This document shows, piece by piece, positions 1 to 64,000 of a DNA stretch of 64,000 nt (within the stretch, counting starts at the first letter, position 1; every line of letters begins with the position of its first letter). A program made the translations under genes and the position numbers. The stretch spans positions 812 through 64,811 of the forward strand of contig WRIY01000005.1 of NCBI GenBank assembly GCA_009782515.1, in the 5' to 3' direction. The notes under the pieces were generated by a model. That model was given only the letters and a program-made list of their open reading frames with translations, was not told where the DNA came from and did no database searches. This stretch comes from Eubacteriaceae bacterium. GTDB taxonomy: Bacteria > Bacillota > Clostridia > Eubacteriales > Anaerofustaceae.

Positions 1-482
1 ATCGAGACATTATACAAGTCTGCCATTGCATTCAGCGTGTCAAATCCCGGCTTACTTGCTCCAGCTTCAAGATTTTTGACATGCTGTTCAGTAATCTTTA
101 AATATGTTGCAACTTCCTTTTGAGTAAGAGCATTTATTTCTCGTAAAGTAGATATATTACTGCTAAATGCATTAATAAATATTGATTGCTCATCGATTGA
201 ACTCGATTTCTCGTTCAAATTTTCTTTTGTTGCTAGCGATGATTCACGAGTGCCAATATCTGTGTCATAAACCTTGTGATTGCGTGTGCGGCCTGCTAAA
301 TAATCTAATGAAACATCCAAGGCATCTGATAAAGCAACTAAAACATCAAAACCCGGCTTTTGGGAGCCGCTTTCGTAATATTGCACTCTTCGCTCACCTA
401 CACCTGCTAGCTCTCCCAGGTGCTTTTGAGTAAGCCCTCTACTGGTTCTTATATATTTCAGTCTTTCTCCCAAGGATTCCAT
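1..482 (-). CDS. XRE-family regulator with two tandem HTH domains (CI-like repressor candidate); C-terminus runs off the window
   Basis: Not in the ORF track because it is open at the window edge. My translation from the ATG at 482-480 gives MESLGERLKYIRTSRGLTQKHLGELAGVGERRVQYYESGSQKPGFDVLVALSDALDVSLDYLAGRT... followed by a second unit, ...LREINALTQKEVATYLKITEQHVKNLEAGASKPGFDTLNAMADLYNVS. There is no stop codon down to position 1. Confidence 0.75.
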   Translation of the reverse strand, partial: MESLGERLKYIRTSRGLTQKHLGELAGVGERRVQYYESGSQKPGFDVLVALSDALDVSLDYLAGRTRNHKVYDTDIGTRESSLATKENLNEKSSSIDEQSIFINAFSSNISTLREINALTQKEVATYLKITEQHVKNLEAGASKPGFDTLNAMADLYNVS

Positions 483-498
483 TAATTCACCAATTAAG

Positions 499-527
499 TT
501 GACACGCCGATACTGGCGTGATATTAT
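499..527 (+). promoter_or_regulatory. Sigma-70-type promoter for the rightward XRE gene
   Basis: TTGACA (499-504), a 17-nt spacer, then TATTAT (522-527). It lies in the 94-bp divergent intergenic region, upstream of the RBS AAAGGAGG (563-570). Confidence 0.5.
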
Positions 528-576
528 TGATTATAACACGCCGATTATAGCGTATTACAACCAAAGGAGGCTGCGC

Positions 577-804
577 ATGAGGGACAAGCTACGAGAGAAA
601 CGTGAAACGCTAGGGCTCACACAAAAAGAGCTCGCAAAGCGTTCAAAAGTTTCAGAGCGTGTCTACCAGGATTATGAGTATGGCAAAGTGACACCACGCT
701 ACAATGCTATGAAACGAATTGCCCATGTACTTGGCTCTTCTGTAGAAGAGCTGTTTGGCAACGCTAGCGACGAAATCCAAACAGCCACTACGATAAAAGT
801 CTAA
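577..804 (+). CDS. Small XRE-family HTH protein (Cro/CI-like), divergent from the tandem-HTH gene
   Basis: MRDKLREKRETLGLTQKELAKRSKVSERVYQDYEYGKVTPRYNAMKRIAHVLGSSVEELF is an HTH_3 pattern. The ATG at 577 lies 6 nt after AAAGGAGG. The TTG at 499 in the ORF track is the -35 box, so I prefer the internal start. Confidence 0.8.
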   Translation: MRDKLREKRETLGLTQKELAKRSKVSERVYQDYEYGKVTPRYNAMKRIAHVLGSSVEELFGNASDEIQTATTIKV

Positions 805-907
805 CTGTTACCTAAAGTATACATGATTCTATAATAATCCGATAGAAATGCGATCCAAAATGGTTTGTTTTTTTACCATGCCATTCAATAACCACTTTGA
901 GGGCCTC

Positions 908-1144
908 ATGGGCGATGGCAAGCCGATTAAAAAACATGCAATAAGGTTTCGCAATGAGCGCACAGGACGCTGCAGCAGCGATCGGGATAAGCTCTCCACA
1001 CTTGCGCCGACATGAGAGCGGTCAGCAGAAAGTAACAATCGGCACAACAGAAAAATGGACCACGCATATGGGGTGGCATTGCATTCGCTTATTGATGCAA
1101 CAATTGCCTCAACGGAGATAGAAGGCAAAATACCGTCATATTGA
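908..1144 (+). pseudogene. Possible frameshifted XRE-type HTH gene
   Basis: The starting frame reads MGDGKPIKKHAIRFRNE... and hits a TGA. The +1 frame reads MSAQDAAAAIGISSPHLRRHESGQQKVTIGTTEKW (HTH core). The first frame then resumes with KMDHAYGVALHSLIDATIA..., a typical HTH_3 tail. A-runs sit near both junctions. Confidence 0.35.
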
Positions 1145-1321
1145 ATCTGCACTCGCTGGGCCTTTGAAATGCTACATGAATGCATTGAGGGATGAGGGGC
1201 GTTATGGGATCAACCGTAGGGAGACGAGGAATATCCGGCGACAGGACTAACAGCCTATACGCGCTAAGCCTCGCTGGTTTATTAAGATTGCCCTCCCCTA
1301 AGGAGGAACAAGGTTCACCGC

Positions 1322-1447
1322 TGGTATCACTCAGATGCCAAATGGTATCACATAGATACAAGTGAATTTTGCTCTGGTATCTCATAGATACCAGTAGTGC
1401 ATACATTGGTATCACACAGATACCAGAGTGGTATCACACAGATACCA
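1322..1447. repeat. Five copies of a 19-bp palindromic motif TGGTATCACACAGATACCA (candidate iterons, origin or operator array)
   Basis: Copies lie at 1322-1340, 1343-1361, 1375-1393, 1407-1425 and 1429-1447. The last two are perfect and the others have 2 mismatches each. Half-sites TGGTATC and GATACCA are exact inverted repeats. The array sits immediately upstream of the replication genes. Confidence 0.8.
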
Positions 1448-1570
1448 ATTTAGCCCCTATATTAATACATTAATACATAAGGAATAAGACAAGAAGATTA
1501 TGAATGCCACGAGCAAAGACGACAGCGGAATTTATTTAGCTTCACACAAAAAACTCAAAAAAAGGGGAAT

Positions 1571-2338
1571 GTGGTTTACAGCCGGCATCGCTCCGGCTCG
1601 CAACCTCGCATCAAGGCAACCATGGGCGTTAGTATGTTCGCTGAGATTAAGGCTTACTACCAGTTTATCAGAACACAAAAACTCACGTATCCAGCAAGGG
1701 AAGTCTGGCGAGCGCTGCTTGAGCTTTGGAATGAATCGCAGTGGGCAGATGTCTTTATCGCTTCAGCAGCCAGTATTGCAGACAAAGCCCAAATACCAGT
1801 AGTCACTGCAAAACGCGCCCTAAAGGAGCTTGATGAACTGGGTTTGCTGAAGAACACTAATGCCGGAAGCAGGAAAACAAGTGCGATCCAAATGCAAAGC
1901 CTTGCTGAGATGCATAATACAGGATCGCTAACAGAGCTAATGGATCCACAACAGTGTTTGCGAGTTCAGCAAGAAGCAAAGCCAGAGACAGCACAAGAGC
2001 AGCTTGGGCTCTCGGGCCATGAGCCTGGAGTGCTTATTAGCTTGCCTCTGAAAGGTGGCGGAGAGTTCCGCATAGACCTAAAATGGGCATCCGAGCTGCA
2101 AGATGCCTATTTGGAACTTGATGTGCCCAAAGAGCTAAAGCGTATGCAGCTGTGGTGCGACTCGCACCCAGACAGGCTTAAAACGCAAAAGGGCATAAAA
2201 GCTTTTGTGACATCATGGCTAGCCCGATCGCAAGAACCGAGAAAGGAGAGCAGCAATGCAGAATACAAAGGATACGAGCATAGGAAAAGCAGTCCAGAGC
2301 TACCTGGCTGGGATAGCGACTATGCGGATTTCGTCTAG
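1571..2338 (+). CDS. Putative replication initiator / replisome organiser (called mainly from context)
   Basis: The N-terminal part (YPAREVWRALLELWNE...IADKAQIPVVTAKRALKELDELGLLKN) looks like a winged-helix domain. The gene lies between the iteron array and a DnaC-like loader. The start is uncertain (1571, 1622 or 1634). Confidence 0.5.
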   Translation: MVYSRHRSGSQPRIKATMGVSMFAEIKAYYQFIRTQKLTYPAREVWRALLELWNESQWADVFIASAASIADKAQIPVVTAKRALKELDELGLLKNTNAGSRKTSAIQMQSLAEMHNTGSLTELMDPQQCLRVQQEAKPETAQEQLGLSGHEPGVLISLPLKGGGEFRIDLKWASELQDAYLELDVPKELKRMQLWCDSHPDRLKTQKGIKAFVTSWLARSQEPRKESSNAEYKGYEHRKSSPELPGWDSDYADFV

Positions 2339-3161
2339 CATCAACGAATTCGAAATAGACACAGAATGCGAGGAAATTAGAGGTGGGCAGATAGCCTGCA
2401 AAGCATGTGGGGATGCTAAGTCTATGCAGTACCCTGAAGGCTTTGGCGAGCTGACAGGCAAGTATTTAAGATTTAAAAAATGCTCCTGCAATGACGCTGA
2501 AGACCGGGAAATTGAAACAGAAAGGCTGATGGCAGATCGCTTGCAGAGAATCAAGTCGCTTCAGCTAGAGTCGCTGATGGGGCAGCAGTTCTTCAGCGCA
2601 AGGTTTGAAAATATTTCGCTGGGGATTAGCCCGGCCATCGACACAGCAGCAAGAAGGCTGGCCACTTATGCCGAGATAAGCGGTATTGCTTATGAAAAGG
2701 GGCTTGGGGCGTACATTTACGGCGATGTCGGGGTAGGAAAGACATACCTCATGAGCTGCTGCGCAAACGCGCTCATTGACAAGCTTTTGCCGGTAATCTT
2801 CACATCGTTCATTGAAATATCGCGCAAAGTCCGATCAACGTTTGGCTCGCAGGGCGCTGAGCACAGTGAGGGCGAGCTTATGGGCCAAATAGCCAACGCT
2901 GACTTTTTGTTTCTTGATGACATCGGCTCCGAATCCCTCACGCCATGGATGCGCCAGCTTGTGTATGAGGTGCTTGACAGCAGGCTTAGGGCACAGAAGC
3001 CAACGCTTTTTTCAAGCAATTATGCAATCCCTGAGCTGGCGGGCAGAGGCTACGAAAAGCGGTGCGTCGACAGAATCATGATGCTTTCGACTGAGGTTAT
3101 GCAGATAAAGGGCCCTAACCTGCGAATGAAGAAAGCGCAAGAAAAAGAAAGCTGGTTTTAG
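2256..3161 (+). CDS. DnaC/IstB-like AAA+ ATPase (helicase loader) with an N-terminal Cys-rich region
   Basis: Walker A is GDVGVGKTYL and Walker B is DFLFLDDIGSE, followed by LFSSNY. The N-terminus carries CKACGD...CSCN. GAAAGGAG lies 7 nt before the ATG at 2256. The gene overlaps the upstream gene. Confidence 0.8.
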   Translation: MQNTKDTSIGKAVQSYLAGIATMRISSSINEFEIDTECEEIRGGQIACKACGDAKSMQYPEGFGELTGKYLRFKKCSCNDAEDREIETERLMADRLQRIKSLQLESLMGQQFFSARFENISLGISPAIDTAARRLATYAEISGIAYEKGLGAYIYGDVGVGKTYLMSCCANALIDKLLPVIFTSFIEISRKVRSTFGSQGAEHSEGELMGQIANADFLFLDDIGSESLTPWMRQLVYEVLDSRLRAQKPTLFSSNYAIPELAGRGYEKRCVDRIMMLSTEVMQIKGPNLRMKKAQEKESWF

Positions 3162-3614
3162 CAAAAAGCCCAAATTCGCGCGCAGGGGCCACTAGAACCA
3201 AAATCCGATTTAGGTTTCAAGTGCAAGGGTGAAGCTATAAAAGTGCCAATAACTGATCTCCACAAAAATCGAGAGATCCCAGCGGGTGGCAAAATATGGA
3301 GCCCTATAGCTGGCTCCCATCGGTTTGGAGCGATAAGCATAAAGCTGCAAGCTATAACTGAATGCAATTCTAGCGGACCTTAACTTGATATGCTGGGTGA
3401 GCAAGAATGCACGATTATCGAAGCGAAAAAGCTTACGCTAATTAGCATTTTCAATCCTTCTCGAAGATGAGGCAACCGACATTGATCCGCACTATAGCTA
3501 CTATCGTGGCAGCAACTGGCAAGCCGGCGCTATAAGAGCTTATGTTTGCATAAGGTGTAAAAAACAGGCTATAAAAAGTACAAGCCTCGAAACCCGCTAA
3601 ATAAGCAAAAAAAA

Positions 3615-3690
3615 TGGCACGCTTGAGAGGAGTCGAACCTCCGACACACGGTTTAGGAAACCGTTGCTCTATCCACTGAGCTACAAGCGC
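3615..3690 (-). tRNA. tRNA-Arg (anticodon CCU)
   Basis: The reverse complement folds as a 76-nt cloverleaf: GCGCTTG-TA-GCTC AGTGGATA GAGC-A-ACGGT TTCCTAA ACCGT-GTGTC-GGAGG TTCGACT CCTCT-CAAGCGT-G-CCA. The anticodon loop is TT-CCT-AA. CCA is encoded and positions 1 and 72 form a G-U pair. Confidence 0.85.
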
Positions 3691-4012
3691 ACGAGTCTTT
3701 CGTATGATAGCATAAGTGTATGCGAAAATCAATGCAGCAAATTCAATGGCTTATTGCATGCTTGCAATTTGGAGCATAGAGCCTCATTGTCAAATAATTA
3801 TGCAAACATGCGCAAAAATTAGGTGCAAGCCTCTGCAAATGGCGCTGCAGCCTGTTGCTGCTACCTGATTTCCACTGCATTGCATTGCGCAGGCGCTGTA
3901 TAAACCGCTGCCTTGCTTGGCACATACCTATGTGCTATTCTTTAGCAAGAGCAAATATTTGCATCTACTCCTTGGCTACAGGGAATCATTATTTTTTTAT
4001 TATGAGGTATGA

Positions 4013-5137
4013 ATGGTAGACAAAAAGCAATATAAAGATACTCAATTGCATATATCCAAGCTTGGCTTTGGCTGCATGCGCTTTCCAGTAAAAGATGGGT
4101 ATGTTGATATAGATAAGACTTGCGATCTCATTGCGCATGCCATGCAAAGCGGCATAAACTACTACGATTCAGGTTATTTTTATCAAGGCGGCCAATCTGA
4201 AAAGGCGATGGGGCAAGCATTTAAGCCATTTAAGCGCTCAGAATATATTATTACTACAAAACTGCCAAACTTCGCATGCTCTAGCGAAGCGGAAATATAC
4301 AATACTATCGATGAGCAGCTGAAGCGCTGCCAAACAGACTACTTTGACTTCTACTTGCTGCACAATGTAAATGAGCGATCACTGGCCCAATTCTCAAGGC
4401 CCTACGTTGTAAAGGCGCTTGAGAAGCTCAAGCAAGATGGAAAAATCCGAGGGACAGGGTTTTCCTCGCACGCGAATGTTGATACGCTAAAATGGTTTGC
4501 TGACTATTATGACTGGGATATTGCCCAGATCCAGCTCAACCGCTTTGACTGGCAGTACCTGGACAGCCAAGGCCAATATGAAGAGCTTACTAAGCGGGGA
4601 ATACCGGTGGTTGTAATGGAGCCCCTTAGAGGAGGCAGGCTTGCTTCCATTTCAGAAGAGGGAGACAAGATGCTTAAAAGCTTAGATCCGGACAAAAGCA
4701 TTGCATCATACAGCTTCCGCTTTGCAGGGGCACTGCCTAATGTCAGCGTTGTCCTGAGCGGTATGAATGAAATGTTCCAACTTGAGGACAATGTAAAAAC
4801 ATTCACAAATCTAAAGCCGCTTTCAGGCGTTGAGCTTGAAACTTTTGACAGGGCGCTGGACGCTTTGCTCTCAGGAAACGAAGCGCCGTGCACTAAATGC
4901 GAATATTGCTTGGAAGGCTGCCCTATGCAGCTAGATATACCTGGCCTGATTGATAGATACAATAGCTACATGGTTTCAAGGCACTTCATGGAAATGACTC
5001 GCATTTCCTGGATGCCTGAAGACAAGCAGCCAAAATCATGCTCTGCGTGTGGCCAATGTGCTGAAGCCTGCCCACAAAACATAGATATTCCGGCTATTAT
5101 GGAGAAGCTTGCCAACTCCATGCAAAGGCGCAGATAA
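4013..5137 (+). CDS. Aldo/keto reductase fused to a C-terminal 2x[4Fe-4S] ferredoxin-like domain
   Basis: The AKR core is KLGFGCMRFP...YYDSGYFY...FYLLHNV. The C-terminus has CTKCEYCLEGCP and CSACGQCAEACP. GAGGT lies 5 nt before the ATG. Confidence 0.85.
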   Translation: MVDKKQYKDTQLHISKLGFGCMRFPVKDGYVDIDKTCDLIAHAMQSGINYYDSGYFYQGGQSEKAMGQAFKPFKRSEYIITTKLPNFACSSEAEIYNTIDEQLKRCQTDYFDFYLLHNVNERSLAQFSRPYVVKALEKLKQDGKIRGTGFSSHANVDTLKWFADYYDWDIAQIQLNRFDWQYLDSQGQYEELTKRGIPVVVMEPLRGGRLASISEEGDKMLKSLDPDKSIASYSFRFAGALPNVSVVLSGMNEMFQLEDNVKTFTNLKPLSGVELETFDRALDALLSGNEAPCTKCEYCLEGCPMQLDIPGLIDRYNSYMVSRHFMEMTRISWMPEDKQPKSCSACGQCAEACPQNIDIPAIMEKLANSMQRRR

Positions 5138-5245
5138 GCTCTGTTAAGTGTGAAAATCGCTCAGAAACAGATGTAACCAGCGAATATACGCTGTAAAGCT
5201 GGCTGCTGCACCTGAAGCAGCCAGTTTCATATCTCTTTCGTGCTG

Positions 5246-5992
5246 TTAGGAAAGCCAATAGGTTGAACCATCATCAACTCTTTGCATAAAGCCATATTCG
5301 ATCAAATATCGCCTAATAGTTGTATGGTCATAAAAAATGCCCTTTAGTATTTGTGTTACTTCTTTGTAGGAATATTTTTTGCCTTTTTCAAATTCCTCTG
5401 CAATTCGAGCTAGGGTTACAGCCTTGTTTTTCTCTTTAGGAGAGAGTGCCTTGAGCTTGAGTGGCTCCAGGCTTTCAAAAAAAGTGGCTAAAATATGCTC
5501 CTTTTCTTTTTCTGTCACAATAAAGCGGTCATCATTGTACGTTGCGCTGTTTGGAAAGGATACAAGCTCATCGCCGCTTTCAGCTTTAGAGGCAAATGCC
5601 AGCTCATATACCGCCAGAAAAAATTTAGCCTGCTTGGCTTTTTCGCGCAAGGCAAATTTCTGGCTTCTGACAGTTGAGGGCGATCTGCTGAGCGATTTTG
5701 CGATATCATTGTCAGACAATCCCTTTGCCAGCAACCGAATAAGCTCCTTTTGGTTGTCAGTTAGGGAGTTATACTTGCTAGTGTCGCTAAGCAGATTTTC
5801 AAGGCTTCCATGATGGACTTCTGCAATGTGCCTTTGTGCTGCCCTCTCATGCATGAGAAGCTCATCGCCGAAAGCGTATGCCTGGTTGTTATGGTACTCC
5901 TCAGTGCAATAAATGCATTTTATTGTTTGGCCTGCATCGTCAAAATAGTAGCCGTTTGCGATGCTTTCGATCGCTAAATTCAGGTAATCCAT
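5246..5992 (-). CDS. Putative transcriptional regulator: Cys/His N-terminal region, LuxR-like HTH, DUF2087-like C-terminal domain
   Basis: LTDNQKELIRLLAKGLSDNDIAKSLSRSPSTVRSQKFALREKA is an HTH pattern. The C-terminus (YSYKEVTQILKGIFYDHTTIRRYLIEYGFMQR) resembles DUF2087. GGAGG lies 6 nt before the ATG. Confidence 0.6.
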   Translation of the reverse strand: MDYLNLAIESIANGYYFDDAGQTIKCIYCTEEYHNNQAYAFGDELLMHERAAQRHIAEVHHGSLENLLSDTSKYNSLTDNQKELIRLLAKGLSDNDIAKSLSRSPSTVRSQKFALREKAKQAKFFLAVYELAFASKAESGDELVSFPNSATYNDDRFIVTEKEKEHILATFFESLEPLKLKALSPKEKNKAVTLARIAEEFEKGKKYSYKEVTQILKGIFYDHTTIRRYLIEYGFMQRVDDGSTYWLS

Positions 5993-6365
5993 ACTAGCCT
6001 CCAGAGTATACTATGGACATTATATCAAAATGTCCACAAAAATCATAGACTTATATAGAACACGACCATTATATTTCACTCAGCCAGCAAACTCCATGTT
6101 CCAAAGCATATCCGTACGAAACCACAATTTTATGCAATAGGCGGCTTGAACTAACAGTATAGAAAGCTAAACAACAAAATATTAGCACACAATTATCTAA
6201 TGCTGCATATATTTAGTGTAGACATATATTTGCAATAGAAAGAAACGCAAGAAGGGCGAAATAAGCCTGAAAAATGCTGGCAATACCAGGAAGTCGCAGA
6301 GATAGAGGCGCTAACCCCCTTGCATCCCTATCTCTGCTTTTTTATTCAAACAACATTCAATTAAA

Positions 6366-7358
6366 TTATTCTTTGTCCTCTATAAAAGCTATAGTGTCAT
6401 CCAGAGTAGGCATAGACGGTATAGCGCCACGCCTGCTAATGCATATCGCAGCTGTGGCGTTAGCAAATTTGGCGAAGCCTGCAAGGGTGTCCTCGCCAAA
6501 GCCTTCGATATCTAAGCCGGCCTGGTTTGCCTTATACAAAAGCCCGCCGAGAAAAGCGTCGCCAGCGCCTGTTGTATCAACAACATCAACCTTATAAGCC
6601 TCGTGGGACGCTCTTGCCTTTTTTGTAGCAAGCAACGCGCCCTTTGAGCCAAGGGTAATTGCAACAAGCCTTGCGCCTTGCTCTAAAAGGGCATCAGCAG
6701 CCTTGTCGGGATCAGTAGCGCCCGCAAGCATCAGTATTTCTTCCTCACTGGCTTTTACTATGTCAGCGTACCCAAGCATTAGCCGCATAGCCTGTTCCGC
6801 CTCGCTTTCGCTGCTCCAAAGAGAATCTCTATAATTCGGGTCATACGAAATCAATGCGCCATGGCGCTTTGCATACAAGACTGACTCGATCTGGGCGCTT
6901 TTTGCCGGCTCATTAGTAAGCGATATCGAGCCAACATGCAAAAGCTTTGTTGATTCAAGGATTGGTTTTGATATTTCGCTCCACTCCAGCATCATATCAG
7001 CCCCTGGCTTGCGCGCAAAGGAAAAGGACCTCTCGCCTTCTTCATCAAGTCCAACAAAAGCAAGCGTCGTGAAATACTCGTCTGAGAGAATCATAGCTGA
7101 AGTGTCAACGCCCGCTTCTTCAAGGGTTGACTTTAGGAACCTTCCATGCATGTCATTTCCGACTTTGCCCAGGAAGGCGGTTTTTAATTTATATCTGGAC
7201 ATTGCGACAATCGCATTAGCCACTGCGCCGCCGGGATTGCGCTCAAATGCCTGCATCCCATATTTAGTTGGGCCAATGCCTATAAAGTCAATAAGCGCTT
7301 CGCCCAGTGACACTGCATCGTATTGTTTTTTGTCATCCAACTTCAATCCACCAACCAT
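6366..7358 (-). CDS. PfkB-family sugar kinase (fructokinase-like)
   Basis: Motifs are SLGEALIDF, GGAVANAIVAMSR and DTTGAGDAFLGGLLY. The start is uncertain: the ATG at 7358, or the TTG at 7340, which has GGTGGA 6 nt upstream. Confidence 0.85.
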   Translation of the reverse strand: MVGGLKLDDKKQYDAVSLGEALIDFIGIGPTKYGMQAFERNPGGAVANAIVAMSRYKLKTAFLGKVGNDMHGRFLKSTLEEAGVDTSAMILSDEYFTTLAFVGLDEEGERSFSFARKPGADMMLEWSEISKPILESTKLLHVGSISLTNEPAKSAQIESVLYAKRHGALISYDPNYRDSLWSSESEAEQAMRLMLGYADIVKASEEEILMLAGATDPDKAADALLEQGARLVAITLGSKGALLATKKARASHEAYKVDVVDTTGAGDAFLGGLLYKANQAGLDIEGFGEDTLAGFAKFANATAAICISRRGAIPSMPTLDDTIAFIEDKE

Positions 7359-8235
7359 TTCTATAAGTATTGCCTGCCTTTAGAAGCTGAAGGCTAGGAT
7401 GCTCATTTAAATTTTCAACTATCCCTTGCCTTCCTGGAAAGCTCAGCTGCGGCTCAATGCATATGAACGGGGCTTTCGTCTTAGGGTTGTGCCAAAACGT
7501 GAAATACTTCATATCCTCAAACCCGATGCTTGCATAGCGGCTTCCCTTGCCGCTTTTTAAAGTTGCAGCCTTGCCGGTGCCAACGAGTGATATAGCATCA
7601 GCATCAAACATGCTGTGGCTTAGCGGCAAGCGCTTTCTGCCTTCGAGCGCAAAGCTTTTCAACCCATCAAAGAGCAGGCTTTCGCTGAAGACCACTGATT
7701 GCGGGTCCTGGTATTGCTCAAACTCTATATAATAGTCATCAAATGCCAGGCCTTCATCCAAAGGGACATTTATGCCGGGGTGCCATCCAAGCCCAAAGTG
7801 CAAATCTCGCGAAATGGCAGTGTTTTCTAAAGCAACATCAGTATATAGCCGGCTATCTTTTAGCGAGTATTGTATTGTCAGGCAAAACTTAAAGGGGTAC
7901 TGCTTTTCGAGTTCTGGATTGCTCTCAAGGCGGAAGCTGGCAGAAACATCCGACTTGCCAACCACTTCGAAAGCGCTGTCTTTTGCAAATCCGTGTATAT
8001 CGATGCTGTACTCTTTGCCTTCGTAAAGGTAAACTCCGCCGGAATGCCGGCCAACAAACGGGAATTGGAGAGGTGCTTTGCCTTCCCATAGCCCTGGCAC
8101 ATTTCCTTGCCAGATATACTCAAAACCATCTTTAGCCAAAGACTGAAGCTCAGCGCCTTGGCTGCTTATTGCTGCCTTAATGCTGTCATTGCTTATCTCG
8201 TGCAGATGCTCACGCCCGGGCATCCGGATACTCAT
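7333..8235 (-). CDS. Aldose 1-epimerase (mutarotase) family protein, LacX-like
   Basis: AAISSQGAELQSL...YIWQGN...WEGKAPLQFPFVGR...HGFA and ...FICIEP are typical of the family. The gene overlaps both neighbours, so it appears to be in an operon. Confidence 0.75.
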   Translation of the reverse strand: MSIRMPGREHLHEISNDSIKAAISSQGAELQSLAKDGFEYIWQGNVPGLWEGKAPLQFPFVGRHSGGVYLYEGKEYSIDIHGFAKDSAFEVVGKSDVSASFRLESNPELEKQYPFKFCLTIQYSLKDSRLYTDVALENTAISRDLHFGLGWHPGINVPLDEGLAFDDYYIEFEQYQDPQSVVFSESLLFDGLKSFALEGRKRLPLSHSMFDADAISLVGTGKAATLKSGKGSRYASIGFEDMKYFTFWHNPKTKAPFICIEPQLSFPGRQGIVENLNEHPSLQLLKAGNTYRNGWWIEVG

Positions 8236-8893
8236 TGCAAAGCAGCCTATATGGAGCTTCGTCTTCCTCTATCGTCGGAAACCTTCCAATAGGCTCCAGG
8301 AATCGGTTGTCAGTGTTGTCGTCATTAACCATAGACACTTCCCCGAGCAGGACTGGCCCGCTGCCTTTCTCGACTGAAAAATCATGGTACATTCCAGCCG
8401 AAAGGGATATCGACTCGCCTGGAGTCAGCCTCACTTGTGTGCCTGCAGGCACAGTGTAGCGCCTCCCGTCGACATTGACCAAAACATCAGTATCGGCAAG
8501 CTGCTCATCAGAAGTCGAGTTGTATACCTTAATTAAGATATTTCCGCCGCCGCGGTTAATAATGTCTTCCATCTTGAGCCAATGAAAGTGCATCGGCGCA
8601 TATTGGCCCTCTTCTAAGAATAGAAGCTTCTCAGCATACGTTTTTATATACTTATCGCTATTAAGCTTTCCATTTCTAAGAGTGATAAGCGCAAAGCCTA
8701 CCTCGGCAAAGTTGCCAAGGCCATAATCTGTTACATCCCATCCAAGGCTGTTGTCACGAATCTCATCATACTCATGGCCCTTTTGCCGCCAATCCTCTGG
8801 CGTAAAGCCCAAAAAAGGAGGCAGAGCAAAGCGGTATTCGTTAATAAATGATTCTAATCGCTTTATAGCTTGATTTATTTCTGATCTTTTCAT
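8210..8893 (-). CDS. D-lyxose/D-mannose ketol-isomerase family (cupin)
   Basis: MKRSEINQAIKR...FALPPFLGFTPEDW...GWDVTDYGLGNF...YAEKLLFLEEGQYAPMHFHWLKMEDIINRGGG matches the YdaE-type lyxose isomerase pattern. AAAGGA lies 6 nt before the ATG. Confidence 0.8.
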   Translation of the reverse strand: MKRSEINQAIKRLESFINEYRFALPPFLGFTPEDWRQKGHEYDEIRDNSLGWDVTDYGLGNFAEVGFALITLRNGKLNSDKYIKTYAEKLLFLEEGQYAPMHFHWLKMEDIINRGGGNILIKVYNSTSDEQLADTDVLVNVDGRRYTVPAGTQVRLTPGESISLSAGMYHDFSVEKGSGPVLLGEVSMVNDDNTDNRFLEPIGRFPTIEEDEAPYRLLCNEYPDARA

Positions 8894-9331
8894 AAATATC
8901 CTTTCGTTTTCGCATGTGCATATACGTCAAAGCAGGCCCAATTCCGGCAGATGAATTTATGCCCTGGCTTAATTATAGCTTATGCGCCAAATTTACTTAC
9001 AGCCTGAACGATCAGGAATTGAATTAGATAGCCGGCTAGCGCTAATTATCTTTCTGCAAATGCCGATCAGCCAGCGCGCTGCGATAGGCAAAATATCACT
9101 ATCGCTTTTGTAATGGCAATGCATGGCGCTTTTGCCAAGGCTGCTGCATTCGATCCTAAGTATTGTTAATATTTTCCGCCTTAAATTGTTAATTGGGAGA
9201 ATTAATCAACTTCCTCCAGAGAATAACAAGAAATTATTTCGTAAGAGGCTATTCTTGGCTTATCATGGAAGCATAAGCTGTGGCAAGCGCCCATCAGCAC
9301 ACTTGCCAATATTCACAGCAAAAAGAAGGCA

Positions 9332-10843
9332 ATGCAGAGCAATAACATAGAGTATATCGTCGAAATGGATGATATCTACAAATCATTCTCAGGCGTACAC
9401 GCTTTGTCAGGAGCAAGCTTTAGCTTAAAGCCGGGCGAAGTGCATGCCCTTCTGGGGGAAAATGGCGCTGGCAAGTCAACACTTATGAAAATTCTTGGCG
9501 GCGATGTGCAAAGGGACTCAGGCAGCGTGCTCATTAATGGCGTTGATCCTGGCGCATTAACTCCACGCAAAGCCCAAGACATCGGCATTGCGCTTACACA
9601 CCAGGAAATATCGCTATGCTCTGATCTGAGTGTTGCGCAAAATATATTCCTTGGAAGGGAACCAAAGAAATACGGGCTTCTTGACAACAGGAAGGCTGTA
9701 GCGCTCGCTACAGAGATTCTTGAAGGAATGAACCTTGACATAGATCCTAACAGCCTTGTCAGGGATCTGAAGCTATCCCGCCAGCAAATGGTTGAAATAG
9801 CAAAAGCTCTGTCAAAAGATGCAAAGTGCATAATATTGGACGAGCCTACTTCAGCACTGGCTACAAAGGAGATCGATGAACTCTTTAAGATGATCCAAAC
9901 CCTTAAAGGCCAAGGAAGAGGCATTGCATATATCTCACACAGGCTTGAAGAGCTGAGCTATATTGCTGACAGAGTGACAATCCTGCGGGATGGCAAACAC
10001 ATAGAAACGAGAAACTACTCAGAATTTACCCTCAATGAAATCATTTCGCTTATGGTTGGCAGGGAGATAACTGAAAAATACCCTCACGTTGACGCGCCTT
10101 TAGGCGACACCGTGCTGGAAGCTATAAACCTGAACGCCGGCCGGCTTGTCAGGAACATAAGCTTTAAAGCGCGAGCTGGAGAGATTGTTGGAATTGCAGG
10201 CCTTGTTGGCGCTGGAAGGACAGAGCTGACAAGGGCTATTTTCGGCGCAGACAAAAAGCAGACTGGGGAGATAAAGGTAAATGGCGCGATCGCAAGCGTT
10301 AAGTCGCCTGTTGACGCCAAGCAAAAGGGAATAGTGCTGGTGCCGGAGGACCGAAAGCGCGATGGCCTTTGCACGAAGCTTTCAATCCGCCAAAACGCAA
10401 GCCTGCCGAACCTGGATCTTCTCGGAAAGCTGGGGATTGTGGTAAAGGCAAGGGAGAAGAAGCTGGCAAATGACACTAAAGACGCCCTAATGATTAAGGC
10501 ATCTTCTATCGAAGACGATGCATCCAGCTTAAGCGGGGGAAACCAGCAAAAGCTTGTTGTTGGCAAATGGCTTGCCAGGGATTCGAAAGCAATGATATTT
10601 GATGAGCCTACAAGAGGAATCGACGTAGGCGCAAAAGTTGAGATTTACAATATTATGAACCGCCTTAAGCTTCAAGGCATTGGAATTATATTCGTATCAT
10701 CAGAAATGCAGGAAATTCTCGGCATGTCAGACCGGATCATTGTGATGTGCGATGGAAGGATAACCGGGGAGCTCTCCAGGCAGGAAGCAACTCAGGAAAA
10801 GATACTCGATCTGGCAACTCAATTTGAGAGCAAAGCTATATAG
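9332..10843 (+). CDS. Sugar ABC transporter ATP-binding protein (two ABC domains, RbsA/MglA-like)
   Basis: Walker A is GENGAGKST. Signature motifs are LSRQQMVEIA and LSGGNQQKLVV. Walker B is IILDEPT and MIFDEPT. Confidence 0.9.
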   Translation: MQSNNIEYIVEMDDIYKSFSGVHALSGASFSLKPGEVHALLGENGAGKSTLMKILGGDVQRDSGSVLINGVDPGALTPRKAQDIGIALTHQEISLCSDLSVAQNIFLGREPKKYGLLDNRKAVALATEILEGMNLDIDPNSLVRDLKLSRQQMVEIAKALSKDAKCIILDEPTSALATKEIDELFKMIQTLKGQGRGIAYISHRLEELSYIADRVTILRDGKHIETRNYSEFTLNEIISLMVGREITEKYPHVDAPLGDTVLEAINLNAGRLVRNISFKARAGEIVGIAGLVGAGRTELTRAIFGADKKQTGEIKVNGAIASVKSPVDAKQKGIVLVPEDRKRDGLCTKLSIRQNASLPNLDLLGKLGIVVKAREKKLANDTKDALMIKASSIEDDASSLSGGNQQKLVVGKWLARDSKAMIFDEPTRGIDVGAKVEIYNIMNRLKLQGIGIIFVSSEMQEILGMSDRIIVMCDGRITGELSRQEATQEKILDLATQFESKAI

Positions 10844-10870
10844 GGGATAGTTTCGAAAGGAAAGGATACA

Positions 10871-11890
10871 TTGGGCAAATTTCTATCAAGGCTGCTTAGG
10901 TCAAAAAGCTCAGGGCAAGTCGCCATTATGGCTGGCTTCCTTGTTGCTATGGTGGTGGCTTTTCAAATGCTTAACCCGAAATTTTTGGGAGAGCGCAACA
11001 TACCCATACTTCTCAGGCAAATATCGCCTTTCATTATAGCAGGGATCGGCCAGTCATACGTGCTCCTAACAGGAAACATAGATCTCTCAATAGGCTCAGT
11101 TATTGGCATGAGCTGTATGGCATCAGCAACCCTGATGTCAGTGAAGGGCATTGATCCCCTTCTCGCAAGCATCCTGGCTATTGCGCTCAGCCTGATTGTT
11201 GGCCTGGCAAACGGGCTGCTTGTGTCCAGCTGCAAACTGCCCCCTTTTATCGCCACTCTAGGCACGATGACTATTGCCAGAGGCATTGCCCAGCTTGTGA
11301 ACAACGGAAAGAACACTGGCCCCATTACAAAGCCGCTGTCAGCAACAGATGCTGCGCAGATTGAAGCATTCGCCCAGAAGGCGCAAAAATTCGCAAGCTT
11401 CTTTTACTATGGCAAGTTTGGGCCTTTGTATTACAGCCTGTTTATAGCAATAGGCATATGGGCTGTGTTTGACTTTATTCTTTCGAATACAGCAACAGGC
11501 AGGCATATTTATGCTGTTGGAAGCAATGCTGAAGCTGCAAGAATGTCTGGAGTCAATGTCGAGGCAACCGTTATCAAAGCTTATGTCATTTCATCGTTTT
11601 GCGCAGGAATAATAGGCCTTATACAATGCGCCCAGAGCGGACAGGGCTCAATGAACGCAGGAACATCATATGAGCTGTATGCAGTTGCAGCATCAGTAAT
11701 TGGCGGCATCAGCACGCTTGGCGGGCAGGGAATTCTTATCGGGACAGTAATCGGCGCTAGCATTTGGGCAGCGCTTGCTAACGGGCTATCGCTAGCAAAA
11801 GTGCCTTTAGCGCTTCAAAATATAATAGTCGGCATCATCGTGATCATAAGCGTCCTTTCAGATGTGGTGATCCGAAGAAGGCATGATTAG
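10871..11890 (+). CDS. Sugar ABC transporter permease (RbsC-like)
   Basis: The protein is polytopic and hydrophobic, with TGNIDLSIGS, RHIYAVGSN..AARMSGVNV and GGISTLGGQG. It uses a TTG start. Confidence 0.9.
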   Translation: MGKFLSRLLRSKSSGQVAIMAGFLVAMVVAFQMLNPKFLGERNIPILLRQISPFIIAGIGQSYVLLTGNIDLSIGSVIGMSCMASATLMSVKGIDPLLASILAIALSLIVGLANGLLVSSCKLPPFIATLGTMTIARGIAQLVNNGKNTGPITKPLSATDAAQIEAFAQKAQKFASFFYYGKFGPLYYSLFIAIGIWAVFDFILSNTATGRHIYAVGSNAEAARMSGVNVEATVIKAYVISSFCAGIIGLIQCAQSGQGSMNAGTSYELYAVAASVIGGISTLGGQGILIGTVIGASIWAALANGLSLAKVPLALQNIIVGIIVIISVLSDVVIRRRHD

Positions 11891-11950
11891 GCGATTGTTG
11901 GGCGTAATGCTTTACAATAAATACATTAATGTTTTTAGAGAGGAAAAAAC

Positions 11951-12928
11951 ATGAAAAAAAATCTATTAGCTGTTTTGTTGGCTGGGCTGTTTCTATTTGC
12001 AGCAGCATGCACCCCATCCAGCAATAACAACAACACGACACAAGGCGGCGATGAAGGGGAAACCTATACAATCTACCTTGTAACAATGGATAGGATGGAC
12101 CAGCATTGGAACTCAGTCCAGGAGGGATGCCTAAGGGCTGCTGGCGAAATTGAAGCCGCAAGCGGCGACAAGATCGAATTTGTGTGGGATGCTCCGCAGG
12201 ATGGCAAGGAAGACGGGCCTCAGGTTGAGATCATCAACAATGCAGTTGCTGCTGAAGCCGATGTGATTCTGCTTGCAGCACACTCTGCTGATGGCCAGCT
12301 CGGCGCTATAACAGCCGGTGACGAGGCAGGGGTAAAATTCATTTATGTTGACTCGCCGGCAAGCTGGCAAGGTGCGCTTCAGACAATCAAAACTGACAAT
12401 GAAGCAGCAGGCACCCAGGCTGGCGAAGCAATGCTTGCAAAACTCACAGAGCTTGAAATTACTGAAGGCCAGATCGGCGTTGTAAGCCCTGATGCCGGAT
12501 CAGAGTCCGTTGTTGCCCGTGACGCAGGTTTCCGCAAAGCTTTCGAGGGGACAAGCTTCGAAATACTTGAGACTCAATACGGCGAAGGAAAGGCCGACTT
12601 GTCTCAGAACAAAGCGGAAGATTTTATCACCTCAGGGGTTGTTGGGCTGTTCGGAGCAAATGAAGGCAGCGCTGTAGGCGTAGCCAATGCAATCAAAGAG
12701 TCAGGCCAGAGTGTAGTCGGCGTTGGATTTGACACTAGCGCTACAGTGCTCACAGCCATCGAAGAAGACATACTTATCGGAACTATGGCACAGAATCCAA
12801 AAGAGATGGGCTACCTAGGCTTAAAGAGTGCCTATGAATACCTAAAGAATGGAACCGATCCTAATCCAAAGCTTCTGGACTCAGGAGCAACTATGGTGAC
12901 CAAAGCCAATTTGGCAGATTTCAAATAG
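11951..12928 (+). CDS. Sugar-binding lipoprotein (periplasmic-binding-protein type I, RbsB-like)
   Basis: The signal peptide has a lipobox (LFLFAAAC) followed by an N/T/G-rich linker. The PBP-like body includes KIEFVWDAPQDG and GVGFDTS. Confidence 0.85.
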   Translation: MKKNLLAVLLAGLFLFAAACTPSSNNNNTTQGGDEGETYTIYLVTMDRMDQHWNSVQEGCLRAAGEIEAASGDKIEFVWDAPQDGKEDGPQVEIINNAVAAEADVILLAAHSADGQLGAITAGDEAGVKFIYVDSPASWQGALQTIKTDNEAAGTQAGEAMLAKLTELEITEGQIGVVSPDAGSESVVARDAGFRKAFEGTSFEILETQYGEGKADLSQNKAEDFITSGVVGLFGANEGSAVGVANAIKESGQSVVGVGFDTSATVLTAIEEDILIGTMAQNPKEMGYLGLKSAYEYLKNGTDPNPKLLDSGATMVTKANLADFK

Positions 12929-13015
12929 CTAATACAGACAAAAGGCTATTAAAAGTAAGATGGGCTGATGCAAAAGGCCCTCTTTTCAAGCAATTTATGC
13001 GAAGTGCATAATCTA

Positions 13016-13047
13016 CAAGGATGAGAGCGAATTCTCATCCTTGTTTT
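13016..13047 (+). terminator. Rho-independent terminator after the ABC operon
   Basis: A perfect 11-bp stem (CAAGGATGAGA / TCTCATCCTTG) with a 6-nt loop, followed by TTTT. Confidence 0.7.
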
Positions 13048-13104
13048 GGCTGCTGCTTGTTTCGCCTGCACAGGCAGCATGCCAAATGCTCTAAGGAGAA
13101 AGCT

Positions 13105-13914
13105 ATGAACAAAGCGAATAGCCATAAAAAACTGCCTGCCCAGGCAATAGCAGCAATTTTTGTTTTTGCTGTTTTAATTGCATTGGCGTTTGCGTGGGCT
13201 GTTTTTGCAGATGTTATCATACTGCGCAAAACCGAAGGCTTAGGCGGGGCAGAGCGCGCTATTTCGATTTTATATGTTGGTGACAGCTTTATTTTTGTCG
13301 GCGGGCTCCCAAGGCAGCTGCAAGCGATTGCCAGGGCCAGCGGCATTGATACATCCTATAAAGATATTTCAAGGCACGCAAACCGCGGAGGCACCCTGAA
13401 AGAGAACATGGAAAATGCAATTAGGGAGTTGCAAAGCGGCAGATATAGCTACATTGTCATTCATGATCAGAATAGGAAGTCTCTTAGCGACATCGAAGGC
13501 CTGCTCGCAGATATACAAACACTGTGCAATGCTGCTGTTGAAAATGGGGCCATACCAGTGCTATATGATTTTGCAGGAATTGCAGCACACGGCAAGCCTG
13601 ATGAAGAGCGCCTAAGCATTTCTATTAATGCATACAGGCAAGCTGCAAATAGCAATAATGCCATTTTAGTCAGGGCTGCCGAGGCCTGGGTTTACGCATA
13701 TCAAGCGATGCCGGAAATTTCACTGTACACCAGGTTTGACCCTCGCGGCCTTCACCCAAGCAGGGCGGGAGGGTTTATGAGTGCATGCGTTTTTGCTGCT
13801 GAAGTGTTTGGCATACAAGTAACACAGATGCCAAAAGGCAGCATATATACAGGCAGTGACGCTCTCGGCCTTGCACAGGCTGCATGGGATTTCGCCAGCT
13901 TGCCTCGGGAGTGA
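13105..13914 (+). CDS. Membrane-anchored SGNH/GDSL-type hydrolase
   Basis: AAGGAG lies 6 nt before the ATG at 13105, and the track's 13021 start would lie inside the terminator hairpin. There is an N-terminal TM segment, block I ILYVGDSF, and a C-terminal DPRGLHPS (DxxH). Confidence 0.65.
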   Translation: MNKANSHKKLPAQAIAAIFVFAVLIALAFAWAVFADVIILRKTEGLGGAERAISILYVGDSFIFVGGLPRQLQAIARASGIDTSYKDISRHANRGGTLKENMENAIRELQSGRYSYIVIHDQNRKSLSDIEGLLADIQTLCNAAVENGAIPVLYDFAGIAAHGKPDEERLSISINAYRQAANSNNAILVRAAEAWVYAYQAMPEISLYTRFDPRGLHPSRAGGFMSACVFAAEVFGIQVTQMPKGSIYTGSDALGLAQAAWDFASLPRE

Positions 13915-13996
13915 AGCCCCATTGCCCAAAACAATAATTCCAAGGCCAGCAGCGCATTATCGTTTCAAAACGCGCAATTACAATAGCCATTGCGCG

Positions 13997-14018
13997 AAAA
14001 AACCCCTGCTAAGCGGGG
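13997..14018 (-). terminator. Probable terminator of the zinc-ribbon/ACS-like bicistron
   Basis: On the minus strand, a CCCGC(U)... hairpin (plus-strand CCCTGC-TAA-GCGGGG, 6 bp including one G-U pair) is followed by T6. Confidence 0.5.
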
Positions 14019-14092
14019 TTTAGGCGTGGCTTGTACTTTAAGTGCCAGTATAAAAAACGGGAGCAAAGGCACATATAATCCACGATTGGCGG

Positions 14093-16177
14093 CTATACGA
14101 GAATCGGCATTGTGGAAACCGGGTGCTTTGTGTCCTGAAGGTGCCTCTTTAGCTCCTCAAGCGTCACGCCAATGCTTTCATCGCATATCATTTCAGCGAA
14201 ATCCTCTATGCCGGTAAGCTCTTTGGCTCTTAAGTTTATTTCATCCCTGTATTCGTCTTTTAGCGATTTTGGCATCCAAACAACTCTTATAATGCCCCCT
14301 TCCGGCTGCAAATACTTTTTTGAGGCAATATAGCTTTTGCTGTGCCCCATTGCGCCAGGCGCCTGTTTCGCAGCGCTCGCCATAAACGCCAGCTCTGAAA
14401 AGCGCAGCCCCATGGGCGTAGCTCCGGAGTAGTCTTTGGGAACAGCAAGCACGCCGCTGGTAGACGGCTCAACTGCGCTAATGCACTCAAAGGCGCCAAT
14501 AGAAGGCATCGGATCCTGCATCAGCGAATAGATTGCCACATTCTTATAGCCTTTTTCAAGAGTGGCATCAACTTCAGCATACCTTCCCAGCAGGGCATCA
14601 GACGCCTCCCCTTTTGCTATGGCCATAATTGAAGGCGAGTTGCCTTTTGAGAGGGCGTGCTCTGAGTAAGCGCTATAGTAGTCAACAGCGCCGCATATGC
14701 CGGGCTTTTCGGGAGTAATAGCGCAAAAATGCGAACTCTGGTATTTGCGGCAAGCAGTGCAGGCATAAAAGAGCTTCACATTCTCGTCAGTAAGCTCACT
14801 AAGCCTTTCTGAACGTATTTTCGTTAATGGCGCTGCCACATTTGCCTCAATATTCTCAGACAGGCTCTGCTCAGTAATTATTGTTACCCGGCACTTAGAA
14901 ACGATATCTCCATATTCTTTTATCACCTGGCTGTATATCGACTGGCCAAGTGACTCATCTGTAAATCCTTTGTCATAAGCAGCCTTGCTAATGCGCAAGG
15001 TCGCTGAGCCAAAGTTCATGCTTAGGCTAACCCCTTCTATGCGATTAATCCATATGCTTAGCTGTTTTTCAGCGAATAGTTCAAACTCGTGCTCAATATT
15101 GGGGCCATGGCACTCTACCAGGATTGAAAGGCTTGAGCCATCTATAAGCCCATACCCCTTTGTTTCGACCTGGCTGTTGCCCGGCCAGTCGCTTCTGCTA
15201 AAAAAGAGCAAAAAGCCTGAATTTTCAGGCCATCCCAGCTGGGCATGCAGCTCGCCAGGCATAACTGCTTCATTCTGAAATGACGGGGAGTATGCATTTG
15301 CAGCAAAGCTTTCGCGCTCTACAGCCTCAATTCCACGAAGCCTGAATGAAATATCAGCCATCTTGCCTATGCCGTTTGAGCTCTCATAAGCTGTTGGCAC
15401 ATATGCTGAGCCGAGGCCTGCTTCAGCTATAGCCGGAAAGCCAAGCGCCATACAGCTCGCAGCGCAAGCAGCAGCAATCCCCGAAACCTCTCCGAGAATG
15501 TTTAAAAAAACAGGCAAAGAGCTTTTTGAAAAGCTGAAAAGGGAGCTTATGCTGCCGCCTGAAGATTCGCTGAAAATTTCAGCAAAGCGAAGGATTGCAG
15601 CAAATGCTTGTGAGCATGAGGCAAATGAAAAAACCCGATACTCTTTTCCGCCCTTTATTGAGCAGTTTTTTGCTTGGCCTGCAGCGCTGCCGGCCAAAAA
15701 AACAACAGCGCCGCTTTCCTGGTACTTCCGCACTAAGCCTTCAAACGCCTTATCGTCTTTAGTTTGGCCTATTATTAGCGCAATAGCAGGCACATCGCCT
15801 CTGGCAAGAGGGACTGCCAGATCCCTTATATCTGCGTCGGGCATATAGTTAAGGCTGAATGCCTCGGCATCATCCATATGCTCCAGTGCTTGAAGCGACT
15901 CAAGCCACAACAAAGCATACAAGCCCTCGTTGAAAGCAGATCCCAAGGCTCCTTCAGCTGGCATTATTTCCGGTTTTTCATACAAAGCTTTTTGTAGATC
16001 GCTTAGGTCTAAAACACTGATTCCTCTAAGGGCATGCATAAGCTGCAGAGTATATGGAAGGCGTGCTTCAAATCCATGCTTTTCGGCTGCATTGCCCAAA
16101 GCTTCCTGTGCTTGGCTGAGCAGCAAGGCTGACTCGCTTGCAGCCAAATCCTCTAATACACTCACGGCCCGCCTCAA
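14093..16177 (-). CDS. Acetyl-CoA synthase (AcsB/CdhC-family) paralogue lacking the Cys-Gly-Cys Ni ligands
   Basis: It aligns along its full length with the canonical AcsB at 33982-36120. It keeps CTACRKYQSSHFCAITPEKPGIC and GHSKSYIASKKYLQPEGGIIRVVWMPK, but the CGC position reads IGA (14492-14500). The start is non-ATG: the TTG at 16177, or the GTG at 16165 with GAGG upstream. Confidence 0.85.
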   Translation of the reverse strand: MRRAVSVLEDLAASESALLLSQAQEALGNAAEKHGFEARLPYTLQLMHALRGISVLDLSDLQKALYEKPEIMPAEGALGSAFNEGLYALLWLESLQALEHMDDAEAFSLNYMPDADIRDLAVPLARGDVPAIALIIGQTKDDKAFEGLVRKYQESGAVVFLAGSAAGQAKNCSIKGGKEYRVFSFASCSQAFAAILRFAEIFSESSGGSISSLFSFSKSSLPVFLNILGEVSGIAAACAASCMALGFPAIAEAGLGSAYVPTAYESSNGIGKMADISFRLRGIEAVERESFAANAYSPSFQNEAVMPGELHAQLGWPENSGFLLFFSRSDWPGNSQVETKGYGLIDGSSLSILVECHGPNIEHEFELFAEKQLSIWINRIEGVSLSMNFGSATLRISKAAYDKGFTDESLGQSIYSQVIKEYGDIVSKCRVTIITEQSLSENIEANVAAPLTKIRSERLSELTDENVKLFYACTACRKYQSSHFCAITPEKPGICGAVDYYSAYSEHALSKGNSPSIMAIAKGEASDALLGRYAEVDATLEKGYKNVAIYSLMQDPMPSIGAFECISAVEPSTSGVLAVPKDYSGATPMGLRFSELAFMASAAKQAPGAMGHSKSYIASKKYLQPEGGIIRVVWMPKSLKDEYRDEINLRAKELTGIEDFAEMICDESIGVTLEELKRHLQDTKHPVSTMPILV

Positions 16178-16740
16178 TCAAAGCTTTCGCCGCACTCAGG
16201 GCATTCTGTTGATCCAAGAGGGGCAAGTTTGTGGCAGTATGGGCACACATTTATCTGCACCGGCTCGCTCTCATACTCATCTTCGTCCTCAGCCCGGATG
16301 TCGCTTATGTTTGTATTGCAGTAAGTGCAAAACATAAGCTCAGAGTTTACCGGCTTTGAGCAAATGGGGCAAATTGCCTCTCTTGATGAAGTCCCGGAGT
16401 AAACATCAGCAACTTTTGTTCCGCAATCGCTGCAGTATTTCATATCAGTTGAGAGCTTGGCTCCGCACTCCCTGCATACGCCATGCACTTTTAGCGCAGA
16501 CATCTTGTCTTTTATAATTTCTATCTCAGTAGCAGCCTGCTTAGCCTTTAGAACATATGCAGCAAGCTCTGCATCAGCAACATCACCCTCAAGCGATTTG
16601 AGGTATTTTTCACCCAAATCTCTATACGCTCTTCTTAGCGCGTATTCTGCATTCTTCAGATCAGCGGTAGCTATCGAAAAATCTATTGTATTTTTGCCTT
16701 GCTGCGCTATCCTTCTTGCTAAGCCATCTAAAAAGGCCAT
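16174..16740 (-). CDS. Coiled-coil protein with three CxxC-x10-CxxC zinc ribbons
   Basis: GGAGG lies 5 nt before the ATG at 16740. The N-terminal ~90 aa form a charged helical region. The three ribbons are CRECGAKLSTDMKYCSDCG, CPICSKPVNSELMFCTYCN and CPYCHKLAPLGSTECPECG. The stop codon overlaps the start of the ACS-like gene. Confidence 0.75.
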   Translation of the reverse strand: MAFLDGLARRIAQQGKNTIDFSIATADLKNAEYALRRAYRDLGEKYLKSLEGDVADAELAAYVLKAKQAATEIEIIKDKMSALKVHGVCRECGAKLSTDMKYCSDCGTKVADVYSGTSSREAICPICSKPVNSELMFCTYCNTNISDIRAEDEDEYESEPVQINVCPYCHKLAPLGSTECPECGESFD

Positions 16741-16922
16741 TTCCACCTCCAGCATTGGCAGTCCGGTATTGCAAAGCCAATCTCTTTATATTATATCATT
16801 GCAGTTTCGCCAAGAAAACATTAGGCACGAGGCAAAAGCTGCGCTGCAATAGTGTTATAAGTAGCCAATTAAGCGTGCTTTATTATGAAAAATTGCTATA
16901 ATTATGATCAAAGAGGATTTAT

Positions 16923-19157
16923 ATGAACATAATTTCTGGCCGCATTGACCGGATTATATACGACAATAGAGAAAACAACTATGCGATCGTGCTTGTAACA
17001 ACGCAAAATGGGCCAATTACAGCTACAGGAACATACCCGCAGCCGAGGGTTGGCGATGAGGTGGAGTTTGTAGGCGATTACACGGAACACCCGAAGTATG
17101 GCCGCCAATTTGCCATCAAAAACTACTCAATTAAAAAAGCAAGCTCCGGCTCAGAGATCGAGGCGCTGCTCAAAAGCGGTTTGATAAAGGGTATGGGCAT
17201 CCAGCGCGGCTCAGATATATATGATCATTTCGGTGATGAATCGCTTGAAATTCTAAAAAACGATCCCGTGAGGCTTAGCGAAATCAGCGGCATTGGCAAG
17301 ATCACCGCCCAGCAGATGCATAATGACTTTATAAAAAGCGAAGATCGCTACCTGAATCTATGCTCCTTGATGCAATTCGGGCTCTCAGCGATAATGTCGC
17401 AGAAAATAATCGATGAATATGGAAGCCTGGCTTCAAGGGTAGTTAAGAATGATCCGTATATTCTGATCGATGATATCGATGGAATTGGCTTTAAAAGGGC
17501 AGATGCAATTGCTGAGAGGGCAAACATTGACAAGGCCGATGAAAGGCGCATACGCGCAGCGATATTCTACCTTATGGCACAGGACACGAATCTTGGCCAC
17601 TGCTACAGCGATCCCCAACAGCTGGTTATAAACGCCAAATCGCTATTGGGCATAGGCAATAAGCCCATAGATGATGTGATAGAGAAAATGGCCGGGTCTT
17701 TTGAGATTATCACTGACAGGCGCTATGGCAAGAATATGCTCTACCTTGAGAAGTACTACAGCTTTGAAAATCAGGCAGCTTTTTCGATTGCCGAAATTGC
17801 TTCCAACAAAAGCTCCATCAGCAAAGCTTTAGTCGAGGAAATACTGGATGACTACCAAAGGTTCCGCGGCTCTATAGTACTGGATGCAGACCAAAAAAAC
17901 GCGATCACAGGCGCATTGACCGGCAGCATGGCCTCTGTTATAACAGGCGGGCCAGGAACAGGCAAAACAACTATAATCAATGCGATTATCTATACGCTGA
18001 CAAGGCTCGGGCTTTCATATAAGCTGGCAGCGCCAACCGGAAGGGCTGCCAAGCGAATGTCGCTTGCCTGCGGCGAGGATGCTTCAACGATACACAGGCT
18101 GCTCGAAGTCGGCTTTGCCAATGGAATAATGGAGTACAAACGCAACAGCAGCAATCCTCTGGAATGCGATGTTGTAATAATCGATGAGATGAGCATGGTG
18201 GATCTGCCTTTGTTTTGGAGGCTTCTCAATGCTATGCTGCCTGACGAAATGAGGCTGATAATGGTTGGGGATAAAGACCAGCTGCCAAGCGTTTCCCCCG
18301 GAAATGTGCTAAACGACATTATCTCAACGGATGTTGTTACAGTATCGATGCTAAGCAATGTTTTCAGGCAGGAAGAGGGCACTTCCATCGCTCCCAATGC
18401 CCAGAGAATAAACAGAGGGCTGGCCCCTGAGGCAAAAGCCGGCGACAATAGCTTCGAAATTGTTGAATTGTCAGGCCAGCCTGAAATAGCAGACTATATA
18501 ATTAACTACATCAGCCAAAACGAATCGATCCTGCAGGCAATGATGCAGTCTGAAAAGGTGCAGATTATTTCCCCCCTTAAGAAGGGCGAAAGCGGAGTAA
18601 TTTCGCTTAATAAAAAGCTGCAGGAGCTTATAAACCCCGAAGATGTTGGCAAGGATGAGATAGAGCAATTCGAATACACTCTGCGCGAAGGCGACAAGAT
18701 CATGCAGACACGGAATAATTACGAAGCGAGTTGGGAGAATGTTATAACCCATGAGACAGGTGAAGGCGTATTTAACGGCGATATCGGAATTATTGAAAAT
18801 ATCAATGAATACGCAGGAGAAATAACGCTGCTCTTTGACAATGAGAAAAGAGTAAAATACACGCATGCAAAAGACATTGAAGGAATTACGCTTGCGTATG
18901 CAATCACAATCCATAAGAGCCAGGGCTCTGAATTTGATTATGTAATTATGCCACTGTTCCCGACAGCGCCTTCTTTTCTTACCAGGAACTTGCTGTATAC
19001 AGCTGTTACCAGAGCTAAGAAGAAAGTGGCTATCATCGGCGAAAAGAGAGTTATAGACCACATGGTGGGCAACAACCAAACGAGCCAAAGAAACAGCGCT
19101 TTGCGCGAGAGGATTATTGAGCTTATAAGAAGCCCGAATTTTATGAGCCGGCGATAA
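16923..19157 (+). CDS. recD2: RecD2-type SF1 DNA helicase
   Basis: Motifs are GGPGTGKTT, VVIIDEMSMVD, MVGDKDQLPSV and AYAITIHKSQGSEF, with an N-terminal OB/HhH region. AAGAGGA precedes the ATG. Confidence 0.9.
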   Translation: MNIISGRIDRIIYDNRENNYAIVLVTTQNGPITATGTYPQPRVGDEVEFVGDYTEHPKYGRQFAIKNYSIKKASSGSEIEALLKSGLIKGMGIQRGSDIYDHFGDESLEILKNDPVRLSEISGIGKITAQQMHNDFIKSEDRYLNLCSLMQFGLSAIMSQKIIDEYGSLASRVVKNDPYILIDDIDGIGFKRADAIAERANIDKADERRIRAAIFYLMAQDTNLGHCYSDPQQLVINAKSLLGIGNKPIDDVIEKMAGSFEIITDRRYGKNMLYLEKYYSFENQAAFSIAEIASNKSSISKALVEEILDDYQRFRGSIVLDADQKNAITGALTGSMASVITGGPGTGKTTIINAIIYTLTRLGLSYKLAAPTGRAAKRMSLACGEDASTIHRLLEVGFANGIMEYKRNSSNPLECDVVIIDEMSMVDLPLFWRLLNAMLPDEMRLIMVGDKDQLPSVSPGNVLNDIISTDVVTVSMLSNVFRQEEGTSIAPNAQRINRGLAPEAKAGDNSFEIVELSGQPEIADYIINYISQNESILQAMMQSEKVQIISPLKKGESGVISLNKKLQELINPEDVGKDEIEQFEYTLREGDKIMQTRNNYEASWENVITHETGEGVFNGDIGIIENINEYAGEITLLFDNEKRVKYTHAKDIEGITLAYAITIHKSQGSEFDYVIMPLFPTAPSFLTRNLLYTAVTRAKKKVAIIGEKRVIDHMVGNNQTSQRNSALRERIIELIRSPNFMSRR

Positions 19158-19252
19158 GCTCGCCTTATGGCTGCAGAAGCGAACTATATAAAGAAATACA
19201 GGAGGGCTGCACTGTTAAATGCAAGAGGCTAGGCGCTGCATTTGGTGCAAAC

Positions 19253-19783
19253 ATGATGAACACTATTATCAACACAAGAAACTATAGCTTAAGCGGAAAT
19301 GTCCGCTCCGAAATTGAAGATCGCTTTGACAAGCTGGAAAAATACTTATGGGATGACTCAAAAGCTACTGTCACTGTTATTGGCGAAAAAAACCAGCTTA
19401 AAAAAGTTGAAATATCCTTGAAAATAAAAAATAACATTTTGAGAAGCGAAGTTGCAGATTATGACATTCGCACAGCTATTGACAAAGCGCTGGATAAAAT
19501 TGAAAAGCAGCTGCTCAAGCACAGAAAGAAGCTTCAGGTAAAGAGCCCTGATTCGATCCGCTACGAAAGCGCTGATTTTGACATGCAATCGGAGCCTTCC
19601 AGAATTGTCAGAAACAAAAGGTTTGAGCTTCAGCCAATGAGCGCTGAAGAGGCATGCTTTCAGCTGGAGCTGCTGGAGCACACCTTTTATGTCTTCACAA
19701 ATGAGGAGTCAGGCAATATAAATGTTGTTTACAAGAGGGAAGACGGAGATTACGGGCTCATCGAGCCTCTCGAAACTGAATAA
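19253..19783 (+). CDS. hpf: Ribosome hibernation promoting factor (long HPF)
   Basis: The N-terminal S30AE fold shows in INTRNYSLSGNVRSEIEDRFDKLEKY...VEISLKI. The C-terminal dimerisation domain shows in IVRNKRFELQPMSAEEACFQLELLEHTFYVFTN. Confidence 0.9.
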   Translation: MMNTIINTRNYSLSGNVRSEIEDRFDKLEKYLWDDSKATVTVIGEKNQLKKVEISLKIKNNILRSEVADYDIRTAIDKALDKIEKQLLKHRKKLQVKSPDSIRYESADFDMQSEPSRIVRNKRFELQPMSAEEACFQLELLEHTFYVFTNEESGNINVVYKREDGDYGLIEPLETE

Positions 19784-19815
19784 AAGCCAGCCGCAGCCGG
19801 CAATGGTTCGAAACA

Positions 19816-19842
19816 AAAGGCAAGGGCAGCTTTGCCTTTTTT
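19816..19842 (+). terminator. Rho-independent terminator after hpf
   Basis: An AAAGGCAA / TTGCCTTT stem with an 8-nt loop, followed by a T-run. Confidence 0.7.
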
Positions 19843-20258
19843 ATATTGCGCATTTACAGATCGTAAAAAGCTAATTTTTGCCCCGCTGCTCCGCTTTGCA
19901 TCTTGCGGGAGTGCGGTAGCCGCCTTGCATTCGCCTTTTGCATTTCCCATCTGAATTTTGAGGCTTGAGATATGAAACGATCTTTTGCTCCGTTTGGCAT
20001 AGGGAAATCCTGCACTTATGTTAAAACTGCGTTAGTTTTTTTGAAATTTGGCTCTTTGGGCCCCAGATATGGTATAAATAGCTTGACAGGAACGATTACA
20101 TTGTAACTTTTTTCATTAATTAAGTTGTTGGCAGAAACTGCGAGACTTGAGTGTTTTTTGGTAAAATAAAGCTACTCTTAGCTATTCATCTCTTAATAAA
20201 GACACAGGAATGGTTTGATCAGTTATGCTTATAGAAGGGAGAAGCTGCTAGGCGAACA

Positions 20259-23180
20259 TTGCTTTGCAGCGATTCTAAGATGGTTCTGATAGCTTTTTTT
20301 CTTGCTGGCACTATATGGGGCTTCGCGCAAAAAGGCAGCATCTCTAATATAGCCAATACAGATTTTAGAGCTTGGCATCTGTTTGCGGCATCAATCCTGC
20401 TTTTCGCATTGCTGCGCATAGGGATCTCATATAGCATTACATTTATTGCTAATAATTCTTACATGATACTATTGGCAGCATATTGTTTTTTAATGCTTGG
20501 GATAATGTTTAATGTTCGGGGCCTTAACTACTCCATGCTTTTCCTGCTTGCAGGCGCGCTGGCCAACTTTGCTGCGATTTTCTTAAACAATGGCGAAATG
20601 CCGTTCTCTGAGAAAGCGGCATTGATAGCAAAAATACCGGTTGACGCAATAAACGGCTCGCCTATACAGCGAATTGCAGACGGGAATACAGTGCTTGGAT
20701 TCTTAGGGGGCATCATACCCGTTCCGCTTCCGCTATTTCCGGAAATAGCTTCAATAGGCACACTCTTTTTGGGAATCGGGATGCTGTGGACCGTTAAGGA
20801 TTTGCTCGCAAAGCCGCAATTCAACTCTGGTTTTGAAGAGTTTGGCTTTGATGATGAAGACAGCATTTTAGATGGCGAAGAGTTCGAAACGGCTTCGCTG
20901 TACCAAAAGAGCGAAGCGCAGGGCCCAAGCTGGGCAAAACGAAAAATAGTGAAGTCAGAGAATGAAACAGAAAGCGCGCAAGCCAGCCAGGCTGAAGAGC
21001 CCGGGCTCCAGCCGGCAAGCGAAAGCTATGCACAGCAAACCGAGGCTGAGCCTGAAGCGGAGCATAGCATAAATATAGATGCCCAAGCAGAAGATATTTT
21101 CATTGATCCTGCTGAAAACGAAGCCTTAAGCAGTGAATACATAACAGGATCATACCGAACGCTAAGCAGCGAGCCTTCTGAGGGCGAAGCTGAATACGCA
21201 TCTCCTGCCCAGGCAAACAGCAGCAGCGACTCTCTTGGCACAAGGGACTACTTTGGATCACAGGCAGAAGAGGCGATAAGCGATGCGAAATTAGCAACAA
21301 ATGATTTTGTGCCGGTTGAGTTCGAGCTGGAGAGCAGCCTTGCATACGAAGCCGCAGCCAGAAGCATAGAAAGCGCTATTGAAAGCGAGCAGGCTGCGGG
21401 CAATGCATCTGATGCCAGGGAATATGCTATTGGGCCGGATTCTGGCATTGAGCCGGATGAAGAGGATAATGCTTTTGAAGCAGCCTTCCCTGCTGCGCAA
21501 AGCCCTGATGAAAATGTATACGAAGGCGCAATGCTCTATGAGGGCGATGCAATCGACGGAAGCGATGACTATGTCGAGTACAGCGAGTCTCCGTATGAGT
21601 TTTACAGCGCCGAAGATTTCGGCTTTGACAGCGAATATGAAAGCAGCGAAACAAGCCACGCAGAGCGTGTGCCTATGGCAGAGCAGCCAAGCGATCAGAA
21701 AACGAAAAGCGACTACAGCTTTGAGGATACTATTCCTTACGGAGCGCCTTTTAGCAGCGACATGTATTCAACCAGAGTTTTTCGGGCGCTAAAGGATATC
21801 GCTGACGAAGCTTCCAATAGCGGGCCAATTCGCCAGATTCCAGTTGACAGCATAGGCGGCCTTGACAGCATTAGCGATATACTCGATGACGGTGATATCG
21901 ATTTTGGCGAGGCTGAAAGCTGGCAAAACATCTCAAATGATGAAGCGCAAGAGCTGGAGCCTGACAATGAAGAAAGCGCGATTGGCTATCGGCTTGGCCC
22001 TATTGAAAGCGAGGCAGACAGCGAACTGGAAGCAGAAGGCCCTGCCAGCCTTGATGGCATCATTGAGCAGGAAGACATTCCGGATGAGCCAGCCAGCGAA
22101 GAAACATTCAAGCCAATAATTGAAAGCCGTGAAGAGCCTATTGATGTATACGCTACTTACGATCTGCCGCCTCAAAGCACCCAAAACCCCAACTGGATAG
22201 ATATTTCATCCCAAAAACTGGACAGCTTTGATGCGATTAATAGCAGCAATGAGACATACATTGGCCCACAAGACAGCATTGAGGATGTTGTCCCCTTAGT
22301 AGATAACGGCGAATATGCCGAATCACTGGGCGAATATGCCGAATCGCTAAAAGAAGCGCTTGATGAAAAAGAGACGCCTAAGCAGAAAAGCATTGATGAC
22401 TTAATTAATGACATATTCACTCGCTTTACGAATAAATCGCCCGATGAAGAAACAGAAAATGAAGCTGAGCAGCAAAGCCAGCAGGAAGCGGCCGATGAGG
22501 CTTTTGATCTTGATGAAGATGATAGGGATGAACAAAGCCTTGAGCCTGAGTACTACGCGCCTGCCCAAACAAGCGAAAGCATGGCCAATGAAGCATCTGA
22601 TGAGAGCGATCCAAGTGACTCTCAAGCAACCCGAAAGCTGCCTTCATACGAAGCGCTTAGAAAACTGAGCGAAAGCACCCAACTTCCAAGGCAAAGCGCG
22701 TTTTTCGAGGACAGCGGCCTCTTGGAGGAAACTGACTTGAGCGATAGCGAGTTCTATGACACTACTCCGCTTTATGCGCTTGACGATACTGAAGAGTATT
22801 ATAAAAACCCGGGAGCCGGTTTCTTTGAAGAAGAATATGGCGAGCCTTCAGAGCCCTTTATGGAGATGGGCAATGGTTTTGATGATATTGACAGTGAGCA
22901 AGGCAGTGAAGATGATATAGACTATTCATCGCCGTTTATAATCGAAAATGGAAGAATTGTGGAGAACCCTAACTATAAGTTCAGGAAAGCGCGCGACAGC
23001 GAGGCATCAGCTTCGCAGCTTGCTAACAGCAACCAAAACCCGGACGCTTCCAGAAACCCATCGCTCAGGAATGCAAAGCCAAATTTCAATACCGCCGCTT
23101 TCGGCCCGATTGACAGCCAGAAGCAAAAGTCGCCCAGAATAGGCGATGTAAACATTGATTTCTTTAAAAAAGAGAGTTGA
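20259..23180 (+). CDS. Membrane protein with a DUF5317-like N-terminal domain (~190 aa) and a ~780-aa acidic low-complexity tail
   Basis: The N-terminus has several TM segments and ...LANFAAIFLNNGEMPF..., which I recognise as DUF5317-like. The rest is dominated by E, D, S and A with few basic residues. The start is uncertain (TTG at 20259 or ATG at 20280). Confidence 0.7.
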   Translation: MLCSDSKMVLIAFFLAGTIWGFAQKGSISNIANTDFRAWHLFAASILLFALLRIGISYSITFIANNSYMILLAAYCFLMLGIMFNVRGLNYSMLFLLAGALANFAAIFLNNGEMPFSEKAALIAKIPVDAINGSPIQRIADGNTVLGFLGGIIPVPLPLFPEIASIGTLFLGIGMLWTVKDLLAKPQFNSGFEEFGFDDEDSILDGEEFETASLYQKSEAQGPSWAKRKIVKSENETESAQASQAEEPGLQPASESYAQQTEAEPEAEHSINIDAQAEDIFIDPAENEALSSEYITGSYRTLSSEPSEGEAEYASPAQANSSSDSLGTRDYFGSQAEEAISDAKLATNDFVPVEFELESSLAYEAAARSIESAIESEQAAGNASDAREYAIGPDSGIEPDEEDNAFEAAFPAAQSPDENVYEGAMLYEGDAIDGSDDYVEYSESPYEFYSAEDFGFDSEYESSETSHAERVPMAEQPSDQKTKSDYSFEDTIPYGAPFSSDMYSTRVFRALKDIADEASNSGPIRQIPVDSIGGLDSISDILDDGDIDFGEAESWQNISNDEAQELEPDNEESAIGYRLGPIESEADSELEAEGPASLDGIIEQEDIPDEPASEETFKPIIESREEPIDVYATYDLPPQSTQNPNWIDISSQKLDSFDAINSSNETYIGPQDSIEDVVPLVDNGEYAESLGEYAESLKEALDEKETPKQKSIDDLINDIFTRFTNKSPDEETENEAEQQSQQEAADEAFDLDEDDRDEQSLEPEYYAPAQTSESMANEASDESDPSDSQATRKLPSYEALRKLSESTQLPRQSAFFEDSGLLEETDLSDSEFYDTTPLYALDDTEEYYKNPGAGFFEEEYGEPSEPFMEMGNGFDDIDSEQGSEDDIDYSSPFIIENGRIVENPNYKFRKARDSEASASQLANSNQNPDASRNPSLRNAKPNFNTAAFGPIDSQKQKSPRIGDVNIDFFKKES
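22308..22349 (+). repeat. Tandem 21-bp duplication inside the acidic tail (GEYAESL x2)
   Basis: GGCGAATATGCCGAATCACTG (22308-22328) is followed directly by GGCGAATATGCCGAATCGCTA (22329-22349). Confidence 0.9.
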
Positions 23181-23189
23181 GATGCAATA

Positions 23190-23927
23190 CTAGAAGCCAA
23201 TGCTCTTAAATATAAGAATTGAGCCCGCAACAGCTGCGTTAAGCGAATCAAATGCTCCTGGCATTGGTATGGATATTAGTTTATCAGCAAAAGCGCGCAT
23301 AGCGCTGGACAAGCCGGAGCCCTCGCTGCCAACGGCCAAAGCGGATCTTTCGGCAAAGCAGAAATTGCTCTCCCCTGCTGCCTCTGCTGCATATAGCGCG
23401 ATCCCTGCGTTCCTTATTTCGCTAAAAGGCATATCGCTATATCTATACAGGCTGATATCAAGCACAGAGCCTGCGCTGGCCCTAACTGTTTTGGGCGCAT
23501 AAAAGTCAGCGGATTCACTACTGGCAAGAACAGCGCAATAGCCTGCGCAAACGGCGCTTCTGATTAAAGTTCCAACATTGGAGGGATCCTGGATTCCATC
23601 CAAAATAAGGAGCTTTTTTATTTCTTCAAAGTTTGGATTTTCTTTTTTTTCCTCAAATACTGCATATAGGCTTTGGGGCGATGCGGTATCAGACAGGGCC
23701 TTTGCTGCCCTTTGGCTTATCGTTGCAACATCAAACGGCTCAAGGCTCTTATATAGCTTCTGAGCGAACACCTTGATTGGCATATGCCCCTTTTCTATTG
23801 CACTTAGTATAAATTTGTCACCTTCCATTAAAAACATGCCTGCCCTGTCGCGGTATTTCTTTTCCTTTAGCGAGCAGGCTTCCATAATTGCAGGGTTTTT
23901 AGGGGATTCAATATGTGCTGGTTTCAT
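23190..23927 (-). CDS. TrmH/SpoU-family RNA 2'-O-methyltransferase (RlmB-like)
   Basis: Motifs are LILDGIQDPSNVGTLIRSA, LAVGSEGSGLS and IPMPGAFDSLNAAVAGSILIF. I prefer the start at MKPAHIESPKNP (23927) over the track's 24005. Confidence 0.8.
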   Translation of the reverse strand: MKPAHIESPKNPAIMEACSLKEKKYRDRAGMFLMEGDKFILSAIEKGHMPIKVFAQKLYKSLEPFDVATISQRAAKALSDTASPQSLYAVFEEKKENPNFEEIKKLLILDGIQDPSNVGTLIRSAVCAGYCAVLASSESADFYAPKTVRASAGSVLDISLYRYSDMPFSEIRNAGIALYAAEAAGESNFCFAERSALAVGSEGSGLSSAMRAFADKLISIPMPGAFDSLNAAVAGSILIFKSIGF

Positions 23928-24012
23928 ATATAAACAGTATAGACGAAGTGAAAGGGCTAGCATTCCACAATTCTTTAATAATGTTGTATAATAAAGCAAC
24001 TGCATTTATTGC

Positions 24013-25662
24013 TTGGAGACAGAAAATAGCATGTTAACAAGATATAGAGTCTATACAATTTTTACTGCTGTTCTTATTGTTATATTTATGGCATTTAACT
24101 TTAGCTTGGCGATGCCATACTACCAGATGCAGAATGTTATAATGGTAAACCAGCTTTCTTCAACGCAAAGCCTTAATGCGCATGCAATGCACGCTAAGAT
24201 GAAAAATGGAGAAGCTTTCTTTATTGCCGGCGATATTGGCCATGACAAAGCTGAGCTTTCGCTGCTGATAAGAGAGCTTACACAGCTGGGCTACGGTGTT
24301 TTGATATATGATCTTCCCTCAGAAGGCTTCAGCGATGGCGTGATTCCAGTTGGCTATAAATCAGACTCAGAGTTTCTGGCACACCATTTTTATAATACCT
24401 ATGTTGCATACACACAGCTTGAGAATATTTCTGTAAACAATATCCATATAGTTGGGTTTGGCGAGAGCGCCAGAGCCATACTGCAAACAGGCAGCCTTGG
24501 GCTTTTTGCAGAGCAGCAAGGCAACGCACATGCGATACCGCTTGATATTACGCTGGTTGGCGCTGATTTTAACTTGTCCGGCAAAGCTGATTTTGATGTT
24601 TTGAATTACCGCAAAGACAATGAAATTGAATGGATAAGCCGCTTAGGGCCAAATAACCCGGGAATTCCAATAAATATTATTGCCTCCAACATTGACAGAT
24701 CAGCAACAGTTAAGGACAGCGAGCTTTTGCTGGAAAAATTCCTGGAAGGCCTTGCATCAGGTGCAGAGCCGAAGAGCAGGCTTTCGATTATTAAGTATGT
24801 CCCCCACGGCTCTCTAATGGGGTCTGTGAAGGTTCTTGAGGCAATTATCCAAATGACCGTAAATGAGGCCTATAAAGCCCCTGGCCTGCTTTATCTGAGA
24901 GATCCAATCTCTTACGCAACGCTGGCACTGTTTGCACTGCTATGCTATCTTGCAGGCCGCCTTGTTTATCGCCAAAGCTATACAGGCCCGCTGCCGGAGA
25001 GAAAGCGGGCAACCGGCCTGTTCAGGGTGAAGGTTGCCATGAATCTGTTTGGCCTTATACTGGACATTTTGCTGCTTGGCGCATTCTACGCCGCTCCTGT
25101 GCCTTTTCCGTATTATGATATTCTGCCTATATTAACCTTGGCAGGATTCGGTTTTGTTATGCTCTTCCTATACAGGTTCACTACATTTGCAAACAACCTG
25201 GGCTCTTCTGTAATTCTGCGTGACGCCAACGCAAGCCCCATTGCAGGCATTGTTACACTGGGAGGCGCTGTCGCGCTGTGCACTTTAATGCTTGCCTCAT
25301 TCCCGCGCAACCCGTTCTCGCTTATGGGCAAGCCCGTATGGATTGGCATGCTTATGCTGCTGTTCCTGCCGCTATTATATATCGATGAAAAAGAGCGAAG
25401 GCTTTTTGCTGATGACCGCAAGCTCTGCTTTATGCTATTTGCTGCAAACTTTCTTGCTTTGCTAATATCGCCACTGGCGACAGCAGCAATTGGGCTTACA
25501 GATGCTTCCTTTACAATGCTGAGGCTAATCGCATGCTTCCTTGCAGCTATTTCAACCGAATTCTTTTGCAGGCCATTAGGCTTGTCCTCTTTTAGCACTT
25601 CCCTTACAAAGGCAGCAGTGCTAATCATGCTTGCATTCACTGACTTAACGCTGTTTTATTAG
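24013..25662 (+). CDS. Membrane protein: alpha/beta-hydrolase-like N-terminal domain plus a polytopic C-terminal domain
   Basis: There is an N-terminal TM segment, then ...GYGVLIYDLPSEGFSDG...IHIVGFGESARA, which resembles a nucleophile elbow. Six or more hydrophobic segments follow. The start may be the ATG at 24031. Confidence 0.55.
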   Translation: METENSMLTRYRVYTIFTAVLIVIFMAFNFSLAMPYYQMQNVIMVNQLSSTQSLNAHAMHAKMKNGEAFFIAGDIGHDKAELSLLIRELTQLGYGVLIYDLPSEGFSDGVIPVGYKSDSEFLAHHFYNTYVAYTQLENISVNNIHIVGFGESARAILQTGSLGLFAEQQGNAHAIPLDITLVGADFNLSGKADFDVLNYRKDNEIEWISRLGPNNPGIPINIIASNIDRSATVKDSELLLEKFLEGLASGAEPKSRLSIIKYVPHGSLMGSVKVLEAIIQMTVNEAYKAPGLLYLRDPISYATLALFALLCYLAGRLVYRQSYTGPLPERKRATGLFRVKVAMNLFGLILDILLLGAFYAAPVPFPYYDILPILTLAGFGFVMLFLYRFTTFANNLGSSVILRDANASPIAGIVTLGGAVALCTLMLASFPRNPFSLMGKPVWIGMLMLLFLPLLYIDEKERRLFADDRKLCFMLFAANFLALLISPLATAAIGLTDASFTMLRLIACFLAAISTEFFCRPLGLSSFSTSLTKAAVLIMLAFTDLTLFY

Positions 25663-26339
25663 CGCTGCAAACTGCATATCCCGGATGCCTCCTGAGCTAT
25701 TTTGGCTAAAGTGTCCATTTCAGCAGCGCTGTATTCGGCAACTGATGACATATACAAAAAAGCAGCAAGCATTAACAGCAGAAAATTGTCTGTCCTGTAT
25801 AAAAACATATAGCTTCCATAGCAAAACAGCACCGTGCATGACATATAGCTGATTGTGCATACAATTTTTATCGCCTTTAGGCTGCTTAGCCATATCCTAA
25901 GCACTGCCTCGATCGCTCTGGCGGCGTCAAGCGGGTAAGCAGGGATCATGTTGAGCATTGCCAGGGAAATATTGTAGAACACGAAGAATTCGGCATTAGG
26001 CACATACTGGACTGTTGATGCCAAGTAAATGCCTACTGCAAAGGCAATATTTCCAAAAGGCCCTGCCAAAAACAGCAGAGCTGATGTTCCGGCCTTAAGA
26101 TCGGCTCGATTATAAACCATGCTTACGCCATATAGAGCAGAGCTGGCACCCTTGATATTTATGCCCAGCATGAAGGCGGCTATTAAGTGAAAGGCTTCAT
26201 GCACTATATAGGAGAGGATCAGCACCGCCGCTTCGAGCAGCCCTCTATTTATTACCAATAAGGCTGTGAAAGCAATAAAGCATACTGCGCTCAGCCTAGT
26301 AGATTGCTTCAAAGTAATCGAGAGGGTCTTTCGCTTCAT
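25659..26339 (-). CDS. spoIVFB: Site-2 protease family (M50B) intramembrane metalloprotease, SpoIVFB-like, with no C-terminal CBS domain
   Basis: Motifs are HEAFHLIA (HExxH) and NMIPAYPLDAARA (NPDG-type). It lies downstream of, and overlaps, a SpoIVFA-like gene. I prefer the start at MKRKTL (26339). Confidence 0.7.
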   Translation of the reverse strand: MKRKTLSITLKQSTRLSAVCFIAFTALLVINRGLLEAAVLILSYIVHEAFHLIAAFMLGINIKGASSALYGVSMVYNRADLKAGTSALLFLAGPFGNIAFAVGIYLASTVQYVPNAEFFVFYNISLAMLNMIPAYPLDAARAIEAVLRIWLSSLKAIKIVCTISYMSCTVLFCYGSYMFLYRTDNFLLLMLAAFLYMSSVAEYSAAEMDTLAKIAQEASGICSLQR

Positions 26340-26982
26340 TATCCACCCATACTTCCAGGCCAAGCACGCTGTTTCCTTCGGCAAGCATTCCTATTACTTG
26401 ATCTTCTTGCATTTCATCGCCAGCATCAATATAAGCTTCTGCTAAATTGTCATAGACTACTTTCGTATTTTTTGACAGCGCGATTACGATGCGCTTTGCC
26501 CCATTTGTGCTTGGTATCACGTTTTCGCATGTGCCATAGCCGGGAGAGTAAACAAAAGCTTCACCGGGGGCTGCAATCTTCACTCCTGTTGGCGCAACAA
26601 CAGTGCTAAAAACAGGATGGGCAGTCTCGACAAAGCTCACTTCAACAACACCCTGCTTAAGTGGAGGCGCAAATGTTGAAATTGCATCGATGCTTACTGC
26701 GGCATCCCTGCCTGTAATGTTTGAGTAGGCTGTTGTAAAGAAGCCAACAATATCGTCTGCAGCCTGGGCAAAGTCCGTTTGCTTTTTTACAAGCTTGCTT
26801 ATGCTTCCCAAGGCTGCGCTGCCTGTATTATATGCTTTTAAAGCCAGTATCGATGAAAGAATCAATACACATACAGCAGCGTTTATAGTAAAGCGCTCCC
26901 TTGCGTTTCTTGTACTGTAGGCGGACTGCTTTTGCATTGGCGATGAATTTCTAAGCTTGAGGCCAAATTTTTTGTAATACAT
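26296..26982 (-). CDS. Membrane-anchored degenerate LytM/M23-domain protein (SpoIVFA-like)
   Basis: There is an N-terminal TM segment. The C-terminal M23-like fold lacks the catalytic histidines (...GVKIAAPGEAFVYSPGYGTCENV...VIGMLAEGNSVLGLEVWVDNEAKDPLDYF). Confidence 0.55.
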   Translation of the reverse strand: MYYKKFGLKLRNSSPMQKQSAYSTRNARERFTINAAVCVLILSSILALKAYNTGSAALGSISKLVKKQTDFAQAADDIVGFFTTAYSNITGRDAAVSIDAISTFAPPLKQGVVEVSFVETAHPVFSTVVAPTGVKIAAPGEAFVYSPGYGTCENVIPSTNGAKRIVIALSKNTKVVYDNLAEAYIDAGDEMQEDQVIGMLAEGNSVLGLEVWVDNEAKDPLDYFEAIY

Positions 26983-27314
26983 ATCTCATACCCCGCATTA
27001 GATTATAGTGAAATATATGCTGGCCAAAGCTATAGAATGCTACAAGCTTGTATGTTGCATGCATATAACCTTTACGGCAGGGTTTTGTGCTTGCCTATAG
27101 AATTTATAAGCAAAAATATGCATTGGGCCCTCTCGCTTCCATTAGGGGGCATTAAGGCAATGAATTTGTAAGAAACCTTTTACATTGCCATTGACAACCA
27201 TCTCAGAGGACATTTATTGATGTAAATAGCTGTTTTCTATAGCTTTCATTCAATCGTGCGTAGGTTTGCCATTAAAAACTGGCCTATTGATGAATATGAT
27301 TTTCCACTGCTTTG

Positions 27315-27323
27315 TGTTATAAT
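27315..27323 (+). promoter_or_regulatory. Candidate extended -10 element (TGTTATAAT) upstream of rny
   Basis: A TGnTATAAT match lies about 125 nt upstream of the rny ATG in a 466-bp AT-rich intergenic region. I found no convincing -35 box. Confidence 0.3.
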
Positions 27324-27448
27324 TCATATAGAGTAATCGGTATTATTTTATTTATAAAACATTAGAACATTTATAATTATAATGCTACAAAAAAAGTAAA
27401 GTTTTTGGCATAATTTTACGTTGATTGACAATTGAATAGGAGGTATAA

Positions 27449-28978
27449 ATGCCATTTGTTTTTTATTTTCTTGTTTGCATTGGCGGCATTGGAGTAGGGT
27501 TCTACGCAGCGCAGCTGGTAAATAAGAAAAAAATTGAGAATGCTCGATTTACAGCAAGCAATATCATCGAAGAAGCAATGCATGATGGCGAAAACGCAAA
27601 AAAACAGATGATCATTGAAGCTAAGGATGAGATATTCAACTCACGCAAAGAGCTTGACAAAGAAATACGCGAACGCAGAAATGAAATCTCCCAGCTTGAA
27701 AAACGGGCTCTTCAAAGAGAAGAAACAATAGACAAAAAAACTGAGGCTATTGAGAAAAGGGATGATATTTCACAGCGAAAAGCTAAGGAAATAGATGTAA
27801 AAGAAGAAAAAATAGCAAAGTTTTACCAACAAAAAGTTAGCGAGCTGGAGAAAATCTCTAAACTCTCCTTTGAGGAAGCGCGCCAAATTCTTCTGGAAGA
27901 GGTGGAAAAACAGATTTCAAGGGAAACAGCTCTCCTAATAAAGAATAAAGAATCCGAAGCAAGAGAAGAAGCAGACAAAAATGCAAAAGAAGTGATTGCT
28001 TATGCTATACAGCGCTGTGCGGCTGATCATGTATCAGAAAGCACAGTCACCGTTGTAAATCTGCCATCAGATGAAATGAAGGGGCGGATAATCGGCCGTG
28101 AAGGGCGAAATATTCGCACTATAGAAACACTAACAGGTGTTGACCTTATCATTGACGACACGCCAGAGGCCGTAATACTGTCAGGATTTGATCCAGTGCG
28201 CCGCGAGGTAGCACGAATTGCCCTAGAGCGATTGATCGTAGACGGGCGAATCCATCCAGCCAGAATTGAAGAAATGATTCACAAAGCTGAAAGCGAGATC
28301 GATGCAAAAATCAAAATGGTCGGAGAGCAAGCGATTTTCGAAGTAAATGTTTTGAAGATGCACCCCGAGCTTATAAAGCTTGTTGGCCGCCTTAACTACC
28401 GAACGAGTTACGGCCAAAACGTTCTTAAGCATTCAATCGAAGTTGCACAGCTAGCCGGGATTATGGCAGATGAGCTTGGCCTGAATTCACGAATAGCTCG
28501 AAGGGCAGGCATTCTGCATGACATAGGAAAAGGCATTGATCATGAAGTCGAAGGGCCGCATGTCCAGATAGCAGTTGACATGCTTAGAAAATATAAAGAA
28601 TCAAATGAAGTAATCCATGCAATAGAGGCCCACCACAATGACATTGAAGCCAGAACACTGGAAGCTGTTCTTATACAGGCAGCTGACGCGATATCTGCTG
28701 CAAGGCCCGGCGCCAGGCGCGAAGCCCTTGAAAGCTATACAAAGAGGCTAGAGAAGCTTGAGGGCATTGTTAACAGCTTTGAGGGCGTAGAAAAATGCTA
28801 TGCAATACAAGCCGGCAGAGAAGTTCGCATTATGGTTAAGCCAAATGAAATCGATGACTTGCAGCTCGTTCATATTGCACGAAACATTGCAAAGCAGATA
28901 GAAAATAATTTGGATTACCCCGGACAGATAAAAGTAAACATGATTAGGGAAACTAGAGCCGTCGAATATGCCAAATAG
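27449..28978 (+). CDS. rny: Ribonuclease Y
   Basis: An N-terminal TM segment and a long coiled coil are followed by a KH domain ([31 protein letters not shown]) and an HD domain (LHDIGK...HH). TAGGAGGT precedes the ATG. Confidence 0.95.
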
Positions 28979-29060
28979 CCGAATTGCTTTATGATTTTAG
29001 GCGCTTTCCGTTATGGAAAGCGCTTCTTTTTCATAGACACTTAAACAAAGGATACGCGCA

Positions 29061-29843
29061 ATGAGAATATTAGCTCTTGGTGACATATATGGAGGCATTG
29101 GCCGAAAAGCCGTTATAAACAACATTGCCCAGATAAAAAAGGAAACTAAAACAGACTTCGTGATTGCCAACCTTGAAAACGCATCGAACGGCGCTGGCCT
29201 AAATATAAAGGCATCAAAAGAGCTGCTGGCTTTAGAAGATATAAACTGCTACACAAGCGGCAACCATATCTGGGACAAAAATGACATATACGATATTATC
29301 CAGACAACAGACAGAATAATCAGGCCTGCCAACTATCCGGAGCCATGCCCCGGCAACGGCTATTCAGTATTTAGAATAGGCAAACTCCGCGTTGGCGTGC
29401 TCAACTTGCTGGGCAATGCTTACATGGGAGGCTATGACAACCCGTTTAGCGCCTTCGACAAAATTCATGCTATTTTACGGAATGTCTGCGATATTATCTG
29501 TGTAGATTTTCACGCTGAAGCTACAAGTGAAAAAATCGCCTTCGGATATTACGTGGACGGTAGGGTTCAGGTTGTCTTTGGCACACACACCCACGTTCTG
29601 ACTGCAGATGAGAGAGTTTTAAGCAACGGAAGCGGCTACATCACCGATATTGGTATGTGCGGGCCGCTCGATGGGGTTATCGGCGTTTCAAAGGAAGTTA
29701 TTATCAAGCAATTCACGACGAAGCGGCATGTCAAGTTTGAGACAAGCAAGGGCGCTGTGCAGATAAACGGCGCAGTGTTTGATATTGATGATGAAACTTT
29801 TCGATGCAGGGGGATTGAGAGGGTCCGCAAAATATACGAATAA
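29061..29843 (+). CDS. ymdB: YmdB-family metallophosphoesterase (2',3'-cyclic-nucleotide phosphodiesterase)
   Basis: Motifs are MRILALGDIYG, VIANLENASNG, TSGNHIWD and DFHAEATSEK...GTHTHV. It follows rny, which is the conserved synteny. Confidence 0.9.
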   Translation: MRILALGDIYGGIGRKAVINNIAQIKKETKTDFVIANLENASNGAGLNIKASKELLALEDINCYTSGNHIWDKNDIYDIIQTTDRIIRPANYPEPCPGNGYSVFRIGKLRVGVLNLLGNAYMGGYDNPFSAFDKIHAILRNVCDIICVDFHAEATSEKIAFGYYVDGRVQVVFGTHTHVLTADERVLSNGSGYITDIGMCGPLDGVIGVSKEVIIKQFTTKRHVKFETSKGAVQINGAVFDIDDETFRCRGIERVRKIYE

Positions 29844-29865
29844 TTCAGGGCAGGAGGAACTCTTT

Positions 29866-30126
29866 TTGGAAATCTTAAAAGTATCGTCTACATCAAACCC
29901 AAATTCGGTTGCGGGCGCGCTCGCAGGGGTAATTCGAGACAATGATTGTGCTGAAGTACAGGCAATAGGGGCAGGCGCACTGAATCAAGCTATCAAAGCA
30001 ATCGCTATAGCAAGGGGCTACGTTGCTCCGGGAGGGTATGATCTCGTTTGCATACCTGCATTCACAGAAGTCGAAATAAACGGGAGCGAGAGAACAGGCA
30101 TCAAGCTGATTGTTAAATCAACATAA
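29866..30126 (+). CDS. spoVS: Stage V sporulation protein S
   Basis: (M)EILKVSSTSNPNSVAGALAGVIRDNDCAEVQAIGAGALNQAIKAIAIARGY... reads from the TTG at 29866, with GGAGGA 8 nt upstream. The track's longer ORF (29779) overlaps ymdB. Confidence 0.9.
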   Translation: MEILKVSSTSNPNSVAGALAGVIRDNDCAEVQAIGAGALNQAIKAIAIARGYVAPGGYDLVCIPAFTEVEINGSERTGIKLIVKST

Positions 30127-30141
30127 ATATACGCCTAAAAG

Positions 30142-30168
30142 CGCTTGCATGAATGCAGGCGTTTTTTT
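30142..30168 (+). terminator. Rho-independent terminator after spoVS
   Basis: A CGCTTGC...GCAGGCG hairpin followed by T7. Confidence 0.7.
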
Positions 30169-30564
30169 GTGCTGCGAGCTTGAACATGGCTTGCTTTCTT
30201 CTTGGCAGAAAAGCAAGCTGCACCATGTCTGGCTAAAAAGCTGAATAAGGGCGGGGCAGGCCGCGCCAGAGCCAGCTGGCAAGTTGCTTTGCATGAGATG
30301 GCGCCGCTCGATAAAATGTGCTTGCTTTGGCAGGCGCCCGATTGATTATGGCCATAGAACGGCCAGTTCGCACGAAAGCGCTTTTTTATTGCCTGGGAAA
30401 AGAAAGCACACTATAGGCCTCTGATACACGCTTTTGCGCTTACAAGGGTGCGGGCAATCTGCTCATCGTTGGCATGTGGAGCAATAGTTAACCCCCAGAA
30501 AAGGCGAAAGGCCCCAGGTATCCGGCAATAGCTGGGGCTGCCTTCAGCGGCTGCTTTAGCAACA

Positions 30565-33500
30565 CTAATATATGGAGCATTCTTGGCAAGGAATGAATGC
30601 TTGAACTGTGCCATTTGCAGTGCAAAGCTCCACATCTATGCCTATGCGGCAGTGCTGTGTTCTGTTTATTTGAATGTCCAATTCAATTTTAAATTTATTC
30701 CCGGCAGGATGAATGATTATTGGTTGGCATTTATTATCGAACAAAATATTCACTTCATTGCTTCCGGATGCCACCCATATGTAAATAGTAGCTGGGAATG
30801 CGGCGATGTTTGCAGGGACTGGTGTGCATTCACCGGGCAGTAGACACAGCTGGAACGCAGCTTGCGGGCATTCACTGCATTTTAGGGCATTTTGAGAGCT
30901 AACGCGCTGGTTTCGCTTGCGCCTCCGATAACTGGCTCGGCTGCGTTTTTCGATAGCCGCATACGCTGCGCCGCTAGAATTATCGCCATTGTCTCGAGCT
31001 TGTTCATTCCGGGCACCCTGTTCATCAGCCATATAAGAATTGGCTTCTTCTTCTGTATAGCCTTCAAAATCCAAGTCAACGTCTCTAAACCCATCGAATA
31101 ATGAGCCCTCTTCATCGGTGATGAGAGTTATATCTTCTTCCTCATCCACAATAAGGCTATCAGGGTTATGCATTTCCAGCCTGCCATTATTGCCTAAGCG
31201 ATTCACCTGAATGCCGCCGTAGTAACCGGCTTCCAGGTTATGATCGCTGGTTTGCGTAAGGTTGTTTACCTTTGTTTTCAATGTAATGCTGTTTTCTTTG
31301 CGCTCCCCTGAAGGAACATATGGCTCACCCATAGGGCCCAGCAGTATTTGGGTGACCTGCTGGTTTAAGAGGATATGAAGCTGTGCGATATATCCGGGAA
31401 TATCTTGATCAAAGTAATCTTGAATCACATAATAATCTGTATTGGGGGAGTAGCTCTCAGCAAGCGTATAGTTGGTGCCATCCAGTGTTGTGTATACATG
31501 GGTATCCTCAGTGAAATAGTAATATGGATTGTTCTTGTTCGGCTCAAAAATGGCAAAGGAGCTGTTTCCATCCTCTGACCCCTGTGCCGACCAGTCATTT
31601 GAGTAAAAGCAAACGCCCTTGCCGTCGAGCGATTTGTTGTTTTCCTTGTACTGCTCGCTAAGCTGGCTCCACTCGAAGCCCTCTGCCATACCTACCGTAT
31701 AATTCGTCCTGATGGGAAAGACCTCTTTGATTTCAAGAATCTCTATTCTGTCCGGATGCTCTTCGTCATGCGTTTCGCTGATAGTGCGCATCGGTATAAG
31801 GCTGGCAGGAATGAACCAAACGACCATCTGCTGGCCTTTGGCCAGTGATATTGTTGGCTTGCTGTAACCTCTCAGATTGAAATCGCCTTCTTCGAGCGTG
31901 GTTATGATCTCAAGATAAAGATGCAGCAAGTTGCTGTCCTCTCCGGTCTGTTCGTTATATACGACATTGTGCATTGGCAGCAGCCTTACAATGCTTGCAG
32001 CATTGCTTGGCACGGCCAGCAGCTCGCCATACCTGTCATAAAAATTGCCTAAAAAATTCGAGTCATAATCGGCATACCATTTCATACTGCATCCATAATC
32101 ATCATCTGCATTATAGTATATCTCGCCTGAGGCGATGCTTCCGGCAATCAGCTCTGTTGCAGCGCTTTTGCCAAAACCCATACGCGATGCCAATGAACTT
32201 GCCCAATAGTCAAGCAGCAAACCTCCAGGCGGCTCATCAACGATGCTTTTAGCCAACACGTTCCCGTAAAACATTTCTCCGCCGATCCATGTGCCTTTAA
32301 ACTCTTTAAATTGCATATATTGCCCCAGCGGATCTACAACTGTCACATAGCCGGAGAAATCAGGGTGTGAAGGATCGCTCTCGGTGGTGTATGCGCCTGA
32401 CGTAACGATGTTTTGGGCTATGGATTTAAAAGCGTCATCCAACGCTTTTGCATTATCAGCAGCAAAGTATGAGGTGGCATAATTATAGCTTTTAATATAG
32501 TTATCCTTATTTTCGATAGTCACAAGGCTGCGCGCTGATGTGCTTCCCTTTAGAAGAGCCGGAAATTCGATAATGCCAAACTCGGGGTTGACAAATTTAT
32601 CTAAAAGTTCCTGCATATTATATAGCTCACTGCCGAAAGATTGGGTGTTGTGTACAGCATTATTAAAAGGATCCATCACAGAAGGGGCATGCACTCCCGA
32701 TACATCCAAGCCTACAGTGTAAATTTGCATTTCATTGCGTTTTTCGGTGCCATAATAATGATCATGTATTCGCTGCTTCCAGTAGGACGCGGTGAGCACG
32801 GTCAGTATATCTGTTCCTATATCAATGCTAAAAGTGGGATCGCCATTGCCGTGGTTATAGCCACCATCCTTATCGCTGCCCGGGTCTTGCATTTCATAGT
32901 CGTCCCAGCCGAAGGTAGGCTCACCGTCTGTGAGCAGCAGCATTATGGGCCTGCGCGTTATCGAAATTAACCGGCCCTTTTCAGTTGTATAGGAATACGC
33001 CGTGTCATGGTTTTCAACAAAAATCCTGGCTCCGGCATATATGCCACGCTGTGTGGGCGTTGCGCCGTTCACTGCAACAGTTTTGCTGACTACCATCTCG
33101 GCAGGAATAGACGGGCTAACAGTGATGCTTGAGCCGATGATGCTAAAAAAATCGCCCGCAATATTATAGTGGCCCAGCTTGAGTATCTGCTCGGCCCGGG
33201 ACATATTTGTCAAGCCGCTTGCGTAGCCGCCATAAGCGACAACCGCTATGCGATTGTTTTGGTCGGCATCCAAAATGGTGTGTATCGCTTTGTTTAATGC
33301 TTTTACCATCACCTGCGCGCGTGTTTCGGCGCCCATTTTATAAATGTACATGCTTGAGGAAACATCCAGGACAAACACCGTGTCAGTGGGTACATCCACA
33401 ACGTCTACAGTGTAACTCTGAGACAGCGCTGAAAGAGTTATTAAAAACTCATCCATGTTGGCGTGGACAGTATGTATTGGATCTCCTTGATGATCATAAA

Positions 33501-33609
33501 AGATTATATCGCCTGTATTAACTGTTTTATCTACCCAAATATGTCCGTTATCTATGCTTGATGGTTCGAAATAATCGGAAAAGCGGGAAGTATGGTGATC
33601 GCTAAGCAT
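30565..33609 (-). CDS. Large von Willebrand factor A (VWA) domain protein with no signal peptide or cell-wall sorting signal
   Basis: MIDAS residues are present: VFVLDVSSSM, RIAVVAYGG and LLLTDGEPT. GAGGAG lies 9 nt before the ATG at 33609, and an in-frame TAG lies 19 codons upstream. The N-terminus (MLSDHHTSRFSDYFEP) is hydrophilic. Confidence 0.75.
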   Translation of the reverse strand: MLSDHHTSRFSDYFEPSSIDNGHIWVDKTVNTGDIIFYDHQGDPIHTVHANMDEFLITLSALSQSYTVDVVDVPTDTVFVLDVSSSMYIYKMGAETRAQVMVKALNKAIHTILDADQNNRIAVVAYGGYASGLTNMSRAEQILKLGHYNIAGDFFSIIGSSITVSPSIPAEMVVSKTVAVNGATPTQRGIYAGARIFVENHDTAYSYTTEKGRLISITRRPIMLLLTDGEPTFGWDDYEMQDPGSDKDGGYNHGNGDPTFSIDIGTDILTVLTASYWKQRIHDHYYGTEKRNEMQIYTVGLDVSGVHAPSVMDPFNNAVHNTQSFGSELYNMQELLDKFVNPEFGIIEFPALLKGSTSARSLVTIENKDNYIKSYNYATSYFAADNAKALDDAFKSIAQNIVTSGAYTTESDPSHPDFSGYVTVVDPLGQYMQFKEFKGTWIGGEMFYGNVLAKSIVDEPPGGLLLDYWASSLASRMGFGKSAATELIAGSIASGEIYYNADDDYGCSMKWYADYDSNFLGNFYDRYGELLAVPSNAASIVRLLPMHNVVYNEQTGEDSNLLHLYLEIITTLEEGDFNLRGYSKPTISLAKGQQMVVWFIPASLIPMRTISETHDEEHPDRIEILEIKEVFPIRTNYTVGMAEGFEWSQLSEQYKENNKSLDGKGVCFYSNDWSAQGSEDGNSSFAIFEPNKNNPYYYFTEDTHVYTTLDGTNYTLAESYSPNTDYYVIQDYFDQDIPGYIAQLHILLNQQVTQILLGPMGEPYVPSGERKENSITLKTKVNNLTQTSDHNLEAGYYGGIQVNRLGNNGRLEMHNPDSLIVDEEEDITLITDEEGSLFDGFRDVDLDFEGYTEEEANSYMADEQGARNEQARDNGDNSSGAAYAAIEKRSRASYRRRKRNQRVSSQNALKCSECPQAAFQLCLLPGECTPVPANIAAFPATIYIWVASGSNEVNILFDNKCQPIIIHPAGNKFKIELDIQINRTQHCRIGIDVELCTANGTVQAFIPCQECSIY

Positions 33610-33921
33610 AGTTTTTGTCTCCTCATGTTCGCAGAATTCTATAGTATAGTATTCGACATGGCACTAATATGTGTAATGGGATTGTGGGATTCGACAATAA
33701 AAATCTGGTAATTAAAGGATTTTTTTAAGATAAACACAAATTTAAGGCAAAAGGCACATGAAAAAGCAAAAAGCATGCTTTCGCAAAAAACGGCGCATGG
33801 AATTTGGCATTGTAAATGCATGTCTTTATAAGGAATACATTTTCGCTTTTAGTTGGGCGCCCATATGCAAAAACTCAATCAATCGCCAACAAAAGTGGGA
33901 TTTCAGGCAAAACAGTTAGCC

Positions 33922-33950
33922 AAAAAAAGAGCCTGCTTTGCAGCAAGCCC
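33922..33950 (-). terminator. Rho-independent terminator after acsB
   Basis: On the minus strand, GGGCTTGC-TGCAAA-GCAGGCTC (8 bp, two G-U pairs) is followed by T7. Confidence 0.65.
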
Positions 33951-33981
33951 TAAATTTTTACTGTCAACACTAATTCATTAA

Positions 33982-36120
33982 TTACATCAAAGGATCCATG
34001 CTTAGCGCCGGATGGTTCTTTTCAGTAAGGAATTCAACCAATGTTTCTTCGTCTGGAGCGGTCTCTTCGTCAGCAATCATGTCAACAAAGTTATCGATGC
34101 CATAAAGCTCTTTTGCAGTATGGTTCAGCCTGTCAGCAACTGTCTCTTTAAGCTGCTTTGGCATCCAAACGATTCTCTCGATTCCGCCTTCAGCGCGCAT
34201 GAACTTCTTGGAAGCAATAAAATGCTTGCCGTGGCCCATGAAGCCAGGGGTTTGGATTCCACCGCCGGTCATCGAAGCAAGCTCTCCGAAGCTCATTCCG
34301 ATTGGCGTTGTGCCAACATATTCGCGGTTAACAATGATAACACCGTTTGATGCCGGCTCAATGCCGCAAATGCACTCGAAGCATCCGCATGATGTCATTG
34401 GATCTTCAAGTATGGAGTAAAGGGTTACTTGGCTTAGAGCGCCGCGTGAGTACTGGGCAACAGCAGCGTTAACATCATCCCAAGATCCCATAACTTCATC
34501 AATAAGGCCACCTTTTGTTACGATTTGGCACGGGCCTGAAGGATCAAGCTCTTTTGTAGCTTTAGCATCCAGCCAGGATACAGCGCCGCACAGGCCCAGA
34601 CGCTCCGGGGTAACTATGCATACGTGAGATGGCGAGAATGACTGGCATAGAGTGCATGTGTAGAATACATCAACTGACTCGTCAGTTAGAGATTCAAGCC
34701 TCTCATCACGCTTGTCCCAAATAGGGATGGCGACGTTAAATCTGAAGTCTTTGCATTCTTCAGCGTCTGTATAGACTGTTACTTGGCATTTGTCAACAAC
34801 AGCTTCGAACTCGTCTTTCATCTTTGCATATAAGACTTCGCCAAAATGCTTTGCACGGAAGCCTGCATTAAATGCAGTTTTTGATACACGGATATTGGAG
34901 TTGTCTCTTTGGCCTGTATGCATGATGCCTTCCATGTTGTTGATGAAATGGTGGATCTTGCGCTCGAGCACTGACTCGAAGTCGCTTTGCATAGCATTGC
35001 CTGCTACTTCAACCAGAAGGCCAAGGTTAAAGCGGCCGCCTTCTTCAAACTCTTCGAAATCTTTGCCAATAAGCGTGATCTTATGATCTTCGATATCATT
35101 GGCATCTATTGTTCTAACAAGCTCGAAGCAGTCGAGGCGGGAGCCGTTTGCCTCCAGCTGCATATCGTTTCTGCGAATGATTTCGCCTTCGAAGGCAGCT
35201 GCATATGAAACAGGTATATCCATCTCTGTGATCTTGATCTTTATGTTGCGCATTTCTATAGAAGCGTCAACATAGTTCTCATATTCGTTGTATAAGAGAA
35301 GGGATTTTGGCACTGACCAGATATTTTCTGTTTCATCAGTCATTACAGGGAATCCGAGGGCGATAGCGCCGCCGCCGCATGCCACTGTCATATCATCGAG
35401 TGGAGCAAATGCATTTACAAATGCCTTAACGCGATCGAAGGTGTATTTTAGTATTCCGTCATAATCGCCAGGGGTGCAAGCGCCAAATATAAGGGCTGCG
35501 CGGATAGCAACGCTGACAACATGGATAACTGATGGGAGTTCCGGCCCAAGGGGAACTATGCGGATTTTGAAGCCAAGGTTAACATCGGCTGCAATAGCCT
35601 GATCTATAATTCCGCCAACCAGGAACACCATTATTCCCTTTGCCTGATAGCCTTTAATCAAATCTGCAGCTATTTCAGGTGAAGGGGCTTCGTGGATAAG
35701 CACAGCCACGCCCGGGATATCGTCAGTAACAAGAGGCACGCCAAGCTCACGGATCTCAGCATCTGACAGATGCCCATGATAGCGATCATCATATGGCTTT
35801 TCGTTTCCATTAAGCATGTACTTAACGGTCTCGATGACTTCGGCTGAAAGCGCAGTTCCAACACCGGATGTGAATACATTGTGAAGCTGCGGATCATGGT
35901 TCATGAACTCTTGAATATCTGCTAGAGCTTCCTCTTTTAAAGACGCAAGCGTCGGGTATTTCTTGCCAGTGAAAGCATATAGGCATGGAAGCCCATAAGC
36001 AGTGTTTGGCAAGGAGACTGCTGCTTCTGGCCCAAGCTGGTTAATGGCGTCATCAACAGCTTTTGCAGCAAGGTTGAACATATCATCAGAGCCATTAAAG
36101 ACTCTATCGAAAAGTGTCAT
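33982..36120 (-). CDS. acsB: Acetyl-CoA synthase (CO-methylating), A-cluster subunit
   Basis: CTLCQSFSPSHVCIVTPERLGLC, then 66 residues, then SCGCFEC. This spacing is identical to Cys506/509/518/528 and Cys595-Gly596-Cys597 of Moorella ACS. AAGGAG lies 5 nt before the ATG. The gene follows cooS and cooC. Confidence 0.92.
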   Translation of the reverse strand: MTLFDRVFNGSDDMFNLAAKAVDDAINQLGPEAAVSLPNTAYGLPCLYAFTGKKYPTLASLKEEALADIQEFMNHDPQLHNVFTSGVGTALSAEVIETVKYMLNGNEKPYDDRYHGHLSDAEIRELGVPLVTDDIPGVAVLIHEAPSPEIAADLIKGYQAKGIMVFLVGGIIDQAIAADVNLGFKIRIVPLGPELPSVIHVVSVAIRAALIFGACTPGDYDGILKYTFDRVKAFVNAFAPLDDMTVACGGGAIALGFPVMTDETENIWSVPKSLLLYNEYENYVDASIEMRNIKIKITEMDIPVSYAAAFEGEIIRRNDMQLEANGSRLDCFELVRTIDANDIEDHKITLIGKDFEEFEEGGRFNLGLLVEVAGNAMQSDFESVLERKIHHFINNMEGIMHTGQRDNSNIRVSKTAFNAGFRAKHFGEVLYAKMKDEFEAVVDKCQVTVYTDAEECKDFRFNVAIPIWDKRDERLESLTDESVDVFYTCTLCQSFSPSHVCIVTPERLGLCGAVSWLDAKATKELDPSGPCQIVTKGGLIDEVMGSWDDVNAAVAQYSRGALSQVTLYSILEDPMTSCGCFECICGIEPASNGVIIVNREYVGTTPIGMSFGELASMTGGGIQTPGFMGHGKHFIASKKFMRAEGGIERIVWMPKQLKETVADRLNHTAKELYGIDNFVDMIADEETAPDEETLVEFLTEKNHPALSMDPLM

Positions 36121-36137
36121 AACTTCTCCTTATAAAT

Positions 36138-36920
36138 TTATACCTTTAATAAATCGTGGTCAATCTTGTTCTTTATAAGATCAACTTCCTGTATGGCTTG
36201 GCTGCTAAAGTCAAATGGAGATTTTCCCTGCCTGTCCGCTTCAATGAGATCTGTATTGTAATGTATCATGCCCAACAGATCCTCTGAAGGAACGTTTGCC
36301 TCAACAAAAGCCTCATCTTCAGCGTCCCGCACCTTATTGGCAACTACTTTTATCTTGTCAACGCCCAGATCAACAGCAAGCTTCTTAACCTTTTCATAAG
36401 TCTGGATGCTGCGAGATCCCGGCTCAATGACTACTACAAAAGAGTCAACGCTTGATGCAGTGCCTCTTCCAAGATGCTCAATGCCGGCTTCCATATCCAT
36501 TATCACAACGTCGTCAGAATATAGGACAAGATGCGATATGATCCTTTTGATTAATACATTCTCAGGGCATACGCATCCAGCTCCGCCAGATTCAACTGTG
36601 CCAAGTGTTAAAAGCTTGACGCCGTTGTATTTTTTAGCGTACATATCAGGAATGTCATCAACTTTAGGGTTAATCTTAAAGAATTTGCCCATGTTCTCCT
36701 CAGAAGCGCCGGTTCGTTCGTTGACAAGCTTCTTCAGATGCGCGATTGGCACGATTTGATCAAGAATTCTCTTATCAAAACCAAGAGCAAGGCCCAGATT
36801 GGCATCTGGATCCGCATCGACTGCCAAAACATTCTTGCCTTCATTCGCATACAGCCTTGCTAGAATGGCGGAGAAAGTAGTCTTTCCTACTCCGCCTTTT
36901 CCTGTTACAGCAATTTTCAT
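36138..36920 (-). CDS. cooC: CODH nickel-insertion accessory ATPase (CooC/AcsF)
   Basis: The P-loop is MKIAVTGKGGVGKTT, and the metal-binding motif is GGAGCVCPEN (CxC). The family is MinD/ParA-like. Confidence 0.9.
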   Translation of the reverse strand: MKIAVTGKGGVGKTTFSAILARLYANEGKNVLAVDADPDANLGLALGFDKRILDQIVPIAHLKKLVNERTGASEENMGKFFKINPKVDDIPDMYAKKYNGVKLLTLGTVESGGAGCVCPENVLIKRIISHLVLYSDDVVIMDMEAGIEHLGRGTASSVDSFVVVIEPGSRSIQTYEKVKKLAVDLGVDKIKVVANKVRDAEDEAFVEANVPSEDLLGMIHYNTDLIEADRQGKSPFDFSSQAIQEVDLIKNKIDHDLLKV

Positions 36921-36943
36921 ACAGAAATTTCCTTTAAACTTTC

Positions 36944-38878
36944 TTAGATGCCGAGTGCAAGCCTCTTCTCTTCGATTCTCTGAATCATAGCATCGCCTAG
37001 CTTGTCTACATCAGTTTCGAATGTGAAGGCTGCGCCTGTCCAATCTCTTGCCTGGTTGGTCAGGATATCTTTAACAACATCAGAACCGTCAACGTAAGGC
37101 ACGATTCCCAGGAATGTGTCGATTCCGGTTGAGATAACATAGTTGCCGATTGAAACAGCTTTTTCGCTCATCCATTCTGGCGCACATCCAACAACTGGAA
37201 GCTGAGGAACGTCAATGCCCCACTGATCAGCTACTTGGTTGACGAGAATCATCATGCGGCTTATGTCAACGCATGATCCCATGTGCAGCACTGGAGGAAT
37301 GTTGGCGAGTTCGCATACGCGCTTAATGCCTGCACCAGCGATGTCTTTAGCTTCAAAGTTCATCAGGCCGCCTTTGGCAGCTGATTGTGCTGAGCAGCCG
37401 GAAAGAACCAAAATGATATCGTTCTTAAGCAGCTTCTTCATGAGCTCAATATGTGCAAAGTCAGCCCTTACTTTCGGGTTGTTGCAGCCAACCATGGCCA
37501 CAGCGCCTCTTAGCACGCCTGATTCTATGCACTCGATGAGTGGCTTCCATGTGCCGAGTTCATCAATATAAGAAGAAGTAACCGTATCAAGCTGCTTAAT
37601 GATGGCTTCGCATGAGTATCCAACTCTAGCTTTAGCTTTCATTTGTGGAATATACACAGCCTCTTGGTCACGGTTTTTGAAGTTTTCAATAGCTGCTGTC
37701 AGGATGTTGCGCGCATTTTCGCCAGCTGTCTGTGCATTAAAGCGAATGAATTCAGCATCTGGCATCTGGGCAACAACAGAAGTAGTTATGAATTTTGTGT
37801 GGAAGCACTTGCTAAGCGGCCCAAGAGCTGGGAAGATGCACTGTACGTCAACTACGACAGCTTCCATTGCCCCTGTCAGCACAGCGTTCTCCTGCTGCAG
37901 GAAGTTGCCTGCCATTGGTATTCCGTGGCGCATGGTTACTTCGTTGGATGTGCAGCAAATGCCTACAATGTTAACGCCTTTGGCGCCAACAGACTTTGCC
38001 AGAGCAATAAGGTCTGCGTCATTGGCATGCTCAACGATCATCTCTGAAAGAGAAGGATCATGCCCATGAACCATAATGTTTACATATTCTTTGTCAATAA
38101 CTCCGAGGTTAGCCTCTGTATCGATTGGCTTTGGAGTTCCAAACATGATATCTGAAAACTCTGTTCCCATCATAGAACCGCCCCAGCCATCTGACAAACC
38201 GGCGCGAAGAGCTTGCTTAATTAGAACATCGGGAAGTGATGAGCACCCTATATGGGTCATATGCTGTGAGGTTGATACTTCACGATCAATAGCCCTTGGC
38301 TCTATGCCCAGCTTCGCCCATGTTTCCTGGCGCTCTTTTGTTGCCCTTGAGAGGAAGCGAAGTGTGCCAAACGGCTTGCCATATTCTTGAAGCCCTTCAA
38401 ATGCGACTTCGTGCGCGAGTTCATATATGTCTCTGCCTTCTGTCTCTATGCCCCACTCTTGTGCCAGCCTGATAAGTTTGTCGGGATCTTTAATCTTGTA
38501 GTTTCCATCTTCTGCTGTCTCGTGCAGAGTATGGCAGATTTCGCGGCCATGATCTGAGTGTGTTGCTGAGCCGGCTGCTGTAAAGCGCAGATAGTTGCGT
38601 GCAACTATGCCATGAACATCACAGCCGCAGATGCCTTTAGGCGCCTTGGCGGTTATGCGGCAAGGACCCATTGCGCAGATTTTGCAGCATACGCCTGTTT
38701 CTCCAAATTTGCAATGCGGAGATTGGTTTTGAGACCTCGTTATCCACGAGTCTGCATTCTTTTCCTGGCCAATCGCGAGCAGTTTAGCATATTCCGCTTC
38801 CATTACGTCGATGGCAATCAGGTTTTCTGTCGCTTTGGAGATCCTTTCTTCCAAAACAGACAATATCTTAGTTTCCAT
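36944..38878 (-). CDS. cooS: Anaerobic Ni-Fe-S carbon monoxide dehydrogenase catalytic subunit
   Basis: The N-terminal Cys cluster is CKFGETGVCCKICAMGPCRI, with later GICGC, HGHD, CCTSNE and GSCVD motifs. AAGGAGG lies 5 nt before the ATG at 38878, so I reject the track's 15-aa extension to 38923. Confidence 0.92.
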   Translation of the reverse strand: METKILSVLEERISKATENLIAIDVMEAEYAKLLAIGQEKNADSWITRSQNQSPHCKFGETGVCCKICAMGPCRITAKAPKGICGCDVHGIVARNYLRFTAAGSATHSDHGREICHTLHETAEDGNYKIKDPDKLIRLAQEWGIETEGRDIYELAHEVAFEGLQEYGKPFGTLRFLSRATKERQETWAKLGIEPRAIDREVSTSQHMTHIGCSSLPDVLIKQALRAGLSDGWGGSMMGTEFSDIMFGTPKPIDTEANLGVIDKEYVNIMVHGHDPSLSEMIVEHANDADLIALAKSVGAKGVNIVGICCTSNEVTMRHGIPMAGNFLQQENAVLTGAMEAVVVDVQCIFPALGPLSKCFHTKFITTSVVAQMPDAEFIRFNAQTAGENARNILTAAIENFKNRDQEAVYIPQMKAKARVGYSCEAIIKQLDTVTSSYIDELGTWKPLIECIESGVLRGAVAMVGCNNPKVRADFAHIELMKKLLKNDIILVLSGCSAQSAAKGGLMNFEAKDIAGAGIKRVCELANIPPVLHMGSCVDISRMMILVNQVADQWGIDVPQLPVVGCAPEWMSEKAVSIGNYVISTGIDTFLGIVPYVDGSDVVKDILTNQARDWTGAAFTFETDVDKLGDAMIQRIEEKRLALGI

Positions 38879-39449
38879 TGAAACCTCCTTGACATGCTTA
38901 TGTTGCTTGCTGGCGCGCTTCATTTTTGAAAATAAGTAGGAGTTATACTATATTTTATTGTCTGAATCGCACCAAAAGAAATATGTTCCGGATGGATTAT
39001 AGCAAAAAAGCAGCAATAAAACAATGATTAGTTACTGCCAGGCATTCAAATTTTCGAGAGAGATTTTTGGCTGTTTCTAGAATTTTATTGTATTAATGAC
39101 GCTGTCTACAATATTTTAGCGCGATATTTCGATAAATAACCATCTGTTGCCCTGAGTGCAGGATTCATGCGCGATCATGATATAGCAATCATTATAAGTT
39201 TTCGCAAAATTTGAAAAAAACGCAAATAAGAAATTCAGTATTGCATGTCTTTTTTCAATCGCTTATAGGGCTGCAAGCTGCCATCATTGCCTCTAAGCAG
39301 CACAGTTTGCTGCTTGGCTGTGGGATCGCTGCAATGCAAAATTATTGGAAGGAATGGGGTTTTATGAGCAATCCGGCATAAAGCCAGGGCAAAAGTGCAA
39401 ATGCTGTAAAAAAGCGTGTGCCGAAAATGAAAGAACACGGCATTTCGAC

Positions 39450-39473
39450 AAAAAAATGCCCTTGAAAGCATTT
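39450..39473 (-). terminator. Possible terminator closing the LuxR/zinc-ribbon cluster
   Basis: On the minus strand, an AAATGC-(8 nt)-GCATTT hairpin is followed by T7, directly after the stop at 39481. Confidence 0.45.
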
Positions 39474-39480
39474 TTCATTG

Positions 39481-40161
39481 CTAATAGCTATTTCTGCTGC
39501 CCGCCATGTACATTCTGACCAATTGCTCTACATGCTCGTAGTTGCCATTGTTTGCGTAAATCAATGCAGTTTGGCCTGAAGGCTTGTGCAATGCTATTTC
39601 GAGCTTTTCAGGGCGATACTCAGCGCTAATGTAGTCACCCCATGGATTTATTGGCATACCATGCATAAGCGTGCCGGCATTCTTTGCCATTTTTATGCCA
39701 TGCGAAACAACGCTGGGGTTAGCCTTGCCAGACGTTGCTGCAACTGATGCCATTCCCAGCATAGCGAGCCTTTTCGCTACATCAGGCGGATAGCTGCAGG
39801 CATAGCCCTCCCGGGCTATGACCCACAAAGTGCGCTCAACACCCCATTTCTTTTGCTTGCCCTTATAGGCCCATGTGATTATATAGACTGCAAGCGCCAC
39901 AATGCCGCCCATAATAACTGGCACGAACCAAAAGCCTTCAGCAAGTGCAACCAGCAAGCCGATTCCAGTCATCGGCAGCCATGCCAGCAGTATTATTGCG
40001 ATAATTGCTTTCCGGCTATAGAGGCTGCTTGCCGTTTCATAGCTGTATTCGCCTGGAGCCGGCATAGCCGCCGATCTGGCAAGGCCGCACTCAGGGCAAA
40101 AGTTTGCCCCCTCGCGCATGTAGGCCCCGCAATGCTCACAGTGCGCGGCAGATTCCATCAT
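39481..40161 (-). CDS. Zinc-ribbon / two-TM protein with an uncharacterised C-terminal domain
   Basis: CEHCGAYMREGANFCPECG lies at the N-terminus. Two hydrophobic helices follow (AIIAIILLAWLPMTGIGLLVAL, VPVIMGGIVALAVYIITWAY), then about 125 aa that I do not recognise. Confidence 0.7.
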   Translation of the reverse strand: MMESAAHCEHCGAYMREGANFCPECGLARSAAMPAPGEYSYETASSLYSRKAIIAIILLAWLPMTGIGLLVALAEGFWFVPVIMGGIVALAVYIITWAYKGKQKKWGVERTLWVIAREGYACSYPPDVAKRLAMLGMASVAATSGKANPSVVSHGIKMAKNAGTLMHGMPINPWGDYISAEYRPEKLEIALHKPSGQTALIYANNGNYEHVEQLVRMYMAGSRNSY

Positions 40162-40837
40162 ATGCTTCCCAAGCCTCTCTTTTTATTTCGCTTTTGTTTA
40201 TTTCAGCCTGCTTTGCGCAGCAATCTTTAAAGCCTGCGATAACGCTCTCGCTGCCTGCCTCTGTACAAGCATCAGGCTCGGCTGTTGCATGCTGCCACTT
40301 TCTTGTGCGCGACATTTGCAGTGCAGCAATGATTTTTTGGCCTGTTTGATCTGAGAGCACATTGCCTGCCCCGACCATTTTTCCGTTTGCGTTTTTTTCC
40401 AGGAACACTTTGAAAATATACTCCGGCTGCCCGTCAAAGGCAATATGCACTGTATCGCTGCTTTCGACTGTGATATGGCCCAAGCTTTTCACATTCTCCG
40501 GCCTGAAGCCCTGCAGCTTGGACAGGCTCTCAGGAAATGCCCCCTCTTTGACCCGATATACGCTAAAATCATAGCCCCCCTTGGCAGATGCGGATACATT
40601 AAATCTCAAATGCGATTTGTAAACATTCGTTCGGTCGCCTGACTCCCAGATTTCCAGGTACACGTCCCACTGGCCGTCCAGCGAGTCAACATCCAAGTCG
40701 ACGGTTTCTTCCCGGATTATCGGTGGGTTTTTATCGTAACAGCCGCAAAAAGCTATGGCGATGGCAACAAGCAAAGCCGCTGCTGCAATGCAAAAGCTGG
40801 CTTCACCGTCTTTTGGCAGGACAGGTTTATTGCGCAT
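40136..40837 (-). CDS. Hypothetical lipoprotein
   Basis: The signal peptide has Cys residues in a lipobox-like context (LLVAIAIAFCGC), followed by a beta-rich soluble domain. It overlaps the downstream gene by 26 nt. Confidence 0.6.
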   Translation of the reverse strand: MRNKPVLPKDGEASFCIAAAALLVAIAIAFCGCYDKNPPIIREETVDLDVDSLDGQWDVYLEIWESGDRTNVYKSHLRFNVSASAKGGYDFSVYRVKEGAFPESLSKLQGFRPENVKSLGHITVESSDTVHIAFDGQPEYIFKVFLEKNANGKMVGAGNVLSDQTGQKIIAALQMSRTRKWQHATAEPDACTEAGSESVIAGFKDCCAKQAEINKSEIKREAWEAYDGICRAL

Positions 40838-40901
40838 ATTGAGCTCTCTTCGTATCGTAGTATCGTTTAGTGGTCAATGCCGGATCATTGCAGCTATGGC
40901 A

Positions 40902-43900
40902 TCAATCCCCTTCCGGAATGACAGGGCTGTAGTAATCCGGCTGCGGGTTGTCGTAAAATGGCCCTGGCCCCCTGGTCACTATCACAATATATGACCCTGC
41001 AGGAGCGCTAATGCCGAGCTGCGGAGCGAACGAAGGGCCGTCTGCAACAGAGATCCTGTAAGTATAAACAGTGTTTTGGTAGCTTTGAACCCGGGTAATT
41101 ACGACATTGCCACTGCCGTCGCTCTCAACTTCCGTGCTCGCAGACTCACTTACCAGGCCGTTCAGATAGCTGATAACCTCATCACGCTTGCCGCCAAGAA
41201 GCACAGCAGCTTTCCAGGCGTATTGGCCTTGCGTTCCTTCATGCACGCTCAGCCCTGTCAGTGTGCCTTTGTACTCGCTTAAGGCTGTTCCCAGAAAATC
41301 GGAGGGCCATTTATAAACCGTCGGGGCTGGAGGCTCAGGGGCAGTCAGCCTTATATTTATAGCCTTTGTTGTTATTGGCAAAAAGTCGATATCGCTAAGC
41401 TCTACAACCAGCGTCAGATAATTAAACGGGCCGACGGCGTAGTTTTGCGTTACAGGCAGCGTAAAGGAATATTCATGCGCCACGTTCGGATCTATGCTTT
41501 GGTTTAGGCTTTCAAGCACGGGGTAATTGATTTCAGGTATATAAGCTTTCAGCTGGTACACCACAGGCAGCACAGACATGTTATGCACGTTAAAGGCGAG
41601 CGCATCGCCCCATGTGCCTGCCAGCTCCTCGGGCCCTACTTGCATTGGCAGATTCAATAACTCCGTATAAAACAGCTCAGTGCGCCATTTGTCAAAGCCG
41701 GTTTGCCAATAATATGAGTTAGACAGATCGAATTCTGCAGCGATTGTTTCGTCCCGCCCGTCTTCATACACTTGCATTATCCTGAGCTTTCCGTCTTCTA
41801 CAGGGCCGGTATAAATAACTGCAATTTTAAGCACTCCGCTGGGCGGCTTTGCAATTACTGACCCGTCAGCGTTTGCTACGCATTCGCCGCTTGTCCATAC
41901 AAGAAGGTTTGCTGATGATTTGGCAACATTTTTTGTTGTGATTTTATATTGCTGGCTGTCATGAAAGAATGATACAGCAGGCGCATCATTAAAAGCTGAA
42001 ATCTCATTGTTAGGGATTTTTTTGAAATCAGTGCCGTCTATATAGAATGATACAAAATCTGTGTAAAAGGCCAAATAGTTTTCGCCATAGCCGCATGCTC
42101 TGGCGACCTGCGAATACGTCGAGCCGGATACATCAGAAAAAACGCTGTATATAACCCTCCCTAAATGCATGCCCAGCACCTTGTCTATGAAGTAGGGCAC
42201 TATAGCCGCCATATCTTCAAAGGCTGCTACATGGCTAAGCGTATTGGCAACAACCTGCAGCCCATCGGAGCTTTCGAGGTCATGGCGCAGAAAATCCGTA
42301 GATACGGATTTTTTGTATTGATCTGCGCTTCTGCCAAGCGCGTATGTTTCAGCTGCATACCTGCACACGCTTTTAAGCCAAACAGGGGACTCGCCTCCGC
42401 GCATTAAGTACTTTAGCGGCGTAAAAAAGCCATATACGCTATATTCCTTTGCAAAGGTGTCGATGCCGTACATTCTGCCCAGCAAAGTTTCAAAAACCTG
42501 GTATGCCAGCTGGTAGCGCATCTCCTCAGATCCTGCTTTGCTGTCATAGTCGGAAAGCTTTACGCGTATTTGGCATATTGCCTGGCCGAATTCGCTGGCC
42601 TTAGTTGACAGAGTGTCATCATACATCATAGCCCAATAGCCTGTATCGTCATTGGTGAGCTCAGTAGGCCTGTAGCTCTCGTAATAGCTGTCCAGCTCCC
42701 TTCCCAGCCTTTCAAGCAGTGCAGCGCCCTCGGGCGGCATTATGTAATTCTCTTTTATTAAATTGAGGGTAGCCTCCTCTTCCTCCTTTGTCAGCGTTCC
42801 TGTATAAATGTCCTTTGGAGGCTTTGGATTCATGAATGGATCGATTCCGTTGCTAATCGTTACGATCGACTCGCCGGTTCTTATCGACTGGACCGCGCGC
42901 CTCACTAGAGCCGCCCTATCCGGATCGTACTTTTCCAGCATTTGCATGCTGTCAAAAAGAATGTGGAAATGCCCGTTGGGCGAAGTATACTTCGCGCCCA
43001 ATACGAATCTGCCTATATCGGTGCGCTTTACCCAATCCCAGGCATTCTTTGCAGCTATAGAATATACGATCGTGCCGGCAGTAAGCTTATACAGAATCGG
43101 CACCAGTGCAATAGGGCACAAGTGGTCGGTGTAGGCTGTAATTGTGCTGTTGGCTTCGTTCACTGTGAACGGGATGCCTACAAAGCCTGAGGTTTCATCC
43201 CAGCGTGCGGCAATGAGCTCATTTTTAGGATCGCTTACCGCGTTCGCGTCATACGGAATCGTAATTCCAATGGTATCGCCCAGCTCACCGCTTTCCCCGA
43301 CAGACAGGTCATAGACTTTGCCGTAATCCAGCCCCTCAAGGCCGGCCATGCTTTGTATTTCGCTAAGCGAAACAACCATGTCCTGGCTTGCAAAGCCCTC
43401 TGGGAGGTGAAGCGTAGCCTCTCCCAGGCTAATAGCTTGCTCTTGGCCTGATGGGTAAATAGTCTGGCTTGAAAGAAATGCTCTGTCCAGGCTGCCTATG
43501 TCAACATCAACTGTTGCGATGCCATCATCAAAAGACAAAAAATCCTCAGCAACATCGCCATCGTCGCTATAGACTGAACTCGCGCTGCTAAAGCCGTCGC
43601 TCACGCCTTCCCTGCTTGCACTCCGGTTTCTGATTCCTATTGTGCCGGTAATCAGCAATAAAACTGCAAGCGCAGACGAAATGATGCGGTACGGCAGTAT
43701 CCAACTGCCATTTTTCTTTCGGGGCAGGGGCTCTTTTGGCGCTTGTTGGCGGCGGCGCTGCTGTTTTCGCTGTTCATTCCGGGCTGGGCCTTGATCATGC
43801 GCCGGATCAAAGCCTCCTGTATCCTGGCTTTCAGCTTGCAGCGTCAGCAAAGGGGAGCCGGGCTTGGCGCCCTGATCAAGATCGCCCTCAAGGCCTGTTG

Positions 43901-44015
43901 GCAGCTTCAGCACTGTCTCGCTGCCATCCGGCCCTTCAGCTTCAGCGCCGCATTCAATACAAAACTTAGCCCTTTCCATCAGGGCTTTTCCACAGTGTGC
44001 ACAAAACCTTTCCAT
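40902..44015 (-). CDS. 1037-aa protein: N-terminal zinc ribbon, basic/disordered linker, one TM segment, ~870-aa extracytoplasmic region of unknown fold
   Basis: The ribbon is CAHCGKALMERAKFCIECG. The linker contains ...RNEQRKQQRRRQQAPKEPLPRKKNG, and the TM segment is IISSALAVLLLITGTIGI. I recognise no catalytic motif. Confidence 0.7.
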   Translation of the reverse strand: MERFCAHCGKALMERAKFCIECGAEAEGPDGSETVLKLPTGLEGDLDQGAKPGSPLLTLQAESQDTGGFDPAHDQGPARNEQRKQQRRRQQAPKEPLPRKKNGSWILPYRIISSALAVLLLITGTIGIRNRSASREGVSDGFSSASSVYSDDGDVAEDFLSFDDGIATVDVDIGSLDRAFLSSQTIYPSGQEQAISLGEATLHLPEGFASQDMVVSLSEIQSMAGLEGLDYGKVYDLSVGESGELGDTIGITIPYDANAVSDPKNELIAARWDETSGFVGIPFTVNEANSTITAYTDHLCPIALVPILYKLTAGTIVYSIAAKNAWDWVKRTDIGRFVLGAKYTSPNGHFHILFDSMQMLEKYDPDRAALVRRAVQSIRTGESIVTISNGIDPFMNPKPPKDIYTGTLTKEEEEATLNLIKENYIMPPEGAALLERLGRELDSYYESYRPTELTNDDTGYWAMMYDDTLSTKASEFGQAICQIRVKLSDYDSKAGSEEMRYQLAYQVFETLLGRMYGIDTFAKEYSVYGFFTPLKYLMRGGESPVWLKSVCRYAAETYALGRSADQYKKSVSTDFLRHDLESSDGLQVVANTLSHVAAFEDMAAIVPYFIDKVLGMHLGRVIYSVFSDVSGSTYSQVARACGYGENYLAFYTDFVSFYIDGTDFKKIPNNEISAFNDAPAVSFFHDSQQYKITTKNVAKSSANLLVWTSGECVANADGSVIAKPPSGVLKIAVIYTGPVEDGKLRIMQVYEDGRDETIAAEFDLSNSYYWQTGFDKWRTELFYTELLNLPMQVGPEELAGTWGDALAFNVHNMSVLPVVYQLKAYIPEINYPVLESLNQSIDPNVAHEYSFTLPVTQNYAVGPFNYLTLVVELSDIDFLPITTKAINIRLTAPEPPAPTVYKWPSDFLGTALSEYKGTLTGLSVHEGTQGQYAWKAAVLLGGKRDEVISYLNGLVSESASTEVESDGSGNVVITRVQSYQNTVYTYRISVADGPSFAPQLGISAPAGSYIVIVTRGPGPFYDNPQPDYYSPVIPEGD

Positions 44016-44097
44016 TTCGCTTAAACCTTCCTTATTTGCCGAAATGCCATTTTCTTTTTTATATCAATTTAGCTGCCTGGCAATGCCGCTTTATCCC

Positions 44098-44820
44098 TCA
44101 TGGGCGCACGAGCGCAATATTTTGTTTTTCGCCTGATATCCAGGTTATTTCGCCCACGCCGTATTGGCTGCCATTTATGGCGTAAAAGCTCATGATATTT
44201 ATTTTCACGCCTTTTGTATCGATGTCGCCAGCGATAAGCGCGCTTCCGGAAAATCTACCGATGTAGGCCTCTTTATCTCTAAAAGAGACATCGTAGTCTT
44301 CCCCTGTAGCCATATTCGAGCCAAAAAAGCCTTTAGTGTGGTAAGTAAATTTCGCGTTGGCGGCATCGCCGCTGATTTCAACGTTGAAAAACTCCAGTTC
44401 CTCTTGCTCGCCCTCAAACATCTGAACCGTTTCTGTGTAAGCTTTCCAATAGCCGGCAACTTGGCTAAAATCAGAAATTACGGCTCTCCCCTTTGGCAGG
44501 CCATCCCATTTCACGCTTTCCGTAAACCAGAAAAAGTCGCCAATAGACGCCTTCTCGCCTTCAGCATAGCCAAAGAAGCTCGAATAGCTGTTTTGCGTTT
44601 GGGCGTCAGGCAGCGTTTCAGCGCCGTTTATCTCTGACGGCAAAAGATTTGTACCGGCCGAATCCTCGATCTCTTGGCCCAGAGTGCCGGGGGCTTCTAT
44701 TCGAACGCTCTCGCTTGCCGCGCTGGAATCCGGGCGGTACGCGTATATGTTTAACCCGATGCCACCTGCCACCGCCAGCGCCAAGAAGGCATCTATAATT
44801 GCCGGCTTTAGTTTATTCAT
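44098..44820 (-). CDS. Hypothetical N-terminally membrane-anchored protein
   Basis: The N-terminal TM segment is AIIDAFLALAVAGGIGLNIYAY, followed by an S/A/E-rich linker and a beta-rich domain. Confidence 0.6.
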   Translation of the reverse strand: MNKLKPAIIDAFLALAVAGGIGLNIYAYRPDSSAASESVRIEAPGTLGQEIEDSAGTNLLPSEINGAETLPDAQTQNSYSSFFGYAEGEKASIGDFFWFTESVKWDGLPKGRAVISDFSQVAGYWKAYTETVQMFEGEQEELEFFNVEISGDAANAKFTYHTKGFFGSNMATGEDYDVSFRDKEAYIGRFSGSALIAGDIDTKGVKINIMSFYAINGSQYGVGEITWISGEKQNIALVRP

Positions 44821-44976
44821 AAATAAGGCTTCTCCCCTACTAAGATTTAAGCGCCGCCTTTTGCTTTTTCGCCCGCAGCTTCGCTTCTATTTTATAACAG
44901 CCGGATATAAGTGTGCCTCACATATACATGTGATATTAGCTGCATCTGCTATAAAAGCGGTTTTGCTTCCGGCCGG

Positions 44977-46437
44977 CTACTTTTGGCCAGCCGCCTGCTG
45001 CTGGCTTAGCACCAGATAGGAAAGCTCTGCTTTGCTGCTCACCCCTGCCTTGGCATATATGCTTTTCACATGGGTTCGAATGGTGTTTTCGCTCACTGAC
45101 AACTCGCTGGCAATCGCCTTATACGGCTTTCCCTGAATCAGCAAAAGCATAACTTTGTTTTCGGAAACCGTTAGCTGCTCAGCAATGCCAAGCGCTGTTG
45201 CCTGCTGCTTTTGCTTCGGCCCAGCTTTGCTGCCAGGCGCTGTATAGGCCTGGCTTTCCAGGAGCTTGGACAGCTGGCTGCTCAGCGCAGGCAGCATTAA
45301 TTGCATTGCGCATACAACGCTAAGCGCAAGCAGGGTGCTGTTATGAGTGCCGGAGCTTGATTTGGCGAATTCGCTTCCGGCAATCCCGCCTATGAGGACC
45401 CCCATCACGTTAGCGCCAAGGCCTGCCCCCATGACAAAAGCAGGGTTGCTGCCAAACTCAAGCATTTGGCCTAAAATGCTCCACCAGAAAAGATCATGAA
45501 TGCCGCATGCGCCAAGCATCAGAGTATTGATGACAAGGTAATCCTGCCAGCCGCGCCCAAGCAGGAGAAACAGTATGAATGAAAAGCCTGTCATGGCGAT
45601 TGATATATACAGCGAATAAGCGCGCTTAGAGCTGCCGGGGCGGCGGCGCATGATAAGCATGGCTCCTATATACGGCACAACCCAATACCAGCTTGCCAGA
45701 ATCTTAAGGTGGGCAAATTCAGGGTTCACAATTTGGTACATAAGCCCTGAGCTTATCGTGGCTGCAAATATGAAAAGGCATATAAACGCGAGCGGGCCTG
45801 CTAAACTTGCTCTCCCCTCGCCTTGCGGCCCGGCAGCCTCTAGATCAATTGGCGCCTGGCTGGCTTTTGGCAGCTTAAGCGCAAATGCGAACGCTGCAAA
45901 GAGGGCAAAAATTGAGGATCCTAACCCTGCTTGCGCAGATAAATGCATCGCTGCCAAATTTATCAGCACCATAAGCGCATTTGAAAAAATAAGGCAGGAA
46001 GCAATTGCACCGGCCCGATCCTCGTTTGAAAAGCAATTCTTGAAATAAAACCCCCATGCTGCTACGCAGGCCCCGACGAGAAACGAGGCTGAAAGCAATG
46101 CAGCTTTCCACAAAAACGATGGCGCCGAAAAAAAAACGCAAGAGGCAGCAATGCAAAACGCTATTGAAGCCAATATAAGGCTTTTGGCTTTTTTTATGCT
46201 CGTAACATACAGGCTGCATGTAGCAAGCCCTGCAAAGTGGGAAGCCATGGCGCCGAATGCATATGGCTGAGCTGAAACTTCGTAGCAGCTGGTTATGGCA
46301 TGCAAAACCTGGCCATCAAAAGAGAACGATAGCAGCCATGAAAAAAACAATGAAAACACGATAACCGGCAAGCTGCCTTCTGACAGCGTTTTTTTTGCGT
46401 GGCTTTTCGCTTTGGCCTCCATTGGAATTCGCTCCAT
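44977..46437 (-). CDS. Polytopic-membrane LuxR-family transcriptional regulator
   Basis: About 10 or more hydrophobic segments are followed by a C-terminal LuxR HTH (LTVSENKVMLLLIQGKPYKAIASELSVSENTIRTHVKSIYAKAGVSSKAEL). Confidence 0.8.
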   Translation of the reverse strand: MERIPMEAKAKSHAKKTLSEGSLPVIVFSLFFSWLLSFSFDGQVLHAITSCYEVSAQPYAFGAMASHFAGLATCSLYVTSIKKAKSLILASIAFCIAASCVFFSAPSFLWKAALLSASFLVGACVAAWGFYFKNCFSNEDRAGAIASCLIFSNALMVLINLAAMHLSAQAGLGSSIFALFAAFAFALKLPKASQAPIDLEAAGPQGEGRASLAGPLAFICLFIFAATISSGLMYQIVNPEFAHLKILASWYWVVPYIGAMLIMRRRPGSSKRAYSLYISIAMTGFSFILFLLLGRGWQDYLVINTLMLGACGIHDLFWWSILGQMLEFGSNPAFVMGAGLGANVMGVLIGGIAGSEFAKSSSGTHNSTLLALSVVCAMQLMLPALSSQLSKLLESQAYTAPGSKAGPKQKQQATALGIAEQLTVSENKVMLLLIQGKPYKAIASELSVSENTIRTHVKSIYAKAGVSSKAELSYLVLSQQQAAGQK

Positions 46438-46899
46438 TCCTGCCCGGGTTTAGCTGGCGCTCTCGGCCCCGGTTATTTTTTGCTGCTTAAAAGTGCCAAG
46501 CAGCACAGCTTTTAAAAAAATCAGCAACAAGAGTTCTATTATTAGCCGAAAATACTGGCAAGGATATTTTAGCAAAGAGAAAAACTGGTTTTCAAGCAAA
46601 TCCTTGCTATCTCATTTAGCCATAATTATACAGCTTGCGATATATTTGCGTCTGCCTGCTGCTTTTGTACAAATAAAAATAGAGGAAAAAGCAGTTTGGC
46701 TTTTCGAGGGGATCATTGCCGGGATCAAGTATTTTATTATACGAATGCCCCTGATGCCCGAAGTATTCGCGCCAAATTTGCGATACTTCAAAATATCTTG
46801 GCAAATGTCGAAAAACAGCGTGCTATCGTGCATTTATAGCCTTCGTTGAACTTTAGGCTGTACTGTGGTATCATGGACGAAATATTAAGAGGCAAAAAA

Positions 46900-48063
46900 A
46901 TGGCAGAAGTTATTAGCATTTTAGGATCAACAGGCTCAATTGGCACTCAAGCCTTAGATGTCATCCGCCACCTTGGCAATATAAAAGTGGCTGCACTGGC
47001 AGCAGGCAGCAATATAGGCCTGCTTGAGCGCCAAATCATTGAATTCTCGCCTAAAATTGCAGCTGTTGCCGATAAAAGCGCCGCTGAAGCCTTAAAAGCG
47101 CGCCTTGCCGGGTATCCTGTCAAAATATACTCCGGAGAAGGCTCTTTGCTTGCTGCAGTTGAAACAGAAGCTGACATGGTGCTTGCAGCCACTTCCGGCA
47201 CGAGCGGCCTGGAGAGCGTATATGCTGCCATACAAGCCGGAAAAGACATAGCTCTTGCCAACAAAGAATCCCTCGTGTGCGCCGGCTCAATGATAATGGA
47301 TTCGGCAAAACGCATGAAAGCGGGAATACTGCCGGTTGACAGCGAGCATAGCGCGATTTTTCAGTGCATTGCAGCCAGCCCGAATGCTGTGAAAAAGATA
47401 ATACTGACAGCATCAGGCGGCCCATTCCTGAATACCCCTGCAAATGAGCTGGAGAATGTAACAGTACAGAGCGCTTTGAGCCACCCTAATTGGAAGATGG
47501 GCAAAAAAATCACGATTGACTCAGCGACAATGATGAATAAAGGCTTTGAGTGGATAGAGGCGAAATGGCTTTTCGGCATCAGCGAGGATGATATCCAAAT
47601 CGCAGTCCACCCTGAGAGCATTGTTCACTCTGCTGTAGAATTCATAGACGGAGCTGTGATAGCGCAAATGGGCTTGCCTGACATGAGGGTTCCCATCCAA
47701 TACGCTCTTACATACCCGAACAGGCAAGCCTCCCTTTCAGGGAGCCTGGACTTTTCAAGGGCAATGTCGCTTAGCTTTCAGCCGCCGGATGCCAGCCGGT
47801 TTGCTTGCCTGGGCTTGGCATACAGGGCGATGAAAGAGAAGCCCTCTGTTGCCACAGCTATGGCAGCTGCAGACGATGCAGCTGTTGAAAGCTTTTTAGG
47901 CGGGAAAATACGCTTTATGCAGATAGCCCGGGTAATTGAGGAAACGATGGCTTTCACAGAGCCTTTTGAGCCTGCCGGCATAAAAGGCTATGTAGAATGG
48001 GCGAAAGAAGCTTATAAGATAGCATCGTCAATAGCTGAAAAGCTGTCAAAATCCGGTCAATAA
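46900..48063 (+). CDS. dxr: 1-deoxy-D-xylulose-5-phosphate reductoisomerase
   Basis: Motifs are ISILGSTGSIGTQALDV, LANKESLV, VDSEHSAIFQC, LTASGGPF, HPNWKMG and NKG.E. AAGAGG lies 7 nt before the ATG at 46900. Confidence 0.92.
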   Translation: MAEVISILGSTGSIGTQALDVIRHLGNIKVAALAAGSNIGLLERQIIEFSPKIAAVADKSAAEALKARLAGYPVKIYSGEGSLLAAVETEADMVLAATSGTSGLESVYAAIQAGKDIALANKESLVCAGSMIMDSAKRMKAGILPVDSEHSAIFQCIAASPNAVKKIILTASGGPFLNTPANELENVTVQSALSHPNWKMGKKITIDSATMMNKGFEWIEAKWLFGISEDDIQIAVHPESIVHSAVEFIDGAVIAQMGLPDMRVPIQYALTYPNRQASLSGSLDFSRAMSLSFQPPDASRFACLGLAYRAMKEKPSVATAMAAADDAAVESFLGGKIRFMQIARVIEETMAFTEPFEPAGIKGYVEWAKEAYKIASSIAEKLSKSGQ

Positions 48064-48068
48064 TATAT

Positions 48069-48728
48069 ATGGACAAATACATTAAAAAGCAGCTGGATAA
48101 ATACGCACAGGCTGTGCTGGAAGAAAATGAGCTGTTAAACCTTGTCTCGATTAAGGATCTGAGTGAATTCTGGTCCATGCACATCATGGACTGCCTGGCG
48201 CTTGAGCCTTATATACCCCAGGGCGCGAAAGTTATTGACGTAGGCTCAGGGGCCGGCATGCCGGCTGTTGTGCTCAAAATCGCCAGGCCTGATATATTCG
48301 TAATGCCCCTTGACAGCATTCGCAAGAAAATGGATGCGCTTATGCGCATAGCACTCAAAACAGGGGCCGATATAGGCGAGTATATCGTAATGAGGGCTGA
48401 AGTTGCCGCCCATATAGATGAATACAGAGAGAGCTTTGATGTTGCAGTGGCAAGAGCGCTGGCGCCACTGCCTCAGGCGCTGGAATACTGCGCAGCATTT
48501 GTAAAGGCGGGCGGGGTGTTTATTGCCATGAAAGGCAAGGCTTTAGAGAGCGAATTGCAGCTCGCACAAGGCGCTGCTGAATTGCTTGGGCTTGAAGGGC
48601 CGAATATAAAGAGCTACAGCCTGGAGGGTGATATAGAGCGAAAATTGGCGATTTATACGAAAACAGCGCAAACACCCGGCAAATATCCGCGAAGGCAAGC
48701 GGCAATAAAGAAAAAGCCTTTGCCATAA
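48069..48728 (+). CDS. rsmG: 16S rRNA (guanine527-N7)-methyltransferase
   Basis: The GidB-like pattern is HIMDCLAL...VIDVGSGAGMPAVVLKIARPD...VARALAPL...GGVFIAMKG. Confidence 0.85.
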   Translation: MDKYIKKQLDKYAQAVLEENELLNLVSIKDLSEFWSMHIMDCLALEPYIPQGAKVIDVGSGAGMPAVVLKIARPDIFVMPLDSIRKKMDALMRIALKTGADIGEYIVMRAEVAAHIDEYRESFDVAVARALAPLPQALEYCAAFVKAGGVFIAMKGKALESELQLAQGAAELLGLEGPNIKSYSLEGDIERKLAIYTKTAQTPGKYPRRQAAIKKKPLP

Positions 48729-48792
48729 CCAGGAACTTTTAGCTTTTTTTGATAAAGGATATAAAGTAATTCATAGCAAACGGGGAAAAACA

Positions 48793-50433
48793 ATGAGCGA
48801 ACCAAAAAGCAATTTTATCTATAGCGAGATCGAAAATGACATTAAAAACGGCGTTTATGAACAAGCAAAGCTTATTACCCGCTTTCCGCCTGAGCCTAAC
48901 GGCTATCTGCACATAGGGCATGCCAAAGCAATCTATATAAGCTTTTCTGTCAGAGAAAAATATGGCGGGCAAACAAACCTGCGCTTTGACGACACCAACC
49001 CTGCCAAAGAAGAGCAAGAGTTCGCTGAGTCCCAAATAGAAGACATTAAATGGCTTGGCTATGATTGGGACAACTTGTTTTACGCTTCCAGCTACTTTGG
49101 GAAGATGTATGAATATGCACATGAGCTCATAGCAAAGGGCCTGGCATACATTGACGATCAGAGCCCGGACGAAATCAAGCTTACCCGGGGATCATTAACC
49201 AAACCGGGGGTGCCAAGCCCGTACAGGGACAGAAGCATTGAAGAAAATGCAGAGCTGTTTACTGCAATGAAGGATGGAAAGTTCAAAGCCGGGGAAAGAG
49301 TGCTCAGGGCTAAAATAGATATGTCCAGCCCTAATATGAATATGAGAGACCCTGTGATGTACAGGATACTTCATGAAACCCACCATATGACAGGCGATGA
49401 GTGGTGCATATACCCTATGTATGACTATGCCCACCCGATTGAGGATGCCATTGAAAACATTACCCACTCTTTATGCTCGCTTGAGTATGAAGACCATAGG
49501 CCGCTGTATGAATGGGTGCTCAACAATCTTGACGACTACAAGGAAAACCAGCCCAGGCAGATAGAGTTTGCCAGGCTGGCAATCGAAAATGCCCTCACAT
49601 CCAAGCGCTATATCAAGATGCTTGTAGACCAGGGAATAGTTGACGGATGGGACGATCCGAGGCTGTTTACCCTAAGAGGCATCAGAAGAAGGGGCATTAC
49701 TCCTGCTGCCCTAAGGCGGTTTTGCGAAGAGGTTGGGGTTGCAAAATCCAACTCCATCGTTCCAAGGGCGCAGCTTGACTACTTTGTGCGGGAAGATTTG
49801 CAAAAAATCAGCCCGAAAGCAATGGCTGTGATAGAGCCTATCAGGCTTGTCATTGAGAACTATCCCGAGGGTGAGCATGAGATTCTCAAAATAGCAAACG
49901 ATGATGGGACTGAGAGGGATGTGCCTTTTGGCAGGGAGCTGTATATTGAAGCGGAAGACTTTGAAATCGAGCCGCCGCCAAAGTACAGAAGGCTTTATAT
50001 TGGCAATGAAGTTCGCCTTATCGGAGCTTACATTATTAAATGCACCGGCTATAGCATTGATGAAAATGGCGGCATGTCTGTTCAGGCAGTATATGACCCT
50101 GAGACGAAGTCCGGCACCGGATCTGCCAAAAAGGCGAAAGGGACTATACATTGGGTTCATGCGCCAAGCGCTGTTGCTATTACGACTCGGGGATTTACTG
50201 ATCTTTACAATGCCAGCGCGCCTGGCGAAGGCATACTCGATAAGATTAACAAGGACTCGATCATCGAGAAAACTTCATACGCTGAGCCGGCTGTTGGCGC
50301 AACAGAGCCCTCAGGCCGATGGCAGTTCTTGCGCAAAGGCTTTTATGTCCTTGACTCCAAGCTGTCATCAGGCGAAAACCTGGTTTTCAACATGACTGTC
50401 TCACTAAAAAGCAGTTGGAAGCCAGAGGCATAG
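48793..50433 (+). CDS. glnS: Glutaminyl-tRNA synthetase
   Basis: RFPPEPNGYLHIGHAKA (HIGH motif), LRFDDTNP and LTSKR (KMSKS-type motif) are present, along with a GlnRS-type C-terminal anticodon-binding region. Confidence 0.9.
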   Translation: MSEPKSNFIYSEIENDIKNGVYEQAKLITRFPPEPNGYLHIGHAKAIYISFSVREKYGGQTNLRFDDTNPAKEEQEFAESQIEDIKWLGYDWDNLFYASSYFGKMYEYAHELIAKGLAYIDDQSPDEIKLTRGSLTKPGVPSPYRDRSIEENAELFTAMKDGKFKAGERVLRAKIDMSSPNMNMRDPVMYRILHETHHMTGDEWCIYPMYDYAHPIEDAIENITHSLCSLEYEDHRPLYEWVLNNLDDYKENQPRQIEFARLAIENALTSKRYIKMLVDQGIVDGWDDPRLFTLRGIRRRGITPAALRRFCEEVGVAKSNSIVPRAQLDYFVREDLQKISPKAMAVIEPIRLVIENYPEGEHEILKIANDDGTERDVPFGRELYIEAEDFEIEPPPKYRRLYIGNEVRLIGAYIIKCTGYSIDENGGMSVQAVYDPETKSGTGSAKKAKGTIHWVHAPSAVAITTRGFTDLYNASAPGEGILDKINKDSIIEKTSYAEPAVGATEPSGRWQFLRKGFYVLDSKLSSGENLVFNMTVSLKSSWKPEA

Positions 50434-50436
50434 CTT

Positions 50437-52842
50437 TTGCATACCATGATTATTCGCCAAAGGGGTGAAAGGGCTGATGCTGATGCTGCCAGGGAGATTT
50501 CAAACCAGCTTGGCATTGCCGGCATCACTGCCAGCATTGCAGTGAGCAGGGGCATAAAGGGTATTGATGAGGCTGAAAAATTCTTTATGCCGGATCTTGT
50601 TAACCTGCACAGCCCCTACCTTTTGGAAGGAATGCAACAAGCAAAGGCAGCTATAAACCAGGCTGTTAAAAACAATGTTAAAATACGCGCTGTAGGCGAT
50701 TATGACTGCGATGGGGTTTGCAGCGCTGCGATACTTCATAAGATGCTTGCAAAGCTTGGCGCTGATTTTTCTGTGTACTTGCCGGACAGGTTTACTGACG
50801 GGTACGGGCTCAATCCGCAAATAGTGCAGAAAGCTTATGAAGACGGAGTCGGCATGATTATCACGGCTGACAATGGAATCTCAGCCGTTAGCGCTGCCGC
50901 CCTGGCGGAAAAGTACGGCATCAGCCTCGTTATAACAGACCATCATATCGGGCCTGAAGAGCTTCCGCCGGCTGATGCTATTGTCAATCCGGCTTTGGAA
51001 AGCTCTGAGTACCCTTTTAAGGGTTTATGCGGGGCGTCTGTTGCCATGAAGCTTTCGCAAGCATTGTGCGATTGGAGCTTTAGCGAGCTTCGTGAGCTTG
51101 TAGCCATTGCTGCCGTAGCGACGATAGCAGATGTTGTGCCCCTTGAGGGCGAAAACAGGATCATCGCTAGCCTGGGCATCGAATACATAAGGCAAGGCGA
51201 AAACATAGGCCTTCAGCAGCTTGTGAAAGTATGCAAAAGCCAATCTGCGCTTAGCTCCTCTTTTATATCTTTTCAGCTTGCCCCGAGAATAAATGCAGCC
51301 GGTAGGCTGGAAAGCGCGGGCATTGCATTAAGCTTGCTGCTTAGCGAGTCTGAAGATCGCGCCAAGGCCCTTGCTACTGCCCTGGACGAGCTCAATTTGA
51401 AGAGGCAGCAGGAAGAAGACTCAATAATCGAAGCTGCTATTTCAGCTATTGAGCAAAACGGCCTTCACAAACAGCACAGAATCCTGTTTGTGTTGCTCGA
51501 AGAGGCGCATGAAGGCGTTATTGGCATTGCTGCCGGCAGGATTGCAGAAAAGTACAGCAGGCCTTGCGCCGTTGTTTGCGAAAGCTCCGGCATTTATAAA
51601 GGATCAGCGCGCAGCGTGCCCGGCATCGACTTGTACTCGATACTGCAAAGGGCAGCAAGCTGCTTTACAGCTTTTGGCGGGCATCCCCAAGCAGCAGGGT
51701 TTTCGCTTGAAAAGGAAAGCTTTGCCGAAGCGGCAATCAAGGCAAATGAAGCAGCCGAGGAGTTCGGCTTGAGCCTTAACCCTTCTGCCAGCTGCTTTTA
51801 TGATATTGAAGCATCGCTTTCACAGATAAGCTTCAAATCAGTAAGCGAGCTTGAAAAAATGGCCCCTTTTGGCCTGGGCAACCCAAAGCCCAGCCTTCTG
51901 ATTGAAAATGTCAGCCTTCGAAATAAGAAAGCTATCGGCAAGATGAAAAACCATGCCAGCATGGAGGCAGTGTCTGACGGCCACAGCATCTCAGTGATTG
52001 CTTACAACATGGCAAGCGAGCTCACGGAATTGGCGCCGCATATGCCTGTTGATCTAATAGCCAGTGCTGAGATTAATACCTTCAGAGGAGAAACATCCCT
52101 GCAGCTGGATGCAAAAGCCATAGTTAGCCATATAAGCTGCCCTGACGATTATTACAATTCCTTGCACAAGCTTTTTCATTATTCAGTTGACAGCCAGCCA
52201 GGCTTTTATCCAAGCGAATATGATTCATTGCCACTTGAGAATGCGCTTAGCCTTGGCATCAAGCAAGGAGCTCTTTTTATAGTCTATGGCAAGGAAGCCT
52301 TTATGAGGTGCATTCGGTATTTCGCCCACAACAACACGCCCCACTCCATATATTACGGCGAGCTGGCTAACGCGGCCAGCGATAATGCCGTATTATTGGC
52401 AAACCCTATAGGAAGTGCTTCTGTTAATGCCAATACTGCATACTTCCTTGATCCGCCTTGCTTTTATGGCATTGATGAGGGCTTGTTAGGCTGCATACGA
52501 AACCCTGTATTTATCGAGAGCATGCCTTATAGAATACAAGCCAGCATTACAAGAACAACAATTGCCCACATTTACAAGCACGCCAAGCTGGTTGATGCCC
52601 TTGGCGGCAATGCCGGTGAATTCGTCAGGTTTCTAAACACCAAGCTTGAGTCAAAGATCGATCTGTTCAGCCTGTATGCAAGCCTGGACGTTATGGCTGA
52701 ACTTGGCTTTTTAAGCTACAGCTCAATGGAAGGCAAGCTAAAAGTAAGCCTTGTTGATTCTCCTGAGCAAAAAAATATATACTCATCAAAAATCATGCTA
52801 GAATTAATCGGCGACAGAGCTATTGAAACTGCACCCCAATAA
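50437..52842 (+). CDS. recJ: Single-stranded-DNA-specific exonuclease RecJ (long form)
   Basis: DHH motifs are [16 protein letters not shown] and ITDHH. DHHA1 shows as GGHPQAAG. The start is either the TTG at 50437 or the ATG at 50446. Confidence 0.88.
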
Positions 52843-52871
52843 ATTTACTTAGAAAGAAGCTGCGATTGACT

Positions 52872-53387
52872 ATGGACTATAAAGAAAAAATACGCGTTAT
52901 TGAAGGCTTCCCAATCGAGGGCATTAGCTATAAAGATATAACCACTCTGCTAAAAGACGGTGAATCTTTTGCATATGCAGTTGACGAGATGGCAGGGCTT
53001 ATAGATGGCCAGGCAGATTTAATCGCCGGGCCTGAAGCCAGAGGGTTTCTGTTTGGCACAGCGCTTGCTTATAAGCTGGGTGTTGGGTTTATCCCCATTC
53101 GCAAGCCTGGCAAGCTGCCGGCTCCCACCTACCAGCATGAGTATGAGCTGGAGTATGGCACTGATGCGCTGCAAGTGCATATTGATGCTATACCTAAAGG
53201 GGCTCGGGTTGTGCTGTGCGATGACTTAATTGCTACAGGCGGCACTTTGTACGCTTGCGCCAAGCTTATTGAGCAAGCGGGAGGTGAAGTCGCAAGCATC
53301 ATTGCCTTTATCGAGCTTACCGAACTTGGAGGCATGCAAAAGCTGGCTGGCTACAGCGCCAAGGCGCTGGTTTCGTATCCAAGCTAG
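52872..53387 (+). CDS. apt: Adenine phosphoribosyltransferase
   Basis: [15 protein letters not shown]...EARGFLFG...[14 protein letters not shown] is the PRPP-binding motif. The gene follows recJ, which is the conserved synteny. Confidence 0.9.
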
Positions 53388-53606
53388 AACACGAAAAGCA
53401 GCCTGTGATGCGATGCATTCCCGATAGGCAAGCATATGGCTTTTAGCGCATCGCAGGAACACTCTAAACTGAAGCTTGCTTTGCTTGACAGTGCGCTGCA
53501 AAAAAAAATCGGGCAAGGCAGCCACCATCGCGGGCTGTTTTCTGCGCTGTCGATCAATCGAGCGTGCACATGGTGTTTTTATAAAACCGACAAGAAAGAT
53601 CTATCG

Positions 53607-54191
53607 ATGAACGTTTTTATTGTTTATGCCCATCCGAGCGAAGATTCATTTACAAGATATGTGCGTGACAGCTTCATTGAAGGCTTAACGGCTGCCGGAC
53701 ACTCATATATAATATCCGATTTATATAAGATGGGATTCAATACCGACATGAGTGAAGCAGAGTATTATCGAGAAGCAAATTACAGAGATGATTTGCTTTT
53801 GCCGAATGATGTAGCCACGGAACAAAATAAAATCAATTCCTGTGACGCGCTTGTGTTCATATACCCTGTATTTTGGACCGAAGCCCCTGCGAAATTGCTT
53901 GGATGGTTCAACAGGGTCTGGACTTATGGTTTCGCTTATGGAAACAGAAGCATGAAGCAGCTAAAAAAAGCGTTGATACTCTGTACTGCTGGCCATTCTT
54001 TGCAGCATCTAAAAGAATACGGCCATTATAACGCCATGAAAACCGTTATGCTCGGTGACAGGCTATTTGACAGGGCAAAAGAAAAAGCTTTTATCATACT
54101 CGATTCTACAGCTAAGTCTGACATGAAAGTACGGGAAGCGAACTGGGATAAGCATTTAAAAACCGCCTTTGAAGCAGGGCATTCATTATAA
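53607..54191 (+). CDS. NAD(P)H dehydrogenase (quinone), flavodoxin-like fold family
   Basis: MNVFIVYAHPSEDSFTRYV...DALVFIYPVFWTEAPAKLLGWFNRVW. I reject the track's 57-aa N-terminal extension. Confidence 0.8.
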   Translation: MNVFIVYAHPSEDSFTRYVRDSFIEGLTAAGHSYIISDLYKMGFNTDMSEAEYYREANYRDDLLLPNDVATEQNKINSCDALVFIYPVFWTEAPAKLLGWFNRVWTYGFAYGNRSMKQLKKALILCTAGHSLQHLKEYGHYNAMKTVMLGDRLFDRAKEKAFIILDSTAKSDMKVREANWDKHLKTAFEAGHSL

Positions 54192-54497
54192 TCATTAGCA
54201 GAAGCGGCCATTTCAATAAACGAAATTGTCTCGAGCGATAAAACAAGGCAACAGCGCAGCCAAGCGAGCCGCACAGCCTTAGCGAAGCTGCTAGAGATAT
54301 ATATTGCATCTGGGAGCCTATGCAGGGGTGCCAGGCGCTTTGGCCGGCCTGCAATAGCTGTACGCATTGCTGGAGTATGGCCAGTGCATAAGGGCATGTT
54401 TGATAGAGTTGCCAAATTTCGCCTTGGCAGTAAATTGCGCATTAATGCATTTACCCTATTTCATTCTGCTGCCTGATGTATTATTATAGCTGTAAGT

Positions 54498-54573
54498 GAC
54501 TCTGTAGCTCAGCTGGCAGAGCGCTACCTTGACACGGTAGAGGTCATCAGTTCAAGCCTGGTCAGAGTCACCA
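54498..54573 (+). tRNA. tRNA-Val (anticodon GAC)
   Basis: The cloverleaf is GACTCTG-TA-GCTC AGCTGGCA GAGC-G-CTACC TTGACAC GGTAG-AGGTC-ATCAG TTCAAGC CTGGT-CAGAGTC-A-CCA. Confidence 0.9.
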
Positions 54574-54783
54574 TATGAAAGAATCCGCATACGCGGTTTT
54601 TTTATTTCTTGGGCAACGCTAAGCCGCAGCCATCCTTTTTGCTGCAGCGGCATACTTTACACTGATATTGTTTGCGCCAAGCGGAAGCCCGGCTTTGCCC
54701 GCTGCTGTACCGAAGCAAGCAGGCTTCTCACATCCAAGCTCTTGAATAAGCAATAGTTTTTGCTCTGTATGCATTTCGCGCAT

Positions 54784-55047
54784 TCAGAGTTCCTGCTGCT
54801 CGCCTTTGGGCATATTTTCGCCAACACGCTGATCGGCTCCCTTGCCAATAGGCGGGGCTGAATCCCTCGCTTCTGCATATAGCTCATTTAGGCGCTCTTG
54901 GCTGATCCCATTCGCCTTTGCCAATTTCCGTACAAAGGCCTGTGGAATCTTTTCAGCTATTGCATTGCGCAGCGATTCTTCTTTCCCGATTAGTTCGCCT
55001 GCGTACCTCAGCTCGTCTTCGCGCGAAAATATAGGTTTGAATTCCAC
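54784..55047 (-). CDS. Small hypothetical protein (87 aa)
   Basis: It has a GTG start with AAGGAG 9 nt upstream. The sequence is charged and helical, and I do not recognise a family. It lies downstream of proC on the same strand. Confidence 0.5.
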   Translation of the reverse strand: MEFKPIFSREDELRYAGELIGKEESLRNAIAEKIPQAFVRKLAKANGISQERLNELYAEARDSAPPIGKGADQRVGENMPKGEQQEL

Positions 55048-55119
55048 GTTAAATTGCTCCTTATCAAGTAATAAGGGAGTTTTTAAGATCGGGCACTCCG
55101 CTAAGCGCGGCTATGCGCC

Positions 55120-55956
55120 TTAAGATTCTCCTGCTTGCCTGCCAACTTCAGCCATTCTCTGCATTGAAGCCTTTGCAGCATTGATGACTGAAGCGCGAAA
55201 AGCATCATTTTCAAGCGAGAGCACTCCAGCAATAGTAGAGCCGGCCGGGCTTGAGACTTCATCTTTAAGCATAGCAGGGTGCTTTCCTGTCTGCAGCACC
55301 ATCTTGGATGCCCCGAGCAGCGTTTGCGCTGCCAGCTTAAGGGATTCTTCGAAACTTATCCCAAGCAGAACGCCGGCATTAGCCAGAGATTCAATGAACA
55401 TATATGCAAAAGCAGGCCCACAGCCGCTTATCGCAGTGAGAGAGTCCATTAGGCTTTCGTCAATAGAAACTGCAATGCCAATCTTGCTAAAGAGCGAGTA
55501 GGCGTATTCGAAATCCTGCTGTGTTGCATACTTGCCCTTCGCCAGCCCGCAGCACCCTTCAAGCACGAGCATCGGAGTGTTTGGCATTGCCCTCACAACG
55601 CGGGCATTGGAAAGTGCCTCTTCCAGGAATGATGTTGCAATGCCGCCCATTATCGATATAACAAGCTTGCCATTGCCAAGAGGCGACAGTGCTTTTAGTA
55701 TTGGCAAACAGTGCTGCGGCTTTACAGCCATAATAATTACATCTGACATTTGCGCGAGCCTGACTGCCCCGCCATTATCCTCTTTGCTATTTTGAATGCA
55801 CTCAACTTTGTAGGTGCTGGAAATCTCATTAAGGCGGCTTTCTGAGACGTCGGTTACAGCTATGTCTTCTTCATGAACTGCATTCGCCTTGATTAAGGCG
55901 CTAAATATTGCCTCAGCCATGTTGCCGGAGCCTATAAAACCAATCTTTTGTGGCAT
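55120..55956 (-). CDS. proC: Pyrroline-5-carboxylate reductase
   Basis: MPQKIGFIGSGNMAEAI...IIMAVKPQ...VRAMPNTP...SGCGPAFAYMFIE...SPAGSTI. I prefer the internal start at 55956. Confidence 0.9.
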   Translation of the reverse strand: MPQKIGFIGSGNMAEAIFSALIKANAVHEEDIAVTDVSESRLNEISSTYKVECIQNSKEDNGGAVRLAQMSDVIIMAVKPQHCLPILKALSPLGNGKLVISIMGGIATSFLEEALSNARVVRAMPNTPMLVLEGCCGLAKGKYATQQDFEYAYSLFSKIGIAVSIDESLMDSLTAISGCGPAFAYMFIESLANAGVLLGISFEESLKLAAQTLLGASKMVLQTGKHPAMLKDEVSSPAGSTIAGVLSLENDAFRASVINAAKASMQRMAEVGRQAGES

Positions 55957-56520
55957 AATATTCTCTTTCTTTAAATATAGGTTTTTATGTATTTCACAGG
56001 GCAATGCCATTGAGGCTGTGCTGACAAATTTCCCTGATTTCGTTCCTTAAGTGCCAAGCTATATACCATCATCAGCACGCTTCATTCCATTGCAAGCTTG
56101 CTTATTCTTAGAAAAGCGCTTCCGGCATGGGCAATGCCGGGCATTTTTACAAATATCCCGGCAGCAGGCGCTTGCCATCTGCTGCTTATGCTAATTGCTT
56201 GTGAGCGTGGTTAATAATGCCTAATACTCTCATTCCAGAGAGCCTCATTATTATACCATTGCTTTTTGCGCTACAGCGAATGATTTGGCTTGGCTTTAGT
56301 GGCAGCGCCAAATGCTCTGATGAAATCTGCGCAATAAAGGGCAAAGCATGCTGGCTGTATCAGGGGATATGGCCTAACAGATAAAGGTTTGCATAGGCGC
56401 TTGCATCGGCAATAGGGTGGCTTATCTGTTCAAAAAGCCTTTATCATTTCATATAAAACTGCTAATATATTAACACGCGCAAAAAAACCATGCGCAAAAT
56501 TAATAAGTAGGACAATAAAT

Positions 56521-57990
56521 ATGCAACCTCTTCAACGCAAACAAAGCCTGTCTACAGATTTTTACCAGCTAAGTGTCAGCAACGCCTACTATGAGCAAGG
56601 CATGGCTGATGACATTGCAGTATTTGATCTATTTATTCGAAGAAACCCATTTGAAGGCGGGTATACAGCATTTGCAGGGCTTGAGAATGCAATCTCATAC
56701 CTACAAAACCTGAACTTTGACAGCGATGACATTTCAATGCTTAAGTCAAACCACCCGGAGCTATCAGACGGATTTTTGAAATATCTCTTAAATATGCGCT
56801 TTACCGGTGAACTGTATTCAATGCGCGAGGGTGACGTTGTCTTTCCATATGAGCCCTTAGTAAGGGTGAAGGCGCCTATTATTCAAGCCCAGATAATTGA
56901 GACGGCGCTGCTTGCGATAGTTAACCACGAGACGCTTATAGCAACAAAGGCATCCAGAATATGCGCTTCTGCCCAAGGCGATCCGGTAATAGACTTTGGC
57001 CTTAGAAGGGCGCATGGCACTGAAGCCGGCCTAAATGGCTCACGGGCAGCCATAATCGGCGGATGCGTCGGAACAAGCGATGTGGAGGCTGAACATGCTT
57101 TTGGCGTAGTATCAAAAGGCACTATTTCGCATGCGTTTGTTATGAGCTTTCAAGATGAGTACACGGCATTTAAAGCGTACTGCGATCTTAACCCGCCTAA
57201 CATGACGCTGCTTGTAGATACCTATGACACGCTAAGAAGCGGTGTGCCAAATGCCATTAAAGTATTCTTGGAGCTAAAGGAAGAGGGCAGGCTTGCTGAG
57301 AGCTATGGCATCCGGCTGGATTCAGGGGATCTAAGCTACCTGTCAAAAAAGGCCAGAGTCATGCTGGATGAAGCAGGCCTGAGCACTGCGGCAATTGTTG
57401 CCTCTAACGACCTGGACGAACAGGCAATAGCCCAGCTTAAATACGACGGGGCAAGAATTGACTCATGGGGCGTAGGCACCAGGATGATAACTGCATGGGG
57501 ATCTCCAGCCCTTGGAGGCGTATATAAGCTCGCGAGGCTTGATCAGGGCGGCGTTAGCTACGATAAAATGAAGCTATCAGATGATCCATATAAAATGACC
57601 AACCCCGGTTATAAAAAGGTTCTGAGGCTGTTTAACAAGAATTCAGGCAAAGCGACTGCGGATCTGGTGATGCTGGATCACGAAACGCTTGATACACAAA
57701 AGCCGCTTAGGATATACCATCCTTTCTTCACATACAAGACCCGTGTAGTTGAGGGGTTTTACACAGAGGAAATGCTGCAGCCTGTTTTTATAGACGGAGA
57801 GCTGGTGTACGGGCATATTCCTCTGCATGAAATTCAAGCCTACCATAAGAAGCAGCAAGGGCGCTTCTGGGAGGAAGTGCTTCGCCTGAACAACCCGGAC
57901 GAATACCATGTTGATCTTTCCGACGCTCTGTATGATATAAAAAAGGAATTCTTGCATAACCATAATTATACAGGGGCATCAGAAGGCTAA
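56521..57990 (+). CDS. pncB: Nicotinate phosphoribosyltransferase
   Basis: Motifs are TDFYQLSVSNAYY, FGLRRAHG, GTSHAF and IRLDSGD...VGT. Confidence 0.9.
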   Translation: MQPLQRKQSLSTDFYQLSVSNAYYEQGMADDIAVFDLFIRRNPFEGGYTAFAGLENAISYLQNLNFDSDDISMLKSNHPELSDGFLKYLLNMRFTGELYSMREGDVVFPYEPLVRVKAPIIQAQIIETALLAIVNHETLIATKASRICASAQGDPVIDFGLRRAHGTEAGLNGSRAAIIGGCVGTSDVEAEHAFGVVSKGTISHAFVMSFQDEYTAFKAYCDLNPPNMTLLVDTYDTLRSGVPNAIKVFLELKEEGRLAESYGIRLDSGDLSYLSKKARVMLDEAGLSTAAIVASNDLDEQAIAQLKYDGARIDSWGVGTRMITAWGSPALGGVYKLARLDQGGVSYDKMKLSDDPYKMTNPGYKKVLRLFNKNSGKATADLVMLDHETLDTQKPLRIYHPFFTYKTRVVEGFYTEEMLQPVFIDGELVYGHIPLHEIQAYHKKQQGRFWEEVLRLNNPDEYHVDLSDALYDIKKEFLHNHNYTGASEG

Positions 57991-58048
57991 TAATGAATTG
58001 GCATATTACATGCATAACTGAGCAATAAAAAATGGAAGGAATTAATTA

Positions 58049-59095
58049 ATGGGCACAAAAAAACGCGTTGGCATAGTGTTTGGAGGCAGGAGCGGAGAAC
58101 ATGAAATATCCCTGCTGTCTGCTTATAATGTTATAAAAGCGCTTGACACGGACAGCTTTGAGGCTACATACGTTGGCATTACCGAACAAGGCGAATGGCT
58201 ATTGTATACCGGCGATCCTGAAAATATACCGGACGGAAGCTGGCAGGCAGATGCTTCAACGGCAGCACCCGTTGGTTCGCTATTTGACGGCCCGCTTAGC
58301 GATATCGATATATTTTTCCCCGTGCTTCATGGCACATATGGAGAGGATGGCACTATACAGGGGCTGTTTGAAATGATGGGCAAAGCTTATGTCGGCTGCG
58401 GTGTGCTGGCAAGCGCAGCTTGCATGGACAAAAGCATTACAAAAGCAATACTGCGCCCACTAGGCATCCCCATGGCATATGGATTGGTGCTGGATAGCGC
58501 GCATGAGGCTATTGAAAAAATTGAGTCGGAGCTTGAGTACCCTGTCTTTGTAAAGCCATCAAGCCTTGGATCAAGCGTTGGCGTTTCCAAAGCGTATGAC
58601 AGGCAACTCCTGGCACATGCAATTAACGAAGCATTTATATACAGCAGCAAAGTGCTTGTCGAAGAATTCATTGACGGTTTTGAAATAGAAGCAGCAGTGC
58701 TCGGCAATGAAGACCCGATATTTTGCGGCATAGGCCAAATCGTGCCGTGCAATGATTTTTATGACTATGACGCAAAGTACCTGAGAGGCGATGACTCAGA
58801 GGTAATAATCCCTGCACAAATACCTGAGCAGGCTGAAGAAGAGATTCGCCAAACTGCATTAAAGGCTTATAGGGAAATGGGCCTGTCAGGGCTGTCGCGG
58901 CTTGACTTCTTTTATACGAAAGATGGCAGAGTAGTGCTTAATGAGATCAATACAATGCCAGGCTTTACTAACATTAGCATGTATCCAAAACTATGCGCAA
59001 ACGCTGGCATTCCATACAGCGAGCTTATATCAAGGCTTATATCGCTTGGATTTGAGAGGCATGCCAAAAAGAACGAGCTAAAGTACAAAAGATAA
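58049..59095 (+). CDS. ddl: D-alanine--D-alanine ligase
   Basis: Motifs are VGIVFGGRSGEHEISL, PVLHGTYGEDGTIQG, YPVFVKPSSLGSSVG and LNEINTMPGFT. Confidence 0.92.
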   Translation: MGTKKRVGIVFGGRSGEHEISLLSAYNVIKALDTDSFEATYVGITEQGEWLLYTGDPENIPDGSWQADASTAAPVGSLFDGPLSDIDIFFPVLHGTYGEDGTIQGLFEMMGKAYVGCGVLASAACMDKSITKAILRPLGIPMAYGLVLDSAHEAIEKIESELEYPVFVKPSSLGSSVGVSKAYDRQLLAHAINEAFIYSSKVLVEEFIDGFEIEAAVLGNEDPIFCGIGQIVPCNDFYDYDAKYLRGDDSEVIIPAQIPEQAEEEIRQTALKAYREMGLSGLSRLDFFYTKDGRVVLNEINTMPGFTNISMYPKLCANAGIPYSELISRLISLGFERHAKKNELKYKR

Positions 59096-59107
59096 GAGGC
59101 ATTTTGA

Positions 59108-60763
59108 ATGGATGGAAGGCTCAGAATAGAACGCTGGCTGGAAAGCCTGGTCAGGGAGGCGATAAAGGCCATTGAAATCGACAGTGAAGCATCAAGCGCT
59201 GATATAGAGATCTCAGTGCCAAAGTCTCCGGAACAAGGCGATTTCTCCACAAATATTGCGCTGAAGGCTGCTAAGGCGGCAAAGAAGCTGCCAACAGCGC
59301 TTGCTTCCGAAATCGCTGGGGCAATTAAGGCAGCAGGCACTCCTATAACAAAAATCGAAGTTGCAAACCCCGGGTTTATTAACTTCTTTTTGGCTCCTGC
59401 TGTATACCAGGATGAGCTTTTGCAGATATTAAAAAATGGCGAGGAATATGGCTCAATAGAGCTAAACGCGCCACGCTCGATAATCGTTGAGTATGTCAGC
59501 GCAAACCCCACAGGCCCTGTGCACATTGGCAATGCCAGAGGCGGCGCTGTTGGCGACAGCATTGCCAACATTTTCGCAAAGGCCGGCTGGACTGTCCTAA
59601 AAGAATTCTATGTTAATAATGCCGGCAACCAGATAGCCAAATTTGGCCAGTCCCTTTCTGCAAGGTATATGCAGCTCTCAGACGCAAGCTATCCATTCCC
59701 TGAAGATGGCTATATGGGCGATGACATAAAGGAGCTTGCCAGGCAGTATGCAGCCGGCAGCGATAATGGCCTTGAAAGCAAAAGCGATGGTGAGAGGGAA
59801 GCTATCCTTAGCGAATATGCGCTTAGCCATAATATTGCCAAGATGAAAGCTGATCTGCTAAGATATGGCATCGGCTACGACAACTGGTTTTTTGAGTCAA
59901 CTCTGTACGAATCAGCGAATGGCGAAGTGCTGGAATTGCTTAGGGGCAATGGAGCTGTATACGAGAAGGACGGCGCTGTGTGGTTTGAAGCAACAAAGTT
60001 CGGCTGTGAGAAAGACGAAGTCCTTCTTAGGTCAAACGGGCTTCCCACTTACATGCTATCAGATATTGCATACCATTATGACAAGCTGCATAAGCGGGGC
60101 TTTGACATTGCAGCCAATGTATGGGGCGCAGACCACCATGGCCATGTCGCAAGGATGAAAGCAGCGATGCAGGCACTTGGAATAGACCCGAACAGGCTCG
60201 TAATCATTCTTATTCAGCTGGTTCATCTTGTAGAAGGCGGCGAAACAGTAAGGATGTCGAAAAGAAAAGGGCAAATCGCTGAACTCTCTGATCTTATCGA
60301 TGAGGTAGGATCTGATGCAGCGCGATTTATATTTAACCTCAACAATGCCAGCACCCATATTGATTTTGACTTAAGCCTTGCTGTAGAGCAATCAAATGAG
60401 AACCCTGTTTTCTATGTCCAATATGCGCATGCCAGGATTATGTCTATACTAAAAAACATTAATGCGGAAGATGGCGCTATTGATCAAAGCCTGCTGGCCG
60501 AGCCTTCAGAAATGGCACTGCTGAAGAAGCTTTGCGAATTTTCAAAGGAAATTTACCAAGCGGCAATAGAATTTGATCCATCCCGCATAACACGCTACGC
60601 TTATAGCCTGGCCACGCTCTTTCACAGTTTTTACAATGCTGTGAGGGTAAACAATGATGATATGGCTCTTAGGGCTGCGCGGCTATCGCTTGTGAAAGCG
60701 GTTGGAATAGTGCTTAGAAGCTCCCTGTCGCTTATAGGCGTAAGCGCGCCGGAAAGCATGTAG
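59108..60763 (+). CDS. argS: Arginyl-tRNA synthetase
   Basis: VEYVSANPTGPVHIGNARGG (HIGH-type motif) and MSKRKG (KMSK motif) are present, with a C-terminal DALR-like anticodon-binding domain. Confidence 0.93.
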   Translation: MDGRLRIERWLESLVREAIKAIEIDSEASSADIEISVPKSPEQGDFSTNIALKAAKAAKKLPTALASEIAGAIKAAGTPITKIEVANPGFINFFLAPAVYQDELLQILKNGEEYGSIELNAPRSIIVEYVSANPTGPVHIGNARGGAVGDSIANIFAKAGWTVLKEFYVNNAGNQIAKFGQSLSARYMQLSDASYPFPEDGYMGDDIKELARQYAAGSDNGLESKSDGEREAILSEYALSHNIAKMKADLLRYGIGYDNWFFESTLYESANGEVLELLRGNGAVYEKDGAVWFEATKFGCEKDEVLLRSNGLPTYMLSDIAYHYDKLHKRGFDIAANVWGADHHGHVARMKAAMQALGIDPNRLVIILIQLVHLVEGGETVRMSKRKGQIAELSDLIDEVGSDAARFIFNLNNASTHIDFDLSLAVEQSNENPVFYVQYAHARIMSILKNINAEDGAIDQSLLAEPSEMALLKKLCEFSKEIYQAAIEFDPSRITRYAYSLATLFHSFYNAVRVNNDDMALRAARLSLVKAVGIVLRSSLSLIGVSAPESM

Positions 60764-60764
60764 C

Positions 60765-61541
60765 CTAATATGATACAAAGAAATGGCGTTTCATCCACCG
60801 CTTAACAGAGGGCTTATTAAACACAAAGCTTGATAAAAAAGCTCCGAGCATGTTGAGCAGTAAATCGTCAATATCGCACACTCCGGTCATCAAGGCTAAC
60901 TGCAGGAGCTCGATTGCCGATATAAAAACAAAAATGCAGCACAGGCAGTGTGAGGGCTTTCGCATGCTCTTAAACAAGACAGGCAGCATTAGCGACAGAG
61001 GCGACATGGCAAGGATATTTCCAATAATATTGTTAAACGCGTCTTTGCTGCTAATATAGCCCCTGCGCCACCCGTTTGCATATAAATACAATGTTTTTAA
61101 AGGAACGAAGTTAGTAGACTGCCTAATATACCTTCGCATCTCAAGCTGGCTGTAATCAAGCCAGCTTAAAATATTTGAGGCGCTTCGCCCGTAAAGGGGA
61201 TCTATAAGAAGCATGTTTAGGGCTAATATAAGATAGAGCGCAAAAGCGTAGGCAAAGCAGCAGTGCATAACCCGAGCCTGCATTTGCTCTTCGCCCAGCA
61301 TAACGCACAAAAAATAGCATGCTGCAAAACATGCTGCTATGCTCACAAACCAAATGCCAAGCTTTAGGGCTGCTACAGAAGCCTTTACGCCATAGCGCCA
61401 CATAATGCTTCCAATATGCGCGCCTGCTGATGGCGCAAACTCAAAGACACTATACATGGCTAGGAATAAAAAGCTGATGAAAAAGCATATTACTGGCAAA
61501 AGCAGCGTTCGCTTTTTGCTCTTATGCGCAATATCCGGCAT
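60765..61541 (-). CDS. VanZ-like family membrane protein
   Basis: The protein is polytopic, with the C-terminal motif CDIDDLLLNMLGAFLSSFVF typical of VanZ. Confidence 0.7.
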   Translation of the reverse strand: MPDIAHKSKKRTLLLPVICFFISFLFLAMYSVFEFAPSAGAHIGSIMWRYGVKASVAALKLGIWFVSIAACFAACYFLCVMLGEEQMQARVMHCCFAYAFALYLILALNMLLIDPLYGRSASNILSWLDYSQLEMRRYIRQSTNFVPLKTLYLYANGWRRGYISSKDAFNNIIGNILAMSPLSLMLPVLFKSMRKPSHCLCCIFVFISAIELLQLALMTGVCDIDDLLLNMLGAFLSSFVFNKPSVKRWMKRHFFVSY

Positions 61542-61586
61542 GAAGCAATTATATCATATATAAGCAGCCTTGCTTATTGGCTAACT

Positions 61587-62693
61587 CTATATAGCTATAA
61601 AGTCAGAAGATCGGAAGTAGAAGAAAGCTGCATCATTTTGGCGGGATCCATTAACTATTTTGCCGCCCAGCCCTATCTCGTCCCCATCCTGAAGCTCGGC
61701 CATATAGCCTCTCTTAATAAATTCATTGTTAACAAATGTATGGTTTGTATTGCTGATATCTTCGATAAAAACCTTATTGCCAACTAATCTGATCTTTGCA
61801 TGGAGCCTGCTTACATAAAGCTTGTCCTTTAAGTACACAGATGCGCTTGCTGCCCTTCCCAATACAATCTCAGGCTTGTCTATGGAAATCGAAAAGTCTC
61901 CTGATATGGAAACAAGCTCGAATGCATTGGCAGCGCTGCTTTCAATATCGCTATCGCTTTCGGCAGACACTTCTGCCCTTTCTTTATAAACACTGACAGG
62001 CTCATCGAATAAGTCCATATTGATGGGCACAGTTGGGGAAGAGTATTGGGCTTCTTCGCCGCCTTTCGAAAGGGATTCTGGCTGTAAGTGCTTGTTTTCC
62101 GGCTCGATAATGATAGCATCTACAACCAATATGCCTTCATCTTCCTCAAGCTCCTCTGCAAAGACTGCTTCAAGCACCTCGCTGTCATCAGTTGGCGAGG
62201 CAGCGGCTTCCTGCTTAGCAGGCTCGCTTGCCATTGCAGTTTGCGCTTGCAGCGAAGACAGCTTCTCAGCTAAACTTTCAGCTGCTGTTTGCTGCTTTGC
62301 AGGTTGAGCAGCATCATCAGCCAGTACGGCAATCGGCTCTATAGGCTTAGCCTGTGCTTCTTCAGCTTCAGCAGCTGCAGTTTTGTTAAGCCGCGATTTT
62401 GCTGTCTGGTATCCGGCAGGGGTGTACGCAGCTGTTTTCGTGCTTTTTGCGGCATTGCTCTTTTTAGCTCTCGAAGGGTGCACTTTAATGGCTGTGCTGC
62501 CTTGCACAGAGCTGGCTTGCTCCTTTTTTTTCTGGTAGCTAGGGAGAGAATTGCCTTTTGACGCTTCTCGCGCTTCCCTGGTAATTAGGGATGAGCATTT
62601 CGAGCATCGGATTTGTGTTAGCGGGTTTTCATGGCCGCATTGCGGGCATGAAGTGCTTTGTTTTTCCATCTTTTCGGCGCTGGAAACGACCAC
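61587..62693 (-). CDS. Zinc-ribbon plus FHA-domain protein with a long A/E/K/Q-rich linker
   Basis: The N-terminal ribbon is CPQCGHENPLTQIRCSKCS. The C-terminal FHA domain is IVLGRAASASVYLKDKLYVSRLHAKI...NTNHTFVNN. The start is either the GTG at 62693 or the ATG at 62669. Confidence 0.8.
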   Translation of the reverse strand: MVVSSAEKMEKQSTSCPQCGHENPLTQIRCSKCSSLITREAREASKGNSLPSYQKKKEQASSVQGSTAIKVHPSRAKKSNAAKSTKTAAYTPAGYQTAKSRLNKTAAAEAEEAQAKPIEPIAVLADDAAQPAKQQTAAESLAEKLSSLQAQTAMASEPAKQEAAASPTDDSEVLEAVFAEELEEDEGILVVDAIIIEPENKHLQPESLSKGGEEAQYSSPTVPINMDLFDEPVSVYKERAEVSAESDSDIESSAANAFELVSISGDFSISIDKPEIVLGRAASASVYLKDKLYVSRLHAKIRLVGNKVFIEDISNTNHTFVNNEFIKRGYMAELQDGDEIGLGGKIVNGSRQNDAAFFYFRSSDFIAI

Positions 62694-63060
62694 TTATGTG
62701 GGCAAGGAATGCGCCCCTCCTTATCGGCATAATAAAGGCAGTAGGCTGCCTTTAAGCATATTACAGAACCAGCTGTGATTTCCAAATGCTTTCAAACTTG
62801 CCAAAGAAAGGTTTGTGTAGAAATAATTCTATACAGCTAATTCTTGGTTTTTCAGTTATTGTATAACAGCTCATTTAGTTATCGTGAATATTCGCTGCCT
62901 TAAACTCGATATACCATATATTATATCATTAAATATTATGAAATAAATATGGAGGTGGACAAATGATGGCCATGTATCTTTTTTTTTTCGCTATAGCAAT
63001 AAAATCAATTATTGTTGTTATACTAATAATAACGAATATCAATAAGCAAAGGAGCAACAA

Positions 63061-63372
63061 ATGGCCATTATAACAATTACAAAAGAAAATTTTGTTGATG
63101 AGGTTCTAAATACTGAAGAAACCGTGCTGCTCGATTTTTGGGCAGATTGGTGTGGCCCATGCAAGGTTATATCACCTTTTATTGATGAAATAGCTGAGGA
63201 AATGAATAATATAAAAGTTTGCAAAGTTAACGTAGACGAAGAGCCTGAGATAGCCGGCAGCCTGAATGTAATGTCTATACCTACCCTGGCTGTGTTTAGA
63301 GGCGGCAAGATGGTGCAAAGGGCATCAGGGGCAAGGCCAAAAGAAGAAATTCTAAGCCTGCTTGAAGTATAA
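63061..63372 (+). CDS. trxA: Thioredoxin
   Basis: The active site is WADWCGPCK. The protein is 103 aa, and AAAGGAG precedes the ATG. Confidence 0.92.
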   Translation: MAIITITKENFVDEVLNTEETVLLDFWADWCGPCKVISPFIDEIAEEMNNIKVCKVNVDEEPEIAGSLNVMSIPTLAVFRGGKMVQRASGARPKEEILSLLEV

Positions 63373-64000
63373 GCGGTTGAGCGCTAACAAGGCAGCGCTT
63401 TTAGGCGCTGCGCTTATGCTTGCTTTTTTGCCAGGCTGTGGTGCCAGCAATTCTCCTGGCACGAGCGTGCAAAAAGCAGAATACATCCGCATTAGCGCCC
63501 AGGAAGCACACGAAATGATGTCGCAGAGCGAGTCTTTTGTATTGCTTGACGTGCGCAACCCCGATGAATTTAAACCAATGCATATTCAAGGGGCAGTTCT
63601 GATTCCCGGATCCGAAATTGCTGCGCGCGCTGAAAAAGAGCTTCCTGACAAGGCCGCTGCAATATTCGTCTACTGCCAAAGCGGCAGAAGAAGCCAGGCA
63701 GCTGCAAATGCCCTGCTTGAGCTGGGCTACAGCCAAGTATATGACTTTGGGGCAATTGGCGACTGGCCATTTGGCACAGTCAGCGACAGCAGCTCAGGCG
63801 CTCAGGCCAGCGGCAAGCTCATTATTCGCTTTGACTTTGAAAAGCAGACAGGCTCTGCATCTAACCAATATGCTATATGGATAGAAGGCCTTGACGGCAC
63901 ACTTGTAAAAACTGTCTGCGTAACTTCATATACGGTTAACGGCGGCTACGGCAAAAGGCCTGACTCAATACCGCTTTATGTTCAAAAGGCTGATATCGGC
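63362..64000 (+). CDS. Lipoprotein with a rhodanese domain and a further C-terminal domain (partial, runs off the window)
   Basis: Not in the ORF track because it is open-ended. My translation is (M)KYKRLSANKAALLGAALMLAFLPGCGAS... (lipobox LPGC), then ...VLLDVRNPDEFKPMHIQGAVLIP...VYCQSGRRSQAAANAL (CX4R active-site loop), then ...NQYAIWIEGLDGTLVKTV, which tentatively resembles DUF2271. An alternative TTG start lies at 63377. Confidence 0.7.
   Translation, partial: MKYKRLSANKAALLGAALMLAFLPGCGASNSPGTSVQKAEYIRISAQEAHEMMSQSESFVLLDVRNPDEFKPMHIQGAVLIPGSEIAARAEKELPDKAAAIFVYCQSGRRSQAAANALLELGYSQVYDFGAIGDWPFGTVSDSSSGAQASGKLIIRFDFEKQTGSASNQYAIWIEGLDGTLVKTVCVTSYTVNGGYGKRPDSIPLYVQKADIG

What the first reader, a model, noticed from the sequence alone, without database searches (positions are those of the whole stretch)
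14093..16177. Intact acetyl-CoA synthase paralogue with the Ni-binding Cys-Gly-Cys replaced by Ile-Gly-Ala
The window encodes two AcsB/CdhC-family proteins.

The canonical copy (33982-36120) sits next to cooS and cooC. It reads CTLCQSFSPSHVCIVTPERLGLC, then 66 residues, then C-G-C (codons at 34381-34389). This spacing is exactly that of Cys506/509/518/528 and Cys595-Gly596-Cys597, the residues that build the A-cluster in Moorella thermoacetica ACS.

The second copy (694 codons, no frameshift or stop) is homologous over its whole length. Its last 132 residues align with the canonical copy without a gap (GHSKSYIASKKYLQPEGGIIRVVWMPK versus GHGKHFIASKKFMRAEGGIERIVWMPK). It keeps all four cubane cysteines (CTACRKYQSSHFCAITPEKPGIC). 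At the CGC position it reads MPS-I-G-A-FEC (ATT GGC GCC on the minus strand, 14492-14500). The Phe three residues after the bridging Cys (CQSF) is Tyr (CRKY).

Both Ni ions of the A-cluster are held by those two Cys thiolates and the adjacent backbone amides. This protein therefore should not assemble a Ni-Ni site, yet it looks maintained rather than decayed. It could be a pseudo-enzyme or scaffold, or an ACS fold reused with a [4Fe-4S]-only or different metal site. I do not know of a characterised family of this kind.
Basis: partly seen in the sequence, partly recalled or inferred. Interest (0 to 1): 0.8.

Follow-up and report, generated by a model that had tools for sequence, protein, structure and literature searches.

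The report
Nickel-site-less acetyl-CoA synthase paralogue
This bacterium carries, besides its normal acetyl-CoA synthase, an intact and evolutionarily maintained copy that keeps the iron-sulfur cluster cysteines but has lost the nickel-binding site, is always paired with a small zinc-ribbon protein, and so almost certainly does something other than make acetyl-CoA.

Summary
ORF 14093-16165(-) is a full-length, three-domain AcsB homologue, 31% identical to the canonical acsB at 33982-36120. It keeps all four [4Fe-4S] cysteines but reads Ile-Gly-Ala where Moorella ACS has Cys595-Gly596-Cys597.

It is neither an assembly error nor a recent pseudogene. The same DNA occurs in a separately deposited assembly, and composition is native. 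Two syntenic orthologues (P0009, P0008) are also intact and also lack the site (IGC, SGL). All three sit directly downstream of a conserved triple zinc-ribbon gene. Neighbouring genes show these lineages diverged long ago (RecD2 46% identical), so the protein has been under purifying selection. Second-shell and catalytic residues have also eroded: F512, V149, and C. autoethanogenum R383 and H386.

The predicted structure matches closed-state ACS (TM 0.9).

Best reading: an ACS-derived, Ni-free, [4Fe-4S]-only non-catalytic protein that works with the zinc-ribbon partner. Its actual role is unknown.

The clade is rare, with three lineages among about 15 billion proteins. The wider phenomenon is not rare. 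Of 104 ACS cluster representatives that keep the cubane cysteines, 22 lack both Ni cysteines and 18 lack one. The papers I searched do not describe this.

It is a new variant of a known kind, of moderate to high interest.

The parts
14093..16165 (-). ACS-like (AcsB-derived) coding sequence, 690 aa from GTG 16165. The mechanical ORF extends to TTG 16177.
   Evidence: Pfam PF19436 and PF03598 are found. The NCBIfam AcsB equivalog scores 456 bits against a cut-off of 800. The AF2 model has pLDDT 83.8 and matches closed ACS at TM about 0.9.
14492..14500 (-). Codons ATT GGC GCC (Ile556-Gly557-Ala558 in 690-aa numbering) at the position of the Ni-binding Cys595-Gly596-Cys597 of Moorella ACS.
14693..14761 (-). 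Segment CTACRKYQSSHFCAITPEKPGIC, which holds the four retained [4Fe-4S] cysteines (C469, C472, C481, C491) and Tyr475 in place of the gate residue Phe512.
   Evidence: These four Cys are kept in all seven members of the divergent clade.
16174..16755 (-). Upstream partner gene of 193 aa: an N-terminal helical region followed by three CxxC...CxxC zinc ribbons (12 invariant Cys; Pfam DZR). Its stop codon overlaps the TTG of the mechanical ACS-like ORF.
   Evidence: The same gene sits immediately upstream of the orthologues in L005 and L010.
16172..16175 (-). GAGG ribosome-binding site six bases upstream of the GTG start of the ACS-like gene. It lies inside or next to the partner's stop codon, which suggests co-transcription and coupled translation.
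   Evidence: Read directly from the sequence.
16790..16798 (-). Extended -10-like element TGATATAAT about 35 bases upstream of the partner's ATG; a candidate operon promoter.
   Evidence: Read by eye. The consensus scanner did not list it, so it is weak evidence.
13997..14018 (-). Short G+C hairpin (CCCCG...CAGGGG) followed by TTTTTT, about 75 bases after the stop codon; a candidate terminator.
   Evidence: Read by eye. The stem is too short or imperfect for the scanner, so it is weak evidence.
33982..38923 (-). Canonical cooS (36944-38923), cooC (36138-36920) and acsB (33982-36120) cluster of the same genome, used as the comparison. This acsB carries CGC at 34381-34389.
   Evidence: The NCBIfam AcsB equivalog scores 1002.7 bits against a cut-off of 800.

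Best explanation
The gene encodes an AcsB-derived protein that keeps the whole three-domain ACS fold and the [4Fe-4S] cubane but has lost the Ni-Ni part of the A-cluster. It is therefore not an acetyl-CoA synthase. It belongs to a small, old, syntenic clade found so far in three Eubacteriaceae-like lineages. In that clade an AcsB duplicate became fixed next to a triple zinc-ribbon gene and has since evolved under purifying but relaxed selection.

Shown here: homology and fold; retention of the four cubane Cys; loss of both Ni-bridging Cys; loss of the gate Phe, an alcove Val and the proposed acetyl-transfer Arg and His; orthologues with conserved gene order; native composition.

Inferred: it binds only a [4Fe-4S] cluster; it is made from a two-gene operon with the zinc-ribbon protein and acts together with it; its role is non-catalytic or at least not C-C bond forming. 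The most likely role is a redox-active Fe-S module, sensor or scaffold, comparable to how Nar1/IOP1 relates to [FeFe]-hydrogenase.
For: Only the Ni ligands and their surroundings are eroded. Of 117 columns nearly invariant in 19 canonical AcsB, the paralogue keeps 72. The positions lost in all three orthologues cluster around the Ni site: V149, Moorella R405 (= C. autoethanogenum R383), F512, P514, T593, C595, G637 and G638. H386 is Ser. The roles of these residues are taken from PMC11321310 and bioRxiv 10.1101/2024.08.05.606187.

The fold is preserved. The AF2 model has pLDDT 83.8, and Foldseek gives TM 0.89-0.91 and rmsd 3.3-3.6 A to closed-state ACS.

There is selection. Orthologues P0009 and P0008 are intact (702 and 705 aa). 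Both have the zinc-ribbon gene directly upstream. L005 also carries RecD2, S30AE and DUF5317 as in the window, and L010 carries the periplasmic binding protein. The neighbouring genes are only 40-64% identical, so the split is ancient, yet the ACS-like proteins still share 32-41% identity and 150 identical columns. Shared rare substitutions (R to K367, T to P554) support a single origin. A related Ni-less group has dN/dS 0.145.

GC content and codon usage are native. Identical DNA occurs in a separately deposited assembly.
Against: There is no direct evidence on metal content, expression or interaction with the zinc-ribbon protein.

The replacement residues differ among orthologues and only four clade-specific conserved residues exist. 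So no positive signature of a new function was found, which is what a slowly decaying duplicate would also show.

P0009 keeps the second Cys (IGC), so the site was lost stepwise and some members might still bind a metal.

The clade is very rare: three lineages in about 15 billion proteins.

The intergenic distance between partner and ACS-like gene is 172-406 bases in the orthologues, so tight translational coupling is not conserved.

The neighbour-joining tree that groups the divergent sequences could suffer from long-branch attraction.
Confidence: 0.6

Rival explanations
1. The gene is a duplicate under relaxed selection and on its way to loss. It is still open by luck or because of weak residual constraint, and it has no function of its own.
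For: It evolves much faster than canonical AcsB: 31% identity to the canonical copy, against 51-70% per domain between the canonical copy and C. autoethanogenum ACS. It has lost 45 of 117 canonical near-invariant residues. The active-site replacements are not conserved among orthologues. There are almost no clade-specific conserved residues. The clade is sparse.
Against: Three orthologues of about 700 codons are all open, although their lineages are so old that RecD2 is 46% and the binding protein 40% identical. Neutral drift over that span would erase both similarity and reading frame. All four cubane Cys are kept in all seven clade members. Adjacency to the zinc-ribbon gene is conserved. Codon usage is native. 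The related P0048 group has dN/dS 0.145, similar to its neighbours.
Confidence: 0.12
2. It is still a metalloenzyme with a rebuilt active site. One version has a single metal held by the bridging Cys472 plus other ligands. Another has ligands supplied in trans by the cysteine-rich zinc-ribbon partner. Either way it would catalyse a different reaction on a CoA thioester or a C1 unit.
For: The bridging Cys (C509 equivalent) and alcove residue F229 are retained. P0009 keeps one of the two Ni cysteines. Other Ni-less ACS homologues sit beside C1/THF genes: FolD and MTHFR in L012, MTHFR in L013. This suggests that some ACS-fold proteins without CGC have metabolic roles. The partner carries 12 invariant Cys.
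Against: No conserved Cys, His, Asp or Glu replaces the lost ligands in the three orthologues. The only invariant Cys are the four cubane ones plus one that is also present in canonical ACS. The proposed acetyl-transfer residues R383 and H386 and the CoA-adenine Trp are not kept. The partner's 12 Cys fit three ordinary CxxC...CxxC ribbons with none to spare. No C1, CoA or CODH genes are near this clade.
Confidence: 0.15
3. It is a non-catalytic alternative partner of the genome's CODH (CooS) or of the corrinoid protein. By occupying the AcsB docking site and capping or plugging the CO tunnel, it would switch CODH between bifunctional and monofunctional operation.
For: The N-terminal CODH-docking domain is retained in full length and folds like that of ACS. 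The tunnel positions A110 and A222 are bulky Leu and Ile in this protein. The equivalent A225L is an engineered variant in solved structures (8cmw, 8cja). The C-terminal domain, which meets the corrinoid protein, is the best conserved part. The genome has a cooS-cooC-acsB cluster.
Against: The N-terminal domain is the least conserved part next to A2 (26% identity), and the CODH_A_N Pfam match falls below threshold at 23 bits against 32. The tunnel substitutions are not shared by the orthologues, which have A and V. The gene is 18 kb from cooS and never adjacent to a CODH gene in the three loci.
Confidence: 0.1
4. It is an assembly or sequencing artefact at the two Cys codons.
For: None was found. 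It was considered only because the source is a metagenome-assembled genome.
Against: 8 kb of identical DNA occurs in a separately deposited ENA assembly, and three contigs carry the exact protein. TGY to ATT and TGY to GCC each need two or more base changes. Dozens of other canonical invariants around the site are changed too. Orthologues show the same loss.
Confidence: 0.01

Closest known systems
Bacterial acetyl-CoA synthase AcsB (EC 2.3.1.169; Moorella thermoacetica 1OAO/1MJG, Clostridium autoethanogenum 6YTT, Carboxydothermus hydrogenoformans 7ZKJ)
   Same: It has the same three-domain architecture and length. Identity is 27-31%, and the structure model matches at TM about 0.9. It keeps the same four cubane cysteines with the same spacing, the alcove Phe229, and the highly conserved C-terminal segment (GHxKxxIASKK...EGGIxRxVWMPK).
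   Different: Both Ni-bridging cysteines are replaced (Ile, Ala). The gate Phe512 is Tyr, alcove Val149 is Ala, the Arg proposed to stabilise the acetyl group is Lys, and the proposed base His is Ser. The Gly-Gly-Gly loop (Moorella 636-638) is Ser-Ala-Ala. The protein fails the NCBIfam equivalog cut-off. It is not next to CODH, CooC or corrinoid-protein genes and is paired instead with a zinc-ribbon gene.
Extra acsB copies reported in acetogens (Acetobacterium bakii and relatives, Blautia, isolate TWA4; PMC6239172, bioRxiv 10.1101/2020.01.23.904417, PMC4275979)
   Same: They too are a second AcsB-family gene in an acetogen-type genome.
   Different: The reported copies lie inside or next to the Wood-Ljungdahl cluster and are described as ordinary ACS (for example 63% identical). 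None of those papers mentions loss of Ni ligands. Tandem copies I could inspect (L001) both carry CGC. I could not inspect the Acetobacterium copies themselves.
Nar1/IOP1 (NARFL), the eukaryotic [FeFe]-hydrogenase-like protein (recalled from my own knowledge, not tested here)
   Same: This is the same evolutionary pattern: a complex metalloenzyme fold that keeps its [4Fe-4S] cysteines but has lost the catalytic sub-cluster, and serves a non-catalytic Fe-S-related role.
   Different: It is an unrelated fold and lineage. The comparison is by analogy only and is not evidence for function.
Other Ni-ligand-less ACS/CdhC homologues found here (P0020/P0048 in Eubacteriaceae; P0023/P0161 in Omnitrophota; P0041 and others)
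   Same: They keep the four cubane Cys and lack one or both cysteines of the CxC motif. Sources annotate them as ACS or as hypothetical proteins.
   Different: They have different gene neighbourhoods: recF-gyrBA for P0020/P0048, FolD-MTHFR for the Omnitrophota group, MTHFR for P0041. None has the zinc-ribbon partner. Identity to this protein is 25-30%, so these are probably separate losses or separate subfamilies.

Membership tests
Acetyl-CoA synthase AcsB/CdhC (functional enzyme, EC 2.3.1.169) | Homologous ACS fold (Pfam CdhC PF03598 plus ACS_CODH_B_C PF19436; three domains A1-A3 in bacterial AcsB) | tested here: met
   The AF2 model matches closed ACS structures at TM 0.89-0.91.
Acetyl-CoA synthase AcsB/CdhC (functional enzyme, EC 2.3.1.169) | Four cysteines that bind the [4Fe-4S] part of the A-cluster (Moorella C506, C509, C518, C528) | tested here: met
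   C469, C472, C481 and C491.
Acetyl-CoA synthase AcsB/CdhC (functional enzyme, EC 2.3.1.169) | Cys-Gly-Cys motif that holds the proximal and distal Ni (Moorella C595-G596-C597) | tested here: not met
   Ile556-Gly557-Ala558, in gap-free alignments to 6YTT and 3I04/1OAO and in an HMM alignment.
Acetyl-CoA synthase AcsB/CdhC (functional enzyme, EC 2.3.1.169) | Alcove and gate residues G145, I146, V149, F229, F512 (PMC11321310) | tested here: not met
   The residues are A117, V118, A121, F198 and Y475. Only F229 is kept unchanged, together with a conservative residue at I146.
Acetyl-CoA synthase AcsB/CdhC (functional enzyme, EC 2.3.1.169) | Residues proposed for acetyl transfer to CoA (C. autoethanogenum R383, H386, G399; bioRxiv 10.1101/2024.08.05.606187) | tested here: not met
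   K367, S370 and M383.
Acetyl-CoA synthase AcsB/CdhC (functional enzyme, EC 2.3.1.169) | Score above the curated NCBIfam equivalog cut-off (NF040764, 800 bits) | tested here: not met
   456.3 bits, while the canonical copy in the window scores 1002.7.
Acetyl-CoA synthase AcsB/CdhC (functional enzyme, EC 2.3.1.169) | Gene neighbourhood with CODH, CooC/AcsF and corrinoid Fe-S protein genes | tested here: not met
   The neighbours are a zinc-ribbon gene, RecD2, a sugar ABC transporter and a hypothetical gene. The orthologues also have no such neighbours. The canonical cluster lies 18 kb away.
Acetyl-CoA synthase AcsB/CdhC (functional enzyme, EC 2.3.1.169) | Ni content, NiFeC EPR signal, acetyl-CoA synthesis or exchange activity | not testable with these tools
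   This needs anaerobic purification and assays.
Zinc-ribbon-linked Ni-less AcsB-like clade (provisional; this protein, P0008, P0009) | A triple zinc-ribbon (DZR) gene immediately upstream on the same strand | tested here: met
   Window 16174-16755, L005 7005-7595 and L010 2885-3448. The three proteins are 35-41% identical with 12 invariant Cys.
Zinc-ribbon-linked Ni-less AcsB-like clade (provisional; this protein, P0008, P0009) | Shared derived residues next to the former Ni site (Pro-Ser before the motif, first Cys lost, Arg to Lys at Moorella 405) | tested here: met
   The motifs are PSIGA, PSSGL and PSIGC. K367 and P554 are shared and occur in at most 1 of 19 canonical sequences.
Pseudogene | Frameshifts, internal stops or truncation; neutral evolution | tested here: not met
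   The 690-codon frame is open here and in two anciently diverged orthologues. dN/dS could not be measured in this clade because no close pairs exist. It is 0.145 in the related P0048 group.

The most novel reading that the evidence does not exclude
ACS-fold proteins that keep the [4Fe-4S] cubane but lack the Ni-Ni site may form a widespread, repeatedly evolved and so far undescribed functional class. It spans both the AcsB and CdhC architectures, and some members are embedded in C1/tetrahydrofolate gene clusters. On this reading, the zinc-ribbon-paired clade in this window would be a two-component Fe-S/zinc module with a regulatory or sensing role in acetogen-type bacteria, for example for redox state or CO. 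A practical consequence is that acsB, a standard marker gene for acetogenesis, would over-call the pathway in metagenomes.
Probability: 0.3. Interest if true: 0.75.

Novelty: new variant of a known kind. Interest (0 to 1): 0.62.

Why it matters
ACS is one of the best-studied organometallic enzymes and is considered among the most ancient. Its Ni-Ni-[4Fe-4S] A-cluster is treated as the defining feature of the family. A maintained full-length paralogue that keeps only the cubane shows that the fold has a second use, and it offers a natural 'Ni-free ACS' for studying what the scaffold does on its own.

The survey here suggests such proteins are common among divergent family members: 22 of 104 cluster representatives lack both Ni cysteines and 18 lack one. 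Databases nevertheless label them as acetyl-CoA synthase, for example the NCBI name of P0158. acsB is used as a marker for acetogenesis and the Wood-Ljungdahl pathway, so these homologues can inflate metabolic predictions from genomes and metagenomes. The conserved pairing with a triple zinc-ribbon protein gives a concrete, testable handle on function.

Tried and rejected
1. Word-indexed homologue search with the protein and with an alignment of the three orthologues. These returned only the protein itself plus canonical ACS. The alignment search did not even recover P0008 or P0009, so it gave no information. The search with P0009 found only canonical CGC proteins at 45% identity or less.

2. 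Genome scan with the protein. It returned three loci, all canonical CGC.

3. Metagenome scan with the zinc-ribbon alignment. No confirmed hits.

4. Metagenome scan with the ACS-like alignment. It returned 80 loci, all canonical CGC and none with the zinc-ribbon gene.

5. First structure prediction with 8 sequences. At pLDDT 62 it was too poor to use and was replaced by a 128-sequence alignment.

6. dN/dS within the clade. This was impossible: the members are 32-41% identical, so synonymous sites are saturated, and the only close pair differs by 1 residue. A related group was used instead.

7. Riboswitch or other RNA elements near the operon in the window, L005 and L010. None were found.

8. 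Anti-phage defence models for the partner, the ACS-like protein and the downstream hypothetical protein. None matched.

9. PDB sequence search for the partner. It gave only chance-level zinc-ribbon matches.

10. Consensus promoter and terminator scan. It was no better than shuffled sequence, so the promoter-like and terminator-like elements I list were read by eye and are weak.

11. Horizontal transfer. Rejected on composition and codon usage.

12. Literature searches for a described Ni-less ACS family. Nothing was found. The library lacks most subscription journals, including Adam et al. 2018.
Full report
**1. The observation**

The minus-strand ORF 14093-16177 is open for 694 codons. A GAGG six bases upstream of GTG 16165 makes a 690-aa product most likely. 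That is the protein NCBI annotates as 'MAG: hypothetical protein FWG30_02745 [Eubacteriaceae bacterium]' (P0001). Residue numbers below refer to this 690-aa form.

BLASTP against the canonical AcsB of the window (33982-36120) gives 31% identity over 705 columns, E 3e-118. There is no gap in the last ~150 residues. Pfam finds ACS_CODH_B_C (3.5e-73) and CdhC (1.3e-14). The NCBIfam AcsB equivalog scores 456 bits against a cut-off of 800, while the canonical copy scores 1003.

phmmer against PDB aligns the protein end to end with C. autoethanogenum ACS (6YTT, 1.7e-113) and Moorella ACS (1OAO/3I04, 4.6e-88). It places 'DPMPSIGAFEC' opposite 'DPMTSCGCFEC' without gaps. In my alignments the residues correspond as follows:
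- Moorella C506/C509/C518/C528 correspond to C469/C472/C481/C491.
- C595-G596-C597 correspond to I556-G557-A558.
- F512 corresponds to Y475.

The codons ATT GGC GCC lie at 14500-14492.

**2. Not an artefact, not foreign**

The exact protein is carried by three contigs. An ENA assembly (ERZ27257320) is identical to the window over all 8,073 bases compared. The two Cys replacements each need at least two base changes. They are accompanied by many other changes at canonical invariant positions. GC content is 48.6% against 46.5% for the window. Codon usage correlates with the other genes of the window (r = 0.85). The gene is therefore native.

**3. Anatomy of the locus**

Immediately upstream on the same strand lies a 193-aa gene (16174-16755). 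Its product has a helical N-terminal half and three CxxC...CxxC zinc ribbons (Pfam DZR, 8e-14). Its TGA overlaps the mechanical TTG start of the ACS-like ORF, and the GAGG for the GTG start sits at the stop codon.

An extended -10-like TGATATAAT lies about 35 bases before the partner's ATG. A short GC hairpin with a T-run follows the ACS-like stop. Both were read by eye and were not picked up by the consensus scanner, so the two-gene operon is an inference.

The flanking genes are a divergent RecD2 helicase, a ribosome hibernation factor, a DUF5317 protein, a sugar ABC transporter and a hypothetical gene. No CODH, CooC, corrinoid-protein or folate genes are adjacent. The canonical cooS-cooC-acsB cluster is 18 kb away. 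No riboswitch was found.

**4. Relatives**

An exhaustive HMMER scan of 1.84 billion cluster representatives found only the protein itself. The next hits were at 35% (P0008) and 33% (P0009) identity, followed by canonical ACS. Word-indexed searches and two metagenome scans added no closer relatives.

P0009 comes from a Eubacteriaceae MAG. P0009 and P0008 are positional orthologues:
- Both have the triple zinc-ribbon gene directly upstream.
- L005 also carries RecD2, the hibernation factor and DUF5317, as in the window.
- L010 carries the periplasmic binding protein downstream.

Identities between the window and these loci are as follows:

| Protein | Identity |
|---|---|
| RecD2 | 46% |
| Hibernation factor | 64% |
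| Binding protein | 40% |
| Zinc-ribbon protein | 35-37% |
| ACS-like protein | 32-35% |
| P0008 vs P0009 (ACS-like) | 41% |

The lineages are therefore anciently diverged. The ACS-like gene evolves only somewhat faster than its non-essential neighbours. Over that span a neutral sequence would have lost both frame and similarity. Instead all three are open at about 700 codons and share 150 identical columns. This is the main evidence for purifying selection.

A classical dN/dS is not possible in this clade. In the related Ni-less P0048 group it is 0.145, close to its neighbours at 0.08-0.10.

**5. What has been kept and what lost**

The four cubane Cys are kept in all three orthologues and in the four other divergent sequences that cluster with them (P0014, P0078, P0020, P0048). 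The Ni motif reads IGA, SGL and IGC in the three orthologues (FAG in P0020, IPF in P0048; HMM alignment).

Of 117 columns nearly invariant in 19 diverse canonical AcsB, this protein keeps 72, P0008 keeps 89 and P0009 keeps 84. Those lost in all three surround the Ni site: V149, Moorella R405 (C. autoethanogenum R383, here Lys in all three), F512, P514, D535, P544, T593 (Pro in all three), C595, M626 and G637-G638. The proposed base His386 is Ser, His and Pro in the three. F229 is kept. The functional assignments of these residues come from PMC11321310 and bioRxiv 10.1101/2024.08.05.606187.

Only four residues are conserved in the clade yet rare in canonical ACS: T258, S295, K367 and P554. They support a single origin, but they do not outline a new active site. 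No new conserved Cys appears.

By domain, identity to the canonical copy is 26% (A1), 21% (A2) and 42-47% (A3).

With 128 aligned sequences, AlphaFold2 gives pLDDT 83.8 and pTM 0.72. Foldseek matches closed-state full-length ACS at TM 0.89-0.91 and rmsd 3.3-3.6 A (8CJC, 7ZKJ, 1OAO, 7NYP). The whole fold is preserved.

**6. Explanation**

Both Ni ions of the A-cluster depend on the two lost thiolates, which is established from the Moorella and Carboxydothermus structures. The surrounding catalytic residues are also gone. The protein therefore cannot be an acetyl-CoA synthase.

Retention of the cubane cysteines, of the fold and of the partner gene across old lineages points to a [4Fe-4S]-only protein with a non-catalytic, or at least non-ACS, role exercised together with the zinc-ribbon protein. 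I put about 0.85 on 'maintained, Ni-free, not an ACS' and about 0.6 on the fuller statement.

The rivals are:
- a slowly decaying duplicate (0.12);
- a rebuilt metal site, or ligands supplied in trans (0.15);
- a decoy or alternative partner for CODH or the corrinoid protein (0.10). Bulky Leu and Ile at tunnel positions A110 and A222 are suggestive here, but the orthologues do not share them;
- an artefact (0.01).

**7. Wider picture and novelty**

I examined the best 150 cluster representatives. Of these, 104 cover all seven metal-ligand columns and keep the four cubane Cys. Among those 104, 64 have C-x-C (48 CGC, 12 CSC), 18 have one Cys and 22 have none (MAFFT gave the same picture).

This sample is ranked by similarity to a divergent query and counts clusters, not abundance, so the fractions are not frequencies in nature. 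They do show that Ni-ligand-less ACS/CdhC homologues are numerous and diverse.

Some of them sit in C1 contexts. An Omnitrophota group (SGY) follows FTCD_C-FolD-MTHFR, and P0041 (CGD) precedes an MTHFR gene.

Papers I could search mention extra acsB copies in acetogens (PMC4275979, PMC6239172, bioRxiv 10.1101/2020.01.23.904417). A 2026 ACS phylogeny is also available. None of these mentions loss of the Ni ligands. The library is incomplete, so prior description elsewhere cannot be excluded.

I class the finding as a new variant of a known kind.

**8. Verdict**

The feature is real, maintained by selection and apparently undescribed, but its function is unknown and its own clade is rare. Interest is 0.62.

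Noticed in passing
L012 8001-10154 (NCBI GCA_028710685.1, Candidatus Omnitrophota MAG): An ACS homologue with motif Ser-Gly-Tyr instead of Cys-Gly-Cys (cluster P0023/P0161, 8 members). It lies directly after FTCD_C, FolD, MTHFR and a Pyr_redox_2 gene, with no CODH or corrinoid-protein gene within 8 kb. This suggests a Ni-less ACS-fold protein tied to folate C1 metabolism.
   Followed up: partly
L013 8001-10154 (NCBI GCA_036704645.1): An ACS homologue with motif Cys-Gly-Asp, and possibly Ser at the third cubane Cys (P0041). It is followed by an MTHFR gene with a DUF5981 domain. This is a second case of a variant ACS next to methylene-THF reductase.
   Followed up: no
L006/L007 (P0020) and L008/L009/L011 (P0048, P0166), Eubacteriaceae MAGs: This is a second group of Ni-less AcsB-like proteins in Eubacteriaceae (motifs FAG and IPF). 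They lie near recF-gyrB-gyrA and have no zinc-ribbon partner. P0048 also lies next to a copper ATPase and a CsoR-type repressor. dN/dS between P0048 and P0166 is 0.145.
   Followed up: partly
Cluster representatives P0067, P0074, P0122, P0140 and others: Twelve cluster representatives carry Cys-Ser-Cys instead of Cys-Gly-Cys, and others carry CRC, CAC or CHC. So the middle Gly of the Ni motif is not universal among ACS homologues that keep both cysteines.
   Followed up: no
L001 3790-5946 and 5977-8130 (uncultured Clostridia MAG CALXGT010000053.1): Two tandem full-length acsB genes, both with the canonical SCGCFEC motif. Tandem duplication of functional-looking acsB therefore occurs and could be the raw material for Ni-less paralogues.
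   Followed up: no
window 30565-44015: The canonical cooS-cooC-acsB cluster is not flanked by acsC, acsD or acsE. Downstream is a 1014-aa protein with a weak VWA domain. Upstream are several proteins of unknown function, two of which have N-terminal zinc ribbons (39481-40161 and 40902-44015). The corrinoid-protein genes must lie elsewhere in the genome.
   Followed up: partly
window 13021-13914 (+): A 297-aa ORF convergent with the ACS-like gene has no Pfam, NCBIfam or PADLOC match. It is not conserved next to the orthologues.
   Followed up: partly
L005 4310-7023 and L010 32-2823: In both orthologous loci a TrkA-TrkH potassium-uptake pair sits directly upstream of the zinc-ribbon gene on the same strand. 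In the window this pair is absent and RecD2 is the divergent neighbour.
   Followed up: no
tool behaviour: The word-indexed homologue search with alignment A1 returned only P0001. It did not recover P0008 or P0009, although both were rows of the query alignment and both are in the collection. Negative results from that tool are therefore weak for this family.
   Followed up: no

Follow-up and report, generated by a model that had tools for sequence, protein, structure and literature searches.

Few Ni-Fe-S enzymes have been studied as much as acetyl-CoA synthase (ACS), which is usually taken as a marker of the Wood-Ljungdahl pathway. Bacterial AcsB, as represented by the proteins of C. autoethanogenum (PDB 6YTT chain A) and Moorella thermoacetica (1OAO/1MJG), has the domain architecture A1-A2-A3, a CxxC-x8-C-x9-C cubane motif, and a highly conserved C-terminal GGIxRxVWMPKxLK block. 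The residues of the C. autoethanogenum enzyme that serve in acetyl transfer, in the CoA site, and as a Phe gate have been described (bioRxiv 10.1101/2024.08.05.606187).

The DNA analysed here (the window) is a stretch of 64,000 nucleotides from a Eubacteriaceae bacterium. It contains a gene whose product has the AcsB architecture over its full length, together with the cubane motif and the C-terminal block. Unlike bacterial AcsB, this ACS-like protein has Ile-Gly-Ala in place of Cys-Gly-Cys, and its gene is not linked to cooS, cooC, acsCDE, or other C1 genes. Directly upstream is a gene for a zinc-ribbon protein whose ribbons match the DZR family (PF12773). As read from sequence, the two genes are predicted to be a real, previously undescribed pseudo-ACS operon, and a partnership between their products is plausible. 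No description of Ni-less AcsB paralogues was found in the literature searched; a published "second acsB copy" was set aside because it concerns canonical duplicates and not a Ni-less paralogue.

The ACS-like protein and the canonical AcsB of the window

The positions relevant to the comparison of the two proteins are as follows.

33982 to 38923, minus strand: canonical cooS-cooC-acsB operon (cooS 36944–38923, cooC 36138–36920, acsB 33982–36120), given for context only
14093 to 16165, minus strand: gene for the Ni-less ACS-like protein (AcsB paralogue), 690 aa plus TAG
14693 to 14761, minus strand: [4Fe-4S] ligand motif still present, C469-x2-C472-x8-C481-x9-C491, corresponding to Moorella C506/C509/C518/C528
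14492 to 14500, minus strand: Ile556-Gly557-Ala558, replacing the Ni-binding Cys595-Gly596-Cys597 (C595I, C597A)

The ACS-like protein gave Pfam scores of 246.6 bits with PF19436 and 54.8 bits with PF03598; PF18537, which represents the N-terminal domain, gave 23 bits, below its cut-off. Its best PDB match was 6ytt_A (E = 1.7e-113), and it aligned over its full length with both this structure and 1oao; Moorella residue numbers were taken from the PDB alignment. The three-domain homology is therefore clear. The protein fell well below the cut-offs of the more specific models, scoring 456.3 versus 800 for the NF040764 equivalog and 213 versus 355.95 for TIGR00316. Identity to the canonical AcsB of the window was 31% overall, 44% in the A3 domain, and 26% in the N-terminal domain, which is the most diverged part of the protein; the first-pass annotation was thus correct in calling this domain retained but divergent. 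An AF2 model of the ACS-like protein built from a three-sequence alignment was unusable (pLDDT 43.7).

The four cubane cysteines were invariant in all 17 aligned sequences. The canonical AcsB of the window carries SCGCFEC, whereas in the ACS-like protein both Ni-binding cysteines are replaced. In C. autoethanogenum numbering, acetyl-transfer and CoA-site residues are also changed (Arg383 to Lys, His386 to Ser, and Gly399 to Met), the Phe gate (Phe491, equivalent to Moorella Phe512) is Tyr, and the HxGQR motif is lost or degenerate. Because the Ni-bridging cysteines, the Phe gate, the acetyl-transfer residues, and HxGQR are all missing, the protein is predicted to form no A-cluster and to neither make nor cleave acetyl-CoA. 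Judged by these residues, it cannot be an acetyl-CoA synthase. That both the Ni ligands and the acetyl-transfer residues have been lost is the decisive fact about this gene; the first-pass annotation made no use of it.

That annotation had placed a genuine cooS-cooC-acsB operon about 18 kb away, which is where we located it, and had described the ACS-like gene as unlinked from CODH, cooC, corrinoid Fe-S protein (CFeSP), and methyltransferase genes. The latter description stands: the acsC/D/E-type genes of the genome are on another contig (C4). Of the genome's two cooS genes, one is an orphan on contig C38. Genes for CODH, CooC, CFeSP, or methyltransferase were found neither in the flanks of the window pair nor in those of two related loci (L017 and L018).

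The zinc-ribbon gene and the gene junction

The zinc-ribbon gene and the elements around the pair are listed here.

16174 to 16740, minus strand: zinc-ribbon gene, 188 aa plus TGA, with ATG at 16740 and GGAGG at 16750–16746, 5 nt upstream
16423 to 16476, minus strand: zinc ribbon 1, C89-x2-C92-x10-C103-x2-C106
16318 to 16371, minus strand: zinc ribbon 2, C124-x2-C127-x10-C138-x2-C141
16192 to 16245, minus strand: zinc ribbon 3, C166-x2-C169-x10-C180-x2-C183, preceded by the acidic linker AEDEDEYESE
16163 to 16177, minus strand: gene junction, with TTG (16177–16175) overlapping TGA (16176–16174), the Shine-Dalgarno (SD) sequence GAGG (16175–16172), a 6-nt spacer, and GTG (16165–16163)
16790 to 16798, minus strand: extended −10 promoter-like element TGATATAAT, read from the sequence some 50 nt ahead of the zinc-ribbon ATG
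13997 to 14021, minus strand: terminator-like hairpin (AAACCCC/GGGGUUU) and U-run, between convergent genes

At its longest the zinc-ribbon ORF begins at 16755; the ATG start is supported by the MAFF/MPIF N-termini of relatives. PF12773 matched two stretches of the protein with 51.9 bits, above the cut-off of 27.3, and all 12 cysteines were invariant in an alignment of four orthologues. An AF2 model of moderate quality (mean pLDDT 68) showed a helical hairpin (H2-50, H56-83) and three ribbons. The hairpin followed by two or three ribbons is the architecture shared with DZR homologues in about 15% of the sampled genomes of the class; the proteins encoded beside ACS-like genes differ from the family at large in having three ribbons, the acidic linker, and no more than 31% identity to non-adjacent homologues. 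When the model was compared with PDB structures by Foldseek, the matches were all to generic alpha-hairpins (best E = 0.095). HypA (PF01155) scored 18.3 bits versus a cut-off of 28.9 (E = 0.0024), with only the generic ribbon region aligned, and PADLOC found no defence-system match for either the zinc-ribbon or the ACS-like protein.

Upon re-reading the sequence, we found the TGA, TTG, GTG, and GAGG, the three knuckles, the acidic stretch, and the hairpin with its T-run at the positions previously given. The choice of TTG as the start of the ACS-like ORF had to be revised. GTG at 16165, giving 690 aa, is most likely the start, because the deposited gene call (P0001; L177) begins there, the ATG of a 65%-identical relative (L001) aligns with it (MCALADIVASESS versus VSVLEDLAASES), and the N-termini of two metagenomic relatives, P0012 and P0013, agree. 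With this start the genes are 8 nt apart and do not overlap. Since the SD sequence runs across the stop codon of the zinc-ribbon gene, tight coupling is still expected in the window. The gap in L001 is 9 nt, and there too the SD sequence lies over the stop codon; it is 171 nt in L017 and 378 nt in L018, where the zinc-ribbon gene is nearer to trkH (approximately 27 to 61 nt). Scans of these long spacers, including Rfam, found no terminator, promoter, or Rfam element. The proposal of translational coupling thus fits the junction in the window but does not extend to conservation of that junction.

A promoter consensus scan ahead of the zinc-ribbon gene reported only a weaker site at 16911–16882. 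The hairpin at 14021–13997, which a simple terminator scan overlooked, had a folding energy of −20.2 kcal/mol (z = −2.85). Bounded by the promoter-like element and the terminator-like hairpin, the zinc-ribbon and ACS-like genes form a predicted operon.

Relatives of the ACS-like protein and recurrence of the pair

The best matches to the ACS-like protein in an exhaustive search were P0012 and P0013, both Ni-less; a search with a three-sequence profile returned the query alone. Phylogenetic trees grouped the window protein with six other Ni-less representatives (98/96 support): P0012, P0013, P0018, P0022 (from genome G002), P0052 (G012), and P0082 (related to the copy in G001). These six are 27–36% identical to the window protein, and all seven have lost the Ni ligands, have an intact cubane, and have the derived residues W372, E591, and S609. 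The clade rests on long branches. The trees supported an origin of the Ni-less proteins from the lineage's own ACS (99/98), with the canonical AcsB of the window and its family as the closest canonical lineage. The terminal branch of the ACS-like protein is about six times as long as that of canonical AcsB (1.66 versus 0.25), and catalytic residues are lost in the former. Among 90 columns invariant in canonical ACS, 26 are altered in at least five of the seven clade members; a further comparison gave 26 columns invariant across all 17 aligned sequences, the four cubane cysteines included. Full-length orthologues of the window protein exist at 33–35% identity. Of the 136 ACS/CdhC representatives that were informative, 59 have no Cys-Gly-Cys at the aligned site. 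One candidate orthologue, P0016 (a "CGR" variant), was rejected: its gene stands after acsE in an acs cluster, and it does not belong to the seven-member group.

Between G012 and G018 the Ni-less gene had a dN/dS ratio of 0.12, while its neighbours gave 0.11 and 0.02; neither cooS nor CdhD was found in the genomes G002, G012, and G018. These sequence comparisons indicate that purifying selection acts on the Ni-less gene of genus g3, in genomes without CODH and the corrinoid protein. Pfam analysis of the neighbours of other clade members revealed no common functional theme (M20 peptidase, YceG, and URO-D-like).

At all four near-orthologue loci (the window, L001, L017, and L018), the ACS-like gene is immediately preceded, in the same orientation, by a homologous zinc-ribbon gene, with 36–66% identity along the entire length. 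The adjacency is kept although identity of the recD2 products falls to 44% and the GC content of the loci varies between 46 and 57%. The four zinc-ribbon proteins are 35–66% identical to one another, as against 31% or less to any non-adjacent homologue. Among the six other Ni-less representatives, P0012 and P0013 have the upstream zinc-ribbon gene; the three zinc-ribbon-linked ACS-like proteins are 32–36% identical to one another, about the same distance as each is from canonical ACS. In none of L001, L017, and L018 is the pair inside an acs cluster.

Beyond these loci the association does not hold. Of 399 sampled genomes of the class, 58 encode zinc-ribbon homologues that include the N-terminal hairpin, and none of the 58 has a Ni-less ACS; the description of the zinc-ribbon protein as a dedicated partner cannot be kept for the family. 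Conversely, the Ni-less genes of g3, G001, and P0018 have no adjacent zinc-ribbon gene. Instead, those of g3 and P0018 stand in a divergent pair with a gene of the PRK04334/UPF0280 type, and g3 lacks a clear zinc-ribbon orthologue. In G001 a zinc-ribbon homologue is beside recD2 with the ACS-like genes elsewhere, and in G129 the zinc-ribbon gene adjoins recD2 with no ACS-like gene there. Order-wide and class-wide genome searches yielded no further pair, and zinc-ribbon profile scans of genome and metagenome contigs yielded only generic zinc ribbons, none beside an ACS-like gene. Co-occurrence of the pair is therefore confirmed among the near-orthologue loci and fails in the wider families. The pair also sits in a larger syntenic block of functionally unrelated genes (PfkB, RbsB-like, recD2, hpf, and DUF5317). 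The first-pass annotation had correctly identified the divergent recD2 on one side; its label "SGNH hydrolase" for 13021–13914 on the other has no Pfam support.

Possible roles of the pair

The reading that we tentatively favour, though we put it somewhat short of an even chance, is that of one operon encoding a Ni-less, neofunctionalised Fe-S pseudo-enzyme and a zinc-ribbon adaptor subunit. The ACS-like protein would be a scaffold that responds to redox state or to a ligand and does not depend on the carbonyl branch of the Wood-Ljungdahl pathway. The zinc-ribbon protein, probably made up of a coiled-coil hairpin and, after it, three zinc ribbons on flexible linkers, would be its binding or adaptor subunit in the window's branch of the clade, and in the window's lineage the 8-nt junction would let both proteins be made in nearly equal amounts. 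The case for partnership is weakened by the long spacers in L017 and L018, the syntenic neighbourhood, the occurrence of the zinc-ribbon family without ACS-like genes, and the deeper clade members without a zinc-ribbon neighbour.

These same observations would be expected if the two genes were merely neighbours by descent, with the ACS-like protein working by itself or alongside partners encoded elsewhere, the zinc-ribbon protein being a general small protein of Clostridia with a role of its own, the block rearranging slowly, and the tight junction in the window arising by secondary compaction. The gaps of 171 and 378 nt, the reach of the synteny from PfkB to DUF5317, the zinc-ribbon genes beside recD2 in G001 and G129, and the unpaired Ni-less members in g3, G001, and P0018 all fit this explanation. 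It accounts less well for identical order and strand at four of four deeply diverged loci, an SD-over-stop junction kept in two lineages, gaps with no detected terminator, and four ACS-adjacent zinc-ribbon proteins closer to each other than to non-adjacent homologues. We regard it as possible but on balance doubtful. The ACS-like gene could instead be what is left of an acsB duplicate that is degenerating into a pseudogene, as its long branch and the 26 of 90 altered columns might suggest; this idea is already largely refuted, and we give it hardly any weight, because the 690-codon frame is intact with SD sequence, promoter, and terminator, full-length orthologues persist at 33–35% identity, 26 columns including the cubane cysteines are invariant in 17 sequences, and dN/dS is 0.12 in a sister lineage.

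Two further explanations tie the pair to the canonical enzymes. As an alternative CODH partner, the protein would dock on the CooS dimer through its N-terminal domain, capping the CO tunnel or passing electrons via the cubane, and would change the behaviour of CODH with no acetyl-CoA produced. The full-length N-terminal domain, the intact cubane, and the orphan cooS are consistent with such a role, but that domain is the most diverged (26% identity, PF18537 below cut-off), no CODH gene is near any of the four loci, and related clade members are in genomes without any cooS; we regard this role as highly improbable. A part in maturation or assembly of canonical CODH/ACS, with the Ni-less fold as scaffold or decoy and the zinc-ribbon protein as a HypA-like metallochaperone loading AcsB, is in our estimation about as improbable. 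The genome does have a complete canonical set, divided between the window and C4, and there is the weak HypA match; that match is below cut-off and covers only a generic ribbon, the pair is never within an acs cluster, many genomes that have no ACS at all carry the zinc-ribbon family, and Ni-less members persist under purifying selection in genomes lacking ACS, CODH, and CFeSP.

A broader form of the adaptor-subunit reading is that the Ni-less proteins are a new [4Fe-4S] family outside C1 metabolism, of which the window branch would be an obligate heteromer with a subunit of coiled coil and triple zinc ribbon, possibly a redox-, CO-, or thiol-responsive regulator using the large ACS domain motions as its switch. 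An exit from C1 metabolism fits because Ni-less proteins are maintained in Clostridia-class genomes without CODH/ACS; the proposal as a whole is unlikely.

The window copy still draws strong ACS family matches despite its lost nickel site. A paralogue that is intact and under selection, and has the cubane but no nickel site, shows how the label "acsB" can lead metabolic reconstruction astray. For spectroscopy and structural studies, the ACS-like protein, which is predicted to be Ni-free, may offer a natural version of the ACS scaffold. Should the zinc-ribbon protein prove to be a genuine subunit, the pair would provide the first functional context for the widespread, uncharacterised DZR family.

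Anatomy of the gene pair

The elements of the pair in the window are as follows.

16798-16790, minus strand: extended −10 element TGATATAAT, read from the sequence about 50 nt upstream of the zinc-ribbon gene
16740 (ATG) to 16176-16174 (TGA), minus strand: zinc-ribbon gene, 188 aa, with GGAGG 5 nt before the ATG
ending at 14093, minus strand: ACS-like frame, read from the sequence downstream of the zinc-ribbon gene
14021-13997, 3' of the ACS-like gene: hairpin followed by a U-run (−20.2 kcal/mol, z = −2.85)

No feature intervenes between the two genes. The first-pass annotation had opened the ACS-like frame at a TTG (16177-16175), which does overlap the stop codon of the zinc-ribbon gene; however, the more likely true start is the GTG at 16165. 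The deposited gene call (P0001; L177) has a length of 690 aa. In L001, a relative with 65% identity, the ATG of the downstream gene matches the window GTG codon for codon in the alignment, and lies 9 nt past the stop codon with AGAGG straddling that stop. The N-termini of two more distant homologues, P0012 (MSGLAQL) and P0013 (MSVLTD), start at the same position as that of the window protein (VSVLED). Because these three lines of evidence favor the GTG, the junction is read as TGA, 8 nt, GTG, with 6 nt between GAGG and the start codon. This is bicistronic anatomy, and for this genome an operon is predicted with high confidence. The convergent neighbor (13021-13914, plus strand), called as 269 aa in L177, had been labeled an SGNH hydrolase; it has a GDSF-like motif but matched no Pfam family at E ≤ 0.01.

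The ACS-like protein and its Ni-less relatives

The ACS-like protein is a full-length AcsB homologue (PF19436, 246.6 bits; PF03598, 54.8 bits), with the N-terminal PF18537 scoring only 23.4 bits, under the cut-off. Its top solved relative is Clostridium autoethanogenum ACS (6ytt_A, E = 1.7e-113), and it scores 456 against the 800-bit cut-off of the NCBIfam equivalog. Identity to the canonical AcsB of the window is 31% (26% in domain A1, 25% in A2, and 44% in A3). The cubane motif CxxC-x8-C-x9-C is complete, so that the protein very probably can hold a [4Fe-4S] cluster. The Ni-binding sequence Ser-Cys-Gly-Cys-Phe-Glu is replaced by Ser-Ile-Gly-Ala-Phe-Glu, and the HxGQR motif reads LSMNF. Residues Arg383, His386, Gly399, and Phe491 are important in the acetyl-CoA complex structure of the C. 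autoethanogenum enzyme (bioRxiv 10.1101/2024.08.05.606187); in our alignments they correspond to Lys, Ser, Met, and Tyr. As judged from these residues, the protein cannot form an A-cluster.

The window protein was searched exhaustively with HMMER against 1.84 billion representatives, none of which, itself aside, was more than 35% identical to it. The two top matches, P0012 (35%) and P0013 (33%), also lack Cys-Gly-Cys, having SGL and IGC instead. In a C-terminal-domain tree, eleven further non-CGC representatives grouped with the window protein, and this group adjoined the canonical ACS of the lineage with 99/98 support. In the full-length tree, a 98/96 split united seven Ni-less proteins: the window protein, P0012, P0013, P0018, P0022 (from G002), P0052 (from G012), and P0082, which is related to the copy in genome G001. 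Because the branches are long, attraction artefacts are possible in these trees. All seven share the derived residues W372, E591, and S609, and all seven have kept the four cubane cysteines and lost the Ni ligands.

In three genomes of one genus, g3 (G002, G012, and G018; 91–96% complete), the Ni-less protein is the sole ACS homologue, and cooS and CdhD are absent. The dN/dS of its gene between G012 and G018 is 0.12, compared with 0.11 for an ordinary neighbor gene. These proteins are therefore functional, with a role independent of the carbonyl branch. We conclude with high confidence that the window gene encodes an ACS-fold Fe-S protein that is intact, under selection, Ni-less, and catalytically disabled. 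Full-text searching of the literature found no description of Ni-less AcsB paralogues.

Loss of the Ni site looks frequent and polyphyletic in the ACS/CdhC superfamily. Among P0012-P0160, 59 of the 136 ACS/CdhC representatives covering the site lack Cys-Gly-Cys at the aligned position; among these 59 are a Cys-Ser-Cys group that recurs and numerous CdhC-like proteins about 400 aa long. The C-terminal-domain tree needs at least nine changes of the CGC label. P0016 (L019:599-2671), a 690-aa AcsB with Cys-Gly-Arg at this site, is encoded in an otherwise ordinary acs cluster, with acsE before it and a corrinoid-activator-like protein gene after it; either a sequencing error or recent inactivation could account for the change.

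The window's genome has the full canonical set: cooS-cooC-acsB in the window, and acsC/acsD/acsE-type genes on contig C4 (about 102–115 kb) with a second cooC-like gene and a corrinoid-activator-like protein gene. Contig C38 (8604-10436) has a second cooS (32% identity), an orphan. Numerous genomes across the family and order (G007, G031, G035, G033, G025, and others) have a duplicate canonical acsB, both copies with SCGCFE and one or both adjoining acsE/acsD.

The zinc-ribbon protein and conservation of the pair

The zinc-ribbon protein contains three ribbons of the form CxxC-x10-CxxC, the third preceded by an acidic linker. In its AF2 model, two antiparallel helices (residues 2-50 and 56-83) form a hairpin modeled with confidence, after which come the three ribbons, joined by low-confidence linkers. 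A structural search of the PDB with this model gave no significant match, and a match to HypA was weak, under its cut-off, and limited to one ribbon. A gene just 5' of the canonical cooS-cooC-acsB operon (39481-40161, minus strand) encodes 226 aa with Zn_Ribbon_1 at the N-terminus; the profile built on the partner proteins misses its product.

Recurrence of the pair beside orthologues was the main check proposed in the first-pass annotation, and its absence the stated ground for refutation. An upstream zinc-ribbon gene was found at all four near-orthologue loci (the window, L001, L017, and L018), none of which is inside an acs cluster. At L017 and L018, a DZR gene of 187–196 aa lies immediately upstream of the gene for P0012 or P0013 on the same strand, and its product is homologous to the window's zinc-ribbon protein over its full length (36–39% identity, all 12 cysteines invariant).

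These observations can be read in two ways. We propose, with moderate confidence, a physical partnership between the zinc-ribbon protein and the ACS-like protein in this branch; against it stands, as the chief alternative, adjacency by descent only. The four loci are positional orthologues in a larger syntenic block (PfkB, RbsB-like, ACS-like gene, zinc-ribbon gene, trkAH at some loci, recD2, hpf, DUF5317), which makes adjacency by itself weaker evidence than it would normally be. The lineages are nevertheless deeply diverged (recD2 identity 41–44%, GC content 46–57%), and all four have kept the pair. The dedicated, translationally coupled partner of the first-pass annotation is supported only in part: the adjacency recurs, but spacers of 171 nt (L017) and 378 nt (L018) separate the two genes at the two distant loci; a search of these spacers for a terminator, promoter, or Rfam element found none. 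At both loci (L017:32-3448, L018:2310-5595) the zinc-ribbon gene directly follows the K+ uptake genes trkA-trkH, by about 27–61 nt, and is nearer to trkH than to the ACS-like gene. The trkAH genes of the window's genome are on contig C6.

Distribution also tempers the case for a partner. In an evenly drawn sample of 399 genomes of the class, a profile built from the four zinc-ribbon sequences matched in 58 at E ≤ 1e-12, N-terminal hairpin included; only 17 of the 399 had any ACS, and every copy fetched from these was canonical CGC. In G001 a zinc-ribbon homologue adjoins recD2 and the ACS-like genes are on other contigs, and in g3 and P0018 the Ni-less gene has no zinc-ribbon neighbor. Against descent alone, the four ACS-adjacent zinc-ribbon proteins form a closer set, with 35–66% identity among themselves and at most 31% to any non-adjacent homologue.

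In two g3 genomes and on the P0018 contig, the ACS-like gene instead forms a divergent pair with a PRK04334/UPF0280-type gene whose product is about 236 aa long (NF003323, 248.9 bits, just under the cut-off of 271):

L014:5200-5907: G012
L015:5203-5910: G018
L020:3-218: P0018 contig

The window's genome lacks this gene, a possible alternative to the zinc-ribbon gene as conserved neighbor of the Ni-less ACS-like gene.

Possible role of the pair

The ideas that the pair is a maturation factor or caps CODH are disfavored, since relatives are also maintained where the genome has no ACS or CODH. If the two proteins are partners, our best guess is that the complex would be a non-catalytic Fe-S scaffold or sensor working with a zinc-ribbon adaptor. 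A Ni-less ACS-like protein matters both for annotation and for metalloenzyme research.

Follow-up and report, generated by a model that had tools for sequence, protein, structure and literature searches.

The five genes P1 to P5 probably represent one version of an envelope cassette that is widespread, horizontally mobile and modular, and that is under the control of a 12-TM LuxR-type one-component regulator. They lie on the minus strand of the window (the whole stretch of 64,000 nucleotides that was analysed), as listed in Table 1. The ORF listing bears out the five ORFs described in a first-pass annotation made from the sequence alone, together with their spacing (gaps of 156, 82 and 64 nt, and one overlap of 26 nt). 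Shine-Dalgarno-like sequences were observed upstream of P2, P3 and P4, and a scan of the internal gaps of the cluster revealed no terminator-like site. Based on the spacing, the ribosome-binding sites and the lack of internal terminators, P2 to P5 probably share one transcript with P1, or else are driven by a promoter that P1 controls within the 156-nt gap. The candidate promoter upstream of P1 (a consensus match only) agrees at 10 of 12 positions and has a TG ahead of the -10. The annotation had also placed a hairpin followed by a T-run at the end of the cluster. Two overlapping, AT-rich hairpins are indeed present after P5, with stems AAAAATGC/GCATTTTT and GGCATTT/AAATGCC, but they would be a weak intrinsic terminator at best, because they hold only two to three G-C pairs and the T-tract is broken.

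Table 1. Location of the cluster genes, the candidate transcription signals and the P3 domains and motif sites in the window
Feature	Position	Strand	Description
P1	44977-46437	(-)	486 aa; regulator, 12 TM segments and C-terminal LuxR/GerE HTH
P2	44098-44820	(-)	240 aa; N-terminal signal-anchor, linker, C-terminal domain
P3	40902-44015	(-)	1037 aa; bitopic protein
P4	40136-40837	(-)	233 aa; putative lipoprotein
P5	39481-40161	(-)	226 aa; zinc ribbon, TM hairpin, cytoplasmic C-terminal domain
Candidate sigma-70-type promoter	46566..46595	(-)	TTGAAA, 18 nt, TG-TAAAAT; ~130 nt 5' of the P1 ATG
Second extended -10 of the cluster	near 46625-46634		TGTATAAT
Terminator-like hairpins after P5	39439..39473	(-)	weak; border the 557-nt cooS upstream region
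P3 beta-sandwich	43098..43499	(-)	'...TIPYD...W...V...TDHLC'
P3 pseudo-zincin core	41976..43010	(-)	hhalign and MAFFT alignment to the HELFH family
P3 counterpart of HELFH	42489-42503	(-)	Y505-Q-V-F-E509
P3 counterpart of the third-ligand Glu in WWxEAxAEY	42372-42374	(-)	K548

The architecture of P1 is that of a one-component membrane regulator, as had been proposed. The "about 10 or more" TM segments of the annotation resolve into 12 hydrophobic segments, conserved in seven homologues with an N-in/C-in topology, and the GerE/LuxR HTH was confirmed at residues 421-472 (Pfam 45.5 bits vs a cut-off of 23.5; E 6e-12). P1 contains neither a receiver domain nor a cytoplasmic ligand-binding domain, and the NCBIfam and PDB matches span the HTH only. 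Full-length homologues show 29-55% identity, the close one at 55% being found in an Eggerthellaceae MAG, and the family comprises at least 499 confirmed loci in species genomes. An operator sequence conserved throughout the family was looked for and not found. The statement that no member of the cluster matches a recognised family of known function does not hold for P1, since a class of 10-12-TM LuxR activators has been published for Eggerthella lenta and other Coriobacteriia (PMC9734109). Its members DadR, HcdR and CadR, from E. lenta, were shown genetically to be activators (Dong et al. 2022, PMC9734109). Their targets are substrate-inducible molybdopterin or flavin reductases, cytoplasmic or periplasmic, and the small-molecule substrates are the inducers (PMC9734109). 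Compared by architecture, P1 resembles them in its approximately 12 N-terminal TM helices leading directly to a C-terminal LuxR/GerE HTH, in the lack of a receiver or cytoplasmic ligand domain, and in being encoded beside genes expected to be under its control. Those of DadR, HcdR and CadR are metabolic enzymes, whereas P1 and its Bacillota relatives adjoin zinc-ribbon membrane proteins, lipoproteins and large ectoproteins. The source genome has a single 12-TM LuxR, compared to the 83 transmembrane LuxR-type regulators counted in E. lenta DSM 2243 by Dong et al. (PMC9734109). A membrane-tethered DNA-binding or sigma-controlling domain is also a feature of ToxR/ToxS, TcpP/TcpH, CadC, BcrR and RsgI/SigI, which works with bitopic partners bearing extracytoplasmic sensing domains. 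However, the number of TM helices in these regulators is one to four and their HTH is of the OmpR/winged-helix or XRE type, or else they act on sigma factors, and none of these systems has a 12-TM domain or partners with an N-terminal zinc ribbon.

In the largest protein, P3, the ribbon (C5-x2-C8-x10-C19-x2-C22, aa 4-25), the basic linker RKQQRRRQQAPKEPLPRKKNG and the single TM segment at 106-124 were confirmed. A second hydrophobic stretch (299-317) is probably not a TM segment because it is amphipathic in relatives. Beyond the membrane come a beta-sandwich (173-306), a degenerate zincin-like core (~336-680), beta-rich domains (~681-890) and a low-confidence tail. No catalytic or binding motif had been recognised in the ectodomain; its ancestry can now be traced to a zincin-like peptidase domain minus the metal ligands. 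The beta-sandwich is common to the large exported proteins downstream of P1-family regulators and to HELFH peptidase-like proteins (hhalign 97-98%), and approximately 45 proteins match P3 over residues ~170-360 only. AF2 places strands at 178-306 with a block-mean pLDDT mostly of 60-86. The whole P3 model is of low confidence (mean pLDDT 57), Foldseek returned generic Ig-like matches only, and profile homology is the basis for calling the core zincin-like.

The alignment of the P3 family with the HELFH...E family (hhalign 99.9%, E 6e-32, 517 columns, P3 residues ~178-800) covers the beta-sandwich, the hydrophobic linker helix, the 'xPxGNFxIxY' strand and both active-site helices. An independent MAFFT alignment put the motif replacements in the same columns, and AF2 predicts helices at both sites (497-516 and 544-559). 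At the positions of the three metal ligands and the catalytic Glu, P3 and its only three relatives (4/4 members) all have other residues. The HELFH position reads YQVFE, RLMFK, AGVFQ and RSLFK, changes which are non-conservative and differ between members, and the third-ligand Glu is replaced by K, N, D and N. No alternative conserved cluster of His, Asp or Cys was seen among the invariant columns of the family. These alignments establish both the homology to the zincin-like family and the loss of the ligands, and P3 with its three relatives can therefore be regarded as pseudo-peptidases. The ribbon and basic linker are kept in the relatives. No member of the HELFH family has been characterised, and Pfam has no model for it; its link to peptidases is made by the motif and by sub-threshold Peptidase_M9 matches in 6 of 10 members. 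Its HELFH...WWxEAxAEY signature is of the gluzincin type (HExxH + Glu), and its resemblance to Peptidase_M9 (collagenase) and DUF6055 stays below threshold, whereas P3 and its three relatives have neither the zinc ligands nor the catalytic Glu that define an active zincin. Dead peptidase homologues, such as the degenerate LytM (dLytM) factors EnvC and NlpD of E. coli, have binding or regulatory roles, and are sometimes controlled from the cytoplasm via a membrane partner. P3 resembles EnvC and NlpD in its retained peptidase fold, lost metal ligands and envelope location; the analogy is functional only, with a zincin fold vs a LytM/M23 fold.

P2 is N-anchored, as annotated, by a signal-anchor TM segment at 7-25, from which a disordered linker (~60 aa) leads to a C-terminal domain (~76-240) without annotation. 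Twenty-one homologues besides the query were found (40-65% identity), many of them fused to a zinc ribbon and TM segment. The C-terminal domain is predicted to be a lipocalin-like up-and-down beta-barrel with an N-terminal helix (a high-confidence AF2 model, with a block-mean pLDDT of 88-98 over residues ~110-240). Its likeness to lipocalins is weak: the top Foldseek matches are nearly all calycin or designed beta-barrels at E 1e-3 or weaker (TM 0.35-0.63), and sequence similarity to calycins and barrel inhibitors is nil. Staphostatins and the serralysin inhibitor Inh/AprI are barrel-shaped protease inhibitors encoded beside their cognate proteases. Similarly, P2-type genes adjoin large peptidase-like ectoproteins, and large zinc-ribbon-anchored proteins adjoin P2-type genes in four other contexts. 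Unlike in the inhibitor-protease pairs, the neighbour of the P2-like gene in the related cassettes G027 and G036 shares only the beta-sandwich with the peptidase homologues (P2 vs its G027 partner: 31% identity, E 4e-23). P4, a putative lipoprotein, as annotated, has a PROSITE-type lipobox AFCG|C near residue 33. The 101 other genomes of its order that were searched contain no homologue, which makes it an orphan there. Its counterpart in a termite-gut MAG (L130), a 169-aa lipoprotein with a classical lipobox LSG|C, shares 46% identity (E 7e-45) and the same relative position. In P5, the CxxC-x10-CxxC ribbon (aa 8-25; Zn_Ribbon_1 26.8 bits vs a cut-off of 25) and the two TM segments were both found as described. 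The latter form a TM hairpin at 53-95, so that the C-terminal 130 aa would be cytoplasmic. This domain is strongly conserved (motifs KGKQKKWG, GYPPDVAKR, AEYRPxK and NPDNYxxVEQLVR), and the whole length is conserved among 40 homologous clusters (46-69% identity); homologues are found in zinc-ribbon-rich cassettes. The ribbon and hairpin are related to the ZnTMC family (hhalign 97%); the C-terminal domain is not.

The neighbourhoods of 78 P1-family loci were surveyed, in which co-directional downstream runs account for approximately 20% of the ORFs. Zinc-ribbon ORFs with TM segments (ZnR-TM) represented 33 of 255 ORFs downstream vs 10 of 996 elsewhere (OR 14.7, p 8e-16), an approximately 15-fold enrichment directly downstream of the regulator that supports functional linkage. 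They were present in 26 of the 78 loci. The downstream runs also held 35 of 41 Y172 ORFs, 19 of 23 ZnTMC ORFs and 11 of 14 beta-sandwich ORFs. Y172 (~170-200 aa, no ribbon) is the commonest partner; it is absent from the five-gene cluster and from the whole source genome, and the cluster may thus have been reduced or rearranged. In L130, the LuxR gene (50% identity to P1) is followed by Y172, a 1251-aa HELFH protein, two lipoproteins, a ZnR protein and a P5 homologue (63%); P1, P4 and P5 homologues thus keep the same order, in agreement with the earlier view that the genes are linked rather than random. G027 and G036:C5 show LuxR, Y172 and, further on, a P2-like gene followed by a ZnR-TM-beta-sandwich protein. 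L133 contains Y172, a 940-aa HELAH protein, a ZnR protein with a P2 domain, a ZnR protein, a P5 homologue and a P3-N-like protein. In L051 the LuxR precedes a 1205-aa ZnR-anchored HELFH protein, and in L035 Y172 precedes the closest P3 homologue. The families of the cluster thus co-occur only across distant genomes; the whole set was seen in no relative of the same family or order, and neither P3 nor P4 in any close relative searched at that rank. The dedicated envelope or sensing system proposed earlier stands as regards linkage, but the five genes do not make up an invariant machine; they represent one version of a modular, horizontally exchanged cargo which differs even among the closest P1 homologues.

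The cassettes G027 and G036:C5 share 83-88% DNA identity between bacterial families, and the Dxr proteins of these families each match that of the source genome at only ~50%. One related cassette is inserted in motif I of hsdR, splitting this type I restriction gene, another bears an IS3 insertion, and IS elements occur near related cassettes. One P1 homologue was found next to conjugation genes (ParA, ParB, relaxase), with a sortase and an LPXTG protein alongside. The GC content of the cluster is 50.0% vs 46.3% for the genome, within the top 3% of 7-kb segments.

Several other readings of the cluster can be weighed against this evidence. It is unlikely that the proteins constitute a signalling complex instead of a cargo, with P3 and P5 as co-sensors of P1. 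The dead-protease ectodomain of P3, with P2 and P4, would then bind an external protein or peptide, and the regulator would be bound or set free, at its LuxR HTH or its 12-TM domain, by the cytoplasmic ribbons of P3 and P5, much as in the RsgI/SigI anti-sigma factors or the ToxS/ToxR and TcpH/TcpP pairs. The enrichment of zinc-ribbon membrane proteins beside the regulators, the ribbon and linker kept in P3 relatives, the conservation of both P5 cytoplasmic parts, as expected of an interaction module, and the frequent regulatory role of pseudo-enzymes are in line with such a complex. However, about two thirds of the P1-family loci lack a downstream ZnR-TM gene, so the regulator does not need one, the commonest partner has no ribbon, and the large protein in several cassettes is a lipoprotein without a cytoplasmic part. 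It appears quite improbable that the cluster serves a mobile element as a fitness or defence module, with the membrane LuxR as its switch and a role in surface exclusion, phage-receptor masking or abortive infection. The horizontal transfer, the hsdR insertion, the conjugation genes, the IS elements and the atypical GC content would suit it, but PADLOC and PHROGs match the HTH only, no integrase, transposase, nuclease or terminal repeats were detected in the window cluster, and the flanking genes, cooS and dxr, are housekeeping genes.

There is only a slim chance that P3 has kept an enzymatic activity, as a peptidase or another hydrolase that relies on other residues, in an inducible module for protein degradation and nutrient acquisition. 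The varied replacements at every catalytic position in all four members, and the invariant columns free of any substitute cluster, argue against it, although HExxH...E is kept in the equivalent cassettes L051, L130 and L133 and the known targets of 12-TM LuxRs are substrate-inducible enzymes. That five adjacent hypothetical genes are gathered here without a common function is hardly credible, even with the variable cargo and the missing close relatives of P3, P4 or the whole set. The same families occur together and in the same order in distant genomes, the downstream enrichment is statistically strong, and the spacing is tight with one overlap. The P1 membrane domain, the P2 domain and the P3 beta-sandwich are each single-copy in the 2.67-Mb genome and all are located here, which places the cluster beyond a chance arrangement.

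For the modular envelope cassette, we infer the following biochemical role. By analogy with DadR, HcdR and CadR, P1 would be a membrane protein whose HTH faces the cytoplasm and whose 12-helix domain senses a cue, and it would activate the cluster promoter or promoters, P2 to P5 being expressed from its transcript or from the P1-dependent promoter. P3 would be anchored by its one TM segment, with the zinc ribbon and basic linker inside and the beta-sandwich and zincin-like domain outside. As this domain appears unable to hold a catalytic zinc, P3 would bind, and not cleave, a peptide or protein ligand or partner. The tethered barrel P2 and the lipoprotein P4 would be its extracytoplasmic accessory partners, and P5 would bring another cytoplasmic zinc ribbon, with a conserved cytoplasmic domain at the inner membrane face. 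The net role would most likely be the inducible surface display of a ligand-capture or adhesion assembly, derived from cassettes whose large protein remains an active surface metallopeptidase. The kind of regulator is already known and the cargo is new; its gene families recur, in mix-and-match combinations, across many anaerobic gut Clostridia and are passed from one genome to another.

The ORF listing of the region was identical to that of the first-pass annotation, which had described five co-directional genes on the minus strand (P1–P5) with intergenic gaps of 156, 82 and 64 nt and a final 26-nt overlap between P4 and P5. Purine-rich ribosome-binding sites preceded P2, P3 and P4, the internal gaps were devoid of terminator-like hairpins on the coding strand, and a candidate sigma-70-type promoter (TTGAAA-18-TGxTAAAAT), a good match, was located approximately 130 nt upstream of P1. 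We infer that the five genes are co-transcribed and inducible. On the 3' side of P5 two overlapping AT-rich hairpins were observed with a broken T-tract: the terminator proposed earlier was only partly confirmed, and is weaker than had been implied.

Coordinates of the P1–P5 genes and of nearby sequence features in the window
Feature	Position	Strand	Length
P1, LuxR regulator	44977-46437	minus	486 aa
P2, anchored, predicted barrel	44098-44820	minus	240 aa
P3, large ribbon-anchored ectoprotein	40902-44015	minus	1037 aa
P4, putative lipoprotein	40136-40837	minus	233 aa
P5, ribbon and TM hairpin	39481-40161	minus	226 aa
Two overlapping AT-rich hairpins	39473-39439		
ORF, probably spurious	39235-39471	minus	78 aa
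GGCAYT-N4-6-RGCAGC, P1 5' region	46486-46501	minus	
GGCAYT-N4-6-RGCAGC, inside P1	45178-45193	minus	
GGCAYT-N4-6-RGCAGC, P2–P3 gap	44076-44091	minus	
Inverted pair, arm after P5	39430-39455		26 nt
Inverted pair, arm between P2 and P3	44032-44057		26 nt

Several minor features accompany the cluster. The small ORF starting inside the terminator hairpins covers part of the AT-rich stretch of 557 nt that separates P5 from the housekeeping gene cooS; nothing was seen that supports it as a gene, and it is probably spurious. The three copies of GGCAYT-N4-6-RGCAGC share the same orientation, and the one in the P1 5' region is part of the palindrome TGCTGCTT-N9-AAGCAGCA. Approximately 0.03 copies are expected per 18 kb for this pattern, which was derived post hoc, and its conservation was not found in the related loci. 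It could be an operator of this locus or a product of chance. A search for a shared operator by k-mer enrichment in 85 upstream regions returned only −10-like words. The arms of the inverted pair are 85% complementary, and each holds GGCATTTCG(A/G)CAAA.

The first gene, P1, encodes a membrane-embedded regulator. Residues 421–472 form a LuxR/GerE helix-turn-helix (HTH; PF00196, E 6e-12, 45.5 bits for a cut-off of 23.5), and no further domain was detected by Pfam and NCBIfam. When the P1 profile was compared with the PDB, the matches were confined to the DNA-binding domains of LiaR/VraR, VpsT, GerE and NarL. Twelve hydrophobic segments lie between residues 21 and 388 and are kept in seven homologues; together with the positively charged N-terminus they indicate that both termini, and with them the HTH, are cytoplasmic (N-in/C-in). 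This is the architecture of the LuxR regulators of Eggerthella lenta, which possess an N-terminal domain of 10–12 transmembrane (TM) segments (Dong et al. 2022; PMC9734109). Deletion and complementation demonstrated that three of these, DadR, HcdR and CadR, respond to their substrates by activating the catechol dehydroxylase genes next to their own, and the identity of the TM domains is below 20% even between E. lenta paralogues (PMC9734109). P1 therefore belongs to a published kind of regulator, to which it is likened by architecture, namely its HTH and TM count. Scanning one genome per species with a degenerate pattern gave 499 confirmed loci of the P1 family, a lower bound as a pattern-based search is biased to close relatives. 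They were mostly found in metagenome-assembled genomes (MAGs) of Bacillota (Oscillospiraceae, Desulfitobacterium, Syntrophomonas, Christensenellales), with some in MAGs of Eggerthellaceae, Synergistaceae and Chloroflexota. Higher-termite gut samples, according to their titles, were the source of several of the closest P1 matches and of the nearest homologues of P3, P4 and P5.

The topologies previously suggested for P2–P5 agree with the hydropathy profiles. P3 starts with a cytoplasmic CxxC-x10-CxxC zinc ribbon, followed by a very basic linker and a single TM segment. The ribbon scored 22.5 bits with PF13240 (Zn_Ribbon_1), below the cut-off of 25, though the cysteine motif is perfect; it is kept in two of three relatives, the third (P0026) being devoid of the N-terminal region. 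Residues 299–317 were considered as a second TM segment and rejected, since the aligned segment of the relative P0025 is charged and amphipathic. The ectodomain is very isolated: a word-index search retrieved only P3 itself, no real homologue was found in the same family and order (40–101 genomes), and an exhaustive phmmer search of 1.84 billion representatives yielded only three full-length relatives, with approximately 25% identity. About 45 more proteins matched residues ~170–360 only. Ten of these share invariant HELFH and WWxEAxAEY motifs and constitute one family; six of the ten members showed sub-threshold matches to Peptidase_M9 at the motif site; on the motif and these matches, they are putative peptidases.

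The P3 and HELFH families could be aligned over 517 columns by hhalign (99.9% probability, E 6e-32), which establishes their common ancestry. In this alignment, and in agreement with a joint MAFFT alignment, the HELFH column corresponds to Y505-Q-V-F-E509 in P3 and to RLMFK, AGVFQ and RSLFK in its relatives, and the third-ligand Glu of WWxEAxAEY is replaced by K548 in P3 and by N, D and N in the relatives. P3 shares domain homology with HExxH-bearing proteins, putative zincins of the gluzincin type, and has lost both the HExxH motif and the third ligand Glu. Every zincin-defining residue has been lost in all four members of the subfamily, with replacements that are non-conservative and mutually different. 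Because all the zinc ligands and the catalytic Glu are replaced in all four, P3 is, as judged from its sequence, a pseudo-peptidase. Its AF2 model was poor overall and of low confidence (mean pLDDT 57). It placed both degenerate motifs in helices, and displayed a confident beta-sandwich at 178–306 and further beta-sandwich domains at ~680–890. Foldseek against the PDB produced only generic Ig-like tandem matches, uninformative on the core, and PDB profile searches with the P3 and HELFH families gave nothing.

The large protein of other cassettes keeps the motif in at least some cases. This is the case in L051 (1205 aa, ribbon-anchored, HELFH) and in L130 (1251 aa, HELFH; hhalign 86.5% to the family core); in L133 a 940-aa protein keeps HELAH, with an hhalign probability of only 30% to the family core. 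The L051 protein (L051:11750-15367), encoded directly behind a P1 homologue, starts with a zinc ribbon and a TM segment, followed by the beta-sandwich of P3, a core in which HELFH...FLEATAEYAG is intact, and a region of repeats. At its C-terminus it shares a domain with the non-peptidase BigLip proteins, which shows domain shuffling among the ectoproteins of these cassettes. Two candidates were rejected as homologues of the core: the 872-aa "HEFAH" protein of locus L033, related in its N-terminal ribbon and TM region only, and the BigLip helical domain, compared with both the P3 and the HELFH cores.

P2 possesses a single N-terminal anchor. Its C-terminal ~165 aa form a domain that lacks annotation. 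Besides the query it has 21 homologues (40–65% identity), many of which are fused to a zinc ribbon and TM segment in place of the plain anchor. AF2 predicted for this domain a confident up-and-down beta-barrel of about 10 antiparallel strands (block-mean pLDDT 88–98), and its best PDB neighbours were mostly lipocalins, FABPs, nitrobindin and designed barrels, with weak scores (E 1e-3 or weaker, TM 0.35–0.63). P2-type genes immediately precede the gene of a large ribbon-anchored protein in G027, G036:C5 and L033; in L133 such a gene is two genes away. P4 is a putative lipoprotein: the hydrophobic core of its signal peptide (15–33) ends in AFCG|C and fits PROSITE PS51257. No P4 homologue was found in 101 other genomes of its own order, and a 169-aa lipoprotein of L130, 46% identical to P4, shows IILSG|C at the aligned lipobox position. 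P5 comprises a ribbon (PF13240, 26.8 bits for a cut-off of 25), a TM hairpin and a cytoplasmic C-domain. Its family counts at least 40 clusters conserved over the whole length, and only ribbon-level matches were seen in the same family and order (40–101 genomes). The ribbon and hairpin are related to those of ZnTMC, a recurrent cassette family (hhalign 97%), and the cytoplasmic domain is distinct. The P5 C-domain and P4 were also tried as relatives of Y172 (a further recurrent family), ZnTMC, BigLip or P2, and were rejected (hhalign <4%).

PDB profile searches with the P2 and P5 families gave nothing. Pfam, NCBIfam, PADLOC and PHROGs recognised in the five proteins only the P1 HTH and the P3 and P5 ribbons. 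The earlier statement that no member falls in a family of known function needs correction for P1, whose regulator class is published, and for P3, for which zincin-like ancestry was found.

The five genes form part of a recurrent assemblage. ORFs were called in 78 P1-family loci with a simple longest-ORF heuristic, and HMMs were made from recurrent neighbours. The co-directional run downstream of the regulator contained 255 of the 1251 ORFs; it held 35 of the 41 members of Y172 (~170–215 aa, two TM), 19 of the 23 of ZnTMC (ribbon, TM hairpin, C-terminal ribbon) and 11 of the 14 proteins carrying one particular beta-sandwich. ORFs with an N-terminal zinc ribbon and a TM segment amounted to 33 of the 255 downstream, compared to 10 of the 996 other ORFs of these loci (odds ratio 14.7, Fisher p 8e-16). 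Nine of the 2903 ORFs of the window's genome have this organisation, two of them in the cluster, and the P1 membrane domain, the beta-sandwich and the P2 domain exist there in one copy each, all within the cluster. The linkage of ribbons, ectodomains and membrane regulator, proposed at first from the architecture, is statistically supported by this neighbour enrichment and by the single-copy domains.

The cargo set is modular, not fixed. Y172, for which there is no Pfam model, is the commonest partner of the P1-family regulator and is absent from the window and from the whole genome. Its motif is FGILLGxKIIxFxQxG and it lies directly downstream of the 12-TM LuxR gene in 35 of the 78 loci (L038–L117; for example L046:11545-12102). 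In L130 (GCA_009783265.1) the order is a LuxR regulator 50% identical to P1, Y172, the HELFH protein, a lipoprotein, the P4 homologue, a small ribbon protein, a P5 homologue (63%) and two further exported proteins, which matches the P1 ... P3–P4–P5 order of the window. Pfam found nothing above threshold in the accessory proteins of related cassettes.

Traces of mobility were visible in several loci. Over 4.7 kb, the cassettes of G027 and G036:C5 show a DNA identity of 83–88%; the two genomes are from different bacterial families, and the Dxr protein of each is only ~50% identical to that of the window's genome. In G027, the type I restriction gene hsdR is split exactly at helicase motif I (...IWHTTG / (T)GSGKT...), the N-part ending in ...GYIWHTTG and the C-part starting with (M)GTGSGKT, with ACTGG at both junctions; no transposase was found within the cassette. 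The insert (L023, G027:C7:44000-62000, about 3930–13580) is a LuxR-headed cassette of ~9.6 kb encoding the regulator, Y172, a 687-aa lipoprotein, a P2-like protein, a 756-aa ribbon-anchored protein, a 441-aa ZnTMC and a 120-aa ribbon protein. In L025 (G036:C5:80000-98000), the P3-like ribbon-anchored gene at 13534–17430 is broken by an IS3-family transposase ORF (14629–15462). In L026 (G007:C8:134000-152000), the gene after a P1 homologue (40% identity) encodes a leucine-rich-repeat surface protein of 540 aa, at the end of which stand LPATG and a beta-sandwich of the P3 kind; a class B-like sortase comes next. The locus lies at the border of a conjugative element and has ParA, ParB, a relaxase and a Big_2 surface protein as neighbours. 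The window cluster (39481–46437) has a GC content of 50.0% for a genome value of 46.3% (SD 2.0%, 7-kb windows). The cluster ranks among the top 3% of windows, consistent with a foreign origin; its tetranucleotide distance was in the top 14%. No mobility genes or terminal repeats were found bounding it.

We propose, as the best-supported reading, that P1 would be a membrane-embedded activator, by analogy with the E. lenta regulators, turning on a horizontally acquired envelope cassette. In this model P3 would expose a binding domain that derives from a zincin and is non-catalytic, with P2 and P4 as partners on the outer face and P5 at work on the inner face. Domain ancestry, ligand loss, hydropathy-based topology and gene linkage are what the data show; co-transcription, induction, contacts between the proteins and a ligand are inferred. 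That the five genes are neighbours by chance is very improbable given the recurrence of the families, and a P3 that is still an active enzyme, as its HELFH relatives may be, is hardly more likely, being contradicted by the ligand loss. Somewhat less improbable, but still quite doubtful, is a mobile-element defence or exclusion module; the families give it no support, the PADLOC-DB defence models having matched only the P1 HTH, with the HTH parts of CARF models, and none of P2–P5.

The enrichment of ribbon and TM proteins makes it attractive to consider them as co-sensors of P1, but two thirds of the 78 P1-family loci have none downstream, and we regard this role as unlikely. A more specific proposal, slightly less likely still, is that the P3 pseudo-peptidase ectodomain, with help from the lipocalin-like P2 barrel and from P4, would capture an external protein or peptide, the N-terminal ribbons of P3 and P5 being the output that directly controls the 12-TM LuxR; this would be a LuxR counterpart of anti-sigma/sigma pairs, on mobile cassettes across anaerobic Bacillota.

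The 12-TM LuxR regulators have so far been tied to small-molecule metabolism in Coriobacteriia. In the present loci a regulator of this kind precedes another, Pfam-dark cargo, made up of ectoproteins with a zinc-ribbon anchor (zincins, active or dead), tethered barrels, lipoproteins and small proteins of the membrane. The combination occurs in dozens of anaerobic Bacillota at the least, and probably in hundreds, which come from termite guts, from digesters and from sediments. At least six unannotated families share this genomic context, namely the P2 barrel, the P3 pseudo-zincin, P4, P5, Y172 and ZnTMC. None has a Pfam or NCBIfam model and no published description of them was found in a literature search; the regulator class is already published, and the cargo families are new. 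The regulator and its promoter region constitute a concrete testable pair for the discovery of an inducer. If the ribbons do talk to the regulator, this would be a new signalling principle and a new kind of transmembrane signalling; if they do not, the families would still help to annotate a surface module that is both common and mobile.
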